Positions 1-30,643 of a stretch of 30,643 nt of DNA are shown in pieces. The notes under the pieces are model-generated. The model did no database searches. It saw only the letters and a program-made list of their open reading frames with translations, and was not told where the DNA came from. The translations under genes were made by a program, and so were the position numbers. Positions within the stretch are counted from its first letter, which is position 1. Every line of letters starts with the position of its first letter. Source of the DNA: an uncultured virus (IMG/VR IMGVR_UViG_3300035670_000104) (lineage: Duplodnaviria; Heunggongvirae; Uroviricota; Caudoviricetes); the IMG/VR virus record IMGVR_UViG_3300035670_000104. One strand, given 5' to 3'.

Positions 1-1208
1 ACATTGCCGCTGGAGCGAATTGCGGGCGTCCCGCCTGCGGCACCGAAGTTTACCCAGGCACGGCATGCATACACTGGCGCAGTACCTGTAGCATTAAAAG
101 CTTGCCGGATTCCTAGAGGATCAACCGCTTTGTTCTGAACAATACCCGCTGCATTTTCGGAAGGACTGGAAAAAACAAACGAAGATGTTATAGCAGTTTG
201 TACAAATGCTGTTGTGGCGATTCGCTCAGATGAGTCGCCTGAGTTTGCGGTCGGTGCATTCGGAGTTCCACTAAGTACAGGACTGTCTGAAAGAACTACA
301 CTTCCTGTTCCCGAAGATGAAGTCGTCCCTGTACCACCCCTCGCCACTGAAAGAGTTCCAGTTGTGGTCGAGTTAATATCTTGTGTTCCGGTGTGGTTTG
401 ACCTGTTAAGCAGGTAAGCCTCAGACTGATTCGTGTCTAGCGTCCAAGCTGCACCATTGAAGGTTTCTTTTTGTTTGGTCGTAGAGTTCCAACGTGTGTA
501 CCCCTCTTGAGGGGACACATCTCTTTGACCTGTTGTACCAGAAGGGAGAATAAGACTCCCCGTGGCAGAAGTTTTCAGTACAGCGTTATTTAGTGCAGAG
601 ACAGGGACAGTACCAGAACTGATTGAGGATGCGTTCAGACCTGCTATATTAAGGGTGGCATTACCACTGCCGTCAAACGAGGTGCTCCCTGAAGCACCCC
701 CAGACAAGGTCAGGGTGATGCTATTTGTCCACTTGTCCGCAGCAGGGGCATTACCTGTAACAGACTTTAGAACAATTGAGTCTGCTGAGATTGTTGCAGC
801 CGTTCCAAGACCGAGATTTGTTCTAGCATCTGTTGCTGTGGTTGCCCCGGTGCCGCCAGAAGAGATTGGCACTGTACCGTTGGGGGCAATAGTGACAGTC
901 AGTTTTCTCCACGTAACTGTGTCTGTTGGCACAACACCTGTATTGTTTACAATTGAGATGTACAGGTTACTAGAATATGAGACAATCGACTTGTTTGCTA
1001 TGTACTCTTGAGCACTATCCCACTCGGGAACGCCTTTTTGTAGAAGATACGCAATTGAGGTATCATTTCTATTTTGCAGAAAATTCTCATACTGGTAGGG
1101 CATAAGCTCTTGAACCCAACCTGAAGAAATCTTGGCCGATCCAGGGGAGAAAAATTCTCCAGAGCTTGCCCAAATTTCGTTATAAACTGGTCTAATAATA
1201 TCAGCCAT
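1..1208 (-). CDS. Tail fibre protein (partial, runs off the window's left edge)
   Basis: Manual translation from ATG at 1208 (upstream AAGGA): MADIIRPVITKIWASSG...ENFLQNRNDTSIAYLLQKGVPEWDSAQEY..., then G/T/S-rich fibre repeats (GGTGATTATDARTNLGLG; LSVARGGTG; PTANSGDSSERIATTAFV). Open to position 1 and directly downstream of the baseplate genes. Absent from the ORF track because it has no stop in the window. Confidence 0.88.
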   Translation of the reverse strand, partial: MADIIRPVYNEIWASSGEFFSPGSAKISSGWVQELMPYQYENFLQNRNDTSIAYLLQKGVPEWDSAQEYIANKSIVSYSSNLYISIVNNTGVVPTDTVTWRKLTVTIAPNGTVPISSGGTGATTATDARTNLGLGTAATISADSIVLKSVTGNAPAADKWTNSITLTLSGGASGSTSFDGSGNATLNIAGLNASSISSGTVPVSALNNAVLKTSATGSLILPSGTTGQRDVSPQEGYTRWNSTTKQKETFNGAAWTLDTNQSEAYLLNRSNHTGTQDINSTTTGTLSVARGGTGTTSSSGTGSVVLSDSPVLSGTPNAPTANSGDSSERIATTAFVQTAITSSFVFSSPSENAAGIVQNKAVDPLGIRQAFNATGTAPVYACRAWVNFGAAGGTPAIRSSGN

Positions 1209-1222
1209 TTAAATCCTTGTCC

Positions 1223-1963
1223 TTAAAAATAGGCGTTAGCAAAAATACCGCCATTAAACGGGAACGATAAACTCACCATGCCTTTTGCGCCAGGAGTGCC
1301 TAAGAACCCCAGTGTTCCTACTGAATCAAACTCCCCATATCCCATACCAACCCCAACGGGTTTTGGGTGATATGTGAATTGATAATTAACACCGTCAAAC
1401 ACATAAGCCATTAAGGCTTGTTCAAATAAGGTTAGTCTACGTCCAACAAGTACAGTAGAACTCCCAGAGTGATCGTTGGAAAAAGTTATTTTCGTGTCAA
1501 AAACAAAATTACCAAATCGTATGTAATCTTCGTTTGTCCCTCGTGAGTTGTTTTTGATAATCCGCGCCTTAATGATAAGTCTATATTGCTCATCATTAAG
1601 TGTTACATCTCCTCCGATTTTACCGCCATAGGAATACCAATAACCACCGACCTGATTGTTGTAATAAGTGCCAAAGCTATTAGCAACAAGATCACCCATA
1701 AATCCGAAGAAAGGATAAAGATCAGCATTAACTAGAATTCTTGGTTGACCAACAATTTCACCAATAATGTCCAACTGATTGCCCGTTGCACTATCAATGT
1801 CTCTCTTCTGCATTAAGTCTTGATTTACTGACATAGACTCTTGTATAGCACCGAGCAACAAATCAAGATATTTTTTGAAAACAGGTTTGTCTTCAAATTG
1901 GGTCGTTATTAGGTCACGAGACTCCGCCACAAAATCATTATATTCAAAAGGTATTAATGCCAT
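1223..1963 (-). CDS. Baseplate wedge protein (DUF2612-like)
   Basis: Motifs DIDSATGNQLDIIGEIVGQPR and LNDEQYRLIIKARIIKN; lies between the baseplate J gene and the tail fibre. Confidence 0.8.
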   Translation of the reverse strand: MALIPFEYNDFVAESRDLITTQFEDKPVFKKYLDLLLGAIQESMSVNQDLMQKRDIDSATGNQLDIIGEIVGQPRILVNADLYPFFGFMGDLVANSFGTYYNNQVGGYWYSYGGKIGGDVTLNDEQYRLIIKARIIKNNSRGTNEDYIRFGNFVFDTKITFSNDHSGSSTVLVGRRLTLFEQALMAYVFDGVNYQFTYHPKPVGVGMGYGEFDSVGTLGFLGTPGAKGMVSLSFPFNGGIFANAYF

Positions 1964-1975
1964 CGTCTATCCTTT

Positions 1976-3424
1976 TTAAATAACGGTTATATCAATATTT
2001 TCTGGCAGACCGACAGGGAATTCATCCCATCCGAGTACAATGTTTGTCGTTCCTAGCGTCAAAACACTCGTCCCGATCTCTAAAACATTGACCTGATGCC
2101 CTGACACAGAATTAATGGGTGTAAAGAATCTTGTGTAAATAAGTTCTTGACCAAAGTTTGCATTGTCATTGATGTAATCTACAACCGCTTGTCTAATGTC
2201 ATCAACCCCGTTGGTTGGAAATGTATTACCAACTTTCTCCACTGTAATTTTTACATAGATGGGAACTTCTGTGGGTCTACTAAACTTTACAGTTCTTTCA
2301 AGATTTTGCGAATCCCTAACAACAACAGAAGTGTTCCCGTCAGAAGCAATGCCAAGTGGCTTGTTATTCCAAATAATCTCTCCTATGTTTGTATCAGCAC
2401 CACCTTTAACAATAGCCCTGAAACTATGAGGAGGAAGTCCTTTTGAGTCTGTCACGTTTGTCGTATTTTCATACACTCTAGCAAAATCAACATCTTCTAA
2501 GTCGATAAGTTGTGCATAAATAGCTTCAGCCAGATTATTAGCTCTGACAGCTTTAGTGAGCCTAAATCTTTCCCTTAGTTGTTCATCTGACTCGTCCAGT
2601 GTTCCAGGCTCTGCCGTAACCTCGTTTATCACAGAAATCCATCCAAACACTGGGGTGAGGATTGTTGTAACTGTTCCAACCGGGGCTGAGATGTCTCCAT
2701 CTTCCTCGCTCTGAAAAGATAGACGTTTCTTTACCTCCATAATAGAGCAATTGGTCAGTGATGGCACAGATACAAAAGAGTAATAGTCTTTCAGTTGAAA
2801 ATAAAGTTTGCCGCCTTCTATCCACACCTCACTTCGTTGCAACATTAATGCGTTGAATTGTGATTCCAAGTCTAGAAGAATATCTTGGATAGTCTCTCCC
2901 GCCAAGACGGTGTGAGATAGGGTGTAAATACCCTCCTCAACAATAAACGTGAACTCTACATTACTACCTTCTAGAATTGAAGTTGGTAGGACGGTGAATC
3001 CAATAAAATCATTTGTATTGAAAGTCAAAGAACTTGTACTAACAAATCTATCTGGAGCTGTTCCTCTGATTACTTGCCCCACAGGTAGCACTGTCCCAAG
3101 TTGTCCCCACACGGAAGCTCTGATTACAGTCTTACTGCCCGTTTGCCTTGTAATACCAAGGTACTGAACAATGTTGTCCAGGGCAATCCCGGTAGCACTA
3201 TTCGGGTCAAAAGCTTGATACACTTGTTGTTGTGCCTGCCACACTTCATCTAGGGCAGGTGCGAGCAACCCAATTAGTCTGCCAATAGTGGACAGGTCAC
3301 TTGTATCTACTTCTTCCCCTGGTTGAACTAAGTCTTGAAATATTGGCTTGGCTTGTTCTTGCAATCCTGCTACAATCTCATCAAACGTTTTACGTACAAA
3401 TCCTGCGCTTGTTACTCCGGCCAT
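1976..3424 (-). CDS. Baseplate J-like wedge protein
   Basis: 482 aa; motifs FDPNSATGIALD, ESDEQLRERF and GLPPHS are typical of baseplate J/gp47 proteins; synteny. Confidence 0.9.
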   Translation of the reverse strand: MAGVTSAGFVRKTFDEIVAGLQEQAKPIFQDLVQPGEEVDTSDLSTIGRLIGLLAPALDEVWQAQQQVYQAFDPNSATGIALDNIVQYLGITRQTGSKTVIRASVWGQLGTVLPVGQVIRGTAPDRFVSTSSLTFNTNDFIGFTVLPTSILEGSNVEFTFIVEEGIYTLSHTVLAGETIQDILLDLESQFNALMLQRSEVWIEGGKLYFQLKDYYSFVSVPSLTNCSIMEVKKRLSFQSEEDGDISAPVGTVTTILTPVFGWISVINEVTAEPGTLDESDEQLRERFRLTKAVRANNLAEAIYAQLIDLEDVDFARVYENTTNVTDSKGLPPHSFRAIVKGGADTNIGEIIWNNKPLGIASDGNTSVVVRDSQNLERTVKFSRPTEVPIYVKITVEKVGNTFPTNGVDDIRQAVVDYINDNANFGQELIYTRFFTPINSVSGHQVNVLEIGTSVLTLGTTNIVLGWDEFPVGLPENIDITVI

Positions 3425-3805
3425 TTAAACTACTCCAATTGTTTGTACTTCCGAAAACGTATCTCCAGAGGTTGTTCTAATTTTCATTCTTACTTCGTAG
3501 GTTCTATCAATACTTTGTGTAGAGGTGAATTCAAGAATGTCTGCTACACCAGGAACTTCCAAAATCTTTTGTTGTAGAATACGATCTACTACTTCCTTTT
3601 TGACTTTAAAGCCGAGGATTCTGGACAGATATGGAACACCTGTGGATTCATTCAAATACCACTCTGTTTCAAATGTTCGCAGCATAACAAACACTCTTTG
3701 AGCGACAGCATCTACAAATTCTGAGGTTATCGGAGTTAACCCATTTACAAAGATCATGTCCCCATATCCAGAAGTATCTTTAACTCTATTAACTAGCAAA
3801 TCCAT
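3425..3805 (-). CDS. Baseplate wedge / sheath-initiator protein (gp25-like)
   Basis: 126 aa, AVAQRV..LRTFETEWYLN..GVPY motif; sits between the spike and baseplate J genes. Confidence 0.72.
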   Translation of the reverse strand: MDLLVNRVKDTSGYGDMIFVNGLTPITSEFVDAVAQRVFVMLRTFETEWYLNESTGVPYLSRILGFKVKKEVVDRILQQKILEVPGVADILEFTSTQSIDRTYEVRMKIRTTSGDTFSEVQTIGVV

Positions 3806-3813
3806 AATACTCC

Positions 3814-4620
3814 TTAAGCTACTGGATTAGAAACTCTATTACCATCACCCTGTTCAATGTGTCCGTGCGATTCCACTGCGATGCCGTTGAGGATAAAACT
3901 TCCATTCATGTTATACGTACCTGTACTTACGGCACTACCTGTTGCATTCAACGAATAATTTGTTGTACCAACAGAATAACTCGTAGAGGATACTGTATAG
4001 GTTGAACAATTCACTCTGTAATCTTGTGTGTTAACTGTCATACTATCTGAAGCATTTACTTCTGCGTCTTTACAGTTAATCGTAGCACTTCCACTTTTTG
4101 CATTAATAACAATGTCTCCACTTTGTTTCAAAACAATTTCAACAGGGTTGGAGCCTTTTCTGTTATAAACTACTGTATCTCCTACAGCGTAATCACTACC
4201 TTGCTTTGTCTCTCGTGCCATAGACAGTGACGAAGGGAAAATACATGGAATAGCAATGCAGTCTTTTCTATCAAACTTTCTAAAGTCTGTGGGGCCAGTA
4301 GGACTCCCAGAGCCATATTTCCATGTGTCGATGCCTTTTTGAGAGAAAACCAGTAATACAGTGTCGCCCACATTCACAGGAAAGATCATCCCCGCAACAG
4401 AGGAGGCAGGCTGTTGCATTGGGACATTGAGGATTGAACTTTGTGCAATAATTTCTCCATCACGAGTTAGGATAGAGATGGCAGGCTGTACATCGAGCAT
4501 TAGGTTTCTACCACTCTCTTTTACAGCAAGGACAACTGCTGGGATTGCTGTGTTTACAGTGTCTAGTTTGTAATCAATAAATTGGGTGATTAACTCTCCC
4601 AGTCCAATCTCTTCTTCCAT
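3814..4620 (-). CDS. Baseplate central spike (Gp138/gpV-like)
   Basis: N-terminal OB-fold-type segment (PVNVGDTVLLVFSQ), S/T-rich beta-helix repeats, and a C-terminal HxH metal-binding tip (ESHGHIEQGDG). Confidence 0.82.
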   Translation of the reverse strand: MEEEIGLGELITQFIDYKLDTVNTAIPAVVLAVKESGRNLMLDVQPAISILTRDGEIIAQSSILNVPMQQPASSVAGMIFPVNVGDTVLLVFSQKGIDTWKYGSGSPTGPTDFRKFDRKDCIAIPCIFPSSLSMARETKQGSDYAVGDTVVYNRKGSNPVEIVLKQSGDIVINAKSGSATINCKDAEVNASDSMTVNTQDYRVNCSTYTVSSTSYSVGTTNYSLNATGSAVSTGTYNMNGSFILNGIAVESHGHIEQGDGNRVSNPVA

Positions 4621-4627
4621 TAATTCC

Positions 4628-5536
4628 TCACAATTTCAACATAGTCCCGCACACTAATTCTGTACACCAATCATTGCCAAAATACTCACCATTGTGTGTT
4701 AAACGCTCAATCTTGTAATAACCCGTCTTATCCCCGTACTCAATATAGATGATTGAGCCTGCTACTAATGCTGGGTTCAGAAGTATCTTCAGTTTTACAC
4801 CGTTTCTAGCAGCACGAAGTTTATCTTTCTTACCTCGTTGCTTTTCAATTTGGTCAAAATAGGGTCGGTCAATTAATCCGCTAGTCTCAGAGATTTTGAA
4901 TGCCTTGTTCTTGTCTTGCATGTAAGACATTCCAGCATCTTGGATGTACATAATCCCATCATCAATTTGCCACTCCAGTTGAAAAGCCTCCCCAAGATCG
5001 TTTAAAATCTGTCTTGGAGTTCCAGTCATCGGATAACCATCAACAAAAGCTTTGGAGATATTGATGCCAGAGAAAACAACTCTACTAATCCCGTCCATCT
5101 CTTTGACAAGGTTTTCAATAACACCTTTAACAGTTACTCCTGTAGGAGCAGTCTTGCTTACGATCTTGTGATTAAGCTCTGTGTAGAACGTATCAATCTG
5201 AAGCTCTGTAATTGTGTCTGTGCCTTGCTTCTCTGTTCCGGCTACTGTAACTTGACCTGAAAAGAGTCTGTACATCCCTGTCCCCAAATACCCAACAGAG
5301 AGGACACACTCTACGAAGGGGGCTTCAACGTATTTCTGGTGTTCTGGAGATAGGTTATAAATCCTAACAGTAGCTTTGTTTGTTTTTCGCTTATTATCAC
5401 TACCCTTACTCACTTTAAAGGTAATGTGCAATTCGTTTATCTCAATCCCAGAACCTTTACCTTGACCAACCTTCAAAGAATACTGACGATTTACTTGATA
5501 AACAGATTTGTCTTGATTCTGTGATTGGGTTGCCAT
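4628..5536 (-). CDS. Baseplate hub protein
   Basis: 302 aa; NKATVRIYNLS, LSVGY and LLNPAL motifs; immediately upstream of the spike gene. Confidence 0.72.
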   Translation of the reverse strand: MATQSQNQDKSVYQVNRQYSLKVGQGKGSGIEINELHITFKVSKGSDNKRKTNKATVRIYNLSPEHQKYVEAPFVECVLSVGYLGTGMYRLFSGQVTVAGTEKQGTDTITELQIDTFYTELNHKIVSKTAPTGVTVKGVIENLVKEMDGISRVVFSGINISKAFVDGYPMTGTPRQILNDLGEAFQLEWQIDDGIMYIQDAGMSYMQDKNKAFKISETSGLIDRPYFDQIEKQRGKKDKLRAARNGVKLKILLNPALVAGSIIYIEYGDKTGYYKIERLTHNGEYFGNDWCTELVCGTMLKL

Positions 5537-5868
5537 TATTCTTCCTGTGTTGTGTATAAGTAATACAGATTAAAATACTTGTAAAGCAGGTCGGGATGTA
5601 AGAACGTTTCGTTGTCATCCAAAGAGATAGGTTCTAGCCAAAAGAATCCAGACAAAGAAGAAATCTTATCCAAGCCAGTAATCTTATAGGGTAATAGAGA
5701 TTCCCCTTGTAGAAGATTCTCACCTTCCTCTAGGGAAACATCCAAGCTCCAATTCTGTGTTCTGTCGCTATAACTAATCCGTAGAATATAGCTGACACCT
5801 TCTAACACAACAGTGTAGTCGTAGTTCCAACTATCAAACAGGGGAAGTTTAATCCAGTTATATTCCAT
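5536..5868 (-). CDS. Small baseplate/virion protein
   Basis: 110 aa ORF overlapping the hub start by 1 nt; conserved position in the baseplate module. Confidence 0.6.
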   Translation of the reverse strand: MEYNWIKLPLFDSWNYDYTVVLEGVSYILRISYSDRTQNWSLDVSLEEGENLLQGESLLPYKITGLDKISSLSGFFWLEPISLDDNETFLHPDLLYKYFNLYYLYTTQEE

Positions 5869-5877
5869 CTTGCTTCC

Positions 5878-6690
5878 TTATCTGTTTTGGTTTGCTATGA
5901 GCGACTGTCTGAAAGTCACAGCACTGTCTGATGACTTAGGCGCATTAGGGTCTGTACTCTTTTCTCCGACAGTGCAAACACCAGAAGCCGGGTCTTGTTT
6001 ACCTTGCGTTTCTTTAGATGCTACTTTCTTCTTTACAGACTTGGCCGCCTTTTTAGGCATATCTGTCTTATCAAGAGTTACGAGCCTAATCTTCTCCAGA
6101 CTAAAGGACATGTACAAGGCATCCCCAGAATCAACATTCTCTTGAATGCTTACGTCCGTGATAACAAGGTCTGTTTTAGCATTAACAAAATTTGTACCAT
6201 CCATCTCGTATAGAGTTGTGAAGGTCATTTTGTTACGCCACTTCTTATCTGCTTCGTTGTAATAGTTAGCTCTTAGGAGGTCTTCCAACATTGCCTCGAT
6301 TGTTGGAATGTTGGTTGGACTTTGTGAGCTTGTGACAACAGATGCCTCAGATTTGTCAAAAAACTGTGTTACAGCAGACGGCAGATACTGGAGTACAGAT
6401 TGTTGTCCAATTAGCTCAGGGGTGACAGGACGAGGACTTGCATTTGTCGGCTTATCCCCATCCACATCAATCAAATCTGACACACCTGTAATATCTACAT
6501 CGCTTACAACACCTTCAAAAGTAATTTTCTGGTTATTGCTTATGAAATGGTCGGAGATGTTAACACCACTATCCACAGGGAAGGAAGTAACCTTCCCCCC
6601 TAGTGTTTTTGTGTAAGCTGTGACAGCATCAAGATAAATGAACCCTTTAACTTGACTATCTTCATTTCCAATCTTTAATGCTATTGTCAT
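5878..6690 (-). CDS. Baseplate organiser / tail-tube initiator (Dit-like)
   Basis: VTSFPVDSGVNISDHFI motif typical of the gene that follows the tape measure in myoviruses. Confidence 0.68.
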   Translation of the reverse strand: MTIALKIGNEDSQVKGFIYLDAVTAYTKTLGGKVTSFPVDSGVNISDHFISNNQKITFEGVVSDVDITGVSDLIDVDGDKPTNASPRPVTPELIGQQSVLQYLPSAVTQFFDKSEASVVTSSQSPTNIPTIEAMLEDLLRANYYNEADKKWRNKMTFTTLYEMDGTNFVNAKTDLVITDVSIQENVDSGDALYMSFSLEKIRLVTLDKTDMPKKAAKSVKKKVASKETQGKQDPASGVCTVGEKSTDPNAPKSSDSAVTFRQSLIANQNR

Positions 6691-6708
6691 TAACTTCCTT
6701 TACATTAT

Positions 6709-9078
6709 TTAGCGTGAGCCAGAGATTGGGGCATTAACCACTTGTTTTGCAATCTCACTAGACAGTAGAACAGGGAAAGCGGCCTTAGCTCTTTCATCCA
6801 TCAATGCCGCAATCAATTCTTGATTACCTTGCACGTCCAGTCTAACATCGAGTTTACTTACTCTAGGTATTTCAGGATTTACATCCGATGGTCTAGTAGC
6901 CAATTCAGAAGGTGCTGTAGGAATCCAAGTCTTGTTGTTATACCCACCCTTCCCATTGCCAAACAAGGAGTAGTCGGTTCTGGTCGGGGATGTCACGCCT
7001 ACTTGGTCTGTAAAAACCCCAGCAGCAGAAGTTGTTGCACCAGTAACCCCACCAACTGCTTGCATAATACCCCCAGCAGCTTCTCTGCTTCTTTTCGATA
7101 AATCAGAGAATGGGTTTAGTAGGGCGTAACTCTCATACCATTTCTTCTCAGACAACCCTCTCGTTGCTTCGATGAATCTTGCAATCCCTGCCAAAACTAC
7201 GTTGACTTCCGCTAGAATTTCTTGCAGTCGTAATCCAAAGTTTTGAATCCTTGTTTTGAGGTCTGTCTCTTCACCAACACCGCCGAAAATTCGACTAATG
7301 TTCTCAAACATCTTAACGAATTCAACACGGAAGGCTTCAAGGTTGATACCAAAACCACTTACCCACTCGACAAAAGAATTTGTCTCTCCGGTCTTAGTAA
7401 ATTGGAAAAACTCGTAAACACCTAGTCTAAAAGTGTCAAGCCACCTTACCGCAGACTCGAAATAACCTCCGAGTGTGGCACCATTATCAACCCACCAAGT
7501 ACCCATTTTCTGCATCATTTGCCAGAAGAAAGCAACACCTTGTTCACCACCGCCAGATGAGAAATTCTTCCAGCCTTGATCAACCTGATTTCTAAATCTG
7601 TTTTGCTCTGCGATTGATGAAGTTCTAGCTTGCGAAAGTCCAGGAGCACTATCTCTTCTCATCAACTCTTCTAGGTATGGCAAGACTTTGGCGCTTTTTA
7701 CAGCCCCTTTCTTCATAGCATCTGCTAATTCAGTGATGGCTTTTTCACCCTTCAGTAAAGCATTCCCAGTTCTACCTAAAGACATTTGATACGCCTCTGC
7801 AAAGAGTTGCTTCATGCCAGAATAACCAACAGCTTCCGCCATCTGCTGATTTAATTCTTCCGACATAACTGTCCCTTTAGAAGCGATCTGACTTAACGCA
7901 TACATAGCACGGCCAGAAGATTCTTTATTGGCTCCGTGTGTGCTTCCGTATTGATTGAATGCCTCGAAAATACCCCTCGTTCTGCTAACCCCGAGTGCTG
8001 GAGCTGCTGCAGCCATAAAAGAAGTGTAAGGGTCAATCATTGTAGAATAAGCCATACCTTCGCGGTTAGCCATACTCATTAGCCAAGAAGACTCTGTGGC
8101 AGCATTACTTCCAAACCTTCCTGCTGTGGTGTTTAGAGCAATCTCTCTAGACTTTACTTGTTGAACGTTTTTGTTCACCATGTTGAATCCAAAGACAAGC
8201 GGGATAGCCGCCGTAGCAATCCTATAGAAAGCTCCTGTTACTGCACTTGCAGCGGTTGAAATCGCTTGAAATGGAAGGGTGATAACCTTACCCAATGTGC
8301 TCCAAATTCCTGTAAAAGCAGTACCAGCCATCGACATAATTCCACCAGCACCTAACCCCAGCGTACCCCCTACCGGGCCGCCAAATGCCAGACCTGCCAT
8401 ACCGGCTGCTCTTCCAAGAACACTTCCACCACCCAGCCGAGCTAGTCCACCTACACCGCCTTGGATAGCCATTCTAGACAAAGGGCTTGCTCCTACACCA
8501 CCTGTAGCTTTTCCTACGATAGCGTCTAGGTAGCGTCTATTTCCAGCAGACAGGCTAGACTTATCTGGCCTACCCATCAGGAATTCTTGTAGAGAGGGGT
8601 CACCTCTCCCTGTTAGAGAAGCTCTGCGTCTTGCTGATTCACTTCCATCCCCGCCCCTGTTGCTCACACCTCTAGAACTTACATTACCAACTCTAATGTT
8701 GATCGGGAGTCCTTGAAGTGCAGCAGCTACTTGAGCACGAACATTCTGCAAAGAAGCTCTAGTAACTATCGCTGAGATAGGAGCTTTGAATTGTGCTTTA
8801 GCTAGTGTCTCTCTTACACTCTTAGAAAATGCCGCAGGGTCGATTGTGACGTTTGCAAGTTTCAAAGGGGAGGACTTACCAACCCTGTTCATAACACCTT
8901 GAAGGTGCTTATGGAACTTAGCCTCATCTACAAAGAGGTTTACTTGTAATCCCTTCTTACCTGTAGACTTAGATAGCCTTGCTTCAATCTTGCGAAGATA
9001 GTCATCTACCTTCTTTAAATCTTTTTCGTCAGTACGGATTCCAACCGATGCCCAGTATTGACTTATGGGGCCTGCCAT
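6709..9078 (-). CDS. Tape measure protein
   Basis: 789 aa, A/G-rich and helical, with tape-measure motif ALSQIASKGTVMSEELNQQMAE; follows the chaperone pair. Confidence 0.9.
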   Translation of the reverse strand: MAGPISQYWASVGIRTDEKDLKKVDDYLRKIEARLSKSTGKKGLQVNLFVDEAKFHKHLQGVMNRVGKSSPLKLANVTIDPAAFSKSVRETLAKAQFKAPISAIVTRASLQNVRAQVAAALQGLPINIRVGNVSSRGVSNRGGDGSESARRRASLTGRGDPSLQEFLMGRPDKSSLSAGNRRYLDAIVGKATGGVGASPLSRMAIQGGVGGLARLGGGSVLGRAAGMAGLAFGGPVGGTLGLGAGGIMSMAGTAFTGIWSTLGKVITLPFQAISTAASAVTGAFYRIATAAIPLVFGFNMVNKNVQQVKSREIALNTTAGRFGSNAATESSWLMSMANREGMAYSTMIDPYTSFMAAAAPALGVSRTRGIFEAFNQYGSTHGANKESSGRAMYALSQIASKGTVMSEELNQQMAEAVGYSGMKQLFAEAYQMSLGRTGNALLKGEKAITELADAMKKGAVKSAKVLPYLEELMRRDSAPGLSQARTSSIAEQNRFRNQVDQGWKNFSSGGGEQGVAFFWQMMQKMGTWWVDNGATLGGYFESAVRWLDTFRLGVYEFFQFTKTGETNSFVEWVSGFGINLEAFRVEFVKMFENISRIFGGVGEETDLKTRIQNFGLRLQEILAEVNVVLAGIARFIEATRGLSEKKWYESYALLNPFSDLSKRSREAAGGIMQAVGGVTGATTSAAGVFTDQVGVTSPTRTDYSLFGNGKGGYNNKTWIPTAPSELATRPSDVNPEIPRVSKLDVRLDVQGNQELIAALMDERAKAAFPVLLSSEIAKQVVNAPISGSR

Positions 9079-9099
9079 ATCTACCTCACACTCTTATTA

Positions 9100-9402
9100 T
9101 CAACGCTTTCGCTGTTGTTGCTCTCGCATCTTGTTCTCATGCTCTTGTCGGGCTTCAAGCTCTCCTTGAGCTTTAATTGCTTCCCAAACATCTAGATATT
9201 CAAGGAATTCAACTGTTGTCTGATAGGGAATAGCTTCACCACCACCCTTCATCATGTGGTATATTAGGAGAGGGTCTTTGTTAGCAAAGAGCACCCTCAA
9301 GACTGTCATATCCCCTGAGAAGTCTCTCTCAATGTCTTGGTAGACCTTGGGGATTTTCTTGTCTGGCTCCGAAGGAGGACTTACTCTCCGGAACCTTCTA
9401 CG
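9100..9402 (-). CDS. Tail assembly chaperone C-terminal extension (gpT-like part, reached by -1 frameshift)
   Basis: The -1 frame from the slippery site at 9402-9408 is open (RRRFRRVSPPSEPDKKIPKVYQDIERDFSGD) and continues in frame into the 69-aa ORF at 9100-9309. Predicted fusion is about 195 aa. Confidence 0.85.
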   Translation of the reverse strand, partial: RRRFRRVSPPSEPDKKIPKVYQDIERDFSGDMTVLRVLFANKDPLLIYHMMKGGGEAIPYQTTVEFLEYLDVWEAIKAQGELEARQEHENKMREQQQRKR

Positions 9403-9408
9403 TTTCCC
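9365..9408 (-). promoter_or_regulatory. Programmed -1 ribosomal frameshift signal (G GGA AAC plus stimulatory stem-loop)
   Basis: Minus strand reads GAG GGA AAC (XXXYYYZ in the correct phase), a 6-nt spacer GTAGAA, then a 10-bp stem GGTTCCGGAG/CTTCGGAGCC. Confidence 0.85.
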
Positions 9409-9686
9409 TCTTCTCCGTCTGATTCTGGGAACAAGTTGTTATACTTCAAAATCTCAGCAAACAACTCCATCATCTCACGATACTTGCCACGGAAATGTGT
9501 ATCAAACTTAGCTTCCGTCATAGCCGTAGAACCAATACCGCACCCCTTCACAATAGTGTCCCGAATAGTCTCAGGAGTAAAACCATCACGTTCCAAGCTC
9601 TGCATGATACGCAGACCTGTGATGGTTGGGAACAGCTTCAAAACATAACCTGTGCCACCAATTTCTTTAACAACTACTTCGCTCAT
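9381..9686 (-). CDS. Tail assembly chaperone (gpG-like)
   Basis: 101 aa, SD GAGGA, between the tube genes and the tape measure, ending just after a slippery heptamer. Confidence 0.85.
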   Translation of the reverse strand: MSEVVVKEIGGTGYVLKLFPTITGLRIMQSLERDGFTPETIRDTIVKGCGIGSTAMTEAKFDTHFRGKYREMMELFAEILKYNNLFPESDGEEGNVEGSGE

Positions 9687-9707
9687 TTCAATTCCTCATT
9701 TATGTGT

Positions 9708-10181
9708 TTAACCAACAAAACTCTTCAGTCTTGAGATTCCATTTTCAACAATACCAACAGCAGCACTTCTAGCACACCCAATAAACACTTGAGATTCATC
9801 ACAACTCAATGTCCATGTGTTAGAGCCAATACTATTGGAGTAAGACAACTCTGGATACGCAGTAATATACGCAGTTGTCGTAGAGAAGAAGCTAGTACCT
9901 GTAGTCTCTTTTAAAGTGATCTCCAGTCTAACTGCCCCTGTTTCCAAATCTGCTTCAAGACATTTACTCAACACCTCATTCACTAGGGATGTTTGTGGAG
10001 TTTCAATTGTCAGTGTAGCAGAAGAGTCTTTAATTCTTGTTCTCGTATTCTTACCTCTGATGCCTCTAATTTGTCTAAAGGCAGGAGCATTACGAGAAAT
10101 CCTAATGTTGTTCCATCCTTGAATCTGTAGACCAGAAATAAGTAAAACAACGTTGGAGGGTACATAAGATAAAACTTCCAT
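9708..10181 (-). CDS. Tail tube-like protein, paralogue 3 (DUF3277-like)
   Basis: N-terminus Y-x-P-x-x-V (YVPSNVVLLI) and LTIETPQTSLVNEVLS are alignable by eye with the two upstream genes. Confidence 0.65.
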   Translation of the reverse strand: MEVLSYVPSNVVLLISGLQIQGWNNIRISRNAPAFRQIRGIRGKNTRTRIKDSSATLTIETPQTSLVNEVLSKCLEADLETGAVRLEITLKETTGTSFFSTTTAYITAYPELSYSNSIGSNTWTLSCDESQVFIGCARSAAVGIVENGISRLKSFVG

Positions 10182-10190
10182 AACCTCTCC

Positions 10191-10688
10191 TTACAACAGT
10201 CCACTAAAGTCAGCGGCAATAAAGCCTAATGAAGCTAGGTTAGTTGGGAAAGTAGCACCTTCTTCATTACCGCCAATTAGAGAAGTAGCGCCTACTGCTT
10301 TAATAATCCATTCTCTTGACTCTACGTCCCCGCTAAATGTTGCAGAAGGAACCTTCTCAATCCAGCTAACAGGGGCGTAGAACATAGAGTTTCCGTTTGT
10401 GTCTTTGATAAAGATGGGAAACATTGCTCCGTAGAGAATTCCATCAGCACTTGCCCAAGCAGACAAAATGCTGTTATCATCAGCAACAGAAGAAAGTGTC
10501 AGAGATATGGAGTGAGTCATCAGCTTGTTGTGTGTCCTGCTAACTTGCCCATCTGGGGTAACAGATGTTGTCCACCTGTCCCCATCCTCTGCAATAGAAA
10601 TGAATGACCCTTCATGAAGTCCTTCAATTTGATAGATTCCTCCTAAAAGAATTACTACATCCTCCGGACTATAAAGAGCCACTGCCAT
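10191..10688 (-). CDS. Tail tube-like protein, paralogue 2 (DUF3277-like)
   Basis: YSPEDVV...GSFISI...SLTL...REWII closely parallels the 10709-11233 protein. Confidence 0.72.
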   Translation of the reverse strand: MAVALYSPEDVVILLGGIYQIEGLHEGSFISIAEDGDRWTTSVTPDGQVSRTHNKLMTHSISLTLSSVADDNSILSAWASADGILYGAMFPIFIKDTNGNSMFYAPVSWIEKVPSATFSGDVESREWIIKAVGATSLIGGNEEGATFPTNLASLGFIAADFSGLL

Positions 10689-10708
10689 TTCTTATTCCTT
10701 ACTAAGCT

Positions 10709-11233
10709 TTAGTTGCTTTTCCACTTATCTTCCACCGTATAACCCAGAGCAGTCAGAGTTGCTTCATTCTCAGGGTTCAGCTTGGAGTTACCACCAAAGT
10801 GACGGTCAACACCGATTACAGTGATAGTCCAGTCACGAGTTTCCAGGTCGGTGCCATAAGTGACCGTTGGGTCATTACCAATGAATGCTTGTGGAGCGAA
10901 GAATACACTTCGTCCCGTCAAATCCTTGATAGTGACAGAGAACAACATGCTGTTGTCGTGAGCTTCCTCGTCCAGCATTGCAATGCGAGAGAGAACGTCA
11001 TTAGATTCAGCGGATTGATGCAGTGTCAGACTAACAGTACCAGACTTGTTACGACGCAGAACGCGTGCGGCAGAGAGGTCAGAACCCACATACAGAGTAG
11101 CTCTATCTACAAGACGCTCATATGAAATGAACGTACCGTCTGCCATGCCAGAGATTGTGTGACTGAATTGATCGTTAGCGATAATCATCACAACATCTTC
11201 TGGGCTATAATTACCTAGATTTTCAGATGCCAT
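10709..11233 (-). CDS. Major tail tube protein (DUF3277-like)
   Basis: 174 aa, YSPEDVV..ISGMADGTFI..SGTVSLTLHQSAESNDVLS; first structural gene after sheath/HNH; codon usage resembles the capsid gene. Confidence 0.8.
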   Translation of the reverse strand: MASENLGNYSPEDVVMIIANDQFSHTISGMADGTFISYERLVDRATLYVGSDLSAARVLRRNKSGTVSLTLHQSAESNDVLSRIAMLDEEAHDNSMLFSVTIKDLTGRSVFFAPQAFIGNDPTVTYGTDLETRDWTITVIGVDRHFGGNSKLNPENEATLTALGYTVEDKWKSN

Positions 11234-11252
11234 TTTTATTTTCCAATTAGAG

Positions 11253-11280
11253 AAGGGAGTCTAAGCTCCCTTTATTTTTA
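11253..11280. terminator. Hairpin between HNH and tail tube genes (possible terminator or RNA stabiliser)
   Basis: AAGGGAG-TCTAAG-CTCCCTT. The T-rich tail (TATTTTT) lies on the plus (antisense) side; the sense-strand tail is weak. Confidence 0.5.
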
Positions 11281-11284
11281 TGTA

Positions 11285-12145
11285 TCAAGTATCAGGAAAG
11301 TTCTTTCTGACACCATAGTGCTCAAAACAAGCGTCATCGTAGGCTCTCGCAGCGGCTTCCTCAGAAACGAAACGTTTCTGCAACACTATTAGACCCTCTT
11401 TGTTCAGACGTGCCACCCACTTCTCTCTTGCAGCATCCCAATACACTCCAATATATTTTGAAGTACAATCTTCTATTTTACGTCTATTGAAGTTCTGGAT
11501 TGTGGTGGTGGTCCAGCGGCAATTCTCTTTACAATAGTTGCCATTAACATCTATGCGGTCTAGTGACATGCCGTCGGGGCGTTCTCCCATGTCTGCGTAA
11601 AAAGCCTCAAAAGATTCCCAAGAAGAGTCATAAGAAATCCCCCTACCGCCATAGTTTTCATACGCCGGAGATAGAGGATTTCGACAACGTTCTTTCATGG
11701 ATTGCCACGAACTGTATTCCGGTGTTCCAGACATTCCATGTTTTTGTTTAAGAAGAGCTGCAGATTCTTTCTGGATACAACCACAAGATTGCGTATGTCC
11801 ACTTTTTAAATTTTTATAAGGGAACTCCTTGATACCACTACCACAGGAACAACTGGCAAGTACTCTGCGTTTATTCTTCAACACCCCCAGGTCTTGCACA
11901 ATTGTCAGTCTACCAAAAACTTCTCCCACAGTTACATCCGTCTTGAGCTTGACTGCTGCTTTTATCTGCAAACATCCACAAGATTTGGTAGGATTCTTTG
12001 TCTTAGTGAGAGATACGCATCGGTATTCTCTCTCACCAGAGCCACAAGAGCAAGTACACATAACAAAGTACGGATACTGCGTTGGGTCTCGTTTGAACCT
12101 AGCAGACACCACAGTCAGTTCGCCAAATTTATCACCTACCTCCAT
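11285..12145 (-). CDS. Free-standing HNH homing endonuclease with tandem Cys-rich repeats and a C-terminal AP2 domain
   Basis: Two repeats FGxLT..CxCSCGSG..SCGCxQ; HNH-type core SLDRIDVNGNYCKENCRW; AP2 motif SKYIGVYW..KWVARL..EEAAARAYD. Likely start is ATG 12145 (SD GGAGG), not 12220, because the promoter lies inside the longer ORF. Confidence 0.88.
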   Translation of the reverse strand: MEVGDKFGELTVVSARFKRDPTQYPYFVMCTCSCGSGEREYRCVSLTKTKNPTKSCGCLQIKAAVKLKTDVTVGEVFGRLTIVQDLGVLKNKRRVLASCSCGSGIKEFPYKNLKSGHTQSCGCIQKESAALLKQKHGMSGTPEYSSWQSMKERCRNPLSPAYENYGGRGISYDSSWESFEAFYADMGERPDGMSLDRIDVNGNYCKENCRWTTTTIQNFNRRKIEDCTSKYIGVYWDAAREKWVARLNKEGLIVLQKRFVSEEAAARAYDDACFEHYGVRKNFPDT

Positions 12146-12172
12146 AATTACCTCCATTAAGTTGAAAGCATA

Positions 12173-12201
12173 ATCATAGCATAGGGTCTGTCGCTTGTCA
12201 A
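12173..12201 (-). promoter_or_regulatory. Sigma70-type promoter for the HNH gene
   Basis: TTGACA-17 nt-TATGAT with extended -10 TG. Confidence 0.8.
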
Positions 12202-12216
12202 CTGTTAGAGCTACTG

Positions 12217-13296
12217 TCAATAACTCACGGTCGCGCGCACAACTACGGAGCCCGTGGAGCCCTGCATCCTATACGAAACCTTAAAGTCCCCTAGAATACG
12301 ATTAGCACGCTGTACTTCAGGGATAGACAAAACATCTGGAGAAATTACAGTGGGTGCGGGGGCATCGGCAATAAAGCCATTTGCAATACCTTGAGCATTA
12401 ACACTGCGAATTTCAGCTTCCACGATCAACGCTCCGGTCTGGGTCATGGGCAACTTTTTCTTAGTAGCTAGGCGGTAGAATACTTGTTCTTGAACACGGG
12501 CTGTCCACCAGTCAATACCAATAATGTCCGCAATTTGCGTACCTTCAGAACTCCAACCTCTACGGAAGATGTTAATGCCAGCCACTTTGATAAAGTAGTT
12601 TACATGTTTTGCGTCAAGTGCAGAGATTTGAGTTTGCGTCAGCTTGCTAACTTGTACACCAGAAGCACCCTTAAAGTCCCAAGTATTAGAGCCAGGGACT
12701 TCTGCAATCTGACCACCCATCCAGCCGATTTCAGGGTGGTTTATGGCTGCTTCAGGGTGGTACACCAGTACAACTCGGTCATAGCTACCATCCGCAAGGA
12801 AAGAGCCAATATCATTTGTCACAGCAGGATTAGGAACGTCAGAGTCTGCTGTAGAAGCTACAAAGATTTTCTTCAAAGCTTGAATAACAGCAGCAACTTC
12901 CTTAATATCGCCTTCTACCTTGGAATCAATACCAATTGCATACCACTCGTCGTTATATGCTAGGATAGCCTGCAAACCTTGGGTGTAAGTCTCTGTAGAA
13001 TTCTTCACGCCAATCATGAACGAAGCTGGACGAATGTCGTTACCAAGCAGCTTTTGAGCCATCTTATAAGCTTCGCTGGTAGTGCCAAAATCGTCGCCAA
13101 CGGCAGTAAGACCCGTATACTCACGAACACGCAAAGTAACGTCAGCAGGGACAGTTACGGGACTCATTGGGTCTGTATTGTCGATAGTGTCTGGAAGATT
13201 CACCATCAACAGAGGGATGTCAAAAGAAGCAGTATCAATCTGTGCAGTTTCACGAGATACATAAACCTCTACAATTTGACTAATATCATCAGCCAT
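12217..13296 (-). CDS. Tail sheath protein (DUF3383-like, compact)
   Basis: 359 aa; PGSNTWDFK, ADIIGIDW and QRANRIL motifs; upstream of the tube genes. Confidence 0.85.
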   Translation of the reverse strand: MADDISQIVEVYVSRETAQIDTASFDIPLLMVNLPDTIDNTDPMSPVTVPADVTLRVREYTGLTAVGDDFGTTSEAYKMAQKLLGNDIRPASFMIGVKNSTETYTQGLQAILAYNDEWYAIGIDSKVEGDIKEVAAVIQALKKIFVASTADSDVPNPAVTNDIGSFLADGSYDRVVLVYHPEAAINHPEIGWMGGQIAEVPGSNTWDFKGASGVQVSKLTQTQISALDAKHVNYFIKVAGINIFRRGWSSEGTQIADIIGIDWWTARVQEQVFYRLATKKKLPMTQTGALIVEAEIRSVNAQGIANGFIADAPAPTVISPDVLSIPEVQRANRILGDFKVSYRMQGSTGSVVVRATVSY

Positions 13297-13329
13297 ATTA
13301 TTTCCTTATGTTATTTTTATGGAAATCCC

Positions 13330-13854
13330 TCATGGAAGAGGAATCAAATTACCATTGACCGTGATGTAATCTGCCCAGTCAATATCTTGCGCCGTTCTAA
13401 CGGCAAAACCAAGCGTCAGGTCAAAAGCGTAGGAGTTAACCCAAACATTCTCTCTTAGCTGTGGTGCTCTTCTAACGTCAGTTTTTCTTCTGATAGCTAG
13501 GTTATTTTTTGTGAAGCATTCTCGTACAACAGTGTTTCCACTTAACTGACTATGTAGGGTCATTGCATTATTAGCAGCACCAGTACCATAGAAATTCAAC
13601 TGAATCAACACTTCATAGTTTTGTACAGAGTATTGCTTTGTCTGTACATTATCCCAAACCAAAACACCTCTTTGATAATCAGCACCTCCGGTAGCAATCA
13701 TCTGAAGGGTGTTAATCATTACATAATCACCTTTAGGCTGTGGAGCATTTTGATGAGAGATGATAGGAATACATTGCATTGAAAGGACGTTGTTTGTTTG
13801 TTGAATAGTTTTTACAAACGAACTTTCAAAATCTGTATAAATTGTATAAGCCAT
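13330..13854 (-). CDS. Tail terminator / tail completion protein
   Basis: 174 aa immediately upstream of the sheath gene; QNAPQP and QLNFYG motifs. Confidence 0.62.
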   Translation of the reverse strand: MAYTIYTDFESSFVKTIQQTNNVLSMQCIPIISHQNAPQPKGDYVMINTLQMIATGGADYQRGVLVWDNVQTKQYSVQNYEVLIQLNFYGTGAANNAMTLHSQLSGNTVVRECFTKNNLAIRRKTDVRRAPQLRENVWVNSYAFDLTLGFAVRTAQDIDWADYITVNGNLIPLP

Positions 13855-13862
13855 TTCACTCC

Positions 13863-14390
13863 TTACACAAAGCTAAGTGTTTGTGGTTTATAATCTCTAG
13901 AGGAATATGCTTTCATTGGCATTACATCAAATCTTGCATTCTCAATCAATGTACCTGTCTCAACCCACGGATCGTTAAACCCTTTAGCTTTCACTGTAGA
14001 TGGCTTGTTAGGAACAATGTCATAACTCTTTAGTGTGTACTTGAAGAGATAAAGCATCTTAGGGGCTAACTTGACATGAAGCTGTTTCCATGTCAAACTA
14101 CCTCTTGCTACCAAATCAATCATCGGGATAGCAGCTTTTACAAACTCATCAGCTTCTGCAATCGTAGGAATGAACATCGTTCTGATTGCTGGACGTGGAG
14201 GTTGGTTATTAGAAGGCTGACCTTCTTCCACCCACTGAGCAACCTGAGCCATAGGTAGATTACCATTATCAGGCCCGTAATTTTGACCTTCAAACCAACC
14301 AAGATTAATTTGATACTTTTGCTTCCTCAGATTCTTTTTCATCTGAGTCCACACTTTAACGTCTTTGGTATATCCTTTATTGCGAGACAT
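13863..14390 (-). CDS. Neck / virion morphogenesis protein
   Basis: PPRPAIR and PNKPSTVKAKGFNDPWVETGTL motifs typical of myovirus neck genes. Confidence 0.68.
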   Translation of the reverse strand: MSRNKGYTKDVKVWTQMKKNLRKQKYQINLGWFEGQNYGPDNGNLPMAQVAQWVEEGQPSNNQPPRPAIRTMFIPTIAEADEFVKAAIPMIDLVARGSLTWKQLHVKLAPKMLYLFKYTLKSYDIVPNKPSTVKAKGFNDPWVETGTLIENARFDVMPMKAYSSRDYKPQTLSFV

Positions 14391-14802
14391 AGACAGCCTG
14401 ATTCTGTGGTGTTTCTGGAAGTCTGTAGCAGATTGTCTTTGTGTGATCTAGAACACCCATCTTGTAAGTTAGGGTCTTTACTGCCTGATATTTCTTACCT
14501 TCCCAGATAATCAAATCAGCTTTTGTTTGACCAACTTCACTTAAAGTTCTTAGAGTTTCTTCACAATAAACCTTAATGCTTTCTTTAGTTCTATCCACCT
14601 CTGGCAGAGACATGAGTTCATAACCCTTCAGAGGTTGCACGTTAGCTTCAATACTCACGGAGGTATCTGTACCATCCTTCCAATACCCATCAACCCAAGA
14701 GCCTTCACCTTTTCTAAGCACAGTGACAGTCACCTTATGAGTTAGGAGAAAGTTAGGAACTGTCCTTCCAATCTTGCTGTTTGGATTAGGCTTCATACTC
14801 AC
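14377..14802 (-). CDS. Head closure (stopper) protein
   Basis: G.W.DG.W, ANVQPL and ADLIIWEGKKYQ motifs; position after the adaptor gene. Confidence 0.65.
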   Translation of the reverse strand: MSMKPNPNSKIGRTVPNFLLTHKVTVTVLRKGEGSWVDGYWKDGTDTSVSIEANVQPLKGYELMSLPEVDRTKESIKVYCEETLRTLSEVGQTKADLIIWEGKKYQAVKTLTYKMGVLDHTKTICYRLPETPQNQAVYVSQ

Positions 14803-15320
14803 TCCTCGACAATCACAACAGGAACACCTGAGATCGGGGAAGGAGGAAACTCTCGCTTATAGTGTTCATCCAAGAACATCTGTGTGCTTGTAGTAGCTCC
14901 AGAAATTTGTGGCACGGTATGAGATTCCCAAGTAAGAGAACTTCTGACTTGATCGGAGTTGTTATTAATTTCACCAACCTTGCACCAGCTAATACCGCCA
15001 AAATAGGGCATTAGGCCAATATCCAGAGTTGTAATACTCTTGTCATTAATGAGGTCTTGTAGAGCTTTTTGATACTGCAAGGAAACGTTATTCCAAACCT
15101 CAATATCCCCTGTGCGCTCTCTATACGTCATCTGTGCAAATTGCATAGAAGCGGAGATAGCTGTAGCTCTAACACCCTTTTTCAAGTCCCAGTTGTAGTA
15201 TTCTAGGATAGACCCAATCTCAATGTCTGTAAAGATGGGATAGAATGGGCTACTGGTAGTATCGCCACAGAACAATCTGACAAGATTGATCTTACTTTGT
15301 TGTTCAGGTGTGAATGCCAT
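14799..15320 (-). CDS. Head-tail adaptor protein
   Basis: 173 aa downstream of the major capsid gene; VRLFCGDT..FTDIEI motif. Confidence 0.65.
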   Translation of the reverse strand: MAFTPEQQSKINLVRLFCGDTTSSPFYPIFTDIEIGSILEYYNWDLKKGVRATAISASMQFAQMTYRERTGDIEVWNNVSLQYQKALQDLINDKSITTLDIGLMPYFGGISWCKVGEINNNSDQVRSSLTWESHTVPQISGATTSTQMFLDEHYKREFPPSPISGVPVVIVEE

Positions 15321-15335
15321 TCTTCCCTCTGTTCC

Positions 15336-15494
15336 TTATTCTTCTACAGCCTTCTTAGCTGCTTTCTTAGCAGGTTCTGTAAGCTTTAGCTTCTCAATCT
15401 CAATTTGCAGCTTTTCAACCAAAGCTTCTAGCTGGTTGATACGCTCTGCTACCACTGGGCGTGGTTCAAAACCACTCAGCTTTTCTTTACTCAT
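15336..15494 (-). CDS. Small coiled-coil hypothetical protein (52 aa)
   Basis: MSKEKLSGFEPRPVVAERINQLEALVEKLQIEIEKLKLTEPAKKAAKKAVEE; SD AAGGA; fills the gap between the terminator and the adaptor gene. Confidence 0.65.
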   Translation of the reverse strand: MSKEKLSGFEPRPVVAERINQLEALVEKLQIEIEKLKLTEPAKKAAKKAVEE

Positions 15495-15514
15495 CTTATC
15501 CTTCCTGTATAATA

Positions 15515-15555
15515 GACAAACAAAATGGGGAGGGAAGAATTTCCTCCTCTCCCCC
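15515..15555 (-). terminator. Rho-independent terminator after the major capsid gene
   Basis: GGGGAG-A-GGAGGA-AAT-TCTTCC-CTCCCC followed by ATTTTGTTTGT. Confidence 0.8.
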
Positions 15556-15566
15556 TTCTATGCTAA

Positions 15567-16646
15567 TTAAGTATTAGTGAAGTTAACAGTACGAACCAGA
15601 TAAGGCTTTGCCAGCACAGCAGCAAAGTTCGATTCAGACATCAGCACCAGCTTGTCATCGTCTTCGCTCATCTTCTCAAAGAAGTAAGCAAACTGAGCAG
15701 TTTGGTTGATGTGGCTGAAGCGTTGTGCTGGAGCGTGTTGCAGGAAGCCCAGAGCCTCACCGATTGGCATTGCCACACCCGTGTTAGCAGGGATCACAGG
15801 GCTACCAGCCACCACACCAGGATACTCAATGAATAGAATACCGCCGTAGTTAAACTGGCGATAACGAGCACCCAGCGAAGAACGCAGACGACCAACCAGC
15901 AGAGATTCTGCTTGAGGGAAGTTGGAGGCTTGCATGTAAATATCACGCACATAGGGGTGAGAAGTCAGCTCACTGAACAGACCAGTAGAGCACAGCACCA
16001 CGTAACCTTCCAGGGCGTCACCAGCGTAAGCAGAACCTTGCATTGCACCATACAGCGCATCAACAGTAATCTTAGGGTCAACCGTAGGAGCCAGATTCAG
16101 GGTAGAAGTCTGACGAGTGATACCCCACTCTTGGTACATATTGATGGTGTTACCATAAGAGGTCTTCAGCGTGCCGCTAGGAGCATACACGTCACCAGTC
16201 ACCAGGGCCAGACCACGGGCGTACTCCTTAGTCACAGCATGACGGCGCACAATGCCTTCCATCTTCTGAGCACGCAGGCGTGCCACAGTTTCCAGTTGGC
16301 TACCAGCTTCCAGAACCACACCAGGAGCCAACTGACCATCCAGGTCAGCAGGGCGAATAGCGTCATCCAGAGGGAAGTGAGGAATCTTAGCCATCAGGCC
16401 TTCATACTTACCTTGCAGTTGGGTGTTGCGACCACCTTCATAGGAACGGTCAACAATAGGGCCAACATCGGTTTCAGTGTAGGTAGGGATAACGAAAGTC
16501 TTTTGAGTACCTGCGGTATCGTTGAACACGCCCAGTTCGCCAATCAAACCCCAAGTCATAGGGATTTGGTTGATTGCTGGAGTTAGGTCAGCAACACGAC
16601 CCATCACGTTAGGGATGTTGGTCAGGGCTTTGTTAATATCAGTCAT
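15567..16646 (-). CDS. Major capsid protein (lambda gpE / Phage_cap_E-like)
   Basis: 359 aa; KIPHFPLDDAIRPADL and F.YGGI.FIEY motifs; GC-richer codons than its neighbours; followed by a strong terminator. Confidence 0.92.
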   Translation of the reverse strand: MTDINKALTNIPNVMGRVADLTPAINQIPMTWGLIGELGVFNDTAGTQKTFVIPTYTETDVGPIVDRSYEGGRNTQLQGKYEGLMAKIPHFPLDDAIRPADLDGQLAPGVVLEAGSQLETVARLRAQKMEGIVRRHAVTKEYARGLALVTGDVYAPSGTLKTSYGNTINMYQEWGITRQTSTLNLAPTVDPKITVDALYGAMQGSAYAGDALEGYVVLCSTGLFSELTSHPYVRDIYMQASNFPQAESLLVGRLRSSLGARYRQFNYGGILFIEYPGVVAGSPVIPANTGVAMPIGEALGFLQHAPAQRFSHINQTAQFAYFFEKMSEDDDKLVLMSESNFAAVLAKPYLVRTVNFTNT

Positions 16647-16686
16647 TTAAATAATCCTTCTTGTTCTTTATTATTACGTGTTACTA

Positions 16687-17136
16687 TTAGGCGATGGTGG
16701 TTTCAGCCACGATGTCTTGAGCCTTCAGCAGATGGATCAGGTTAGCTTGATCGGCAGCAGCAGTCAGACCAATAGCTGTGCAAGCAGCCTTCAGAGTTGC
16801 ATCCTTAACAGCAACATTGCCACGAACCAGAAGAGTTACCACATGGTCGCCAGTACCAGACACGTCATATTGTTCGCCCAGGCCGTTAGCAATCACCAGA
16901 GCAAATTCGTTGGTGGTGGCAAGAGCGGTGTTCAGCTTTACAGGTGCCCACTTCGTACCAGAGACAGCGTTCTTGGCGCGGAATACAGGAGTACCCAGAG
17001 TCAGCACATCGCCACTAGCCAGAGTGACGGTAGCGTCAACAGCCTTGTCAGCACGGGTGTAGCCAATGTAAGCGGAGTCAGCTTCGTGCAGAATCAGATC
17101 AGACAGCTTACGAGCTTGGTAAGTAAATTTTGCCAT
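16687..17136 (-). CDS. Head decoration protein
   Basis: 149 aa, Ala/Thr-rich, between the scaffold and capsid genes. Confidence 0.75.
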   Translation of the reverse strand: MAKFTYQARKLSDLILHEADSAYIGYTRADKAVDATVTLASGDVLTLGTPVFRAKNAVSGTKWAPVKLNTALATTNEFALVIANGLGEQYDVSGTGDHVVTLLVRGNVAVKDATLKAACTAIGLTAAADQANLIHLLKAQDIVAETTIA

Positions 17137-17186
17137 TTTATTTCCTTATTGAGAATTTATTGTTTTGTGTTTTAATCTACCAAGCT

Positions 17187-18116
17187 TTACTTAGCAGCGT
17201 ACTTCTGTTTCAGAATGGCCGCAGTGGCTTCTTCTGCTTGAGGAGCTTCAGCATTGGGGTCGCTCACTTGCTTCATTAGGTCAGACTGTTCAACAGCCTC
17301 CTTTTGACTCTTTAGAGCCTTCACGATTTCAGCAAACGCTTCGTCAGACAGAGCTTCCGTAGACTTCACCAGTTCAACAGAACCAGTTTGGATCAGAGCA
17401 GCAACTTCGACCTCACGAGCCTTCAGCACTTGTGCCTTACGAGCATCTTCAGCGGCCTTGACAATTTCTTGTACCTTAGCCAGTTCTTCCTTGCTCTTTG
17501 CGATTTCTGCTTGCAGAGCCGTAATCTCCGCATCCTTAGCTGCAACAGCTTTTTGGATTTCTTCTTGCATTTTTTCTTTCTTTTCTGTAAATGCAGCCAA
17601 TGCTTTTTGAACACGGCTGTTTGTTTCAGGATTGTTCAGAGCTTTATTTACTAGAACATACTCCCCATCCTCCAACTTATCCTTCGCTTGCTCAGAAATA
17701 ACAACCTTACCTGTTTCCACGTAAAACCATTCCTTCTCAACACTCTTGGCTTCGTCTGCAATAACATACTCTTCGTTTTGTCCGAGAGAATATGCCACCA
17801 TGTACAAACTGTTTTCACGCCAAAAGAAAGCGTTGGCATCATCGAAGTCTTCTAAATAAAGCCACTCATCGTCATCCTGAAACTTCTGCTTAATAGCAGC
17901 AGAAAGCTCCTGTTGAACTTGAGAATTAAGTTTGGCTTTCTCAATAAGAGCTAGTTGACTAGTCACTTGTTGATCTGTAATACCACTGGTACTCTTTGTA
18001 AGTAGAGTGGTTTTTAGGTTTGCTGGGCCTCCTTGGTCTTTATGCACCAGTGCAATGTGAGCACCTTCATGGTCAAAAGAAAAATTAGACAACCTGTTTT
18101 TTGCTTTATTAGTCAC
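17187..18116 (-). CDS. Capsid scaffolding protein
   Basis: Long A/E/K coiled-coil C-terminus. Probable start is GTG 18116 (SD GGAG), overlapping the protease stop. Confidence 0.75.
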   Translation of the reverse strand: MTNKAKNRLSNFSFDHEGAHIALVHKDQGGPANLKTTLLTKSTSGITDQQVTSQLALIEKAKLNSQVQQELSAAIKQKFQDDDEWLYLEDFDDANAFFWRENSLYMVAYSLGQNEEYVIADEAKSVEKEWFYVETGKVVISEQAKDKLEDGEYVLVNKALNNPETNSRVQKALAAFTEKKEKMQEEIQKAVAAKDAEITALQAEIAKSKEELAKVQEIVKAAEDARKAQVLKAREVEVAALIQTGSVELVKSTEALSDEAFAEIVKALKSQKEAVEQSDLMKQVSDPNAEAPQAEEATAAILKQKYAAK

Positions 18117-18552
18117 TAAGTTTCTCCACGGTTGCACGGCAACCAACGCTAATTCCTGTAATCTCTTCATTCAGCACGGCTTGCCACAAAGCTTCACCAA
18201 CCTCTGTTTCAGGGAAATACCATTCGGTGAGCCAAGTACCTTTTGAGATAAACTTGTCACCAATATACATATCCACAGGGGTTGTATAGGACTGGATAAT
18301 CTCAGCGTCTTGTGTTTCAACCATGTGGAAGAGGTTAGCCTTCATGCAGTGTCGATTGAAATTCTGCATACCCTTTTCAATTTCTTTAGCAGAGTATGTA
18401 TCCCCATGAGCATCCACCTCATCTGGAGCAAGAACAACAAACAAAGCTTTTCTTTCAACCTCGTTTGCTGCCTTTTCAATCTTCACAACTTCCTTCTTGA
18501 ACAGAGGCTCAAGCACATCAGAAAGAGCTTTCTTCAAATCTTCAATATTCAC
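18109..18552 (-). CDS. Prohead protease (XkdF-like / Peptidase_S78_2)
   Basis: VLAPDEVDAHGD, NLFH, KGTW and EITGISVG motifs; between the portal and scaffold genes. Confidence 0.78.
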   Translation of the reverse strand: MNIEDLKKALSDVLEPLFKKEVVKIEKAANEVERKALFVVLAPDEVDAHGDTYSAKEIEKGMQNFNRHCMKANLFHMVETQDAEIIQSYTTPVDMYIGDKFISKGTWLTEWYFPETEVGEALWQAVLNEEITGISVGCRATVEKLSD

Positions 18553-20036
18553 TATGCTGACCCTTCCGCGTTCAATGCTGTGTTATCACGCCCACTCACT
18601 GTTTTTCTAGTTCCTTCTCCAGATGGGCTAGCTAATCCTTCAGAAGCACCAGATTGGTACTGTGTAAGCTCAGACAAGAATTCTTCTCTATCTTGATCTT
18701 CCTTGAATTGAGGAGTAATACCTCCCAACCTAGAAGTGACAAAGTTTACAGCTTCTGGAGTCTTGGGGAACAATCCAACAGCAGCAGTACGTTGAATGTA
18801 CTTACCAATCTCATCAAGTGATTCTTCGCTGACTTCGCCATATTCAAACTTAGGAGTGTCTGTAGTATCCCACCCGTTCAAGGCAAACAACTGAGGAATC
18901 AGGTCATGATTTAGTTGTTCCTGAATCTGTGTAAGACGAGCTTGAACCACCATCTTAGTGACGCTATCCAACGACTCGGCTAGAGAGAACGACCCACCAC
19001 CTTCTTGACCCAGAATCAATTGAGAAGCCATCAATCCAGTGACGATTTCTTTGCGGAAGCGAGAGATAATCTTGTCCGTGTCATTGGCCTTCTGTCCCAT
19101 CACGGAGATAGCTTCAAACTCAAACATCTTATGTCCCTTTTCATCTCTGAACATAGGGAGAATGATGCTAGACTGTTCGTTGTTATTGACACTCGACATA
19201 CCACGCTGGTAGTGAGCATAAACAGCCTTGTCTTCCTCTGAAGCCTCTGGGTTTAGATATTGCGGAGGAAGGTACAACACCTTCATACCACGAACATCGT
19301 TGCTTACAGACATAGCCTCGAACTCTTCAAGGGAAGTTTTATAGCGCCATGCTCTGTAAACACTCTTCAAAGGACTAACACCTTCTGGAGAATTCTTGTT
19401 AGAATTATTCTTCACCAGAAGGAACTTCTTACGAGGAATGAATGTTGGTTGATCTGTAGTGACAGAAGTAAAATCATTTCTGTTACTCACCATCGCCGGA
19501 GACTGATAAAGTCCATCCAAGTCTCTTCCATTGTTCTTGAAATTCCAAGACACAATAGTTTCTTGAGGGATAGGGGCTAGTTTCTTTAGACCAATCAAGC
19601 CATCATTAAACTTGCTACCCTTAGACTTCTCTCTGTACCGAAACACCTTCTCGGATACAGCGAATCCATATGAGTTATGTGTTCCAAGGTAACGAATAGC
19701 TTCAGCAAAAGGATGATCCATATCAATCATCACTTGCTTCAAGAAGTTCACCTGTCTTGCTTGTTCTTCTTCCTTACCAGGAGTGGCTGCAACAGTCCAA
19801 GGAACTCTAGCAATAGCCATTTCTACAGCAGCAACAGCAGGGGCAATTGTTGCATCCTTGAGCATGAGGGAATATGTTTGCATTGCAAAGGGCCATCGTA
19901 GAGCACGATTTTCTTCTTCTGCAATATTCCCTGCAATAACTCTCACCCCGTTATTACCTGTTTGGCTAAGGCGAATTTTAGGCGCTCCTTCTCGACTTTC
20001 TTGGAAGCCGTTTTCAGGAACAATGTCTTCTTCCAT
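18552..20036 (-). CDS. Portal protein (DUF935-like)
   Basis: 494 aa downstream of terL; GSFSLAE and LNHDLIPQLFALN motifs. Confidence 0.88.
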   Translation of the reverse strand: MEEDIVPENGFQESREGAPKIRLSQTGNNGVRVIAGNIAEEENRALRWPFAMQTYSLMLKDATIAPAVAAVEMAIARVPWTVAATPGKEEEQARQVNFLKQVMIDMDHPFAEAIRYLGTHNSYGFAVSEKVFRYREKSKGSKFNDGLIGLKKLAPIPQETIVSWNFKNNGRDLDGLYQSPAMVSNRNDFTSVTTDQPTFIPRKKFLLVKNNSNKNSPEGVSPLKSVYRAWRYKTSLEEFEAMSVSNDVRGMKVLYLPPQYLNPEASEEDKAVYAHYQRGMSSVNNNEQSSIILPMFRDEKGHKMFEFEAISVMGQKANDTDKIISRFRKEIVTGLMASQLILGQEGGGSFSLAESLDSVTKMVVQARLTQIQEQLNHDLIPQLFALNGWDTTDTPKFEYGEVSEESLDEIGKYIQRTAAVGLFPKTPEAVNFVTSRLGGITPQFKEDQDREEFLSELTQYQSGASEGLASPSGEGTRKTVSGRDNTALNAEGSA

Positions 20037-20057
20037 TATTTCTCCTTATTGCAAATA

Positions 20058-22547
20058 TTAGAGAGAAACAACTTTAGGTTCTCCAATTGCTTGTTGAAAA
20101 TTTTGAATACTTCCGAGGAAGTTTGGTAGAATCTGTTTAGATGCTAGGTAAGCGAAACAATCCGAAACGCAGTCAACAAGATCATCGTGTCCTGTCTCAC
20201 CTCTTCTTCTTTGCCCATCGAAGGCTTCAAGCTCCCTATAGAAGAAGTTGTTATCTCCTCGAATATTATTATCTAAATCGTGAGCACAATTCTTTAAGAA
20301 CTTTATTCCGCCGTTTTGAGCCATTGAGGAGGCTGGTCTAAATCTGTCAAGTTTCGACGTTGAAGCCCTCATTTTCTGTGCATACAACCCTGATTCCGCT
20401 AAATCTCTGATTAACAGAGTACATGCTGCCGCTGCCGCTGGGTTAGGGTCGCTTGGAATAAGAATATCCACATTTCTATGGAGTTCTTTATCTTCCATAG
20501 CATTGTCTATGATAAACTTCTGCCATTCCCCGAATCTTATTCTAGTCCTCTTAGCGTCCAAGATAAGATAATCTCCATTCCGCATCTTTGCCATCTTAAC
20601 AGTTGCCGTATAATCGGGGCTTGGATTGCTATCACTTTTTAAAGTTCCGGCAAAGTCATATGCTCTAACTATCTTAACAATCTGTGATTCATCATAACTA
20701 GACAACTCTTCACACCAACTTCTTTGAAAGAATGATGAGCTTTCGGGTCTTGCTTCCCAATTCCCAAACAACAGAATCTCTCGCTCTACACGAGGCAGTC
20801 CGTTTAGAAATGCAATGTAAGAAGGTTGAATGTATGGATTATCATATACCGAGGCACTAATGAATCTGAAAGAGAGAGGAATATCGTTAGGATATTTTTC
20901 TTCCAACTCCTCTTTAGTATCCGCCCAAATAAGTCCATCACTTGTTCTTATGAACCACCGGATGACTCCTTGTTTAGAAGGATCAGGTCTTCCATGATTT
21001 TCATGACCTTCTGGAAACAAATACCAGTCCACGTACTGTCTGACCCAGCTATCGGGATCGGGGTTCATAGTTGCCCGCATATTGGGCTTCATGTTAGCTT
21101 TTGTACGTAAACGAGACAGAATATAGTTAAACTGACTCTCTTCAAACTGACACAATTCCTCCATTACGCAGGAAGAAATTTGAGCACCTTGGAAGTTTCG
21201 AGTATCTTCTACTCTCTCAAAGTGGGAAAACGCCACTTCAGCACCACTACTAAACTGGTACTTTAAATCTTTAATCTTAATCCTACCACCGGGATCAATA
21301 TCGGTGTAGATTGTTTTACTTTCGTCCCACACAGCCCCTGATTTAAGTAACATAGGAGTTGTTCTACGCAATGTAAGCCCACGATATAGAGGGTCGTGAG
21401 TATATTTCAAGTGGTGCATAAGACCTGCAAAAGTGTTGTGGGTTACTACAAAATCGGTAGTAACAAACAATCTATCTCCTGTTACAGAAATGCATGTAGC
21501 TTCACCTTTACCTGCACACTCAATACTCTCAATTCGATTCCCAACATCTTTTTTAACTGTACGAGATTTTTTACGAGGTAGTCTGAATAGTTCTGTTTGA
21601 TTTTTACCACGAATATAGAGTACGTAGGCATCCTTACATACTACCTTTTCACCATCCTTATTGTAGAACGTTTTCTTGAAAGTTGTGGTTACTGTAAACC
21701 CAAGACTTCTGAGAATTTCGGTAACATCAGAGGCTAAAGAATTACTTACTGTACAGAAATATGTTTTACCGTCTTTTGAGACATATCCGTCTGAGTCCAT
21801 TAGACCTTGGATAAGGGAAAACCTATCTTCAATACTTGCTGTAAAATAATCTTGTGGAATAAATTTATCATGACTCTTTTTCATATATAAGTCATATCCG
21901 ATAACCGAATCTTTTACTCCGTCAACTCTATAGGAAATCCCTCCAGAGCTTTCCCACACAACAGTAGCATACCCATCATCGTTAACACTCTGAATAATCT
22001 CCTGATCTGTAGTTGTCAGAGATATGCAATCTCCTCGGAAACAACCATCTCCAAGCAAAAGACCCATAGTGTACGGTTTGATCTTCAGTGCTACCTTTTC
22101 ACCAAATTCCAAAGGTTCTGATAACTGCACAATCGGTAAATATTTTCTACCTGATTTCAAGTTTTGTCTGTCAATATATTCTTTAATCTCGATAGTAGTT
22201 TGAACAAGTTTCTTACCATCCTGACCAGCTTTATGAAACTTCCAAAGATGCTGTCCACAGCATTTTACTTTTCTACCGTCTTGGAAAATAACTTCATAAA
22301 TATCGACTTCGCCTTGTGGGAATACCCCTGTGATATACTGGACAGAGTTATCTGGTGCCACAATTTCTTGACCAATCTCACAACTTTCGATATTGACAAA
22401 CCCCCTTGGAGTCAACACCTTCTCACCATGGAGGAGTGCTTTTCCGCCACCTGCTTGTCCACCGTAGAAACAAATATCTACCCAATCTGGAGTTGTAAGA
22501 AACATCTCCTGTGGTTTGGAGGCTGGTGCGTATACTTTACGACTCAT
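20058..22547 (-). CDS. terL: Terminase large subunit, intein-containing precursor (829 aa; about 494 aa mature)
   Basis: Walker A GQAGGGK|T split by the intein; Walker B-like CVMEEL; coupling motif ATMNP; nuclease motifs RAYDFA and HDDLVD. Confidence 0.95.
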   Translation of the reverse strand: MSRKVYAPASKPQEMFLTTPDWVDICFYGGQAGGGKALLHGEKVLTPRGFVNIESCEIGQEIVAPDNSVQYITGVFPQGEVDIYEVIFQDGRKVKCCGQHLWKFHKAGQDGKKLVQTTIEIKEYIDRQNLKSGRKYLPIVQLSEPLEFGEKVALKIKPYTMGLLLGDGCFRGDCISLTTTDQEIIQSVNDDGYATVVWESSGGISYRVDGVKDSVIGYDLYMKKSHDKFIPQDYFTASIEDRFSLIQGLMDSDGYVSKDGKTYFCTVSNSLASDVTEILRSLGFTVTTTFKKTFYNKDGEKVVCKDAYVLYIRGKNQTELFRLPRKKSRTVKKDVGNRIESIECAGKGEATCISVTGDRLFVTTDFVVTHNTFAGLMHHLKYTHDPLYRGLTLRRTTPMLLKSGAVWDESKTIYTDIDPGGRIKIKDLKYQFSSGAEVAFSHFERVEDTRNFQGAQISSCVMEELCQFEESQFNYILSRLRTKANMKPNMRATMNPDPDSWVRQYVDWYLFPEGHENHGRPDPSKQGVIRWFIRTSDGLIWADTKEELEEKYPNDIPLSFRFISASVYDNPYIQPSYIAFLNGLPRVEREILLFGNWEARPESSSFFQRSWCEELSSYDESQIVKIVRAYDFAGTLKSDSNPSPDYTATVKMAKMRNGDYLILDAKRTRIRFGEWQKFIIDNAMEDKELHRNVDILIPSDPNPAAAAACTLLIRDLAESGLYAQKMRASTSKLDRFRPASSMAQNGGIKFLKNCAHDLDNNIRGDNNFFYRELEAFDGQRRRGETGHDDLVDCVSDCFAYLASKQILPNFLGSIQNFQQAIGEPKVVSL
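21435..22439 (-). mobile_element. Class 3 intein with LAGLIDADG homing endonuclease (335 aa)
   Basis: Begins with Ala (ALLHGEKVLTP), ends VVTHN|T. WCT signature: HLW (block B), ATCISV (block F), THN (block G). LAGLIDADG motifs GLLLGDG and GLMDSDG. Confidence 0.92.
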
Positions 22548-22601
22548 CCTACTTTCCCTTCATAAATTACTTCTACAACATTACGTTGTGCGATAAATAC
22601 A

Positions 22602-22630
22602 ATTTTATCATTAGTCATAGAATTTGTCAA
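22602..22630 (-). promoter_or_regulatory. Sigma70-type promoter upstream of terL and the structural operon
   Basis: TTGACA-17 nt-TAAAAT with extended -10 TG. Confidence 0.8.
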
Positions 22631-22661
22631 TAGGGTATTCACTTTATTTTGATTATTTCTA

Positions 22662-23027
22662 TCAAATACTTTGTTGAATATTCTTTACAGCTTCAAGATA
22701 ATCCCTCACCATCTTGTCGCGTTCCCTCCCCTTAATACCAAGCAAAGCAACAGACTCACGAAATTCCTCAAAAGTCATGCAATTTAGCTCAGACTCTGTA
22801 TAAATTCGATGATCTGGAGGATAAGCACGAATAGCTTCATTACTCACCAAAGGCTTCTTAGGGTCTACCAGCAAATCCAACTCAGCAGAGAATGGGGCGA
22901 ACAAACGTGGTACTGTATTCTTACGCATCTTAGCACCCATAGCACCAAGTCTAATTAGCTCTTCCACAAATCGTACTCTGTCTGCTGTAAACACCGTAAT
23001 CTTCTGATTTACTTTTTCAAATTCCAT
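22662..23027 (-). CDS. Hypothetical protein (121 aa)
   Basis: Start placed at MEFEKVNQK (SD AAGGAAG); the longer ORF start lies inside hairpins. Confidence 0.7.
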   Translation of the reverse strand: MEFEKVNQKITVFTADRVRFVEELIRLGAMGAKMRKNTVPRLFAPFSAELDLLVDPKKPLVSNEAIRAYPPDHRIYTESELNCMTFEEFRESVALLGIKGRERDKMVRDYLEAVKNIQQSI

Positions 23028-23042
23028 AACTTCCTTTTTATA

Positions 23043-23278
23043 AACAGCTAAAGCTCCGCGAAGGAGCTTATTGAAATTAATCCCGCTTACCATCCTGCGG
23101 GGCTATTCTTTAGCGATAGCGGATTAATAAAAGCTGTACATTTGAATCACGGACTAATGTACAAATGCCGGGGAAGTTACAAATAATTATTCTTTCTGAT
23201 AGTTGGCGCTATTCAGTCTAAGTAATTTGGTAGCGTATAACTTCCCACCTTAGCCGTAAGTTTTGGTCCTAAGGCTTA
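23043..23278 (-). ncRNA. Putative structured RNA (multi-hairpin)
   Basis: No credible ORF; stems CCTTAG/CTAAGG, GGGAAGTTA/TAACTTCCC, GTACATT/AATGTAC, CAGCT/AGCTG, TTAATCC/GGATTAA and AAGCTCC/GGAGCTT. Confidence 0.5.
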
Positions 23279-23280
23279 TT

Positions 23281-23436
23281 AGATTTCAAGGGCAGGTACT
23301 GAACTCCTGCATGATCCTACTAAGATTAGCAATGTCTTAATACTCTCCGAGACACACCCAGCCTCTATCAGAGTTGCAAGCTATTTGCGGTAGCTTTTCT
23401 CTGGTCATATCAGCCTATGCATTCCTTGAAAAATCT
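23281..23436 (-). ncRNA. Putative tRNA-like RNA with a large internal insert (element B)
   Basis: 7-bp terminal stem TTCAAGG/CCTTGAA stacked on a T-arm-like GCAGG-AGTTCAGTA-CCTGC; second stem ATGACC/GGATCAT encloses two hairpins. Confidence 0.5.
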
Positions 23437-23443
23437 GCAATTT

Positions 23444-23593
23444 TCAAAACACAGTGTCAATACACTCTTCAACCGTCTTGCCATCAAGATAAGCTTCTTG
23501 AATATCTGAAATGAAGATATTAACTTGCTTCTCTGTATAGCCGTACTTTACAGCCATTGTCTTTACGCTCTCGTAATAGTCTTTAAACGTCAT
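23444..23593 (-). CDS. Hypothetical protein (49 aa)
   Basis: MTFKDYYESVKTMAVKYGY...; the upstream part of the listed ORF overlaps the neighbouring gene. Confidence 0.6.
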   Translation of the reverse strand: MTFKDYYESVKTMAVKYGYTEKQVNIFISDIQEAYLDGKTVEECIDTVF

Positions 23594-23601
23594 AACACTT
23601 A

Positions 23602-23865
23602 CTAAATTAACGAGTATCCGCCCTCGAAAGCATCGGCGGGCGAGTACGACTTGTAGCCGTCCTCGTAGACCACGTAGTAGCCGCCAACCTGGGGCTTGTG
23701 CTTGAAATACCAATCCGCTGACACAGGAAGCGGACCATAGTCTGCATCCTCAAACTTCAGAATGGCGAACTCGCTATTCGAAGAACCTTCTCCAATGGCT
23801 TTGATCTTCAGCGCCCACACCTTCTTGTGACACTGGTATTTTGGCATTTCTCTTTGTACATTCAT
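23602..23865 (-). CDS. Conserved phage protein (GYYVVYEDGYKSYSP motif)
   Basis: 87 aa, SD AAGGA; motif recalled from many phage proteins; visibly GC-richer than its flanks. Confidence 0.75.
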   Translation of the reverse strand: MNVQREMPKYQCHKKVWALKIKAIGEGSSNSEFAILKFEDADYGPLPVSADWYFKHKPQVGGYYVVYEDGYKSYSPADAFEGGYSLI

Positions 23866-23875
23866 AATTGTCCTT

Positions 23876-24223
23876 TCATTCCTTCTTAGGCATGTGAAGC
23901 TGGAACACTACAGCTCTCTCTGTCTCTTCTTCCTCTACAATGGAGGCTTCTGCTCTAGCGTCATCAATCTCAGACTTCTTGCCCTCCTCCTCAGCTTGAA
24001 CAACCTTGTGGAACTCCTTAGCAGAAGTGATTGTCCATTTAGCTGTGGAAAGCTGTTCCTTGTCTACAGGCTTTCCGTCAAGACTATCTTGCACAAGCTC
24101 CATAGCCGTTGTCTCAGCCAATTGCTTGAGCCTAGCTGCCACTTTACGTAGCTTAGAGGCTTTAGTTCCTACAGAACCAAATGGGCGTCCACGAGGACGT
24201 TTTTCTTGTTGTACTGCTGTCAT
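23876..24223 (-). CDS. Candidate terminase small subunit / DNA-binding protein
   Basis: 115 aa with N-terminal AT-hook-like KRPRGRP, helical middle and acidic tail; about 1.3 kb upstream of terL. Function is inference. Confidence 0.45.
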   Translation of the reverse strand: MTAVQQEKRPRGRPFGSVGTKASKLRKVAARLKQLAETTAMELVQDSLDGKPVDKEQLSTAKWTITSAKEFHKVVQAEEEGKKSEIDDARAEASIVEEEETERAVVFQLHMPKKE

Positions 24224-24528
24224 TGTTGTTCAAACAGTCTAGATTTCAACTCGTATCCCATATAACCCCAGAGGTCATTCTTAGAGTTCTCTACAGCGAT
24301 TTTCTCACCAATCTCCGCATTGTCGTTGGCGCTAGAAGCACTAGCAGATGGCTTTCCTGCAAGGGAGAAACCATTCTTTGTAGTCAACACAGCCCAGCGC
24401 AAGACTTGCCCTGAAACAGATACATGCTTAACAATCTCTACTGATACGATATTATCTTCCAAGTCCTTTAATGAAACTCTAGGAGCTGTAAGATTCTTGT
24501 TAACAATTTCTTGTTCGATATTTTCCAT
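24220..24528 (-). CDS. Phage Gp49/Gp66-family protein
   Basis: LTAPRV, LTTKNGF..G..SASAS..NDNAEIGEKIA and LW...GYEL match the recalled Phage_gp49_66 pattern. Confidence 0.78.
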   Translation of the reverse strand: MENIEQEIVNKNLTAPRVSLKDLEDNIVSVEIVKHVSVSGQVLRWAVLTTKNGFSLAGKPSASASSANDNAEIGEKIAVENSKNDLWGYMGYELKSRLFEQQ

Positions 24529-24531
24529 AAT

Positions 24532-24774
24532 TCATTCCTCAAAATCTAGCGTCACTTCTAGCACTTCAGCAACCTGAACAAATTCCGACTTCTTTGGAGT
24601 GTCAACTCCGTAAAAGAATTTGTCCACTTTGTTTCTATTCCAACCAAGCTCTAGGGCCAAGTCGCTAGTTGACATTCCTCTATTACGGAGAACACTAATG
24701 AAATCGGAAATAGCTGCTTCAGCGTCTAGAGGATCAACAAGCTCTGCTCGCTTTTCTTCTATATTCTTATTCAT
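24532..24774 (-). CDS. XRE-family helix-turn-helix protein (80 aa)
   Basis: LRNRGMSTSDLALELGWNRNKVDKFFYG..P......VAEVLEV; start ATG 24774 (SD AGGA). The longer ORF overlaps the tRNA. Confidence 0.72.
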   Translation of the reverse strand: MNKNIEEKRAELVDPLDAEAAISDFISVLRNRGMSTSDLALELGWNRNKVDKFFYGVDTPKKSEFVQVAEVLEVTLDFEE

Positions 24775-24825
24775 GTTATTTCCTATTGTAATAATCCCTA
24801 TGAGGGAATGCTCTTTGCATTGCAC

Positions 24826-24859
24826 AAAGAAAATGGGAGAGAATAAAACAAGCTCTCCC
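24826..24859 (-). terminator. Terminator downstream of tRNA-Gly
   Basis: GGGAGAG-N11-CTCTCCC followed by ATTTTCTTT. Confidence 0.65.
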
Positions 24860-24872
24860 TCTTGTATAAATA

Positions 24873-24948
24873 TGGAGCAGACGATCGGAATTGAACCGAC
24901 AACCACTGATGTGGAAAAACAGCGCTCTGCCAATTGAGCTACATCTGC
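24873..24948 (-). tRNA. tRNA-Gly(TCC)
   Basis: 76-nt cloverleaf: acceptor GCAGATG/CGTCTGC, anticodon loop TTTCCAC, T-loop TTCAATT, U73 discriminator, encoded CCA. Confidence 0.92.
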
Positions 24949-25158
24949 AATAAAACAGGAGTTTTGCACATTAACCAATACCGAAATATTGAAGTGTCTC
25001 CTGTGTGTTAAATATGCCCCGTAAATAGCCGCAAAGAACTACTCTGCCGAGGACTTTAGCTTACGTCTAAGCCTTCTTTCTTAAATATTAAAGTTCAACC
25101 CCTGTCCAAAACAACAATTGAAGTTTATACAGGTGTAGAGGCGACATCAGAAAGAACA

Positions 25159-25446
25159 TCACCGAATACTCTCATAAGGGAGAATTGACTCTCCTCGATA
25201 ATACAGAAATGCACAGTAGTTAGCAACATCCACTACATTTCCCTTTTCTACACTAATATGAAGAAGATTGCTTAGATGTTGTTGGGTACATTCCTCCGTA
25301 TTAAATCCTGAGTACCCTTGCTTACTCTTCTGGACTAGCCGAATCTTTTGCACCTGACTAAGATTGTCTACTGCATCCTTTTCAATCTCAGCTTCTACAA
25401 TTTTCTCAGGTTCCCAAGCTTCTCGTTGTGCATCATAATGTCCCAT
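25159..25446 (-). CDS. Hypothetical phage protein (95 aa; KG..VDVANY motif)
   Basis: Start ATG 25446 with SD AGGAG, overlapping the end of the upstream gene. Confidence 0.7.
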   Translation of the reverse strand: MGHYDAQREAWEPEKIVEAEIEKDAVDNLSQVQKIRLVQKSKQGYSGFNTEECTQQHLSNLLHISVEKGNVVDVANYCAFLYYRGESILPYESIR

Positions 25447-25624
25447 TATACAACTCCTTAGCAAAACCATCTACAATTGCTGTGTAGCCATACTTCTTCT
25501 TAGCATCGGCGTAGCTATCGGCCTTACCAATTTCCTTCATTGTAACTTCGTATTGTGCCTCACCTTTGTGGTCAACACCTGCCTTACGATAGGTCGGCAT
25601 ATATACGGCGATTTGCTTCTTCAT
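25433..25624 (-). CDS. Hypothetical protein (63 aa)
   Basis: Strong SD AAAGGAG and ATG start. Confidence 0.7.
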   Translation of the reverse strand: MKKQIAVYMPTYRKAGVDHKGEAQYEVTMKEIGKADSYADAKKKYGYTAIVDGFAKELYNGTL

Positions 25625-25684
25625 TTACTTTCTCCTTTGTTAATAATCAAACTTCTTTTTCAGATAAACTTAAATTGAATTGAA

Positions 25685-25864
25685 TGGGATAGGTGGATTC
25701 GACACCACAACATCCTATTAGCCCGGTACTGTTTTCATTGACACAATTGCCGTACTCGCGTAATACAACTAATAAGTTTGCATTAGTTTTAGACAAGACA
25801 TCTTATCATGCTTTGGAGATTAATGCATCTCTCCTAACAATACTTTCAATCTTTCTACTATCCC
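25685..25864 (-). ncRNA. Putative mini-tmRNA-like / tRNA-like RNA (element A, 180 nt)
   Basis: Acceptor-like stem GGGATAG/CTATCCC plus A; stemless D-loop; long P2 (AGTATTGTTAG/CTAATAGGATGTT); H-type pseudoknot GGAGA/TCTCC plus ATGC/GCAT; T-arm GTGG-TGTCGAAT-CCAC; 35 nt downstream of tRNA-Arg. Confidence 0.6.
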
Positions 25865-25899
25865 AAACAGAAGAACTCTCGGTAAAGAATGCTTTTGTT

Positions 25900-25976
25900 T
25901 GGTGGGCGGCGAGGAATTCGAATCCCCATAGTTCGAGGTAGAAGCTCGATTCATTGTCCAGTTATGATAGCCGCCC
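25900..25976 (-). tRNA. tRNA-Arg(TCT)
   Basis: 77-nt cloverleaf: acceptor GGGCGGC/GCCGCCC, anticodon arm TCGAG-CTTCTAC-CTCGA, T-loop TTCGAAT, 3' ACCA. Confidence 0.93.
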
Positions 25977-25981
25977 AAAAC

Positions 25982-26056
25982 TGGTATGGCGTGTTGGTTT
26001 CGATCCAACTACCAAAGTCTTATGAGGACTCCACTCTCCCATTGAGTTAACGCCAC
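25982..26056 (-). tRNA. tRNA with CAT anticodon (Met or Ile2)
   Basis: 75-nt cloverleaf: acceptor GTGGCGT/ACGCCAT, anticodon arm GAGTC-CTCATAA-GACTT, T-loop ATCGAAA, 3' ACCA. Confidence 0.9.
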
Positions 26057-26060
26057 TTCC

Positions 26061-26141
26061 TAAATGGAAGACTCTACCACAGAACTTAGGAGAAAGGAGA
26101 ATGAAAACCTAGTTCTCTTTGTGTGTAAAGCCTTCTATTTA
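26061..26141 (-). ncRNA. Putative hairpin sRNA with an anti-Shine-Dalgarno loop
   Basis: Stems TAAATAGAAG/CTTCCATTTA, GCTTTAC/GTAGAGT and AGAACT-AGG/CCT-AAGTTCT; apical loop TTTTCATTCTCCTTTCT. Confidence 0.5.
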
Positions 26142-26161
26142 AGAGACTCTTTCGAGTCTCT
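26142..26161. terminator. Perfect 8-bp hairpin (GAAA tetraloop on minus strand); terminator or processing site
   Basis: AGAGACTC-GAAA-GAGTCTCT. Confidence 0.55.
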
Positions 26162-26166
26162 GTATT

Positions 26167-26259
26167 TTATAGTCGAATTGGATTCAGGTCAATTCCGAGC
26201 CCGTACCCTTCAATCAAACCCCATCCCTCGTTTGTAATACTATCCCAACCGTCATTCAT
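26167..26259 (-). CDS. Small peptide (30 aa)
   Basis: MNDGWDSITNEGWGLIEGYGLGIDLNPIRL; SD AAAGGA; first ORF after a consensus promoter. Confidence 0.5.
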   Translation of the reverse strand: MNDGWDSITNEGWGLIEGYGLGIDLNPIRL

Positions 26260-26293
26260 AAGAATTCCTTTGTTTTTGTTGTCTATACTTACA

Positions 26294-26322
26294 ATTATAT
26301 CATCCACTTCTATATTTGTCAA
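26294..26322 (-). promoter_or_regulatory. Consensus sigma70 promoter for the tRNA/ncRNA cluster
   Basis: TTGACA-17 nt-TATAAT with extended -10 TG. Confidence 0.9.
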
Positions 26323-26371
26323 GTGTTTTATTACAGTTTGGTACAATTATTTACCTAAATGTACTTACTTA

Positions 26372-26857
26372 TCAATCCCAGAATGTATTCAGATATAGTC
26401 CAAACAAACGACACCCATTTTGAATACGAGCATGGTAGGCATCGTATAGAGCACGCTTATCTGGAATTTCTTTAAGACCGGAAGAAATCATTGTAACACA
26501 ACCACGCTCGTCTGGCTCACTCCATTCAATTTCACCAACAACATCGTAAGGCTGAGGCTCATTTGCATTGTCTGTGGCAATCTCATTCATTGCCCACACA
26601 ACCTCATCCAACACCCAATCCCACGCATCTTTAGAAAATCTTTCTTGATAAGTACCATGAAGTTCTTCTGGAACATCTTCCTTTGCAATAGCTCCGTATC
26701 CGTGAGAAGTCTCCTTCAGTTGCTTTAGGAGTGGTCCTGCAATCTGAGCAATAGTCCAAGCACAGCTCCAACTATCTTCCTTGTCAATCACAACATTGTT
26801 TGTCTTTACAGAGCCTTTCTCCTTACCACTCTTATAACGTTTAATCTTTACTTCCAT
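26372..26857 (-). CDS. Hypothetical phage protein (161 aa)
   Basis: SD GGAG; WDWVLDEVVWA and RIQNGCRLFGLY..FWD segments resemble a common large-phage family. Confidence 0.8.
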   Translation of the reverse strand: MEVKIKRYKSGKEKGSVKTNNVVIDKEDSWSCAWTIAQIAGPLLKQLKETSHGYGAIAKEDVPEELHGTYQERFSKDAWDWVLDEVVWAMNEIATDNANEPQPYDVVGEIEWSEPDERGCVTMISSGLKEIPDKRALYDAYHARIQNGCRLFGLYLNTFWD

Positions 26858-26872
26858 CTATAGACTCCATCC

Positions 26873-27052
26873 TTACGAAACTGTCACTTCATTTGTGCAT
26901 ACCGGGCAAACAATATATCTCCAAGTATCCCTGCCGCCATCAATATCAACTGTGTTTTGTTCTTTCACATCGGTGAATACGTAACTTAGCTTACTTCCGC
27001 ACTTTCTGCAAGATACTTCTCGTTCTGTCTGAGGACTTACAACTTTAACCAT
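26873..27052 (-). CDS. Zinc-ribbon protein (59 aa)
   Basis: MVKVVSPQTEREVSCRKCGSKL...YIVCPVCTNEVTVS; two CxxC motifs; SD AAGGAG. Confidence 0.75.
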   Translation of the reverse strand: MVKVVSPQTEREVSCRKCGSKLSYVFTDVKEQNTVDIDGGRDTWRYIVCPVCTNEVTVS

Positions 27053-27221
27053 TCTTCATCTCCTTCTTTGGTTTAAATTTCTCAATGACTTCCATTAGCT
27101 TTCTGTGTGCAACGTCTTGCTCAAGGAGACATCCACCACAAATAAGCCAATAACCTGTGAACTGACCACCTTCTTCTATAAGGTTTTCTGTAGCACCACA
27201 ATGCACACAACATTGTTCCAT
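27045..27221 (-). CDS. Small Cys-rich protein (58 aa)
   Basis: MEQCCVHCGA...ICGGCLL...; SD AAGGA; tightly coupled to both neighbours. Confidence 0.68.
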   Translation of the reverse strand: MEQCCVHCGATENLIEEGGQFTGYWLICGGCLLEQDVAHRKLMEVIEKFKPKKEMKNG

Positions 27222-27224
27222 TAT

Positions 27225-27590
27225 TTATTCCTTTCGGTAATTAAATCCATACTCTGTCCAATGCTCACCATCTACAACATCAGAAAATTTCTTAATCAGT
27301 TCTACACGCCACTCTGGTACGTTAGATGGAACACTCTTAATTCCCATTATCCAAGGAGTGTTTCGTTCTTCTTCAGCCTCTTCCTTAGCTCCCCAGTAGT
27401 GTTGATGTGAAACAACAACCGTCATCCCGTGGCAAGTTTGAGTCTCTAAGTCCGTTCCAGGGTACTTTACATGCCACAAGAGTACAATATCCCCTGTGTG
27501 CAGTTCTTTTTCTTCTCCCCAACGGCCATTCAGTGTAACTGGAGTCCCAACATCACACAAGCAACATTCTCCACTATAAACACGTAACAT
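27225..27590 (-). CDS. Hypothetical protein (121 aa)
   Basis: Strong SD AGGAGG. Confidence 0.78.
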   Translation of the reverse strand: MLRVYSGECCLCDVGTPVTLNGRWGEEKELHTGDIVLLWHVKYPGTDLETQTCHGMTVVVSHQHYWGAKEEAEEERNTPWIMGIKSVPSNVPEWRVELIKKFSDVVDGEHWTEYGFNYRKE

Positions 27591-27618
27591 ATTTCCTCCT
27601 TTGTTTGAACATGACTGT

Positions 27619-27648
27619 AGTGTAGCACAGATTTCTAGAACACAACAA
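27619..27648 (-). promoter_or_regulatory. Possible sigma70 promoter
   Basis: TTGTTG-18 nt-TACACT with extended -10 TG. Confidence 0.45.
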
Positions 27649-27664
27649 AGTCACTAAGTATTAG

Positions 27665-27895
27665 TCAAGAATTATACACAAGAACACCATTGCTATCTGT
27701 TTTGAATCCGTGTGAAGCCAACTCCTCTTCCCACAAGGACTTCCACTTGGTAAGCTCTTTCATAGCCTGTATGTGGCTTTCTCTTTGCGATCTTGTGATG
27801 TATGTGATGTACCTATACCACTTCAACTTCTTGAAAGAGTTTGAACTTACTCTAAGTTTTTGTACAAATAGCTCATCTTCTTTAGATACATTCAT
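27665..27895 (-). CDS. Hypothetical protein (76 aa)
   Basis: Start ATG 27895 (MNVSKED) with SD AAAGGAG; the upstream extension lies in a long hairpin. Confidence 0.68.
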   Translation of the reverse strand: MNVSKEDELFVQKLRVSSNSFKKLKWYRYITYITRSQRESHIQAMKELTKWKSLWEEELASHGFKTDSNGVLVYNS

Positions 27896-27929
27896 ATCTA
27901 CTCCTTTATATTTAATATAACTATATCTC

Positions 27930-28285
27930 TTATCCCTTGGTGAATCTTTTGAAGATACAGTTCGCCCTACTCTCATCAGCATTACCTGTATGAAAGCAGA
28001 ACCTGTAATCAAAAGAGTCACCAAGAGCTTATCCCCCGGAGCCACATGTTGTCAAGCTTTAGGCTTGATGTGTACATTTCTAGTTGTAGGTACACAGACA
28101 CAGTTGAGAATTTCTTGTCAGGTCTTCTCAAACACAATAGAGTAGGCTACAATCCTGTCTACTGCACATACTTACCTCAGTCCCTCCGCGTCTTGGACGT
28201 AGAACTTACACCGACTGTCTAGTACCTGTTGTTAAGAGATACACTACCGAAGTGTAAGAGCTATGAATGCTTTTACACATTCAAT
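27930..28285 (-). ncRNA. Putative long structured leader / ncRNA
   Basis: Follows the promoter at 28292-28320; multiple stems plus a ~95-nt rod whose G-U pairs work on the minus strand. Confidence 0.5.
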
Positions 28286-28291
28286 ACCTAA

Positions 28292-28320
28292 ATTGTACCA
28301 CGACTATGCTAAAAAGTCAA
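28292..28320 (-). promoter_or_regulatory. Sigma70 promoter (leftward)
   Basis: TTGACT-17 nt-TACAAT with extended -10 TG. Confidence 0.8.
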
Positions 28321-28349
28321 TACATAGTAAGGTAAAATGACTAAATTTG

Positions 28350-28379
28350 TTGCAAATATAGGTAGAGTTATGCTACAAT
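28350..28379 (+). promoter_or_regulatory. Sigma70 promoter (rightward 1)
   Basis: TTGCAA-18 nt-TACAAT with extended -10 TG. Confidence 0.65.
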
Positions 28380-28390
28380 AGGTCTTATTT

Positions 28391-28499
28391 CTTAAAACCC
28401 TGTACAGAACGCTCTAAAAACGATTTTAACCTCGTACCCTACCTCGGGTATTCCTGACGTAATTAAAACGTTTCTAGCCCTGTTTTGACGGGATTTAGG
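28391..28499 (+). ncRNA. Putative rod-shaped RNA
   Basis: Nested stems CCTGT/ACGGG, CAGAAC/GTTTTG, CTAAAAACG/CGTTTCTAG, TTTTAA/TTAAAA and TACCC/GGGTA; G-U pairs favour the plus strand. Confidence 0.45.
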
Positions 28500-28580
28500 G
28501 GTGTTTCTGTCGATGTTGCTTACTCACATCTTGTACTTGTGCAAAGTTTGGAAGAATTTTCAGAAAATTTCCTAGAGCTA

Positions 28581-28608
28581 TTGACAAATACGGAATTTGT
28601 GGTAGAAT
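28581..28608 (+). promoter_or_regulatory. Sigma70 promoter (rightward 2)
   Basis: TTGACA-16 nt-TAGAAT with extended -10 TG, about 30 nt before the ATG at 28639. Confidence 0.75.
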
Positions 28609-28638
28609 GGGTATAACAGATTGAGAAAAGGAGAAATT

Positions 28639-28837
28639 ATGAGCGAATGGCAACCTATTGAGACAGCGCCGAAGGATAAAAAAAATATTGGTCTGTCAAA
28701 AACGGAATTCAATAATTTCAACAGCACATGGTGTTGACGAGTATGGAAACTGGATAACAGGAGGAGGCCACATGGATTTTCTTGTTGGAGTTACACACTG
28801 GATGCCATTGCCTACGCCACCTAAAGAGGAAGACTAA
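28639..28837 (+). pseudogene. DUF551-family gene with a +1 frameshift in an A8 run
   Basis: MSEWQPIETAPKD and VTHWMPLPTPP are in different frames. Removing one A from 28678-28685 gives an intact 65-aa protein. Confidence 0.8.
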
Positions 28838-28841
28838 AACT

Positions 28842-29156
28842 ATGAAAATCACAGTAAAAGAATTGATGGAAGACATTCGTCGTCACACCATTCCAGTCGA
28901 TGTTACAGGGTATAGTTACGGAGTATTTGATGACCTGATTCCACGTTACAAAGTTGGTCTGAACTATGATGAAGTTAGTGCCGAACCTATTGTCAGTATT
29001 GTTAACTTCTATCTGAACAAGAAACTAAAAGAAATCGAGAAGACTAAGGAAGTAGGTGAAATTGTACTTACCTCTACAGAAGATGGAGAACTTGTTGCTG
29101 TAACACGGCAAGACGAAGAGGGACGGATTCTTAAACTGATTTGGAGTAAGAAATGA
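28842..29156 (+). CDS. Hypothetical protein (104 aa)
   Basis: Start MKITVKEL with SD GAGGA; C-terminal VAVTRQDEEGRILKLIW. Confidence 0.75.
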   Translation: MKITVKELMEDIRRHTIPVDVTGYSYGVFDDLIPRYKVGLNYDEVSAEPIVSIVNFYLNKKLKEIEKTKEVGEIVLTSTEDGELVAVTRQDEEGRILKLIWSKK

Positions 29157-29332
29157 ACAACAAAGAATTGGAACAACTTGTAAAGAGTGTGGTTCAGGAG
29201 GAAGATTGGGGCGAGGTTTATGATGGAAACTGTTTTCATCTAACGCCTTCTGAACTCAAGAAACTTATAAAGTTGTGCTCAACCAAAGAAAATCAAAATA
29301 ATAGAGCTTTGGCCTATAACGAAAATGAATAA
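29153..29332 (+). CDS. Hypothetical protein (59 aa)
   Basis: ATGA overlap with the upstream stop; SD GGAG; MNNKELEQLVKSVVQEEDWGEVYDG... Confidence 0.65.
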   Translation: MNNKELEQLVKSVVQEEDWGEVYDGNCFHLTPSELKKLIKLCSTKENQNNRALAYNENE

Positions 29333-29918
29333 CATTTATACAGAAATTGACACCCTGCTTACACATCACATAGATGACCAATTTGAGATGTCGGAGCTTT
29401 CTGACAGTCCTCTACTCTCTTTGCGTGTTAAAGACGGAGTAGTTGGTGTACACTGGAGAGAAAGCTTGACAGGAAATGAAGTTGAAGAGATTATTGAGAA
29501 GTACAAGTTTCGTTCTCTACTTCCCTCTTTCAACATCAACTTCACAATTCTAGGCTATGTAGAGAACAAGGAATTCTTTTTGTTTGCTCTATTCCTTGAA
29601 GGAAAGCAGCATGAGCAGTCTCCTAAAGAACGCTCGCATTTCATGGAATTGTTCAACAGTAATAGAGAAGGAGTGAAGCTACGGCATGTTCCTGTTCTTC
29701 CTTTTGTGTTGTCCCTACCAGGAGCTAAGGCAGCTTTGGAAAACGGCAGTAAATACGAAGATGTTGCCAAGTACACCATCAAAGCTATGGTAGAATTGTG
29801 TGAAGGAACAAGCCCTATGACTGGACGACCACGAAAGGGGCTTGTTATGAAATCACTTAGTTCTACGTATGCTTTTAAATGCTACAGTGAAAGTGCAATG
29901 CTAGAAGGAGATTTGTAA
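29325..29918 (+). CDS. RNA ligase (Rnl2/DRB0094-type) homologue, degenerate
   Basis: LRHVPVL and RKGLVMKS..YAFKCYS resemble the C-terminal ligase motifs (REGLVFKS..FSFKAIS), but the motif I position reads ELSDS rather than EKxDG. Confidence 0.55.
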   Translation: MNNIYTEIDTLLTHHIDDQFEMSELSDSPLLSLRVKDGVVGVHWRESLTGNEVEEIIEKYKFRSLLPSFNINFTILGYVENKEFFLFALFLEGKQHEQSPKERSHFMELFNSNREGVKLRHVPVLPFVLSLPGAKAALENGSKYEDVAKYTIKAMVELCEGTSPMTGRPRKGLVMKSLSSTYAFKCYSESAMLEGDL

Positions 29919-30247
29919 TGTCAAATGAAGAAATCATGGCTCTAGCTCAAGAGCATTGCTTGCACATCGACTTCTATCAAGGGATGGTGTATAAACCTCA
30001 ACGAGAGCCTGAAAAGTCTTGGTGTTGGACAACAATGGAAAATGGGGTGTATGCAGCTATTACAGACTGTGTAGCGAAGGTGAAGAAAATGGAAGAAGAG
30101 TTGCTAAATATTGACGCTGCAACTTCTTCCTTGAACACTATTCGTAAGATGCATGAGGTTGGTGCTGCTACAATAGAAGATGTAGAGCGTGCAGAAGAGA
30201 TTCTACGTAAAGTGTCTACTAACGTACCTAGTAAGGAGGTGTTTTGA
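29918..30247 (+). CDS. Hypothetical protein (109 aa)
   Basis: TAATG coupling with the upstream gene; SD AGGAG. Confidence 0.75.
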   Translation: MSNEEIMALAQEHCLHIDFYQGMVYKPQREPEKSWCWTTMENGVYAAITDCVAKVKKMEEELLNIDAATSSLNTIRKMHEVGAATIEDVERAEEILRKVSTNVPSKEVF

Positions 30248-30399
30248 TGTTGAATCATATTCACGCTTTTGTCGAAGGTAGGACTTCTTTTCTAGATGGA
30301 AAGTCTTTGGAAGATAATCCATATCGTGAAGGGACATTTCTCTCACAACAGTGGATTCTTGGTTGGAATCAAGGTTTGATTATTAAAGAAGGAGATTAA
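30247..30399 (+). CDS. Rmf/CrpP-like small protein (50 aa)
   Basis: MLNHIHAFVEGRTSFLDGKSLEDNPYREGTFLSQQWILGWNQGLIIKEGD has the A..G...G.....PY......W..GW pattern of ribosome modulation factor; SD AGGAGG. Confidence 0.62.
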   Translation: MLNHIHAFVEGRTSFLDGKSLEDNPYREGTFLSQQWILGWNQGLIIKEGD

Positions 30400-30400
30400 A

Positions 30401-30643
30401 ATGAGTATTGATATTAATGCTAAACTAATGTACGGACTTCCATATTGGGGTCTTGTTAAAAATCTACGGGAGGACTCTATTGAGTTGCTGAACGAGGAAA
30501 TTTATGATGGTGAATGGGATACAGCAAGCCCTTACTATGATTCTGAGATCACATCTTGGTTTATTGGGTATGCGCTCTCAGACTTTGATTCTTCTCATCT
30601 CTCACACATGATTACAGAGATGAAAGATATGGACGAGAAATTT
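30401..30643 (+). CDS. Hypothetical protein (partial)
   Basis: ATG 30401 with SD AAGGAG; open to the window end (MSIDINAKLMYGLPY...). Confidence 0.7.
   Translation, partial: MSIDINAKLMYGLPYWGLVKNLREDSIELLNEEIYDGEWDTASPYYDSEITSWFIGYALSDFDSSHLSHMITEMKDMDEKF

Follow-up and report, generated by a model that had tools for sequence, protein, structure and literature searches.

Genes and structured RNAs at the locus

The window, by which we mean the whole 30,643-nt stretch of DNA analysed here, is phage DNA, and the genes around the element under study lie on its minus strand (Table 1). The large terminase carries an intein, with the Pfam LAGLIDADG homing-endonuclease domains PF14528 and PF05204 at residues ~230–319. 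The 121-aa protein encoded next to it has 124 homologues (E ≤ 0.001), mostly of 121–123 aa. Because of these lengths we place the start of its gene at the ATG at 23027, which is preceded by a ribosome-binding site, and because the gene starts there, the element falls in a 416-nt non-coding gap (23028–23443) bounded by a small ORF and the 121-aa gene. The 121-aa protein has no match in PHROG or Pfam, and from its typical position alone the gene is a small-terminase candidate. A near-consensus promoter-like site was seen on the minus strand between this gene and the large terminase (22602–22630; TTGACA, a 17-nt spacer, TAAAAT and an extended TG, 11 of 12 matches).

Upstream of the element, a two-ORF cassette is inserted between it and the 115-aa gene. 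The cassette is skipped exactly by an independent DNA contig (X5, described below), is missing from the relatives L005, L007 and L009, and has a G+C content of 0.45–0.49 versus ~0.40 in its flanks. Part of it (23611–23868) is ~79% identical to 9 Ralstonia phage records, and its 87-aa ORF matches phrog_11049, a family without assigned function. The cassette looks like a recently acquired moron. Farther upstream ARAGORN finds three tRNA genes (24873–26056), the nearest of them 1.4 kb from the element; Rfam searched over the whole window at the gathering score returned two tRNAs and nothing else.

Table 1. Features of the locus, in window coordinates
Feature	Position	Strand	Remarks
Portal gene	18552–20036	−	
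Large terminase gene	20058–22547	−	LAGLIDADG intein
Conserved 121-aa gene	22662..23027	−	Immediately upstream of large terminase
Conserved ~240-nt RNA	23040..23280	−	Directly downstream of the element; also in L005/L008, L007 and L009
Element (flagged in the original prediction)	23281..23436	−	Read 23436 to 23281; ~150 nt, helix-closed, multi-branched
Closing helix, 3′ strand CCUUGAAA	23284..23291	−	Pairs with UUUCAAGG
3′ hairpin GCAGG-AGUUCAGUA-CCUGC	23292..23310	−	5 bp, 9-nt loop
Variable middle	23313..23403	−	Predicted hairpins 23403–23369, 23365–23349 and 23347–23313
5′ hairpin CAUA-GGCUGA-UAUG	23406..23419	−	4 bp, 6-nt loop; in minimum-energy fold
Closing helix, 5′ strand UUUCAAGG	23424..23431	−	Followed by conserved linker AAUG
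Two-ORF cassette	23437..23873	−	87 aa at 23602–23865, ~48 aa at 23444–23590
Conserved 115-aa gene	23876..24223	−	Placed by alignment, the L007 sequence and the X5 joint
Element A	~25690–25868	−	Directly after tRNA-Arg

Predicted architecture of the element

The original prediction described the element as a tRNA-like RNA, and all of the sequence pieces it named are found on the minus strand. Its terminal stem, said to abut a 5-bp hairpin, corresponds to the closing helix followed without any linker by GCAGG/CCUGC, an arrangement that recurs in the relative L007; the closing helix is present in the minimum-energy folds of both copies. The two inner hairpins it proposed (CAGAG..AAGCUA/UAGCUU..CUCUG and UAAGA/UCUUA) both occur in the minimum-energy fold as well. 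Two other parts of the model have to be replaced. The ~14 nt described as an unpaired 5′ linker hold the CAUA/UAUG hairpin, which is in the minimum-energy fold and carries compensatory changes in L007, and the proposed P2 helix (AUGACC/GGAUCAU) competes with that hairpin, is absent from the minimum-energy fold and has no L007 counterpart.

The hairpins of the variable middle are predictions of the minimum-energy fold only, and their structure has no comparative support because the sequence is unalignable with the corresponding 60 nt in L007. In folds of the ~400-nt context the element forms a separate domain upstream of the ~240-nt RNA. Its ends are terminal inverted repeats, TTTCAAGG and CCTTGAAA (8 bp), in both copies, extending to 13/15 in the window. 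The loop letters GCU of the 5′ hairpin and AGY of the 3′ hairpin are complementary in both copies and could allow an elbow-like loop–loop contact. A target search found no stretch of at least 12 nt complementary to the element elsewhere in the window or in L007.

Layout and fold energy compared with chance

We found that the fold of the element is within the range of shuffled sequences. For the plus strand the z-score of the fold is –1.55, with 13 of 200 shuffles folding equally well, and for the minus strand it is –1.04 (30 of 200); z-scores give no support on either strand or in either copy. A whole-window descriptor scan for a 7-bp helix with an abutting 5-bp hairpin returned 26 instances (30 dinucleotide shuffles: mean 15.9, maximum 30); with a 5′ hairpin also required, 9 instances were found (mean 5.2, maximum 11). 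The layout of the element alone is within chance. Selection is visible only via comparative data. Of the conditions named as refuting the original prediction, a fold no better than that of shuffled controls was found, and a loss of the stems in relatives was not, as the flanking stems are conserved in L007.

Comparison with the L007 copy

The relatives that cover the site are L005 (here identical with L008), L007 and L009, with 61–65% identity in the 121-aa protein. Searches anchored on the 121-aa and 115-aa proteins gave 2 IMG/VR records, and a metagenome scan gave 6 contigs, 4 of them covering the site. The locus of the closest relative, L006 (97%), starts inside the ~240-nt RNA, short of the element site. 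A search of a genome collection for relatives returned one irrelevant MAG match.

L007 has a homologous insert of 111 nt at the equivalent site (L007 1803–1925). Its termini are identical to those of the window copy (TTTTCAAGGAATGC ... GCCCTTGAAATC); the middles are unalignable. Folded independently, alone and in ~400-nt context, the two copies reach matching end architectures: the closing helix, the AAUG linker, a 4-bp hairpin with a 6-nt loop, a variable middle, and a stacked 5-bp hairpin with a 9-nt loop. All 8 pairs of the closing helix are identical between the window and L007. In the 5′ hairpin, which reads CGUG-AGCUAA-CACG in L007, 2 of 4 pairs are altered on both sides and none is broken. 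In the 3′ hairpin (L007: GCUGG-AGAUAAGCG-CCAGC), one A-U pair of the window is U-A and the inner G-U is G-C.

Over the three shared helices (18 pairs), 36 of 36 cells pair, with 3 two-sided changes (A-U to G-C twice, A-U to U-A once), 1 one-sided change (G-U/G-C) and 0 broken pairs. The hairpin stems carry 7 substitutions in 20 columns, a rate like that of the loops, and simulated random changes keep 10 of 10 hairpin pairs with a probability of 0.0007 (uniform) to 0.006 (2:1 transition bias). In a shuffle control 60 of 500 alignments reach the observed covariation, which is the floor for two rows (~1/8); the power of the covariation test is minimal because only two divergent copies are available. 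Judged by these paired substitutions, the two flanking hairpins are shown to be under selection to pair. The invariance of the closing helix would follow from RNA pairing, but equally from sequence-specific recognition or from a recent common origin of the ends. The sequence comparison as a whole indicates that the element is a real, discrete folded non-coding module.

We weighed against this the view that the element is a functionless spacer between mosaic modules, its ends shared through recent recombination and its hairpins intact by luck. The weak fold statistics would suit a spacer, as would the number of known alleles (two) and the fact that three lineages dispense with the element, and the 3′ flank (AAAUC.AAUAA.CCUUAGGAC) is highly similar between the window and L007, which could mean recent exchange. 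However, loops and stems are ~35% diverged with pairing intact, unlike the product of recent exchange, the 10 hairpin pairs show 3 compensatory changes and no break, and the two alleles independently fold to one end architecture. We therefore regard a spacer as rather unlikely. Were the element inert after all, it would stand as a caution that chance produces acceptor-plus-hairpin layouts at about the frequency observed here.

Tests of membership in known RNA families

The original prediction expected tRNA finders to miss the element, and ARAGORN was indeed negative in every mode: 0 genes were reported in both copies whether it was run on its defaults, with introns permitted, at lowered thresholds or with -ps90, and its tmRNA mode with a lowered threshold found no match. 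The Rfam tRNA model RF00005 gave no match at the gathering score and none at E ≤ 10. At E ≤ 10 the 176-nt query matched no tRNA, tmRNA or Y-RNA model, and across the 801-nt query, the 176-nt query and the L007 copy we obtained junk only (miRNA, snoRNA, IRES and an 18-nt rydB hairpin). By these searches the element is not a tmRNA (ARAGORN tmRNA mode and Rfam both negative) and not a Y RNA or YrlA (no Rfam match at E ≤ 10), and the proposed comparison with the Y-RNA and tmRNA models yielded nothing at that threshold.

Inspection of the loops led to the same result. A canonical T loop (7 nt, UUCRA-type, with G53-C61) is ruled out by a 9-nt loop, which reads AGUUCAGUA in the window copy and AGAUAAGCG in that of L007. 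The two loops agree at A1, G2, U4, A6 and G7 only, and the GUUCA pointed out in the original prediction is not conserved between them. A D-loop GG is ruled out by the 5′ loop, where GGCUGA of the window is replaced by AGCUAA in L007. In both copies the 7–8-bp helix directly abuts the 5-bp stem and is followed by AUCU or AUCA, not CCA; read from the sequence, CCA follows 2 of the 3 real tRNAs of the window. The plant-mitochondrial t-element motif of the T arm, GGTTCRANYCC as given in PMC1920247, is missing from both copies. As for a miniature inverted-repeat transposable element, inverted repeats are present, but many copies in different contexts and clear target-site duplications were not found in the window or in the IMG/VR scans. 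The tRNA mimicry originally proposed therefore survives in part: the stack of helix and hairpin is loosely like that of an acceptor stem and T arm, but mimicry in the strict sense fails on ARAGORN, Rfam, the loop, CCA and GG.

One hairpin of L007 (1893–1910, GCUGGAGAUAAGCGCCAG) resembles a hairpin in the model of the E. coli sRNA rydB: 16 of 18 positions agree, and the two mismatches preserve a base pair. This 18-nt 3′ hairpin scores 18.9 bits with RF00118 (gathering score 50, E = 0.097), and the window copy gives no match; the likeness is probably a coincidence. We conclude that the element is outside the catalogued Rfam families.

Phage T4 offers the closest layout. Its rnaC (species 1) and rnaD (species 2) are phage-encoded, non-decoding stable RNAs of 119–139 nt, located on the same strand as and downstream of a tRNA cluster. 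As a comparison of layout only, T4 rnaC folds like the element: a hairpin stacks on the closing helix, and the insert is large. The element could, by this likeness, be a free-standing, trans-acting tRNA look-alike that, for instance, engages a host tRNA-binding enzyme or a defence nuclease as its decoy or cofactor. An acceptor-like helix, a stacked hairpin and a large insert speak for this, as does the GCU/AGY loop complementarity read from the sequences. However, the T arm of T4 rnaC is canonical (CCGGG-UUCGAAU-CCCGG) and its fold z-score is –4.57, whereas the loop of the element has 9 nt that do not fit the consensus and the z-score is about –1. The element also has no T-loop consensus, CCA or anticodon-like feature, it is negative in ARAGORN and Rfam, and a promoter or terminator of its own was not found in the scan. 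Unlike in T4, the nearest tRNA gene is 1.4 kb away, and a structured RNA follows directly. With these differences a look-alike acting in trans appears decidedly improbable. The function of T4 RNAC and RNAD is itself described as still unknown (PMC9697503).

Presence and absence of the element

Of twenty public runs with all or part of 23031–23600, four may be the source sample; we examined contigs of four others, X5, X7, X8 and X12. Run X5 is labelled as an organism and not as a metagenome, so that a culturable host may exist. The DNA contig X5 matches 23242–23436 and then jumps to 23874–23919. Because this independent contig joins 23436 to 23874, position 23436 is a true edge of the element, and the end coordinate originally proposed is correct. 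In the relative represented by X5 the element begins 2 nt past the stop of the 115-aa gene, and nearly so in L007; in the relatives the distance between stop codon and element is 2–6 nt. Contig X8 covers 23142–23373. X7, a 211-nt metatranscriptome contig, equals 23238–23432 exactly, although neither transcription nor RNA ends or levels can be read from an assembled contig. Its last 16 nt are an inverted copy (fold-back) of 23425–23440, which could be an assembly or cDNA artefact at the end of a molecule. No other part of 22600–24300 of this phage is assembled in that run.

The window-type allele is thus found in the window, in an IMG/VR record (G001) identical to it over this stretch, and in X5, X7 and X8, and the other allele in L007. 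The element is missing in three lineages (L005/L008, L009 and X12). In L005/L008 and L009, conserved non-coding sequence comes immediately after the stop of the 115-aa gene. X12 is 99% identical to 23081–23254 and then passes into the element-less sequence type, with a stop codon directly before the downstream RNA. The element is dispensable, because three lineages keep the downstream RNA without it. Presence is linked to the type of that RNA: carriers of the element share one variant of its first hairpin (CCUUAGGAC...), and element-less sequences have the other (CCUURGGGCC...UAUAGUUGCUUAAGG). In X12 the breakpoint between the types with and without the element is inside this first hairpin, away from the element ends.

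Further copies were sought widely. A search of the window by the element termini found no second copy. Pattern scans derived from the element over 2.9 million viral contigs (IMG/VR) returned only the window's own record as a true match, and degenerate scans for each hairpin with its terminus returned that record only. Two-termini scans of IMG/VR gave 7 loci, the window's own record and six that look like chance: four are chance-like matches in G+C-rich sequence, L013 falls within an ORF of 580 aa, and L014, in the intergenic space that separates portal and head-morphogenesis genes, has a rod-like fold lacking the two hairpins. GenBank phages gave no match to the window or L007 copy. No clear target-site duplication was found, the L007 flanks AGAAT/CAAAT being a 3-nt repeat at best. 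From the position of the X12 breakpoint and the lack of other copies we infer mosaic recombination of diverged modules, not transposition.

These data also bear on whether the element is selected as DNA, as a selfish or recombination module with its ends acting as terminal inverted repeats and its subterminal hairpins read as DNA. Such a module would account for 8-bp inverted-repeat ends that are invariant in two phages whose other helices covary, for middles that differ wholly between copies, and for presence in some lineages and absence in three at one site. However, the window holds a single copy, no other context was found in IMG/VR or GenBank phages, a target-site duplication is not clear, the X12 breakpoint lies off the element ends, and no transposase gene is nearby. 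We consider a DNA-level module distinctly unlikely.

The adjacent ~240-nt structured RNA

Directly downstream of the element lies a conserved RNA for which RNAalifold gives 47 consensus pairs with 12 two-sided changes over four sequences, many of the pairs being G-U on the minus strand. It has no Rfam match. A scan of IMG/VR for this RNA returned the window's own record, the record of G002 and one G+C-rich chance match, so that 2 IMG/VR records carry it and 1 carries the element. The ~240-nt RNA is the best-supported novelty of the region, ahead of the element. Its conserved, G+C-rich terminal hairpin (AAGCUCC-UUCG-CGGAGCUU, 23069–23051) lies just ahead of the ribosome-binding site of the next gene and was not called in the terminator scan. 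The space that separates this hairpin from the 121-aa gene is a hot spot where the relatives have additional genes and the window has none: L005 (2205–2504) and both L007 and L009 (2176–2511) have one extra ORF each of 99–111 aa, and L006 has ~2.4 kb extra (93–2492) with ORFs of 246, 437 and 89 aa.

The position ahead of packaging genes raises the question of a cis-regulatory leader, in which the element and the downstream RNA would control read-through into these genes by antitermination or in a riboswitch-like manner. In all relatives the locus does end in the conserved G+C-rich hairpin, with the ribosome-binding site of the next gene just behind it, and a survey of IMG/VR includes candidate structured RNAs that consistently lie upstream of terminase genes (PMC10690425). 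However, the hairpin is not scored as a terminator, and folds of ~400 nt show no alternative pairing between element and hairpin, the element folding separately. In the relatives at least one extra gene separates the hairpin from the 121-aa gene, and a strong promoter-like site occurs farther downstream (22630–22602). Control of this kind is, in our estimation, very improbable.

In a bolder reading, phages of this group would have a bipartite RNA locus placed between the operon with the tRNAs and the packaging genes: an undescribed ~240-nt RNA class and a swappable, tRNA-shaped 5′ module whose stack of helix and hairpin is tied to the other hairpin by a GCU/AGY contact. With its invariant stem and variable middle, the module would either enable release of the RNA by host tRNA-processing enzymes or itself be a non-decoding tRNA look-alike. 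This we hold to be rather unlikely.

A possible role in transcript punctuation

The reading that we favour, tentatively and at somewhat less than an even chance, is that the element is a selected, folded RNA domain that forms an optional 5′ module of the RNA locus and may serve as a punctuation or stability signal. Its action as a minus-strand RNA is inferred from the orientation of the genes, one G-U/G-C pair and the strand of the neighbouring RNA. Most likely, the element would be made within a long transcript that also bears the phage tRNAs, in which it would be positioned between the stop of the 115-aa gene and the ~240-nt RNA that precedes the packaging genes. The stack of helix and hairpin may then mark a cut site, at which host tRNA-processing or other endonucleases would split the upstream mRNA from the downstream RNA; alternatively, the stack may protect new RNA ends. 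A nuclease mechanism specifically would take perhaps half of the probability we give to the reading as a whole.

The element exists in two alleles at one site, is missing in three lineages and goes together with one of the two types of first hairpin in the downstream RNA, which is in line with an optional module of this locus. Against the favoured reading, no promoter-like site was found near the element on the minus strand, there is no CCA, and the loops are without the T-loop and D-loop features used by tRNA-processing enzymes. RNase P is known to measure the acceptor/T-stem stack and to cut several non-tRNA substrates (PMC4919913), and tRNA-like t-elements set mRNA ends in plant mitochondria, where they have been proposed, and partly shown, to direct the RNase P and RNase Z cuts that make these ends (PMC1920247). 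Like the element, t-elements are non-canonical tRNA-shaped folds located in long transcripts beside coding regions; unlike it, they are defined by the T-arm motif GGTTCRANYCC (PMC1920247).

YrlA has a long Ro-binding stem. In this it differs from the element, whose end helix is stacked on a hairpin. Both YrlA and tmRNA are non-coding RNAs that join a tRNA-like module to a large non-tRNA part (PMC4201824). The 10,006 candidates described from IMG/VR in PMC10690425 are uncatalogued phage RNAs supported by covariation, some of them tRNA-like and some upstream of terminase genes. The element is best described as new among phage-encoded tRNA-shaped or structured non-coding modules.

If a cutting or stabilising signal is the true role, the idea of tRNA punctuation known from organelles would extend to phage operons, and the element would offer a way to approach what the neighbouring RNA does. 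Many folded RNAs of phages are nameless in databases and few have a known role; here the gain and loss of a module can be traced among related phages.

Element A

The original prediction grouped the element with a second one, element A, as members of one family of tRNA-mimic RNAs. The sequence comparisons show no such relationship: the two are without shared sequence, BLAST finds no counterpart of element A in L005, L007 or L009, and the search of the window by termini gave no second copy of the flagged element. No gene is called in element A by ARAGORN, and its fold z-score is –1.54. In layout, a 7-bp GGGAUAG/CUAUCCC helix abuts a 4-bp hairpin with the loop UGUCGAAU, and the insert is ~150 nt. 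This loop is nearer to a real T loop than that of the flagged element, and the position of element A after tRNA-Arg recalls T4 rnaD and rnaC.

What the first reader, a model, noticed from the sequence alone, without database searches (positions are those of the whole stretch)
25685..25864. 180-nt mini-tmRNA-like RNA inside the tRNA cluster
Seen in sequence (minus strand): a perfect 7-bp acceptor-like stem with an A discriminator, an unpaired D-loop, a long P2 helix in place of the anticodon arm, an H-type pseudoknot straight after P2, further hairpins (GATAAG/CTTGTC, AACTAAT/ATTAGTT) and a T-arm-like hairpin. Established: this order is the topology of tmRNA. Differences: it is about half the usual length, has G3:C70 instead of the alanine identity G3:U70, has an 8-nt T-loop and no encoded CCA. 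The tag-like GCA AAC frame has no stop before the T-arm. Inference: an undescribed phage tRNA-mimic RNA, for example a decoy for SmpB, the ribosome or anticodon nucleases, processed from the tRNA transcript.
Basis: partly seen in the sequence, partly recalled or inferred. Interest (0 to 1): 0.85.

Follow-up and report, generated by a model that had tools for sequence, protein, structure and literature searches.

The report
Anticodon-less tRNA-shaped phage RNA gene
A 180-base stretch at the end of a phage's row of tRNA genes keeps a tRNA's paired ends and one arm but has no decoding arm; it resembles phage T4's long-unexplained small RNAs rather than a tmRNA, and could be a working tRNA look-alike or a recently wrecked tRNA gene.

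Summary
The sequence features are real. On the minus strand, 25864..25685 has a perfect 7-bp closing stem (GGGATAG/CTATCCC), an A discriminator and an adjacent T-arm-like hairpin (4 bp, 8-nt loop). It lies 35 nt after tRNA-Met and tRNA-Arg(UCU), downstream of a consensus sigma-70 promoter.

The tmRNA reading fails every testable criterion:
- no ARAGORN or Rfam tmRNA hit, even at relaxed thresholds
- G3-C70 instead of G3-U70
- no encoded CCA
- no stop codon in the tag-like frame within the RNA

It is not a detectable tRNA either, and the relaxed ARAGORN "tRNA with intron" call is at noise level.

In the closest fetched relative (L052), the same slot holds a 91-nt atypical class-II tRNA-Tyr(GUA). 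Homology breaks within 1 nt of the element's 5' end. Sequencing-run contigs indicate at least three alleles of this slot.

The closest known analogues are T4 RNAC and RNAD, which also follow tRNA-Arg. A covariance model of RNAC does not match the element, so it is the same kind but not the same family.

The interior folds no better than shuffled sequence, and no diverged homologue could be read, so covariation is untested. Functional non-decoding tRNA-like RNA: about 0.45. Relic: about 0.35. Interest is moderate.

The parts
25685..25864 (-). 180-nt tRNA-framed, anticodon-less element (position p of the RNA = window 25865-p)
   Evidence: Sequence; fold. An identical copy is in the nearest IMG/VR record. 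Run X8's 43.8-kb contig spans it within a piece that is about 95% alike overall.
25858..25864 (-). acceptor-like stem, 5' strand GGGATAG (RNA 1-7)
   Evidence: Perfect 7-bp complement of 25686-25692. Pair probabilities are 0.97-1.0 in the isolated 180-mer.
25685..25692 (-). acceptor-like stem, 3' strand CTATCCC (RNA 173-179) plus discriminator A (RNA 180); followed by TTC, no CCA
25693..25708 (-). T-arm-like hairpin GTGG[TGTCGAAT]CCAC (RNA 157-172): 4-bp stem, 8-nt loop that reads like a T-loop with one extra G
   Evidence: pair probability 0.66. The same 16-mer occurs in 24 other IMG/VR stretches in unrelated contexts.
25790..25857 (-). long arm (RNA 8-75): outer helix 8-16/66-75 enclosing hairpin 26-56. 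It competes with a local hairpin 58-73 (GATAAG/CTTGTC).
   Evidence: MFE; pair probability about 0.8 for the outer helix against 0.12 for hairpin 58-73; z -1.85, 19 of 500 shuffles as good.
25767..25788 (-). hairpin AACTAAT(G)...(T)ATTAGTT (RNA 77-98)
   Evidence: z -4.5, 4 of 500 shuffles as good; pair probability only 0.3-0.45 in the full-length ensemble.
25716..25765 (-). weakly structured segment (RNA 100-149)
   Evidence: z -0.19, 201 of 500 shuffles as good.
25863..25902 (-). 40-nt spacer hairpin that pairs the CCA end of tRNA-Arg with the first two G of the element
   Evidence: -13.7 kcal/mol, z -4.7, 0 of 200 shuffles as good. It is conserved in L052:3848-3887 (-15.6 kcal/mol, z -5.0, 0 of 200).
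25900..25976 (-). tRNA-Arg(UCU), CCA encoded
   Evidence: ARAGORN. It did not reach the Rfam gathering score.
25982..26056 (-). tRNA-Met(CAU), CCA encoded
   Evidence: ARAGORN; Rfam tRNA 54.1 bits.
26294..26322 (-). sigma-70 consensus promoter TTGACA-17-TATAAT with an extended TG, upstream of the tRNA/element/ORF run
   Evidence: 12 of 12 hexamer matches. The same hexamers and spacing are read by eye in L052 at about 3542-3570. The scan found no terminator-like site on the minus strand between the promoter and the ORFs.
25433..25624 (-). first downstream ORF (63 aa, no family), with its RBS and ATG 60 nt after the element
   Evidence: It is conserved in L052, L053 and L054.

Best explanation
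The stretch is a tRNA-framed, non-decoding RNA gene. It keeps the acceptor-stem/T-arm half of a tRNA, while the D and anticodon half is replaced by about 150 nt of mostly weakly structured sequence.

It occupies a swappable slot at the distal end of the phage's tRNA array. In the closest fetched relative the same slot holds an atypical class-II tRNA-Tyr(GUA).

Inferred mechanism:
1. It is transcribed from the consensus promoter at 26322-26294 as part of one tRNA-Met / tRNA-Arg / element / ORF transcript.
2. The acceptor/T-arm minihelix is the part that RNase P and the 3'-end/CCA machinery recognise. It therefore directs a cut 5' of G25864, followed by 3' trimming near A25685 and possibly CCA addition.
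3. This releases a roughly 180-nt RNA that cannot decode, and also separates the tRNAs from the downstream mRNA.

Shown: the sequence features, the position, the slot equivalence, and the failure of the tmRNA, tRNA, intron and RNAC tests. Inferred: transcription, processing, stability and any trans function.
For: - Perfect 7-bp closing stem plus an adjacent T-loop-like hairpin, on the tRNA strand, 35 nt after tRNA-Arg.
- Perfect promoter upstream, and no terminator-like site found on that strand.
- L052 (flanks 82-90% identical in DNA) carries a 91-nt tRNA-Tyr(GUA)-like gene with CCA in the same slot. ARAGORN calls it at -ps90. Random 30.6-kb sequences give 0.25 calls on average at that setting, with 10 of 40 having one. 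The Rfam tRNA score is 19.8 bits, E 0.086, below the gathering score of 29.
- Alignment with L052 breaks at window 25863 and resumes at 25658. A run-X5 contig diverges at the same base, and its 30 unlike letters read, reverse-complemented, like L052's Tyr-like 5' end.
- Both alleles have perfect 7-bp acceptor stems that differ on both strands at three pair positions (GGGATAG/CTATCCC against GGATAAG/CTTATCC), and their T-stems differ on both strands too. So the stems are kept by selection, or the two are distinct genes each with an intact stem. Simple neutral decay of an L052-like ancestor would instead break pairs.
- The element is kept in run X8's 43.8-kb contig. The piece covering 25610-26857 has 52 other letters and 18 gaps.
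- Precedent of the same kind: in T4, tRNA-Arg is followed on the same strand by RNAD (119 nt) and RNAC (139 nt). RNAC has a closing stem, a long arm, a hairpin and a T-arm, and 19 of 46 pairs show compensatory changes across 5 genera.
Against: - The interior 8-156 folds no better than shuffles (z -0.88, 99 of 500 as good), whereas T4 RNAC has z -4.57 with 0 of 200.
- The T-arm is degenerate (4 bp, 8-nt loop). There is no D stem and no GG in the D-like region.
- No CCA is encoded, although the three real tRNAs here and L052's Tyr-like gene all encode it.
- No tRNA-model hit even at E<=10.
- No diverged homologue could be read, so there is no covariation test. The element is absent from 14 relatives' loci (12 at 62-66% and 2 at about 40% terminase identity) and from 5 searched records, of which 4 are complete relative genomes. 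It is replaced by other sequence in L052, X5 and X7.
- The strong conserved spacer hairpin takes G1 and G2. In a 436-nt precursor fold the acceptor stem is not in the MFE structure, though that prediction is unreliable (ensemble frequency about 0).
- There are no expression data.
Confidence: 0.45

Rival explanations
1. Relic: a recently disrupted or decaying tRNA gene (for example a class-II tRNA) whose anticodon and D region was overwritten by an insertion or illegitimate recombination. It has no function of its own and survives only because the event is recent.
For: - Weak interior folding.
- Degenerate T-arm, no D stem, and loss of the CCA that every neighbouring tRNA encodes.
- Undetectable by the Rfam tRNA model at E<=10.
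- Confined to one narrow lineage, namely the window, its near-identical IMG/VR record and run X8.
- The slot is dispensable and variable: Tyr-like gene in L052 and X5, about 140 unlike letters in X7, and X5 joints 25643/25646 to 26061 across the whole tRNA block.
Against: - The acceptor stem is still perfect and differs from L052's by double-sided changes. The 5' 31 nt are only 14 of 31 identical to L052's gene, against 8-13 of 31 for 18 unrelated tRNAs, while the flanks are 82-90% identical. So this is not simple in-place decay of the L052-type gene.
- The inserted sequence has no other copy in the window or in any fetched locus.
Confidence: 0.35
2. Mini-tmRNA or SmpB decoy: a shortened tmRNA-like RNA that engages SmpB or the ribosome.
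For: Only topology: a closing acceptor stem, a T-arm at the 3' end, a reduced D region and a long arm where the anticodon arm would be.
Against: - No tmRNA call by ARAGORN at default or -ps80.
- No Rfam tmRNA-clan hit at gathering score or at E<=10.
- G3-C70 in place of G3-U70, no CCA, 8-nt T-loop.
- The tag-like frame has no stop inside the RNA.
- The pseudoknot is unsupported.
Confidence: 0.03
3. Intron-containing tRNA: tRNA-Arg(CCG) with a 105-nt intron at position 32/33, as ARAGORN draws it at -ps85.
For: ARAGORN -i0,200 -ps85 gives this call at 25865..25684, with a 5-bp stem GTTAG/CTAAT.
Against: - At those settings ARAGORN makes 19 calls in the window, of which 3 are real, and 9 to 25 calls in each of 20 randomised windows.
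- The drawn anticodon loop lacks U33, the D stem is nearly unpaired, and the intron position is non-canonical.
- The stem has about zero pair probability.
- No group I intron model matches at E<=10.
- From general knowledge, 105 nt is too short for a self-splicing group I intron.
Confidence: 0.03
4. Purely cis-acting leader structure of the downstream 63-aa ORF mRNA, or a chance inverted repeat beside a T-loop-like hairpin.
For: The composite motif arises by chance in 29 of 200 randomised windows. The element lies 60 nt upstream of an RBS and ATG.
Against: Its place in the tRNA slot and the allele boundary within 1 nt of its 5' end are not expected by chance. The ORF and its conserved leader work behind a different allele in L052, and behind neither allele in L053 and L054.
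Confidence: 0.1

Closest known systems
Bacteriophage T4 RNAC (species 1 RNA, 139 nt) and RNAD (species 2 RNA, 119 nt), stable RNAs at the distal end of the T4 tRNA cluster
   Same: - Same strand, and directly after tRNA-Arg at the tail of a phage tRNA array.
- RNAC has a closing acceptor-like stem, a long arm, a second hairpin and a 3' T-arm, as this element does in outline.
- No anticodon arm.
- Function unknown (passages of PMC3014915 and PMC9697503).
   Different: - No sequence or structure homology. The RNAC covariance model scores T4 at 161.3 bits but finds nothing on the element; its best hit in the region is the true tRNA-Arg at 9.7 bits.
- RNAC has a canonical 5-bp, 7-nt T-arm and strong folding (z -4.57), and occurs in 748 phage records.
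- This element has a degenerate T-arm, a perfect rather than UU-mismatched acceptor stem, one more internal segment, weak interior folding, and only one known lineage.
tmRNA (SsrA) tRNA-like domain
   Same: Acceptor stem closed by the 5' and 3' ends, a T-arm next to the 3' strand, a reduced D region, and a long helix where the anticodon arm would be.
   Different: G3-C70, no CCA, 8-nt T-loop, no stop in the tag frame, about half the usual size, and no match to any tmRNA model.
Atypical class-II tRNA-Tyr(GUA) in the same slot of the relative (L052:3886-3976)
   Same: Same slot between the conserved spacer hairpin and the conserved ORF leader. Both have a 7-bp perfect acceptor stem, an A discriminator, a T-loop beginning TG, and a D region without GG.
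   Different: The L052 gene is 91 nt. It has a 5-bp anticodon stem with loop CTGTAAA, a variable arm, a 5-bp, 7-nt T-arm and an encoded CCA. The element has none of these. Descent of one from the other is not shown: 14 of 31 identity at the 5' end against a background of 8-13 of 31.
tRNA-like 't-elements' / tRNA punctuation in organelle transcripts
   Same: tRNA-like structures that serve as RNase P / RNase Z cutting signals next to mRNAs. This is the processing role inferred here.
   Different: A different system (plant mitochondria). I saw only the title and the start of the abstract of PMC1920247 in a search listing. Nothing was tested here.

Membership tests
tmRNA (Rfam tmRNA clan; ARAGORN tmRNA) | Recognised by tmRNA covariance models or ARAGORN | tested here: not met
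   ARAGORN at default finds 3 tRNAs and no tmRNA. ARAGORN -m -ps80 on the 701-nt region finds 0 genes. Rfam gives no hit at gathering score or at E<=10 (4 matches, none a tmRNA or tRNA).
tmRNA | G3-U70 wobble pair (alanine identity) in the acceptor stem | tested here: not met
   The third pair is G-C.
tmRNA | Tag reading frame that ends at an in-frame stop inside the RNA | tested here: not met
   The frame from GCA at 25781 has its first stop after 44 codons. The RNA ends after about 32 codons.
tmRNA | Canonical T-arm and a 3' CCA end | tested here: not met
   4-bp stem, 8-nt loop; A is followed by TTC. CCA could be added after transcription, which cannot be tested here.
tmRNA | Pseudoknots flanking the mRNA-like region; SmpB binding | not testable with these tools
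   No diverged homologue is available for covariation. The only lead is a 7-nt complementarity (38-44 with 80-86) read from the sequence.
tRNA (Rfam RF00005) | Match to the tRNA covariance model or ARAGORN default | tested here: not met
tRNA | 7-bp acceptor stem plus discriminator | tested here: met
   pair probability 0.97-1.0.
tRNA | 5-bp anticodon stem with a 7-nt loop carrying U33; D stem with G18 G19 | tested here: not met
   No such arm in any fold. The only cloverleaf drawn, by ARAGORN at -ps85, has A at position 33 and a nearly unpaired D stem.
Intron-containing tRNA | Call above noise; a recognisable self-splicing intron core | tested here: not met
   19 calls in the window and 9 to 25 in each of 20 randomised windows at the same settings. 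No intron family matches at E<=10.
T4 RNAC family | Position: distal end of a phage tRNA cluster, same strand, after tRNA-Arg | tested here: met
T4 RNAC family | Sequence and structure match to a model built from 5 Tevenvirinae genera | tested here: not met
   Model R1. No hit at E<=10 in the window, L052, L053 or L054; positive control T4 scores 161.3 bits. With filters off on 25550-26000 the best hit is tRNA-Arg at 9.7 bits, and the element gives only a 0.5-bit fragment.
T4 RNAC family | Helices kept by compensatory changes among relatives; stable discrete transcript | not testable with these tools
   Only an identical copy could be read. X8's differences inside the element were not listed. 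No usable RNA data.

The most novel reading that the evidence does not exclude
The 180-nt RNA is a stable, RNase P-processed and CCA-tailed tRNA mimic that cannot decode. It would be one allele of a fast-turning 'tRNA-like slot' (Tyr-like tRNA, 180-nt mimic, a third allele, or empty), and the turnover would reflect an arms race with a host factor that acts on tRNAs, for example a tRNA-cleaving defence nuclease. The mimic would titrate or divert that factor through its acceptor/T-arm half.
Probability: 0.12. Interest if true: 0.75.

Novelty: new variant of a known kind. Interest (0 to 1): 0.4.

Why it matters
Phage tRNA clusters carry tRNA-shaped RNAs that cannot decode. The T4 examples are still described as being of unknown function (passages of PMC3014915 and PMC9697503). 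This element adds a non-homologous example in an unrelated myovirus of about 88 kb. It also gives a natural comparison: close relatives carry a decoding-type tRNA-Tyr-like gene, or other sequence, in exactly the same slot. If the RNA proves stable and processed, that allelic series offers a direct way to ask what such mimics do, by swapping alleles and testing against host tRNA-targeting systems. If it is a relic, it documents how tRNA-array slots turn over. In either case it is not a new kind of tmRNA.

Tried and rejected
- Homologue hunts that found nothing beyond the window's own record:
  - blastn of 351 nt against 50,697 phage records.
  - Exact 22-mer and 20-mer scans of IMG/VR, 1 stretch each, both the window's own record.
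  - A 16-mer T-arm scan, 25 stretches, of which 24 lie in unrelated contexts.
  - blastn and nhmmer on the 14 terminase-relative loci, and on all loci fetched by then plus the window itself.
  - blastn on 5 relatives' records, 4 of them complete genomes; best E 0.02, matches of 14-29 nt.
  - Protein-anchored scans with the 161-aa neighbour in IMG/VR (own record only) and in genome contigs (none), and with the 63-aa ORF in IMG/VR (own record plus 2 spurious short matches).
- The metagenome scan gave 3 loci. None has the element.
- RNA evidence: run X6, labelled RNA-Seq (a guess according to the tool), has contigs over 24800-25612 and none over the element. Contigs cannot show absence, so this says nothing.
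- X8's base differences inside the element were among the 162 unlisted rows, so I could make no conservation or covariation statement.
- The ARAGORN intron call is rejected as noise.
- The plus-strand ORF 25693-25941 (82 aa) has no Pfam family and overlaps tRNA-Arg. I treat it as spurious.
- Direct descent from the L052 tRNA-Tyr-like gene is not demonstrable. In one search my L052 coordinates were off by one; one search corrects this.
- Literature: four searches found no description of anticodon-less tRNA-like RNAs of this sort other than T4 RNAC and RNAD. AcrIIIA1 (PMC11662646, passages) concerns host tRNA and tmRNA fragments and is not relevant.
- Earlier notes of this scan: searches by place and by sequence returned nothing.

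Full report
**1. What is there**

On the minus strand, 25864..25685 reads GGGATAG ... CTATCCC-A. The two 7-mers are perfectly complementary. The third pair is G-C, the discriminator is A, and the next bases are TTC, so no CCA is encoded.

Directly before the 3' strand lies GTGG[TGTCGAAT]CCAC. This is a 4-bp stem with an 8-nt loop that reads like a T-loop with one extra G.

The element starts 35 nt after tRNA-Arg(UCU) (25976..25900), which itself follows tRNA-Met (26056..25982). It ends 60 nt before the RBS and ATG of a 63-aa ORF. A third tRNA, Gly(UCC), lies further down at 24948..24873. All three real tRNAs encode CCA.

A perfect TTGACA-17-TATAAT promoter with an extended TG sits at 26322-26294 on the same strand. 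The scan found no terminator-like site on that strand before the ORFs. The promoter count in the region as a whole is not enriched (6 found, 4.7 +/- 2.3 expected), but this one site is a 12 of 12 match. Co-transcription is therefore inferred, not shown.

The window is part of an uncultivated myovirus. It encodes a terminase, portal, major head protein, sheath, tape measure and baseplate protein. Complete relatives are 85-91 kb.

**2. Is it more than chance?**

The composite of a perfect 7-bp stem spanning 60-300 nt, with its 3' strand abutting a 4-5-bp hairpin whose 7-8-nt loop contains TCRA, occurs once in the window, and that occurrence is the element. It appears on average 0.16 times per first-order-randomised window (29 of 200 had at least one).

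In 165,967 bases of other loci it occurs 5 times. Two of these are true tRNAs, and three are not (two of the three are the same sequence in L009 and L010). So the motif alone is weak evidence. What makes it convincing is the place described in section 4.

**3. Folding**

- The 180-mer has an MFE of -45.2 kcal/mol, z -2.15, with 3 of 200 shuffles as good. My own shuffles gave z -2.27 with 12 of 500.
- In the ensemble of the isolated RNA the acceptor stem has probability 0.97-1.0, the T hairpin 0.66, and a long helix 8-16/66-75 about 0.8.
ARAGORN's GTTAG/CTAAT "anticodon stem" costs 4.3 kcal/mol more and has about zero probability.
- The interior is not convincingly structured. Segment 8-156 has z -0.88 (99 of 500 as good), 100-149 has z -0.19 (201 of 500), and 8-75 has z -1.85 (19 of 500). 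Only hairpin 77-98 stands out, with z -4.5 (4 of 500).
- The claimed H-type pseudoknot could not be tested. I noted a 7-nt complementarity between loop 38-44 and 80-86, but it overlaps the 5' strand of hairpin 77-98.
- In a 436-nt precursor fold the acceptor stem is not part of the MFE, because a strong spacer hairpin takes G1 and G2. That prediction has an ensemble frequency near zero and is not reliable.

**4. The slot**

Relatives found through the terminase gave 15 loci in IMG/VR: 1 is the window's own record, 12 are at 62-66% identity and 2 at about 40%. The 14 relatives have neither the element nor the small flanking ORFs at 24532-28045 (only the 115-aa and 143-aa ORFs nearer the terminase, and the terminase itself, have matches).

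A metagenome scan with the upstream 161-aa protein gave three loci. L052 is 90% identical in that protein, and its flanks are 82-90% identical in DNA.

L052 has tRNA-Arg(UCU), then the same 40-nt spacer hairpin, then a 91-nt gene at 3886-3976. That gene draws as a class-II tRNA-Tyr(GUA):
- 7-bp acceptor stem GGATAAG/CTTATCC
- 3-bp D stem
- anticodon loop CTGTAAA
- variable arm
- 5-bp T stem with loop TGCGAGT
- discriminator A followed by CCA

It is sub-threshold for both detectors. ARAGORN calls it only at -ps90, a setting at which random 30.6-kb sequences give 0.25 calls on average, with 10 of 40 having one. Its Rfam tRNA score is 19.8 bits, E 0.086, against a gathering score of 29.

Homology between the window and L052 breaks at window 25863 and resumes at 25658, which is 27 nt past the element's 3' end. 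So the exchanged unit is the element plus a short trailer.

Laying contigs of four public runs on 24800-26900 gave the same picture:
- An X5 contig carries tRNA-Met and tRNA-Arg with 3 differences and diverges at 25863. Its unlike letters, reverse-complemented, read like L052's Tyr-like 5' end.
- Other X5 contigs join 25643 or 25646 to 26061. What lies between is not known.
- An X7 contig has about 140 unlike letters between 25675 and 25885.
- X8's 43.8-kb contig runs through the element. The piece covering 25610-26857 has 52 other letters and 18 gaps, including a 5-nt deletion at 25673 just outside the element.

L053 and L054 (46% protein identity) have about 100 nt of other sequence after tRNA-Arg, and ARAGORN at default calls no tRNA there.

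The slot therefore has at least three alleles, and the tRNA array differs by whole genes: Met-Arg-element here, Arg-Tyr-like in L052.

The two readable alleles both have perfect acceptor stems that differ on both strands at three positions, and T-stems that differ on both strands. The 5' 31 nt are 14 of 31 identical, against 8-13 of 31 for 18 other tRNAs. Direct descent is therefore not shown. The data fit replacement of one tRNA-type gene by another better than in-place decay.

**5. What it is not**

*Not a tmRNA.*
- ARAGORN gives no tmRNA call at default or at -ps80.
- No Rfam tmRNA hit at gathering score or at E<=10. At E<=10 there were 4 hits, all unrelated families far below their thresholds.
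- G3-C70, no CCA and an 8-nt T-loop.
- The GCA-AAC frame has its first stop after 44 codons, beyond the RNA's end.

*Not a detectable tRNA*.

*Not a credible intron-containing tRNA.* The call "tRNA-Arg(CCG) with a 105-nt intron at 32/33" appears only at -ps85. At that setting ARAGORN makes 19 calls in the window (3 real) and 9-25 in each of 20 randomised windows. No intron family matches.

*No other explanation from sequence.*
- The insert has no second copy in the window or in the fetched loci.
- The plus-strand ORF across it has no Pfam family and overlaps tRNA-Arg.

**6. Closest known**

In T4, tRNA-Arg (71173-71247) is followed on the same strand by rnaD (119 nt) and rnaC (139 nt).

RNAC folds strongly (z -4.57, 0 of 200) and is found in 748 phage records. 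An alignment of five genera gives a closing stem with a UU/UU mismatch, a long arm, a 10-bp hairpin and a canonical T-arm. Of its 46 pairs, 19 show compensatory change.

Two papers state that the roles of RNAC and RNAD are unknown. I read passages only: PMC3014915 and PMC9697503, the latter also reporting validation by Northern blot.

The element shares position and outline with RNAC but is not a member of its family. A covariance model of RNAC scores T4 at 161.3 bits and finds nothing at E<=10 in the window or in L052-L054. With filters off, its best hit in 25550-26000 is the true tRNA-Arg at 9.7 bits, and the element gives only a 0.5-bit fragment.

Earlier notes of this scan list several anticodon-less tRNA-shaped RNAs in other phages' tRNA clusters, also compared with RNAC. 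These are unchecked leads from other genomes. I did not test their claims beyond making the RNAC comparison on my own element.

**7. Best reading and rivals**

I put about 0.45 on a real, processed, non-decoding tRNA-like RNA. In this reading the acceptor/T-arm minihelix directs RNase P and the 3'-end enzymes, so the element is cut out of the tRNA-mRNA transcript and also punctuates it. That RNase P and the CCA-adding enzyme accept acceptor/T-arm minihelices, and that some T4 tRNAs lacking an encoded CCA are completed by host enzymes, is general knowledge recalled here, not tested.

I put about 0.35 on a recent relic of a tRNA-type gene. The weak interior fold, the degenerate T-arm, the lost CCA and the narrow distribution all point that way.

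The remaining probability is spread over:
- a cis-acting leader or chance (0.1)
- a mini-tmRNA (0.03)
- an intron-containing tRNA (0.03)

Any trans function (decoy for nucleases, SmpB and so on) is speculation.

**8. Verdict**

The tmRNA label is wrong. The element belongs to the known but unexplained kind of tail-of-cluster tRNA-like phage RNAs, as a non-homologous variant. Whether it functions is open, because no diverged copy could be read. The allelic slot is the most useful new fact. Interest 0.4.

Noticed in passing
window 20058-22547 (-): The large terminase is 829 aa, against about 491 aa in 12 relatives. Residues about 46-371 have no counterpart in them and carry LAGLIDADG / homing-endonuclease Pfam domains (residues 230-319). 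This is probably an intein in the terminase ATPase domain.
   Followed up: partly
window 25863-25902 (-); L052:3848-3887: A 40-nt hairpin pairs the CCA end of tRNA-Arg with the first two G of the next gene. It is very stable for its composition (z -4.7 and -5.0, 0 of 200 shuffles each) and conserved between the two phages, although the gene behind it differs. It may be a processing signal.
   Followed up: partly
L052:3886-3976: Atypical class-II tRNA-Tyr(GUA) with CCA, T-loop TGCGAGT and no GG in the D loop. ARAGORN at default misses it, and it is below the Rfam gathering score.
   Followed up: yes
window 28100-28270 (-); L052:1991-2160: A stretch of about 170 nt is 100% identical between the window and L052, while neighbouring DNA is 82-90% identical. 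ARAGORN at -ps90 draws a poor 100-nt 'tRNA-Leu(CAA)' at 28133-28232 in both, but Rfam finds no tRNA. This is an unexplained, highly conserved non-coding stretch.
   Followed up: partly
window 25900-25976 (-): ARAGORN calls tRNA-Arg(UCU), but it did not reach the Rfam tRNA gathering score in the whole-window scan. The phage's tRNAs tend to be atypical.
   Followed up: no
window 26160-26290 (-): Between the consensus promoter and tRNA-Met there is a leader of about 230 nt. It holds a short ATG-started frame from 26258 and a GC-rich hairpin (26142-26161) without a U tail on this strand. L052 shares the hairpin.
   Followed up: no
window 25982-26056 versus L052:3775-3850: The array differs by a whole gene: the window has tRNA-Met before tRNA-Arg, and L052 has tRNA-Arg only. 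Some X5 contigs join 25643/25646 to 26061, across the whole tRNA block.
   Followed up: partly

Follow-up and report, generated by a model that had tools for sequence, protein, structure and literature searches.

A putative structured RNA with an anti-Shine-Dalgarno loop in the leader of a phage tRNA operon

In the genome of an uncultured tailed phage, a long hairpin is encoded between a consensus promoter and a tRNA gene, and its tip displays the complement of a ribosome-binding site (RBS). Does this locus encode a functional RNA and, if so, from which strand and for what role? The window, by which we mean the whole 30,643-nt stretch of DNA analyzed, is part of a tailed phage with minus-strand genes from position 1 to about 28045, including those for the large terminase (with an intein-like insert), portal, major capsid protein, and tape measure. 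The portal is 40–46% identical to portals of Felix-O1/PAK_P1-like myoviruses of Pseudomonas. The known regulatory RNAs of phages are few, and the small RNAs found within phage tRNA regions, such as those of T4 and PAK_P3, are still without a function. For this locus, a sequence-only reading had proposed a trans-acting repressor of translation that presents an anti-Shine-Dalgarno (anti-SD) and anti-AUG loop and is released by tRNA processing.

Organization of the promoter, hairpins, and tRNA genes

On the minus strand, the order of features is promoter, variable leader, a short hairpin (hairpin-1), a rod with an apical loop, and tRNA-Met. The transcription unit comprises the following:

26294-26322, minus strand: sigma-70 promoter, TTGACA-17-TATAAT with a TG extension (12/12 match), predicted to drive the element and the tRNAs
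26162-26287, minus strand: variable 5′ leader of ~125 nt, with a 30-codon ORF (26167-26259)
26142-26161, minus strand: hairpin-1, with an 8-bp stem and a GAAA loop; adjoins the rod without a linker
26061-26141, minus strand: rod of ~28 bp in four helical segments, defined by fold and covariation
26091-26107, minus strand: apical loop of the rod, 17 nt, UUUUCAUUCUCCUUUCU
25982-26056, minus strand: tRNA-Met(CAT), its 5′ end, the expected RNase P cut, 4 nt past the last rod pair
25900-25976, minus strand: tRNA-Arg(TCT), next in the array
25433-25650, minus strand: first protein-coding gene of the operon (63 aa; start at 25624), with a conserved initiation region
24873-24948, minus strand: tRNA-Gly

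Of the 47 promoter-like sites in 10700-30643, the one at 26322-26294 alone reaches a 12/12 match. Promoters with 12/12 matches lie upstream of the element, at the same relative place, in all four loci compared (the window and the related loci L089, L091, and L048/L215). The consensus promoter previously read at this position is thus confirmed on the minus strand and conserved in relatives. The leader that follows it in L089 is unrelated in sequence to that of the window, and L091 and L048 are almost entirely without this segment. The 30-codon ORF within the leader had no match in a Pfam search and, for want of conservation in the relatives, was rejected as a genuine gene. Terminator prediction found none on the minus strand, and the operon continues into protein genes. 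For the 63-aa protein encoded by the first of these, homology and domain searches gave no informative relative.

The 89-nt segment 26057-26145 (minus strand) folds at -32.3 kcal/mol, compared with -16.9 ± 3.0 kcal/mol for shuffled sequences (z -5.15), and none of the 200 shuffles folds as well. The rod has single-base bulges and a conserved internal loop of 4–5 nt on its 5′ side. Its apical loop (26107-26091) carries CAUUCUCCUUUCUCCU (26103-26088), and the anti-SD core CUCCUUU occupies 26093-26099 within this loop. CUCCUUU is predicted to be unpaired with a probability of 0.98 in both the window and L089, 0.99 in L091, and 0.28 in L048; in the thermodynamic ensemble of L048, a competing upper fold pairs much of the word.

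All features named in the sequence-only reading are present in the sequence, and its description was therefore accurate. These features include the ~80-nt rod (26061-26141; z -5.15), the GAAA hairpin on one side of it (26142-26161), the tRNA(CAT) on the other side (on the same strand, starting 4 nt past the last rod pair), and the AAAGGAGAAA-type RBSs before 25624 and 28639. The complement of an SD sequence plus start codon is also found in the loop of the window, but its CAU is absent from the loops of two distant relatives, and the wording "exact complement of doubled SD plus AUG" is a description that carries no statistic.

A separate observation concerns the word AGAGUC, which is shared by the 3′ arms of hairpin-1 and of the middle stem of the rod, both in the window and in L091 (2088-2193). 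An alternative conformation is therefore possible, in which the 5′ arm of hairpin-1 pairs with the other copy.

Conservation in close and distant relatives

Contigs of other sequencing runs were compared with the window over 25600-26900. An 86-kb contig (X12) has no differences from the window over 26061-26149, and its neighboring gene differs at 13 of 492 positions. Around the untouched rod of this contig, the tRNA block 25655-26061 is swapped for 353 unrelated letters, and 37 and 84 letters stand in place of the ORF region (26149-26252) and the promoter region (26282-26365), respectively. Another contig (X5) has 52 substitutions over the whole stretch 25600-26900 and an 11-nt deletion inside the 30-codon ORF. 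Based on the 40 listed of these 52 substitutions, apparently all those up to 26480, the counts are one in the 84 positions of the rod (at 26117, in the unpaired internal loop), none in the 157 positions of the tRNAs, and 30 in the 485 positions of the non-coding flanks; for the depletion in the rod, Fisher p = 0.068. The rod comparison rests on X12, X5, and L089; contig X10 has 27 differences from the window in 26054-26396. Finally, an IMG/VR fragment (hereafter, the twin) shows no difference from the window across 471 nt that include the element and therefore provides no comparative information.

In the metagenome contig L089, the neighboring gene is 90% identical and the rod is identical to that of the window; across hairpin and rod, 101 of 104 aligned bases are identical. 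Directly after the rod, L089 has tRNA-Arg where the window has tRNA-Met. Because the rod is nearly unchanged while its flanks are replaced in X12, X5, and L089, the hairpin-plus-rod is a conserved island within a mosaic region. In X12 and L089, the tRNA set is thus exchanged while the leader RNA stays fixed.

The upstream 161-aa gene has 288 homologs, and profile-guided scans yielded two more lineages with the same layout of promoter, hairpin, rod, and tRNA. Their neighboring genes are 46% (L091/L090) and 42% (L048) identical, and the short hairpin and the rod of L091 and L048 both differ in sequence from those of the window. The apical loops of L091 and L048 are 15–17 nt long and read GCUUUCCUCCUUUAA and AUUUUCUCCUCCUUUAC, respectively. 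The tRNA gene follows the rod directly in L048 and ~65 nt later in L091. With only the window and L089 as input, a covariance model matches the L091 element with 37.6 bits (E 9e-7) and the L048 element with 22.9 bits (E 2.5e-3). By covariance-model search, the element occurs once per locus.

The four-row alignment comprises no more than three independent sequence types, and its pair counts lean toward the structure, to which it was fitted. In this alignment, 95.0% of 141 cells form standard pairs and compensatory changes occur in 21 of the 36 pairs. Helices 2–4 contain 28 pairs, 16 of which have compensatory changes, with 94.7–100% of cells paired per helix. In the relatives, hairpin-1 has compensatory changes in five of eight pairs, and its loop varies. 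None of 500 column shuffles reached any of the five measures, and pairing fell to 33–53% in a control with partners slid by one to three columns. The RNAalifold consensus has an energy of -40.9 kcal/mol, with a covariation term of -7.75.

Between the window and L048, 21 of 72 paired columns are identical, compared with 11 of 17 loop columns. The sequence-only reading had made its proposal depend on a conserved loop, and the anti-SD core CUCCUUU is indeed invariant in all four rows; the "anti-AUG" CAU is confined to the window lineage. Judged by comparative sequence evidence, the element is a real, conserved, and uncatalogued structured RNA.

Strand, loop pairing, and possible roles

An inverted repeat arisen by chance or selfishly and without RNA function, such as a recombination scar in a mosaic region, would be compatible with a rod that is identical where its flanks are unalignable, a pattern that recent exchange could yield. 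It does not fit the compensatory changes that two distant lineages show at the syntenic position, the single copy per locus, or the invariant loop word; given the covariation, this explanation seems close to refuted, and we find it scarcely credible. A functional RNA could also be encoded by the plus strand, where the loop would show AGGAGAAAGGAGAAUG as an SD/GGA mimic for CsrA/RsmA or the 30S subunit, or as a mini-ORF of three codons, and hairpin-1 would act as an intrinsic terminator ending the plus-strand RNA. The antisense sequence folds well too (-35.7 to -42.1 kcal/mol), and a T-run follows hairpin-1 in the window and the equivalent hairpin in L048. This T-run is missing in L089 and L091, however, so that a terminator-like tail is present in two of the four loci. 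Moreover, the plus strand has no upstream promoter (the nearest match, 9/12, is at 25411), a start codon follows the SD-like word in the window only (none in L091 or L048), and no conserved ORF is found on the plus strand across the element. A GGA-loop RNA with such a tail and without a plus-strand promoter of its own does not resemble a sponge of the CsrB/RsmY type. In the sense strand, G-U cells number 2/3/3 (eight in total) and A-C cells 0/1/1 (two in total); read from the plus strand, the eight G-U cells turn into C-A mismatches, compared with two the other way. The CsrA/RsmA-binding alternative that the sequence-only reading had offered for the plus strand is disfavored by this G-U balance and by the absence of a promoter and an ORF, and a plus-strand function is, in our estimate, very unlikely. 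The G-U pairs and the conserved promoter favor the minus-strand RNA as the probable functional one.

The loop complements AAGGAGA, a common form of the RBS at gene starts in the window. Of the 122 ORF starts in the window, that of the 63-aa gene at 25624 ranks first as a duplex partner (-17.2 kcal/mol), and its initiation region is conserved in L089, L091, and L048. A scan of the window in sliding 30-nt segments gave duplexes of -18 to -22 kcal/mol at many purine-rich sites, as good as or better than the -18.2 kcal/mol of the RBS. Cognate duplexes of loop and RBS are no better than non-cognate (swapped) ones, which gives no support to co-variation between loop and RBS. These patterns support the view that the loop may serve as a generic anti-SD seed rather than one for a defined target. 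Contigs of the RNA run X20 gave no match on 25600-26900. Of the trans-acting repressor originally envisaged, the structure, the strand, and the invariant anti-SD core are supported, whereas the conservation of the anti-AUG part and a specific target are not.

The reading that we tentatively prefer is that the element acts as an sRNA of the tRNA-operon leader, which would be freed by RNase P and mask SD sites with its loop. Host RNA polymerase would start at the consensus promoter and transcribe the leader, the hairpin, the ~80-nt rod, the tRNAs, and the downstream genes. Cleavage by RNase P where the first tRNA begins, a step that follows from the established action of this enzyme at tRNA 5′ ends, would free the hairpin-plus-rod as a small RNA, which may be stable given that a long helix encloses its 3′ end. 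Such release is plausible because the element lies directly before the first tRNA in three of the four loci; in L091, with ~65 nt between the rod and the tRNA, RNase P alone would not trim at this place. The single-stranded CUCCUUU at the tip of the rod would then pair with AAGGAG-type SD sites of mRNAs and compete with 30S subunits, which would dampen translation. The partners may be the phage's own strong RBSs, above all that of the next gene in the operon, and host mRNAs are equally possible. Expression, processing, and pairing are what we infer here from the architecture described above. It counts against this reading, and needs explaining, that an RNA directed at SD sites in general would affect messages of the phage itself as well. 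The architecture, the covariation, and a single invariant word pointing to SD sites lead to a testable hypothesis for small RNAs of phage tRNA regions. If it is true, phages could adjust or take over translation initiation cheaply and without a protein, and tRNA processing in viruses would also serve as a route of sRNA maturation.

The strongest competing reading, which we rate only somewhat less likely, is a purely cis-acting leader of the tRNA operon, in the form of an RNase III-type stalk, a 5′ stabilizer, or an anti-termination element. The CU-rich loop would then be a protein contact (e.g., for S1 or a phage factor) and not an antisense seed. Consistent with such a role, the element in all four loci lies inside the tRNA transcription unit on the same strand, downstream of the promoter and ahead of the first tRNA, and control of read-through would be useful given that no terminator is predicted on the minus strand before the protein genes. 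The absence of target specificity also fits a role without antisense pairing, and the near-continuous helix of ~28 bp with its conserved asymmetric internal loop resembles the RNase III sites of phage T7. However, a mere processing stalk would not require seven loop nucleotides to stay invariant when its stems have diverged to 29% identity. The junction of hairpin-1 and the rod contains a boxA-like word, but this word is base-paired and its columns 26-27 covary with 113-114, which argues against a single-stranded NusB/E site; in addition, no Rfam leader or anti-termination family matches. A mimic or decoy of the 16S rRNA 3′ tail, made in bulk to occupy a recognizer of this tail other than mRNA, is improbable in our view. 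The proposed targets would be an rRNA-directed defense nuclease or toxin, an RNase that matures the 16S 3′ end, or a ribosome-silencing factor. The invariant word consists of the anti-SD core plus the following U's, which resembles the tails of 16S rRNAs, and it sits unpaired at the tip of a nuclease-resistant rod predicted to be driven by the strongest promoter of the window. Phage tRNAs and RNAs that neutralize defense systems are known (PMC11464382, PMC11555353). Against a decoy, the window holds no candidate partner, and nothing sets this role apart from simple SD pairing. We give a similarly small chance to the possibility that the phage supplies the mRNA-docking tail of the ribosome as a free copy, carried on a nuclease-proof rod and released from a tRNA precursor by RNase P. 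This copy would either reprogram translation globally through competition with the 30S subunit for every SD, or divert, as a decoy, the host factors or defense nucleases that recognize the 16S 3′ end.

Relation to known RNAs and further observations in the window

The functionally nearest known system is the ar14/cuckoo group of sRNAs, and sRNAs derived from tRNA spacers are the nearest by biogenesis. The loop words of ar14/cuckoo sRNAs (NfeR1 and CcsR1-4 of Alphaproteobacteria) are anti-SD and occlude RBSs without Hfq, and the stems vary while the ultraconserved anti-SD word is unpaired and pairs with translation-initiation regions (PMC10746234). A retained anti-SD word on variable stems is common to the element and to this group. 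The ar14/cuckoo RNAs, however, are bacterial and chromosomal, have their own promoter and terminator, consist of two to three hairpins, and carry the word CCUCCUCCC, whereas the element is one long rod with CUCCUUU, has no terminator, and is fused to a tRNA precursor in a phage genome. Each element has one anti-SD loop (with the words UCUCCUUUCUCCU, CCUCCUUU, and CUCCUCCUUU), and none such is found in the loops of hairpin-1. The RF02344 (ar14) model had no matches at E <= 10 in G001, which equals the window over 471 nt, and G002.

With regard to biogenesis, 3′ETS-leuZ of E. coli is reportedly the 3′ trailer of a tRNA precursor that is released by RNase E and sponges sRNAs. The likeness lies in a regulatory RNA without its own terminator that is cut from a tRNA primary transcript by tRNA processing; the element differs in being a 5′ leader with an anti-SD loop, for which release by RNase P is proposed. 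Long irregular hairpins with an internal loop also occur in polycistronic phage transcripts as RNase III sites of the T7 type. The element shares these traits, and the helix of at least about 20 bp with an internal loop that is a feature of RNase III stalks is present; unlike the element, T7-type sites are not known to carry a conserved apical loop word. As in the element, C/U-rich loops serve as seeds for G-rich SD sequences in the C-rich-loop sRNAs of Gram-positive bacteria (6C, RsaE, LhrC, and IsrR); these sRNAs differ in being bacterial, unrelated in sequence and context, and equipped with several loops.

By context, the nearest relatives in kind are the small RNAs of phage tRNA regions (PAK_P3 and T4). 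RNAC and RNAD are located in the tRNA region of T4. Like sRNA1 and sRNA2 of PAK_P3, they are abundant phage transcripts of ~100 nt. The two PAK_P3 RNAs are encoded beside or between phage tRNA genes (PMC4933390), and T4 RNAC and RNAD are described as still having no known function (PMC9697503). PAK_P3 falls in the same broad myovirus group as the portal relatives of the window phage. The small RNAs of T4 and PAK_P3 are late, whereas the promoter of the element is of the host sigma-70 type.

Searches for further members covered several collections. Among phage GenBank records, the "distant" mode found one record, which matched the tRNA only, and exact and degenerate DNA patterns on IMG/VR returned just the twin, L048, or unrelated tRNAs. 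In GTDB genomes, the pattern of the rod 3′ arm had eight matches, which is within chance, and none scored with model R2. The loop-plus-arm pattern had at least 112 stretches, and among 120 loci folded the rod forms in the twin only. The initiation-region pattern gave at least 120 loci, with no model R2 match at E <= 1 among the matches listed. Among 90 loci of distant relatives, model R2 found only L048 itself (L181-L212 were folded only and lie outside this search), and it found nothing in Limnohabitans phage DC31 (classified as Pakpunavirus) or Pseudomonas phage M1. The DNA comparison extends to the loci named above; the nearer protein relatives P0003-P0060 (45–58% identical, on Logan/ENA contigs of 86–93 kb) lie outside it. 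A cmscan of 25850-26350 against Rfam at E <= 10 gave no family match for the element, ar14 included, and sub-threshold matches to the TMV pseudoknot, TCL6, and Yfr20 were judged to be due to chance. Within the accessible portions of the literature searched, no anti-SD hairpin in a phage tRNA leader is described.

Several other features of the window were observed. The initiation region of the 63-aa gene (25625-25650, minus strand) reads UAU[UC]AACAAAGGAGAAA and is conserved in all lineages, in which the neighboring proteins are only 42–46% identical; it also has a sub-threshold match to the Rfam family freshwater-2 (19.1 bits, compared with a cut-off of 49.9). Upstream of tRNA-Gly, a 44-nt intergenic block (24979-25022, minus strand) is kept in L089 (91%) and L215 (82%) and is also contained in a longer match in L091. 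The block may represent a regulatory site; the 210 nt around it have no significant fold (z -0.99). Between tRNA-Arg and the 63-aa gene (25695-25887, minus strand), acceptor-like ends and a T-arm-like hairpin are recognizable by eye ~190 nt apart, in a region with no call by ARAGORN or Rfam. At the same place in L089 (2390-2468), there is a weak match to a class-II tRNA-like sequence (19.8 bits, E 0.054) that ARAGORN missed. These tRNA-like remnants may be decayed or interrupted tRNA genes.

On the plus strand, a DUF551-type gene (28639-28837) appears to be split over two frames. One frame, of 32 codons, begins with a start at 28639 that is preceded by a strong RBS, and the C-terminal motif of PF04448 (24.6 bits) lies in an overlapping frame (28658-28837); the split could be a frameshift, either programmed or due to an assembly error. 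Finally, the terminase (829 aa; 20058-22547, minus strand) has LAGLIDADG_3/Hom_end domains at about residues 230-319, before Terminase_6N/6C, and these homing-endonuclease domains look like an intein-type insertion.
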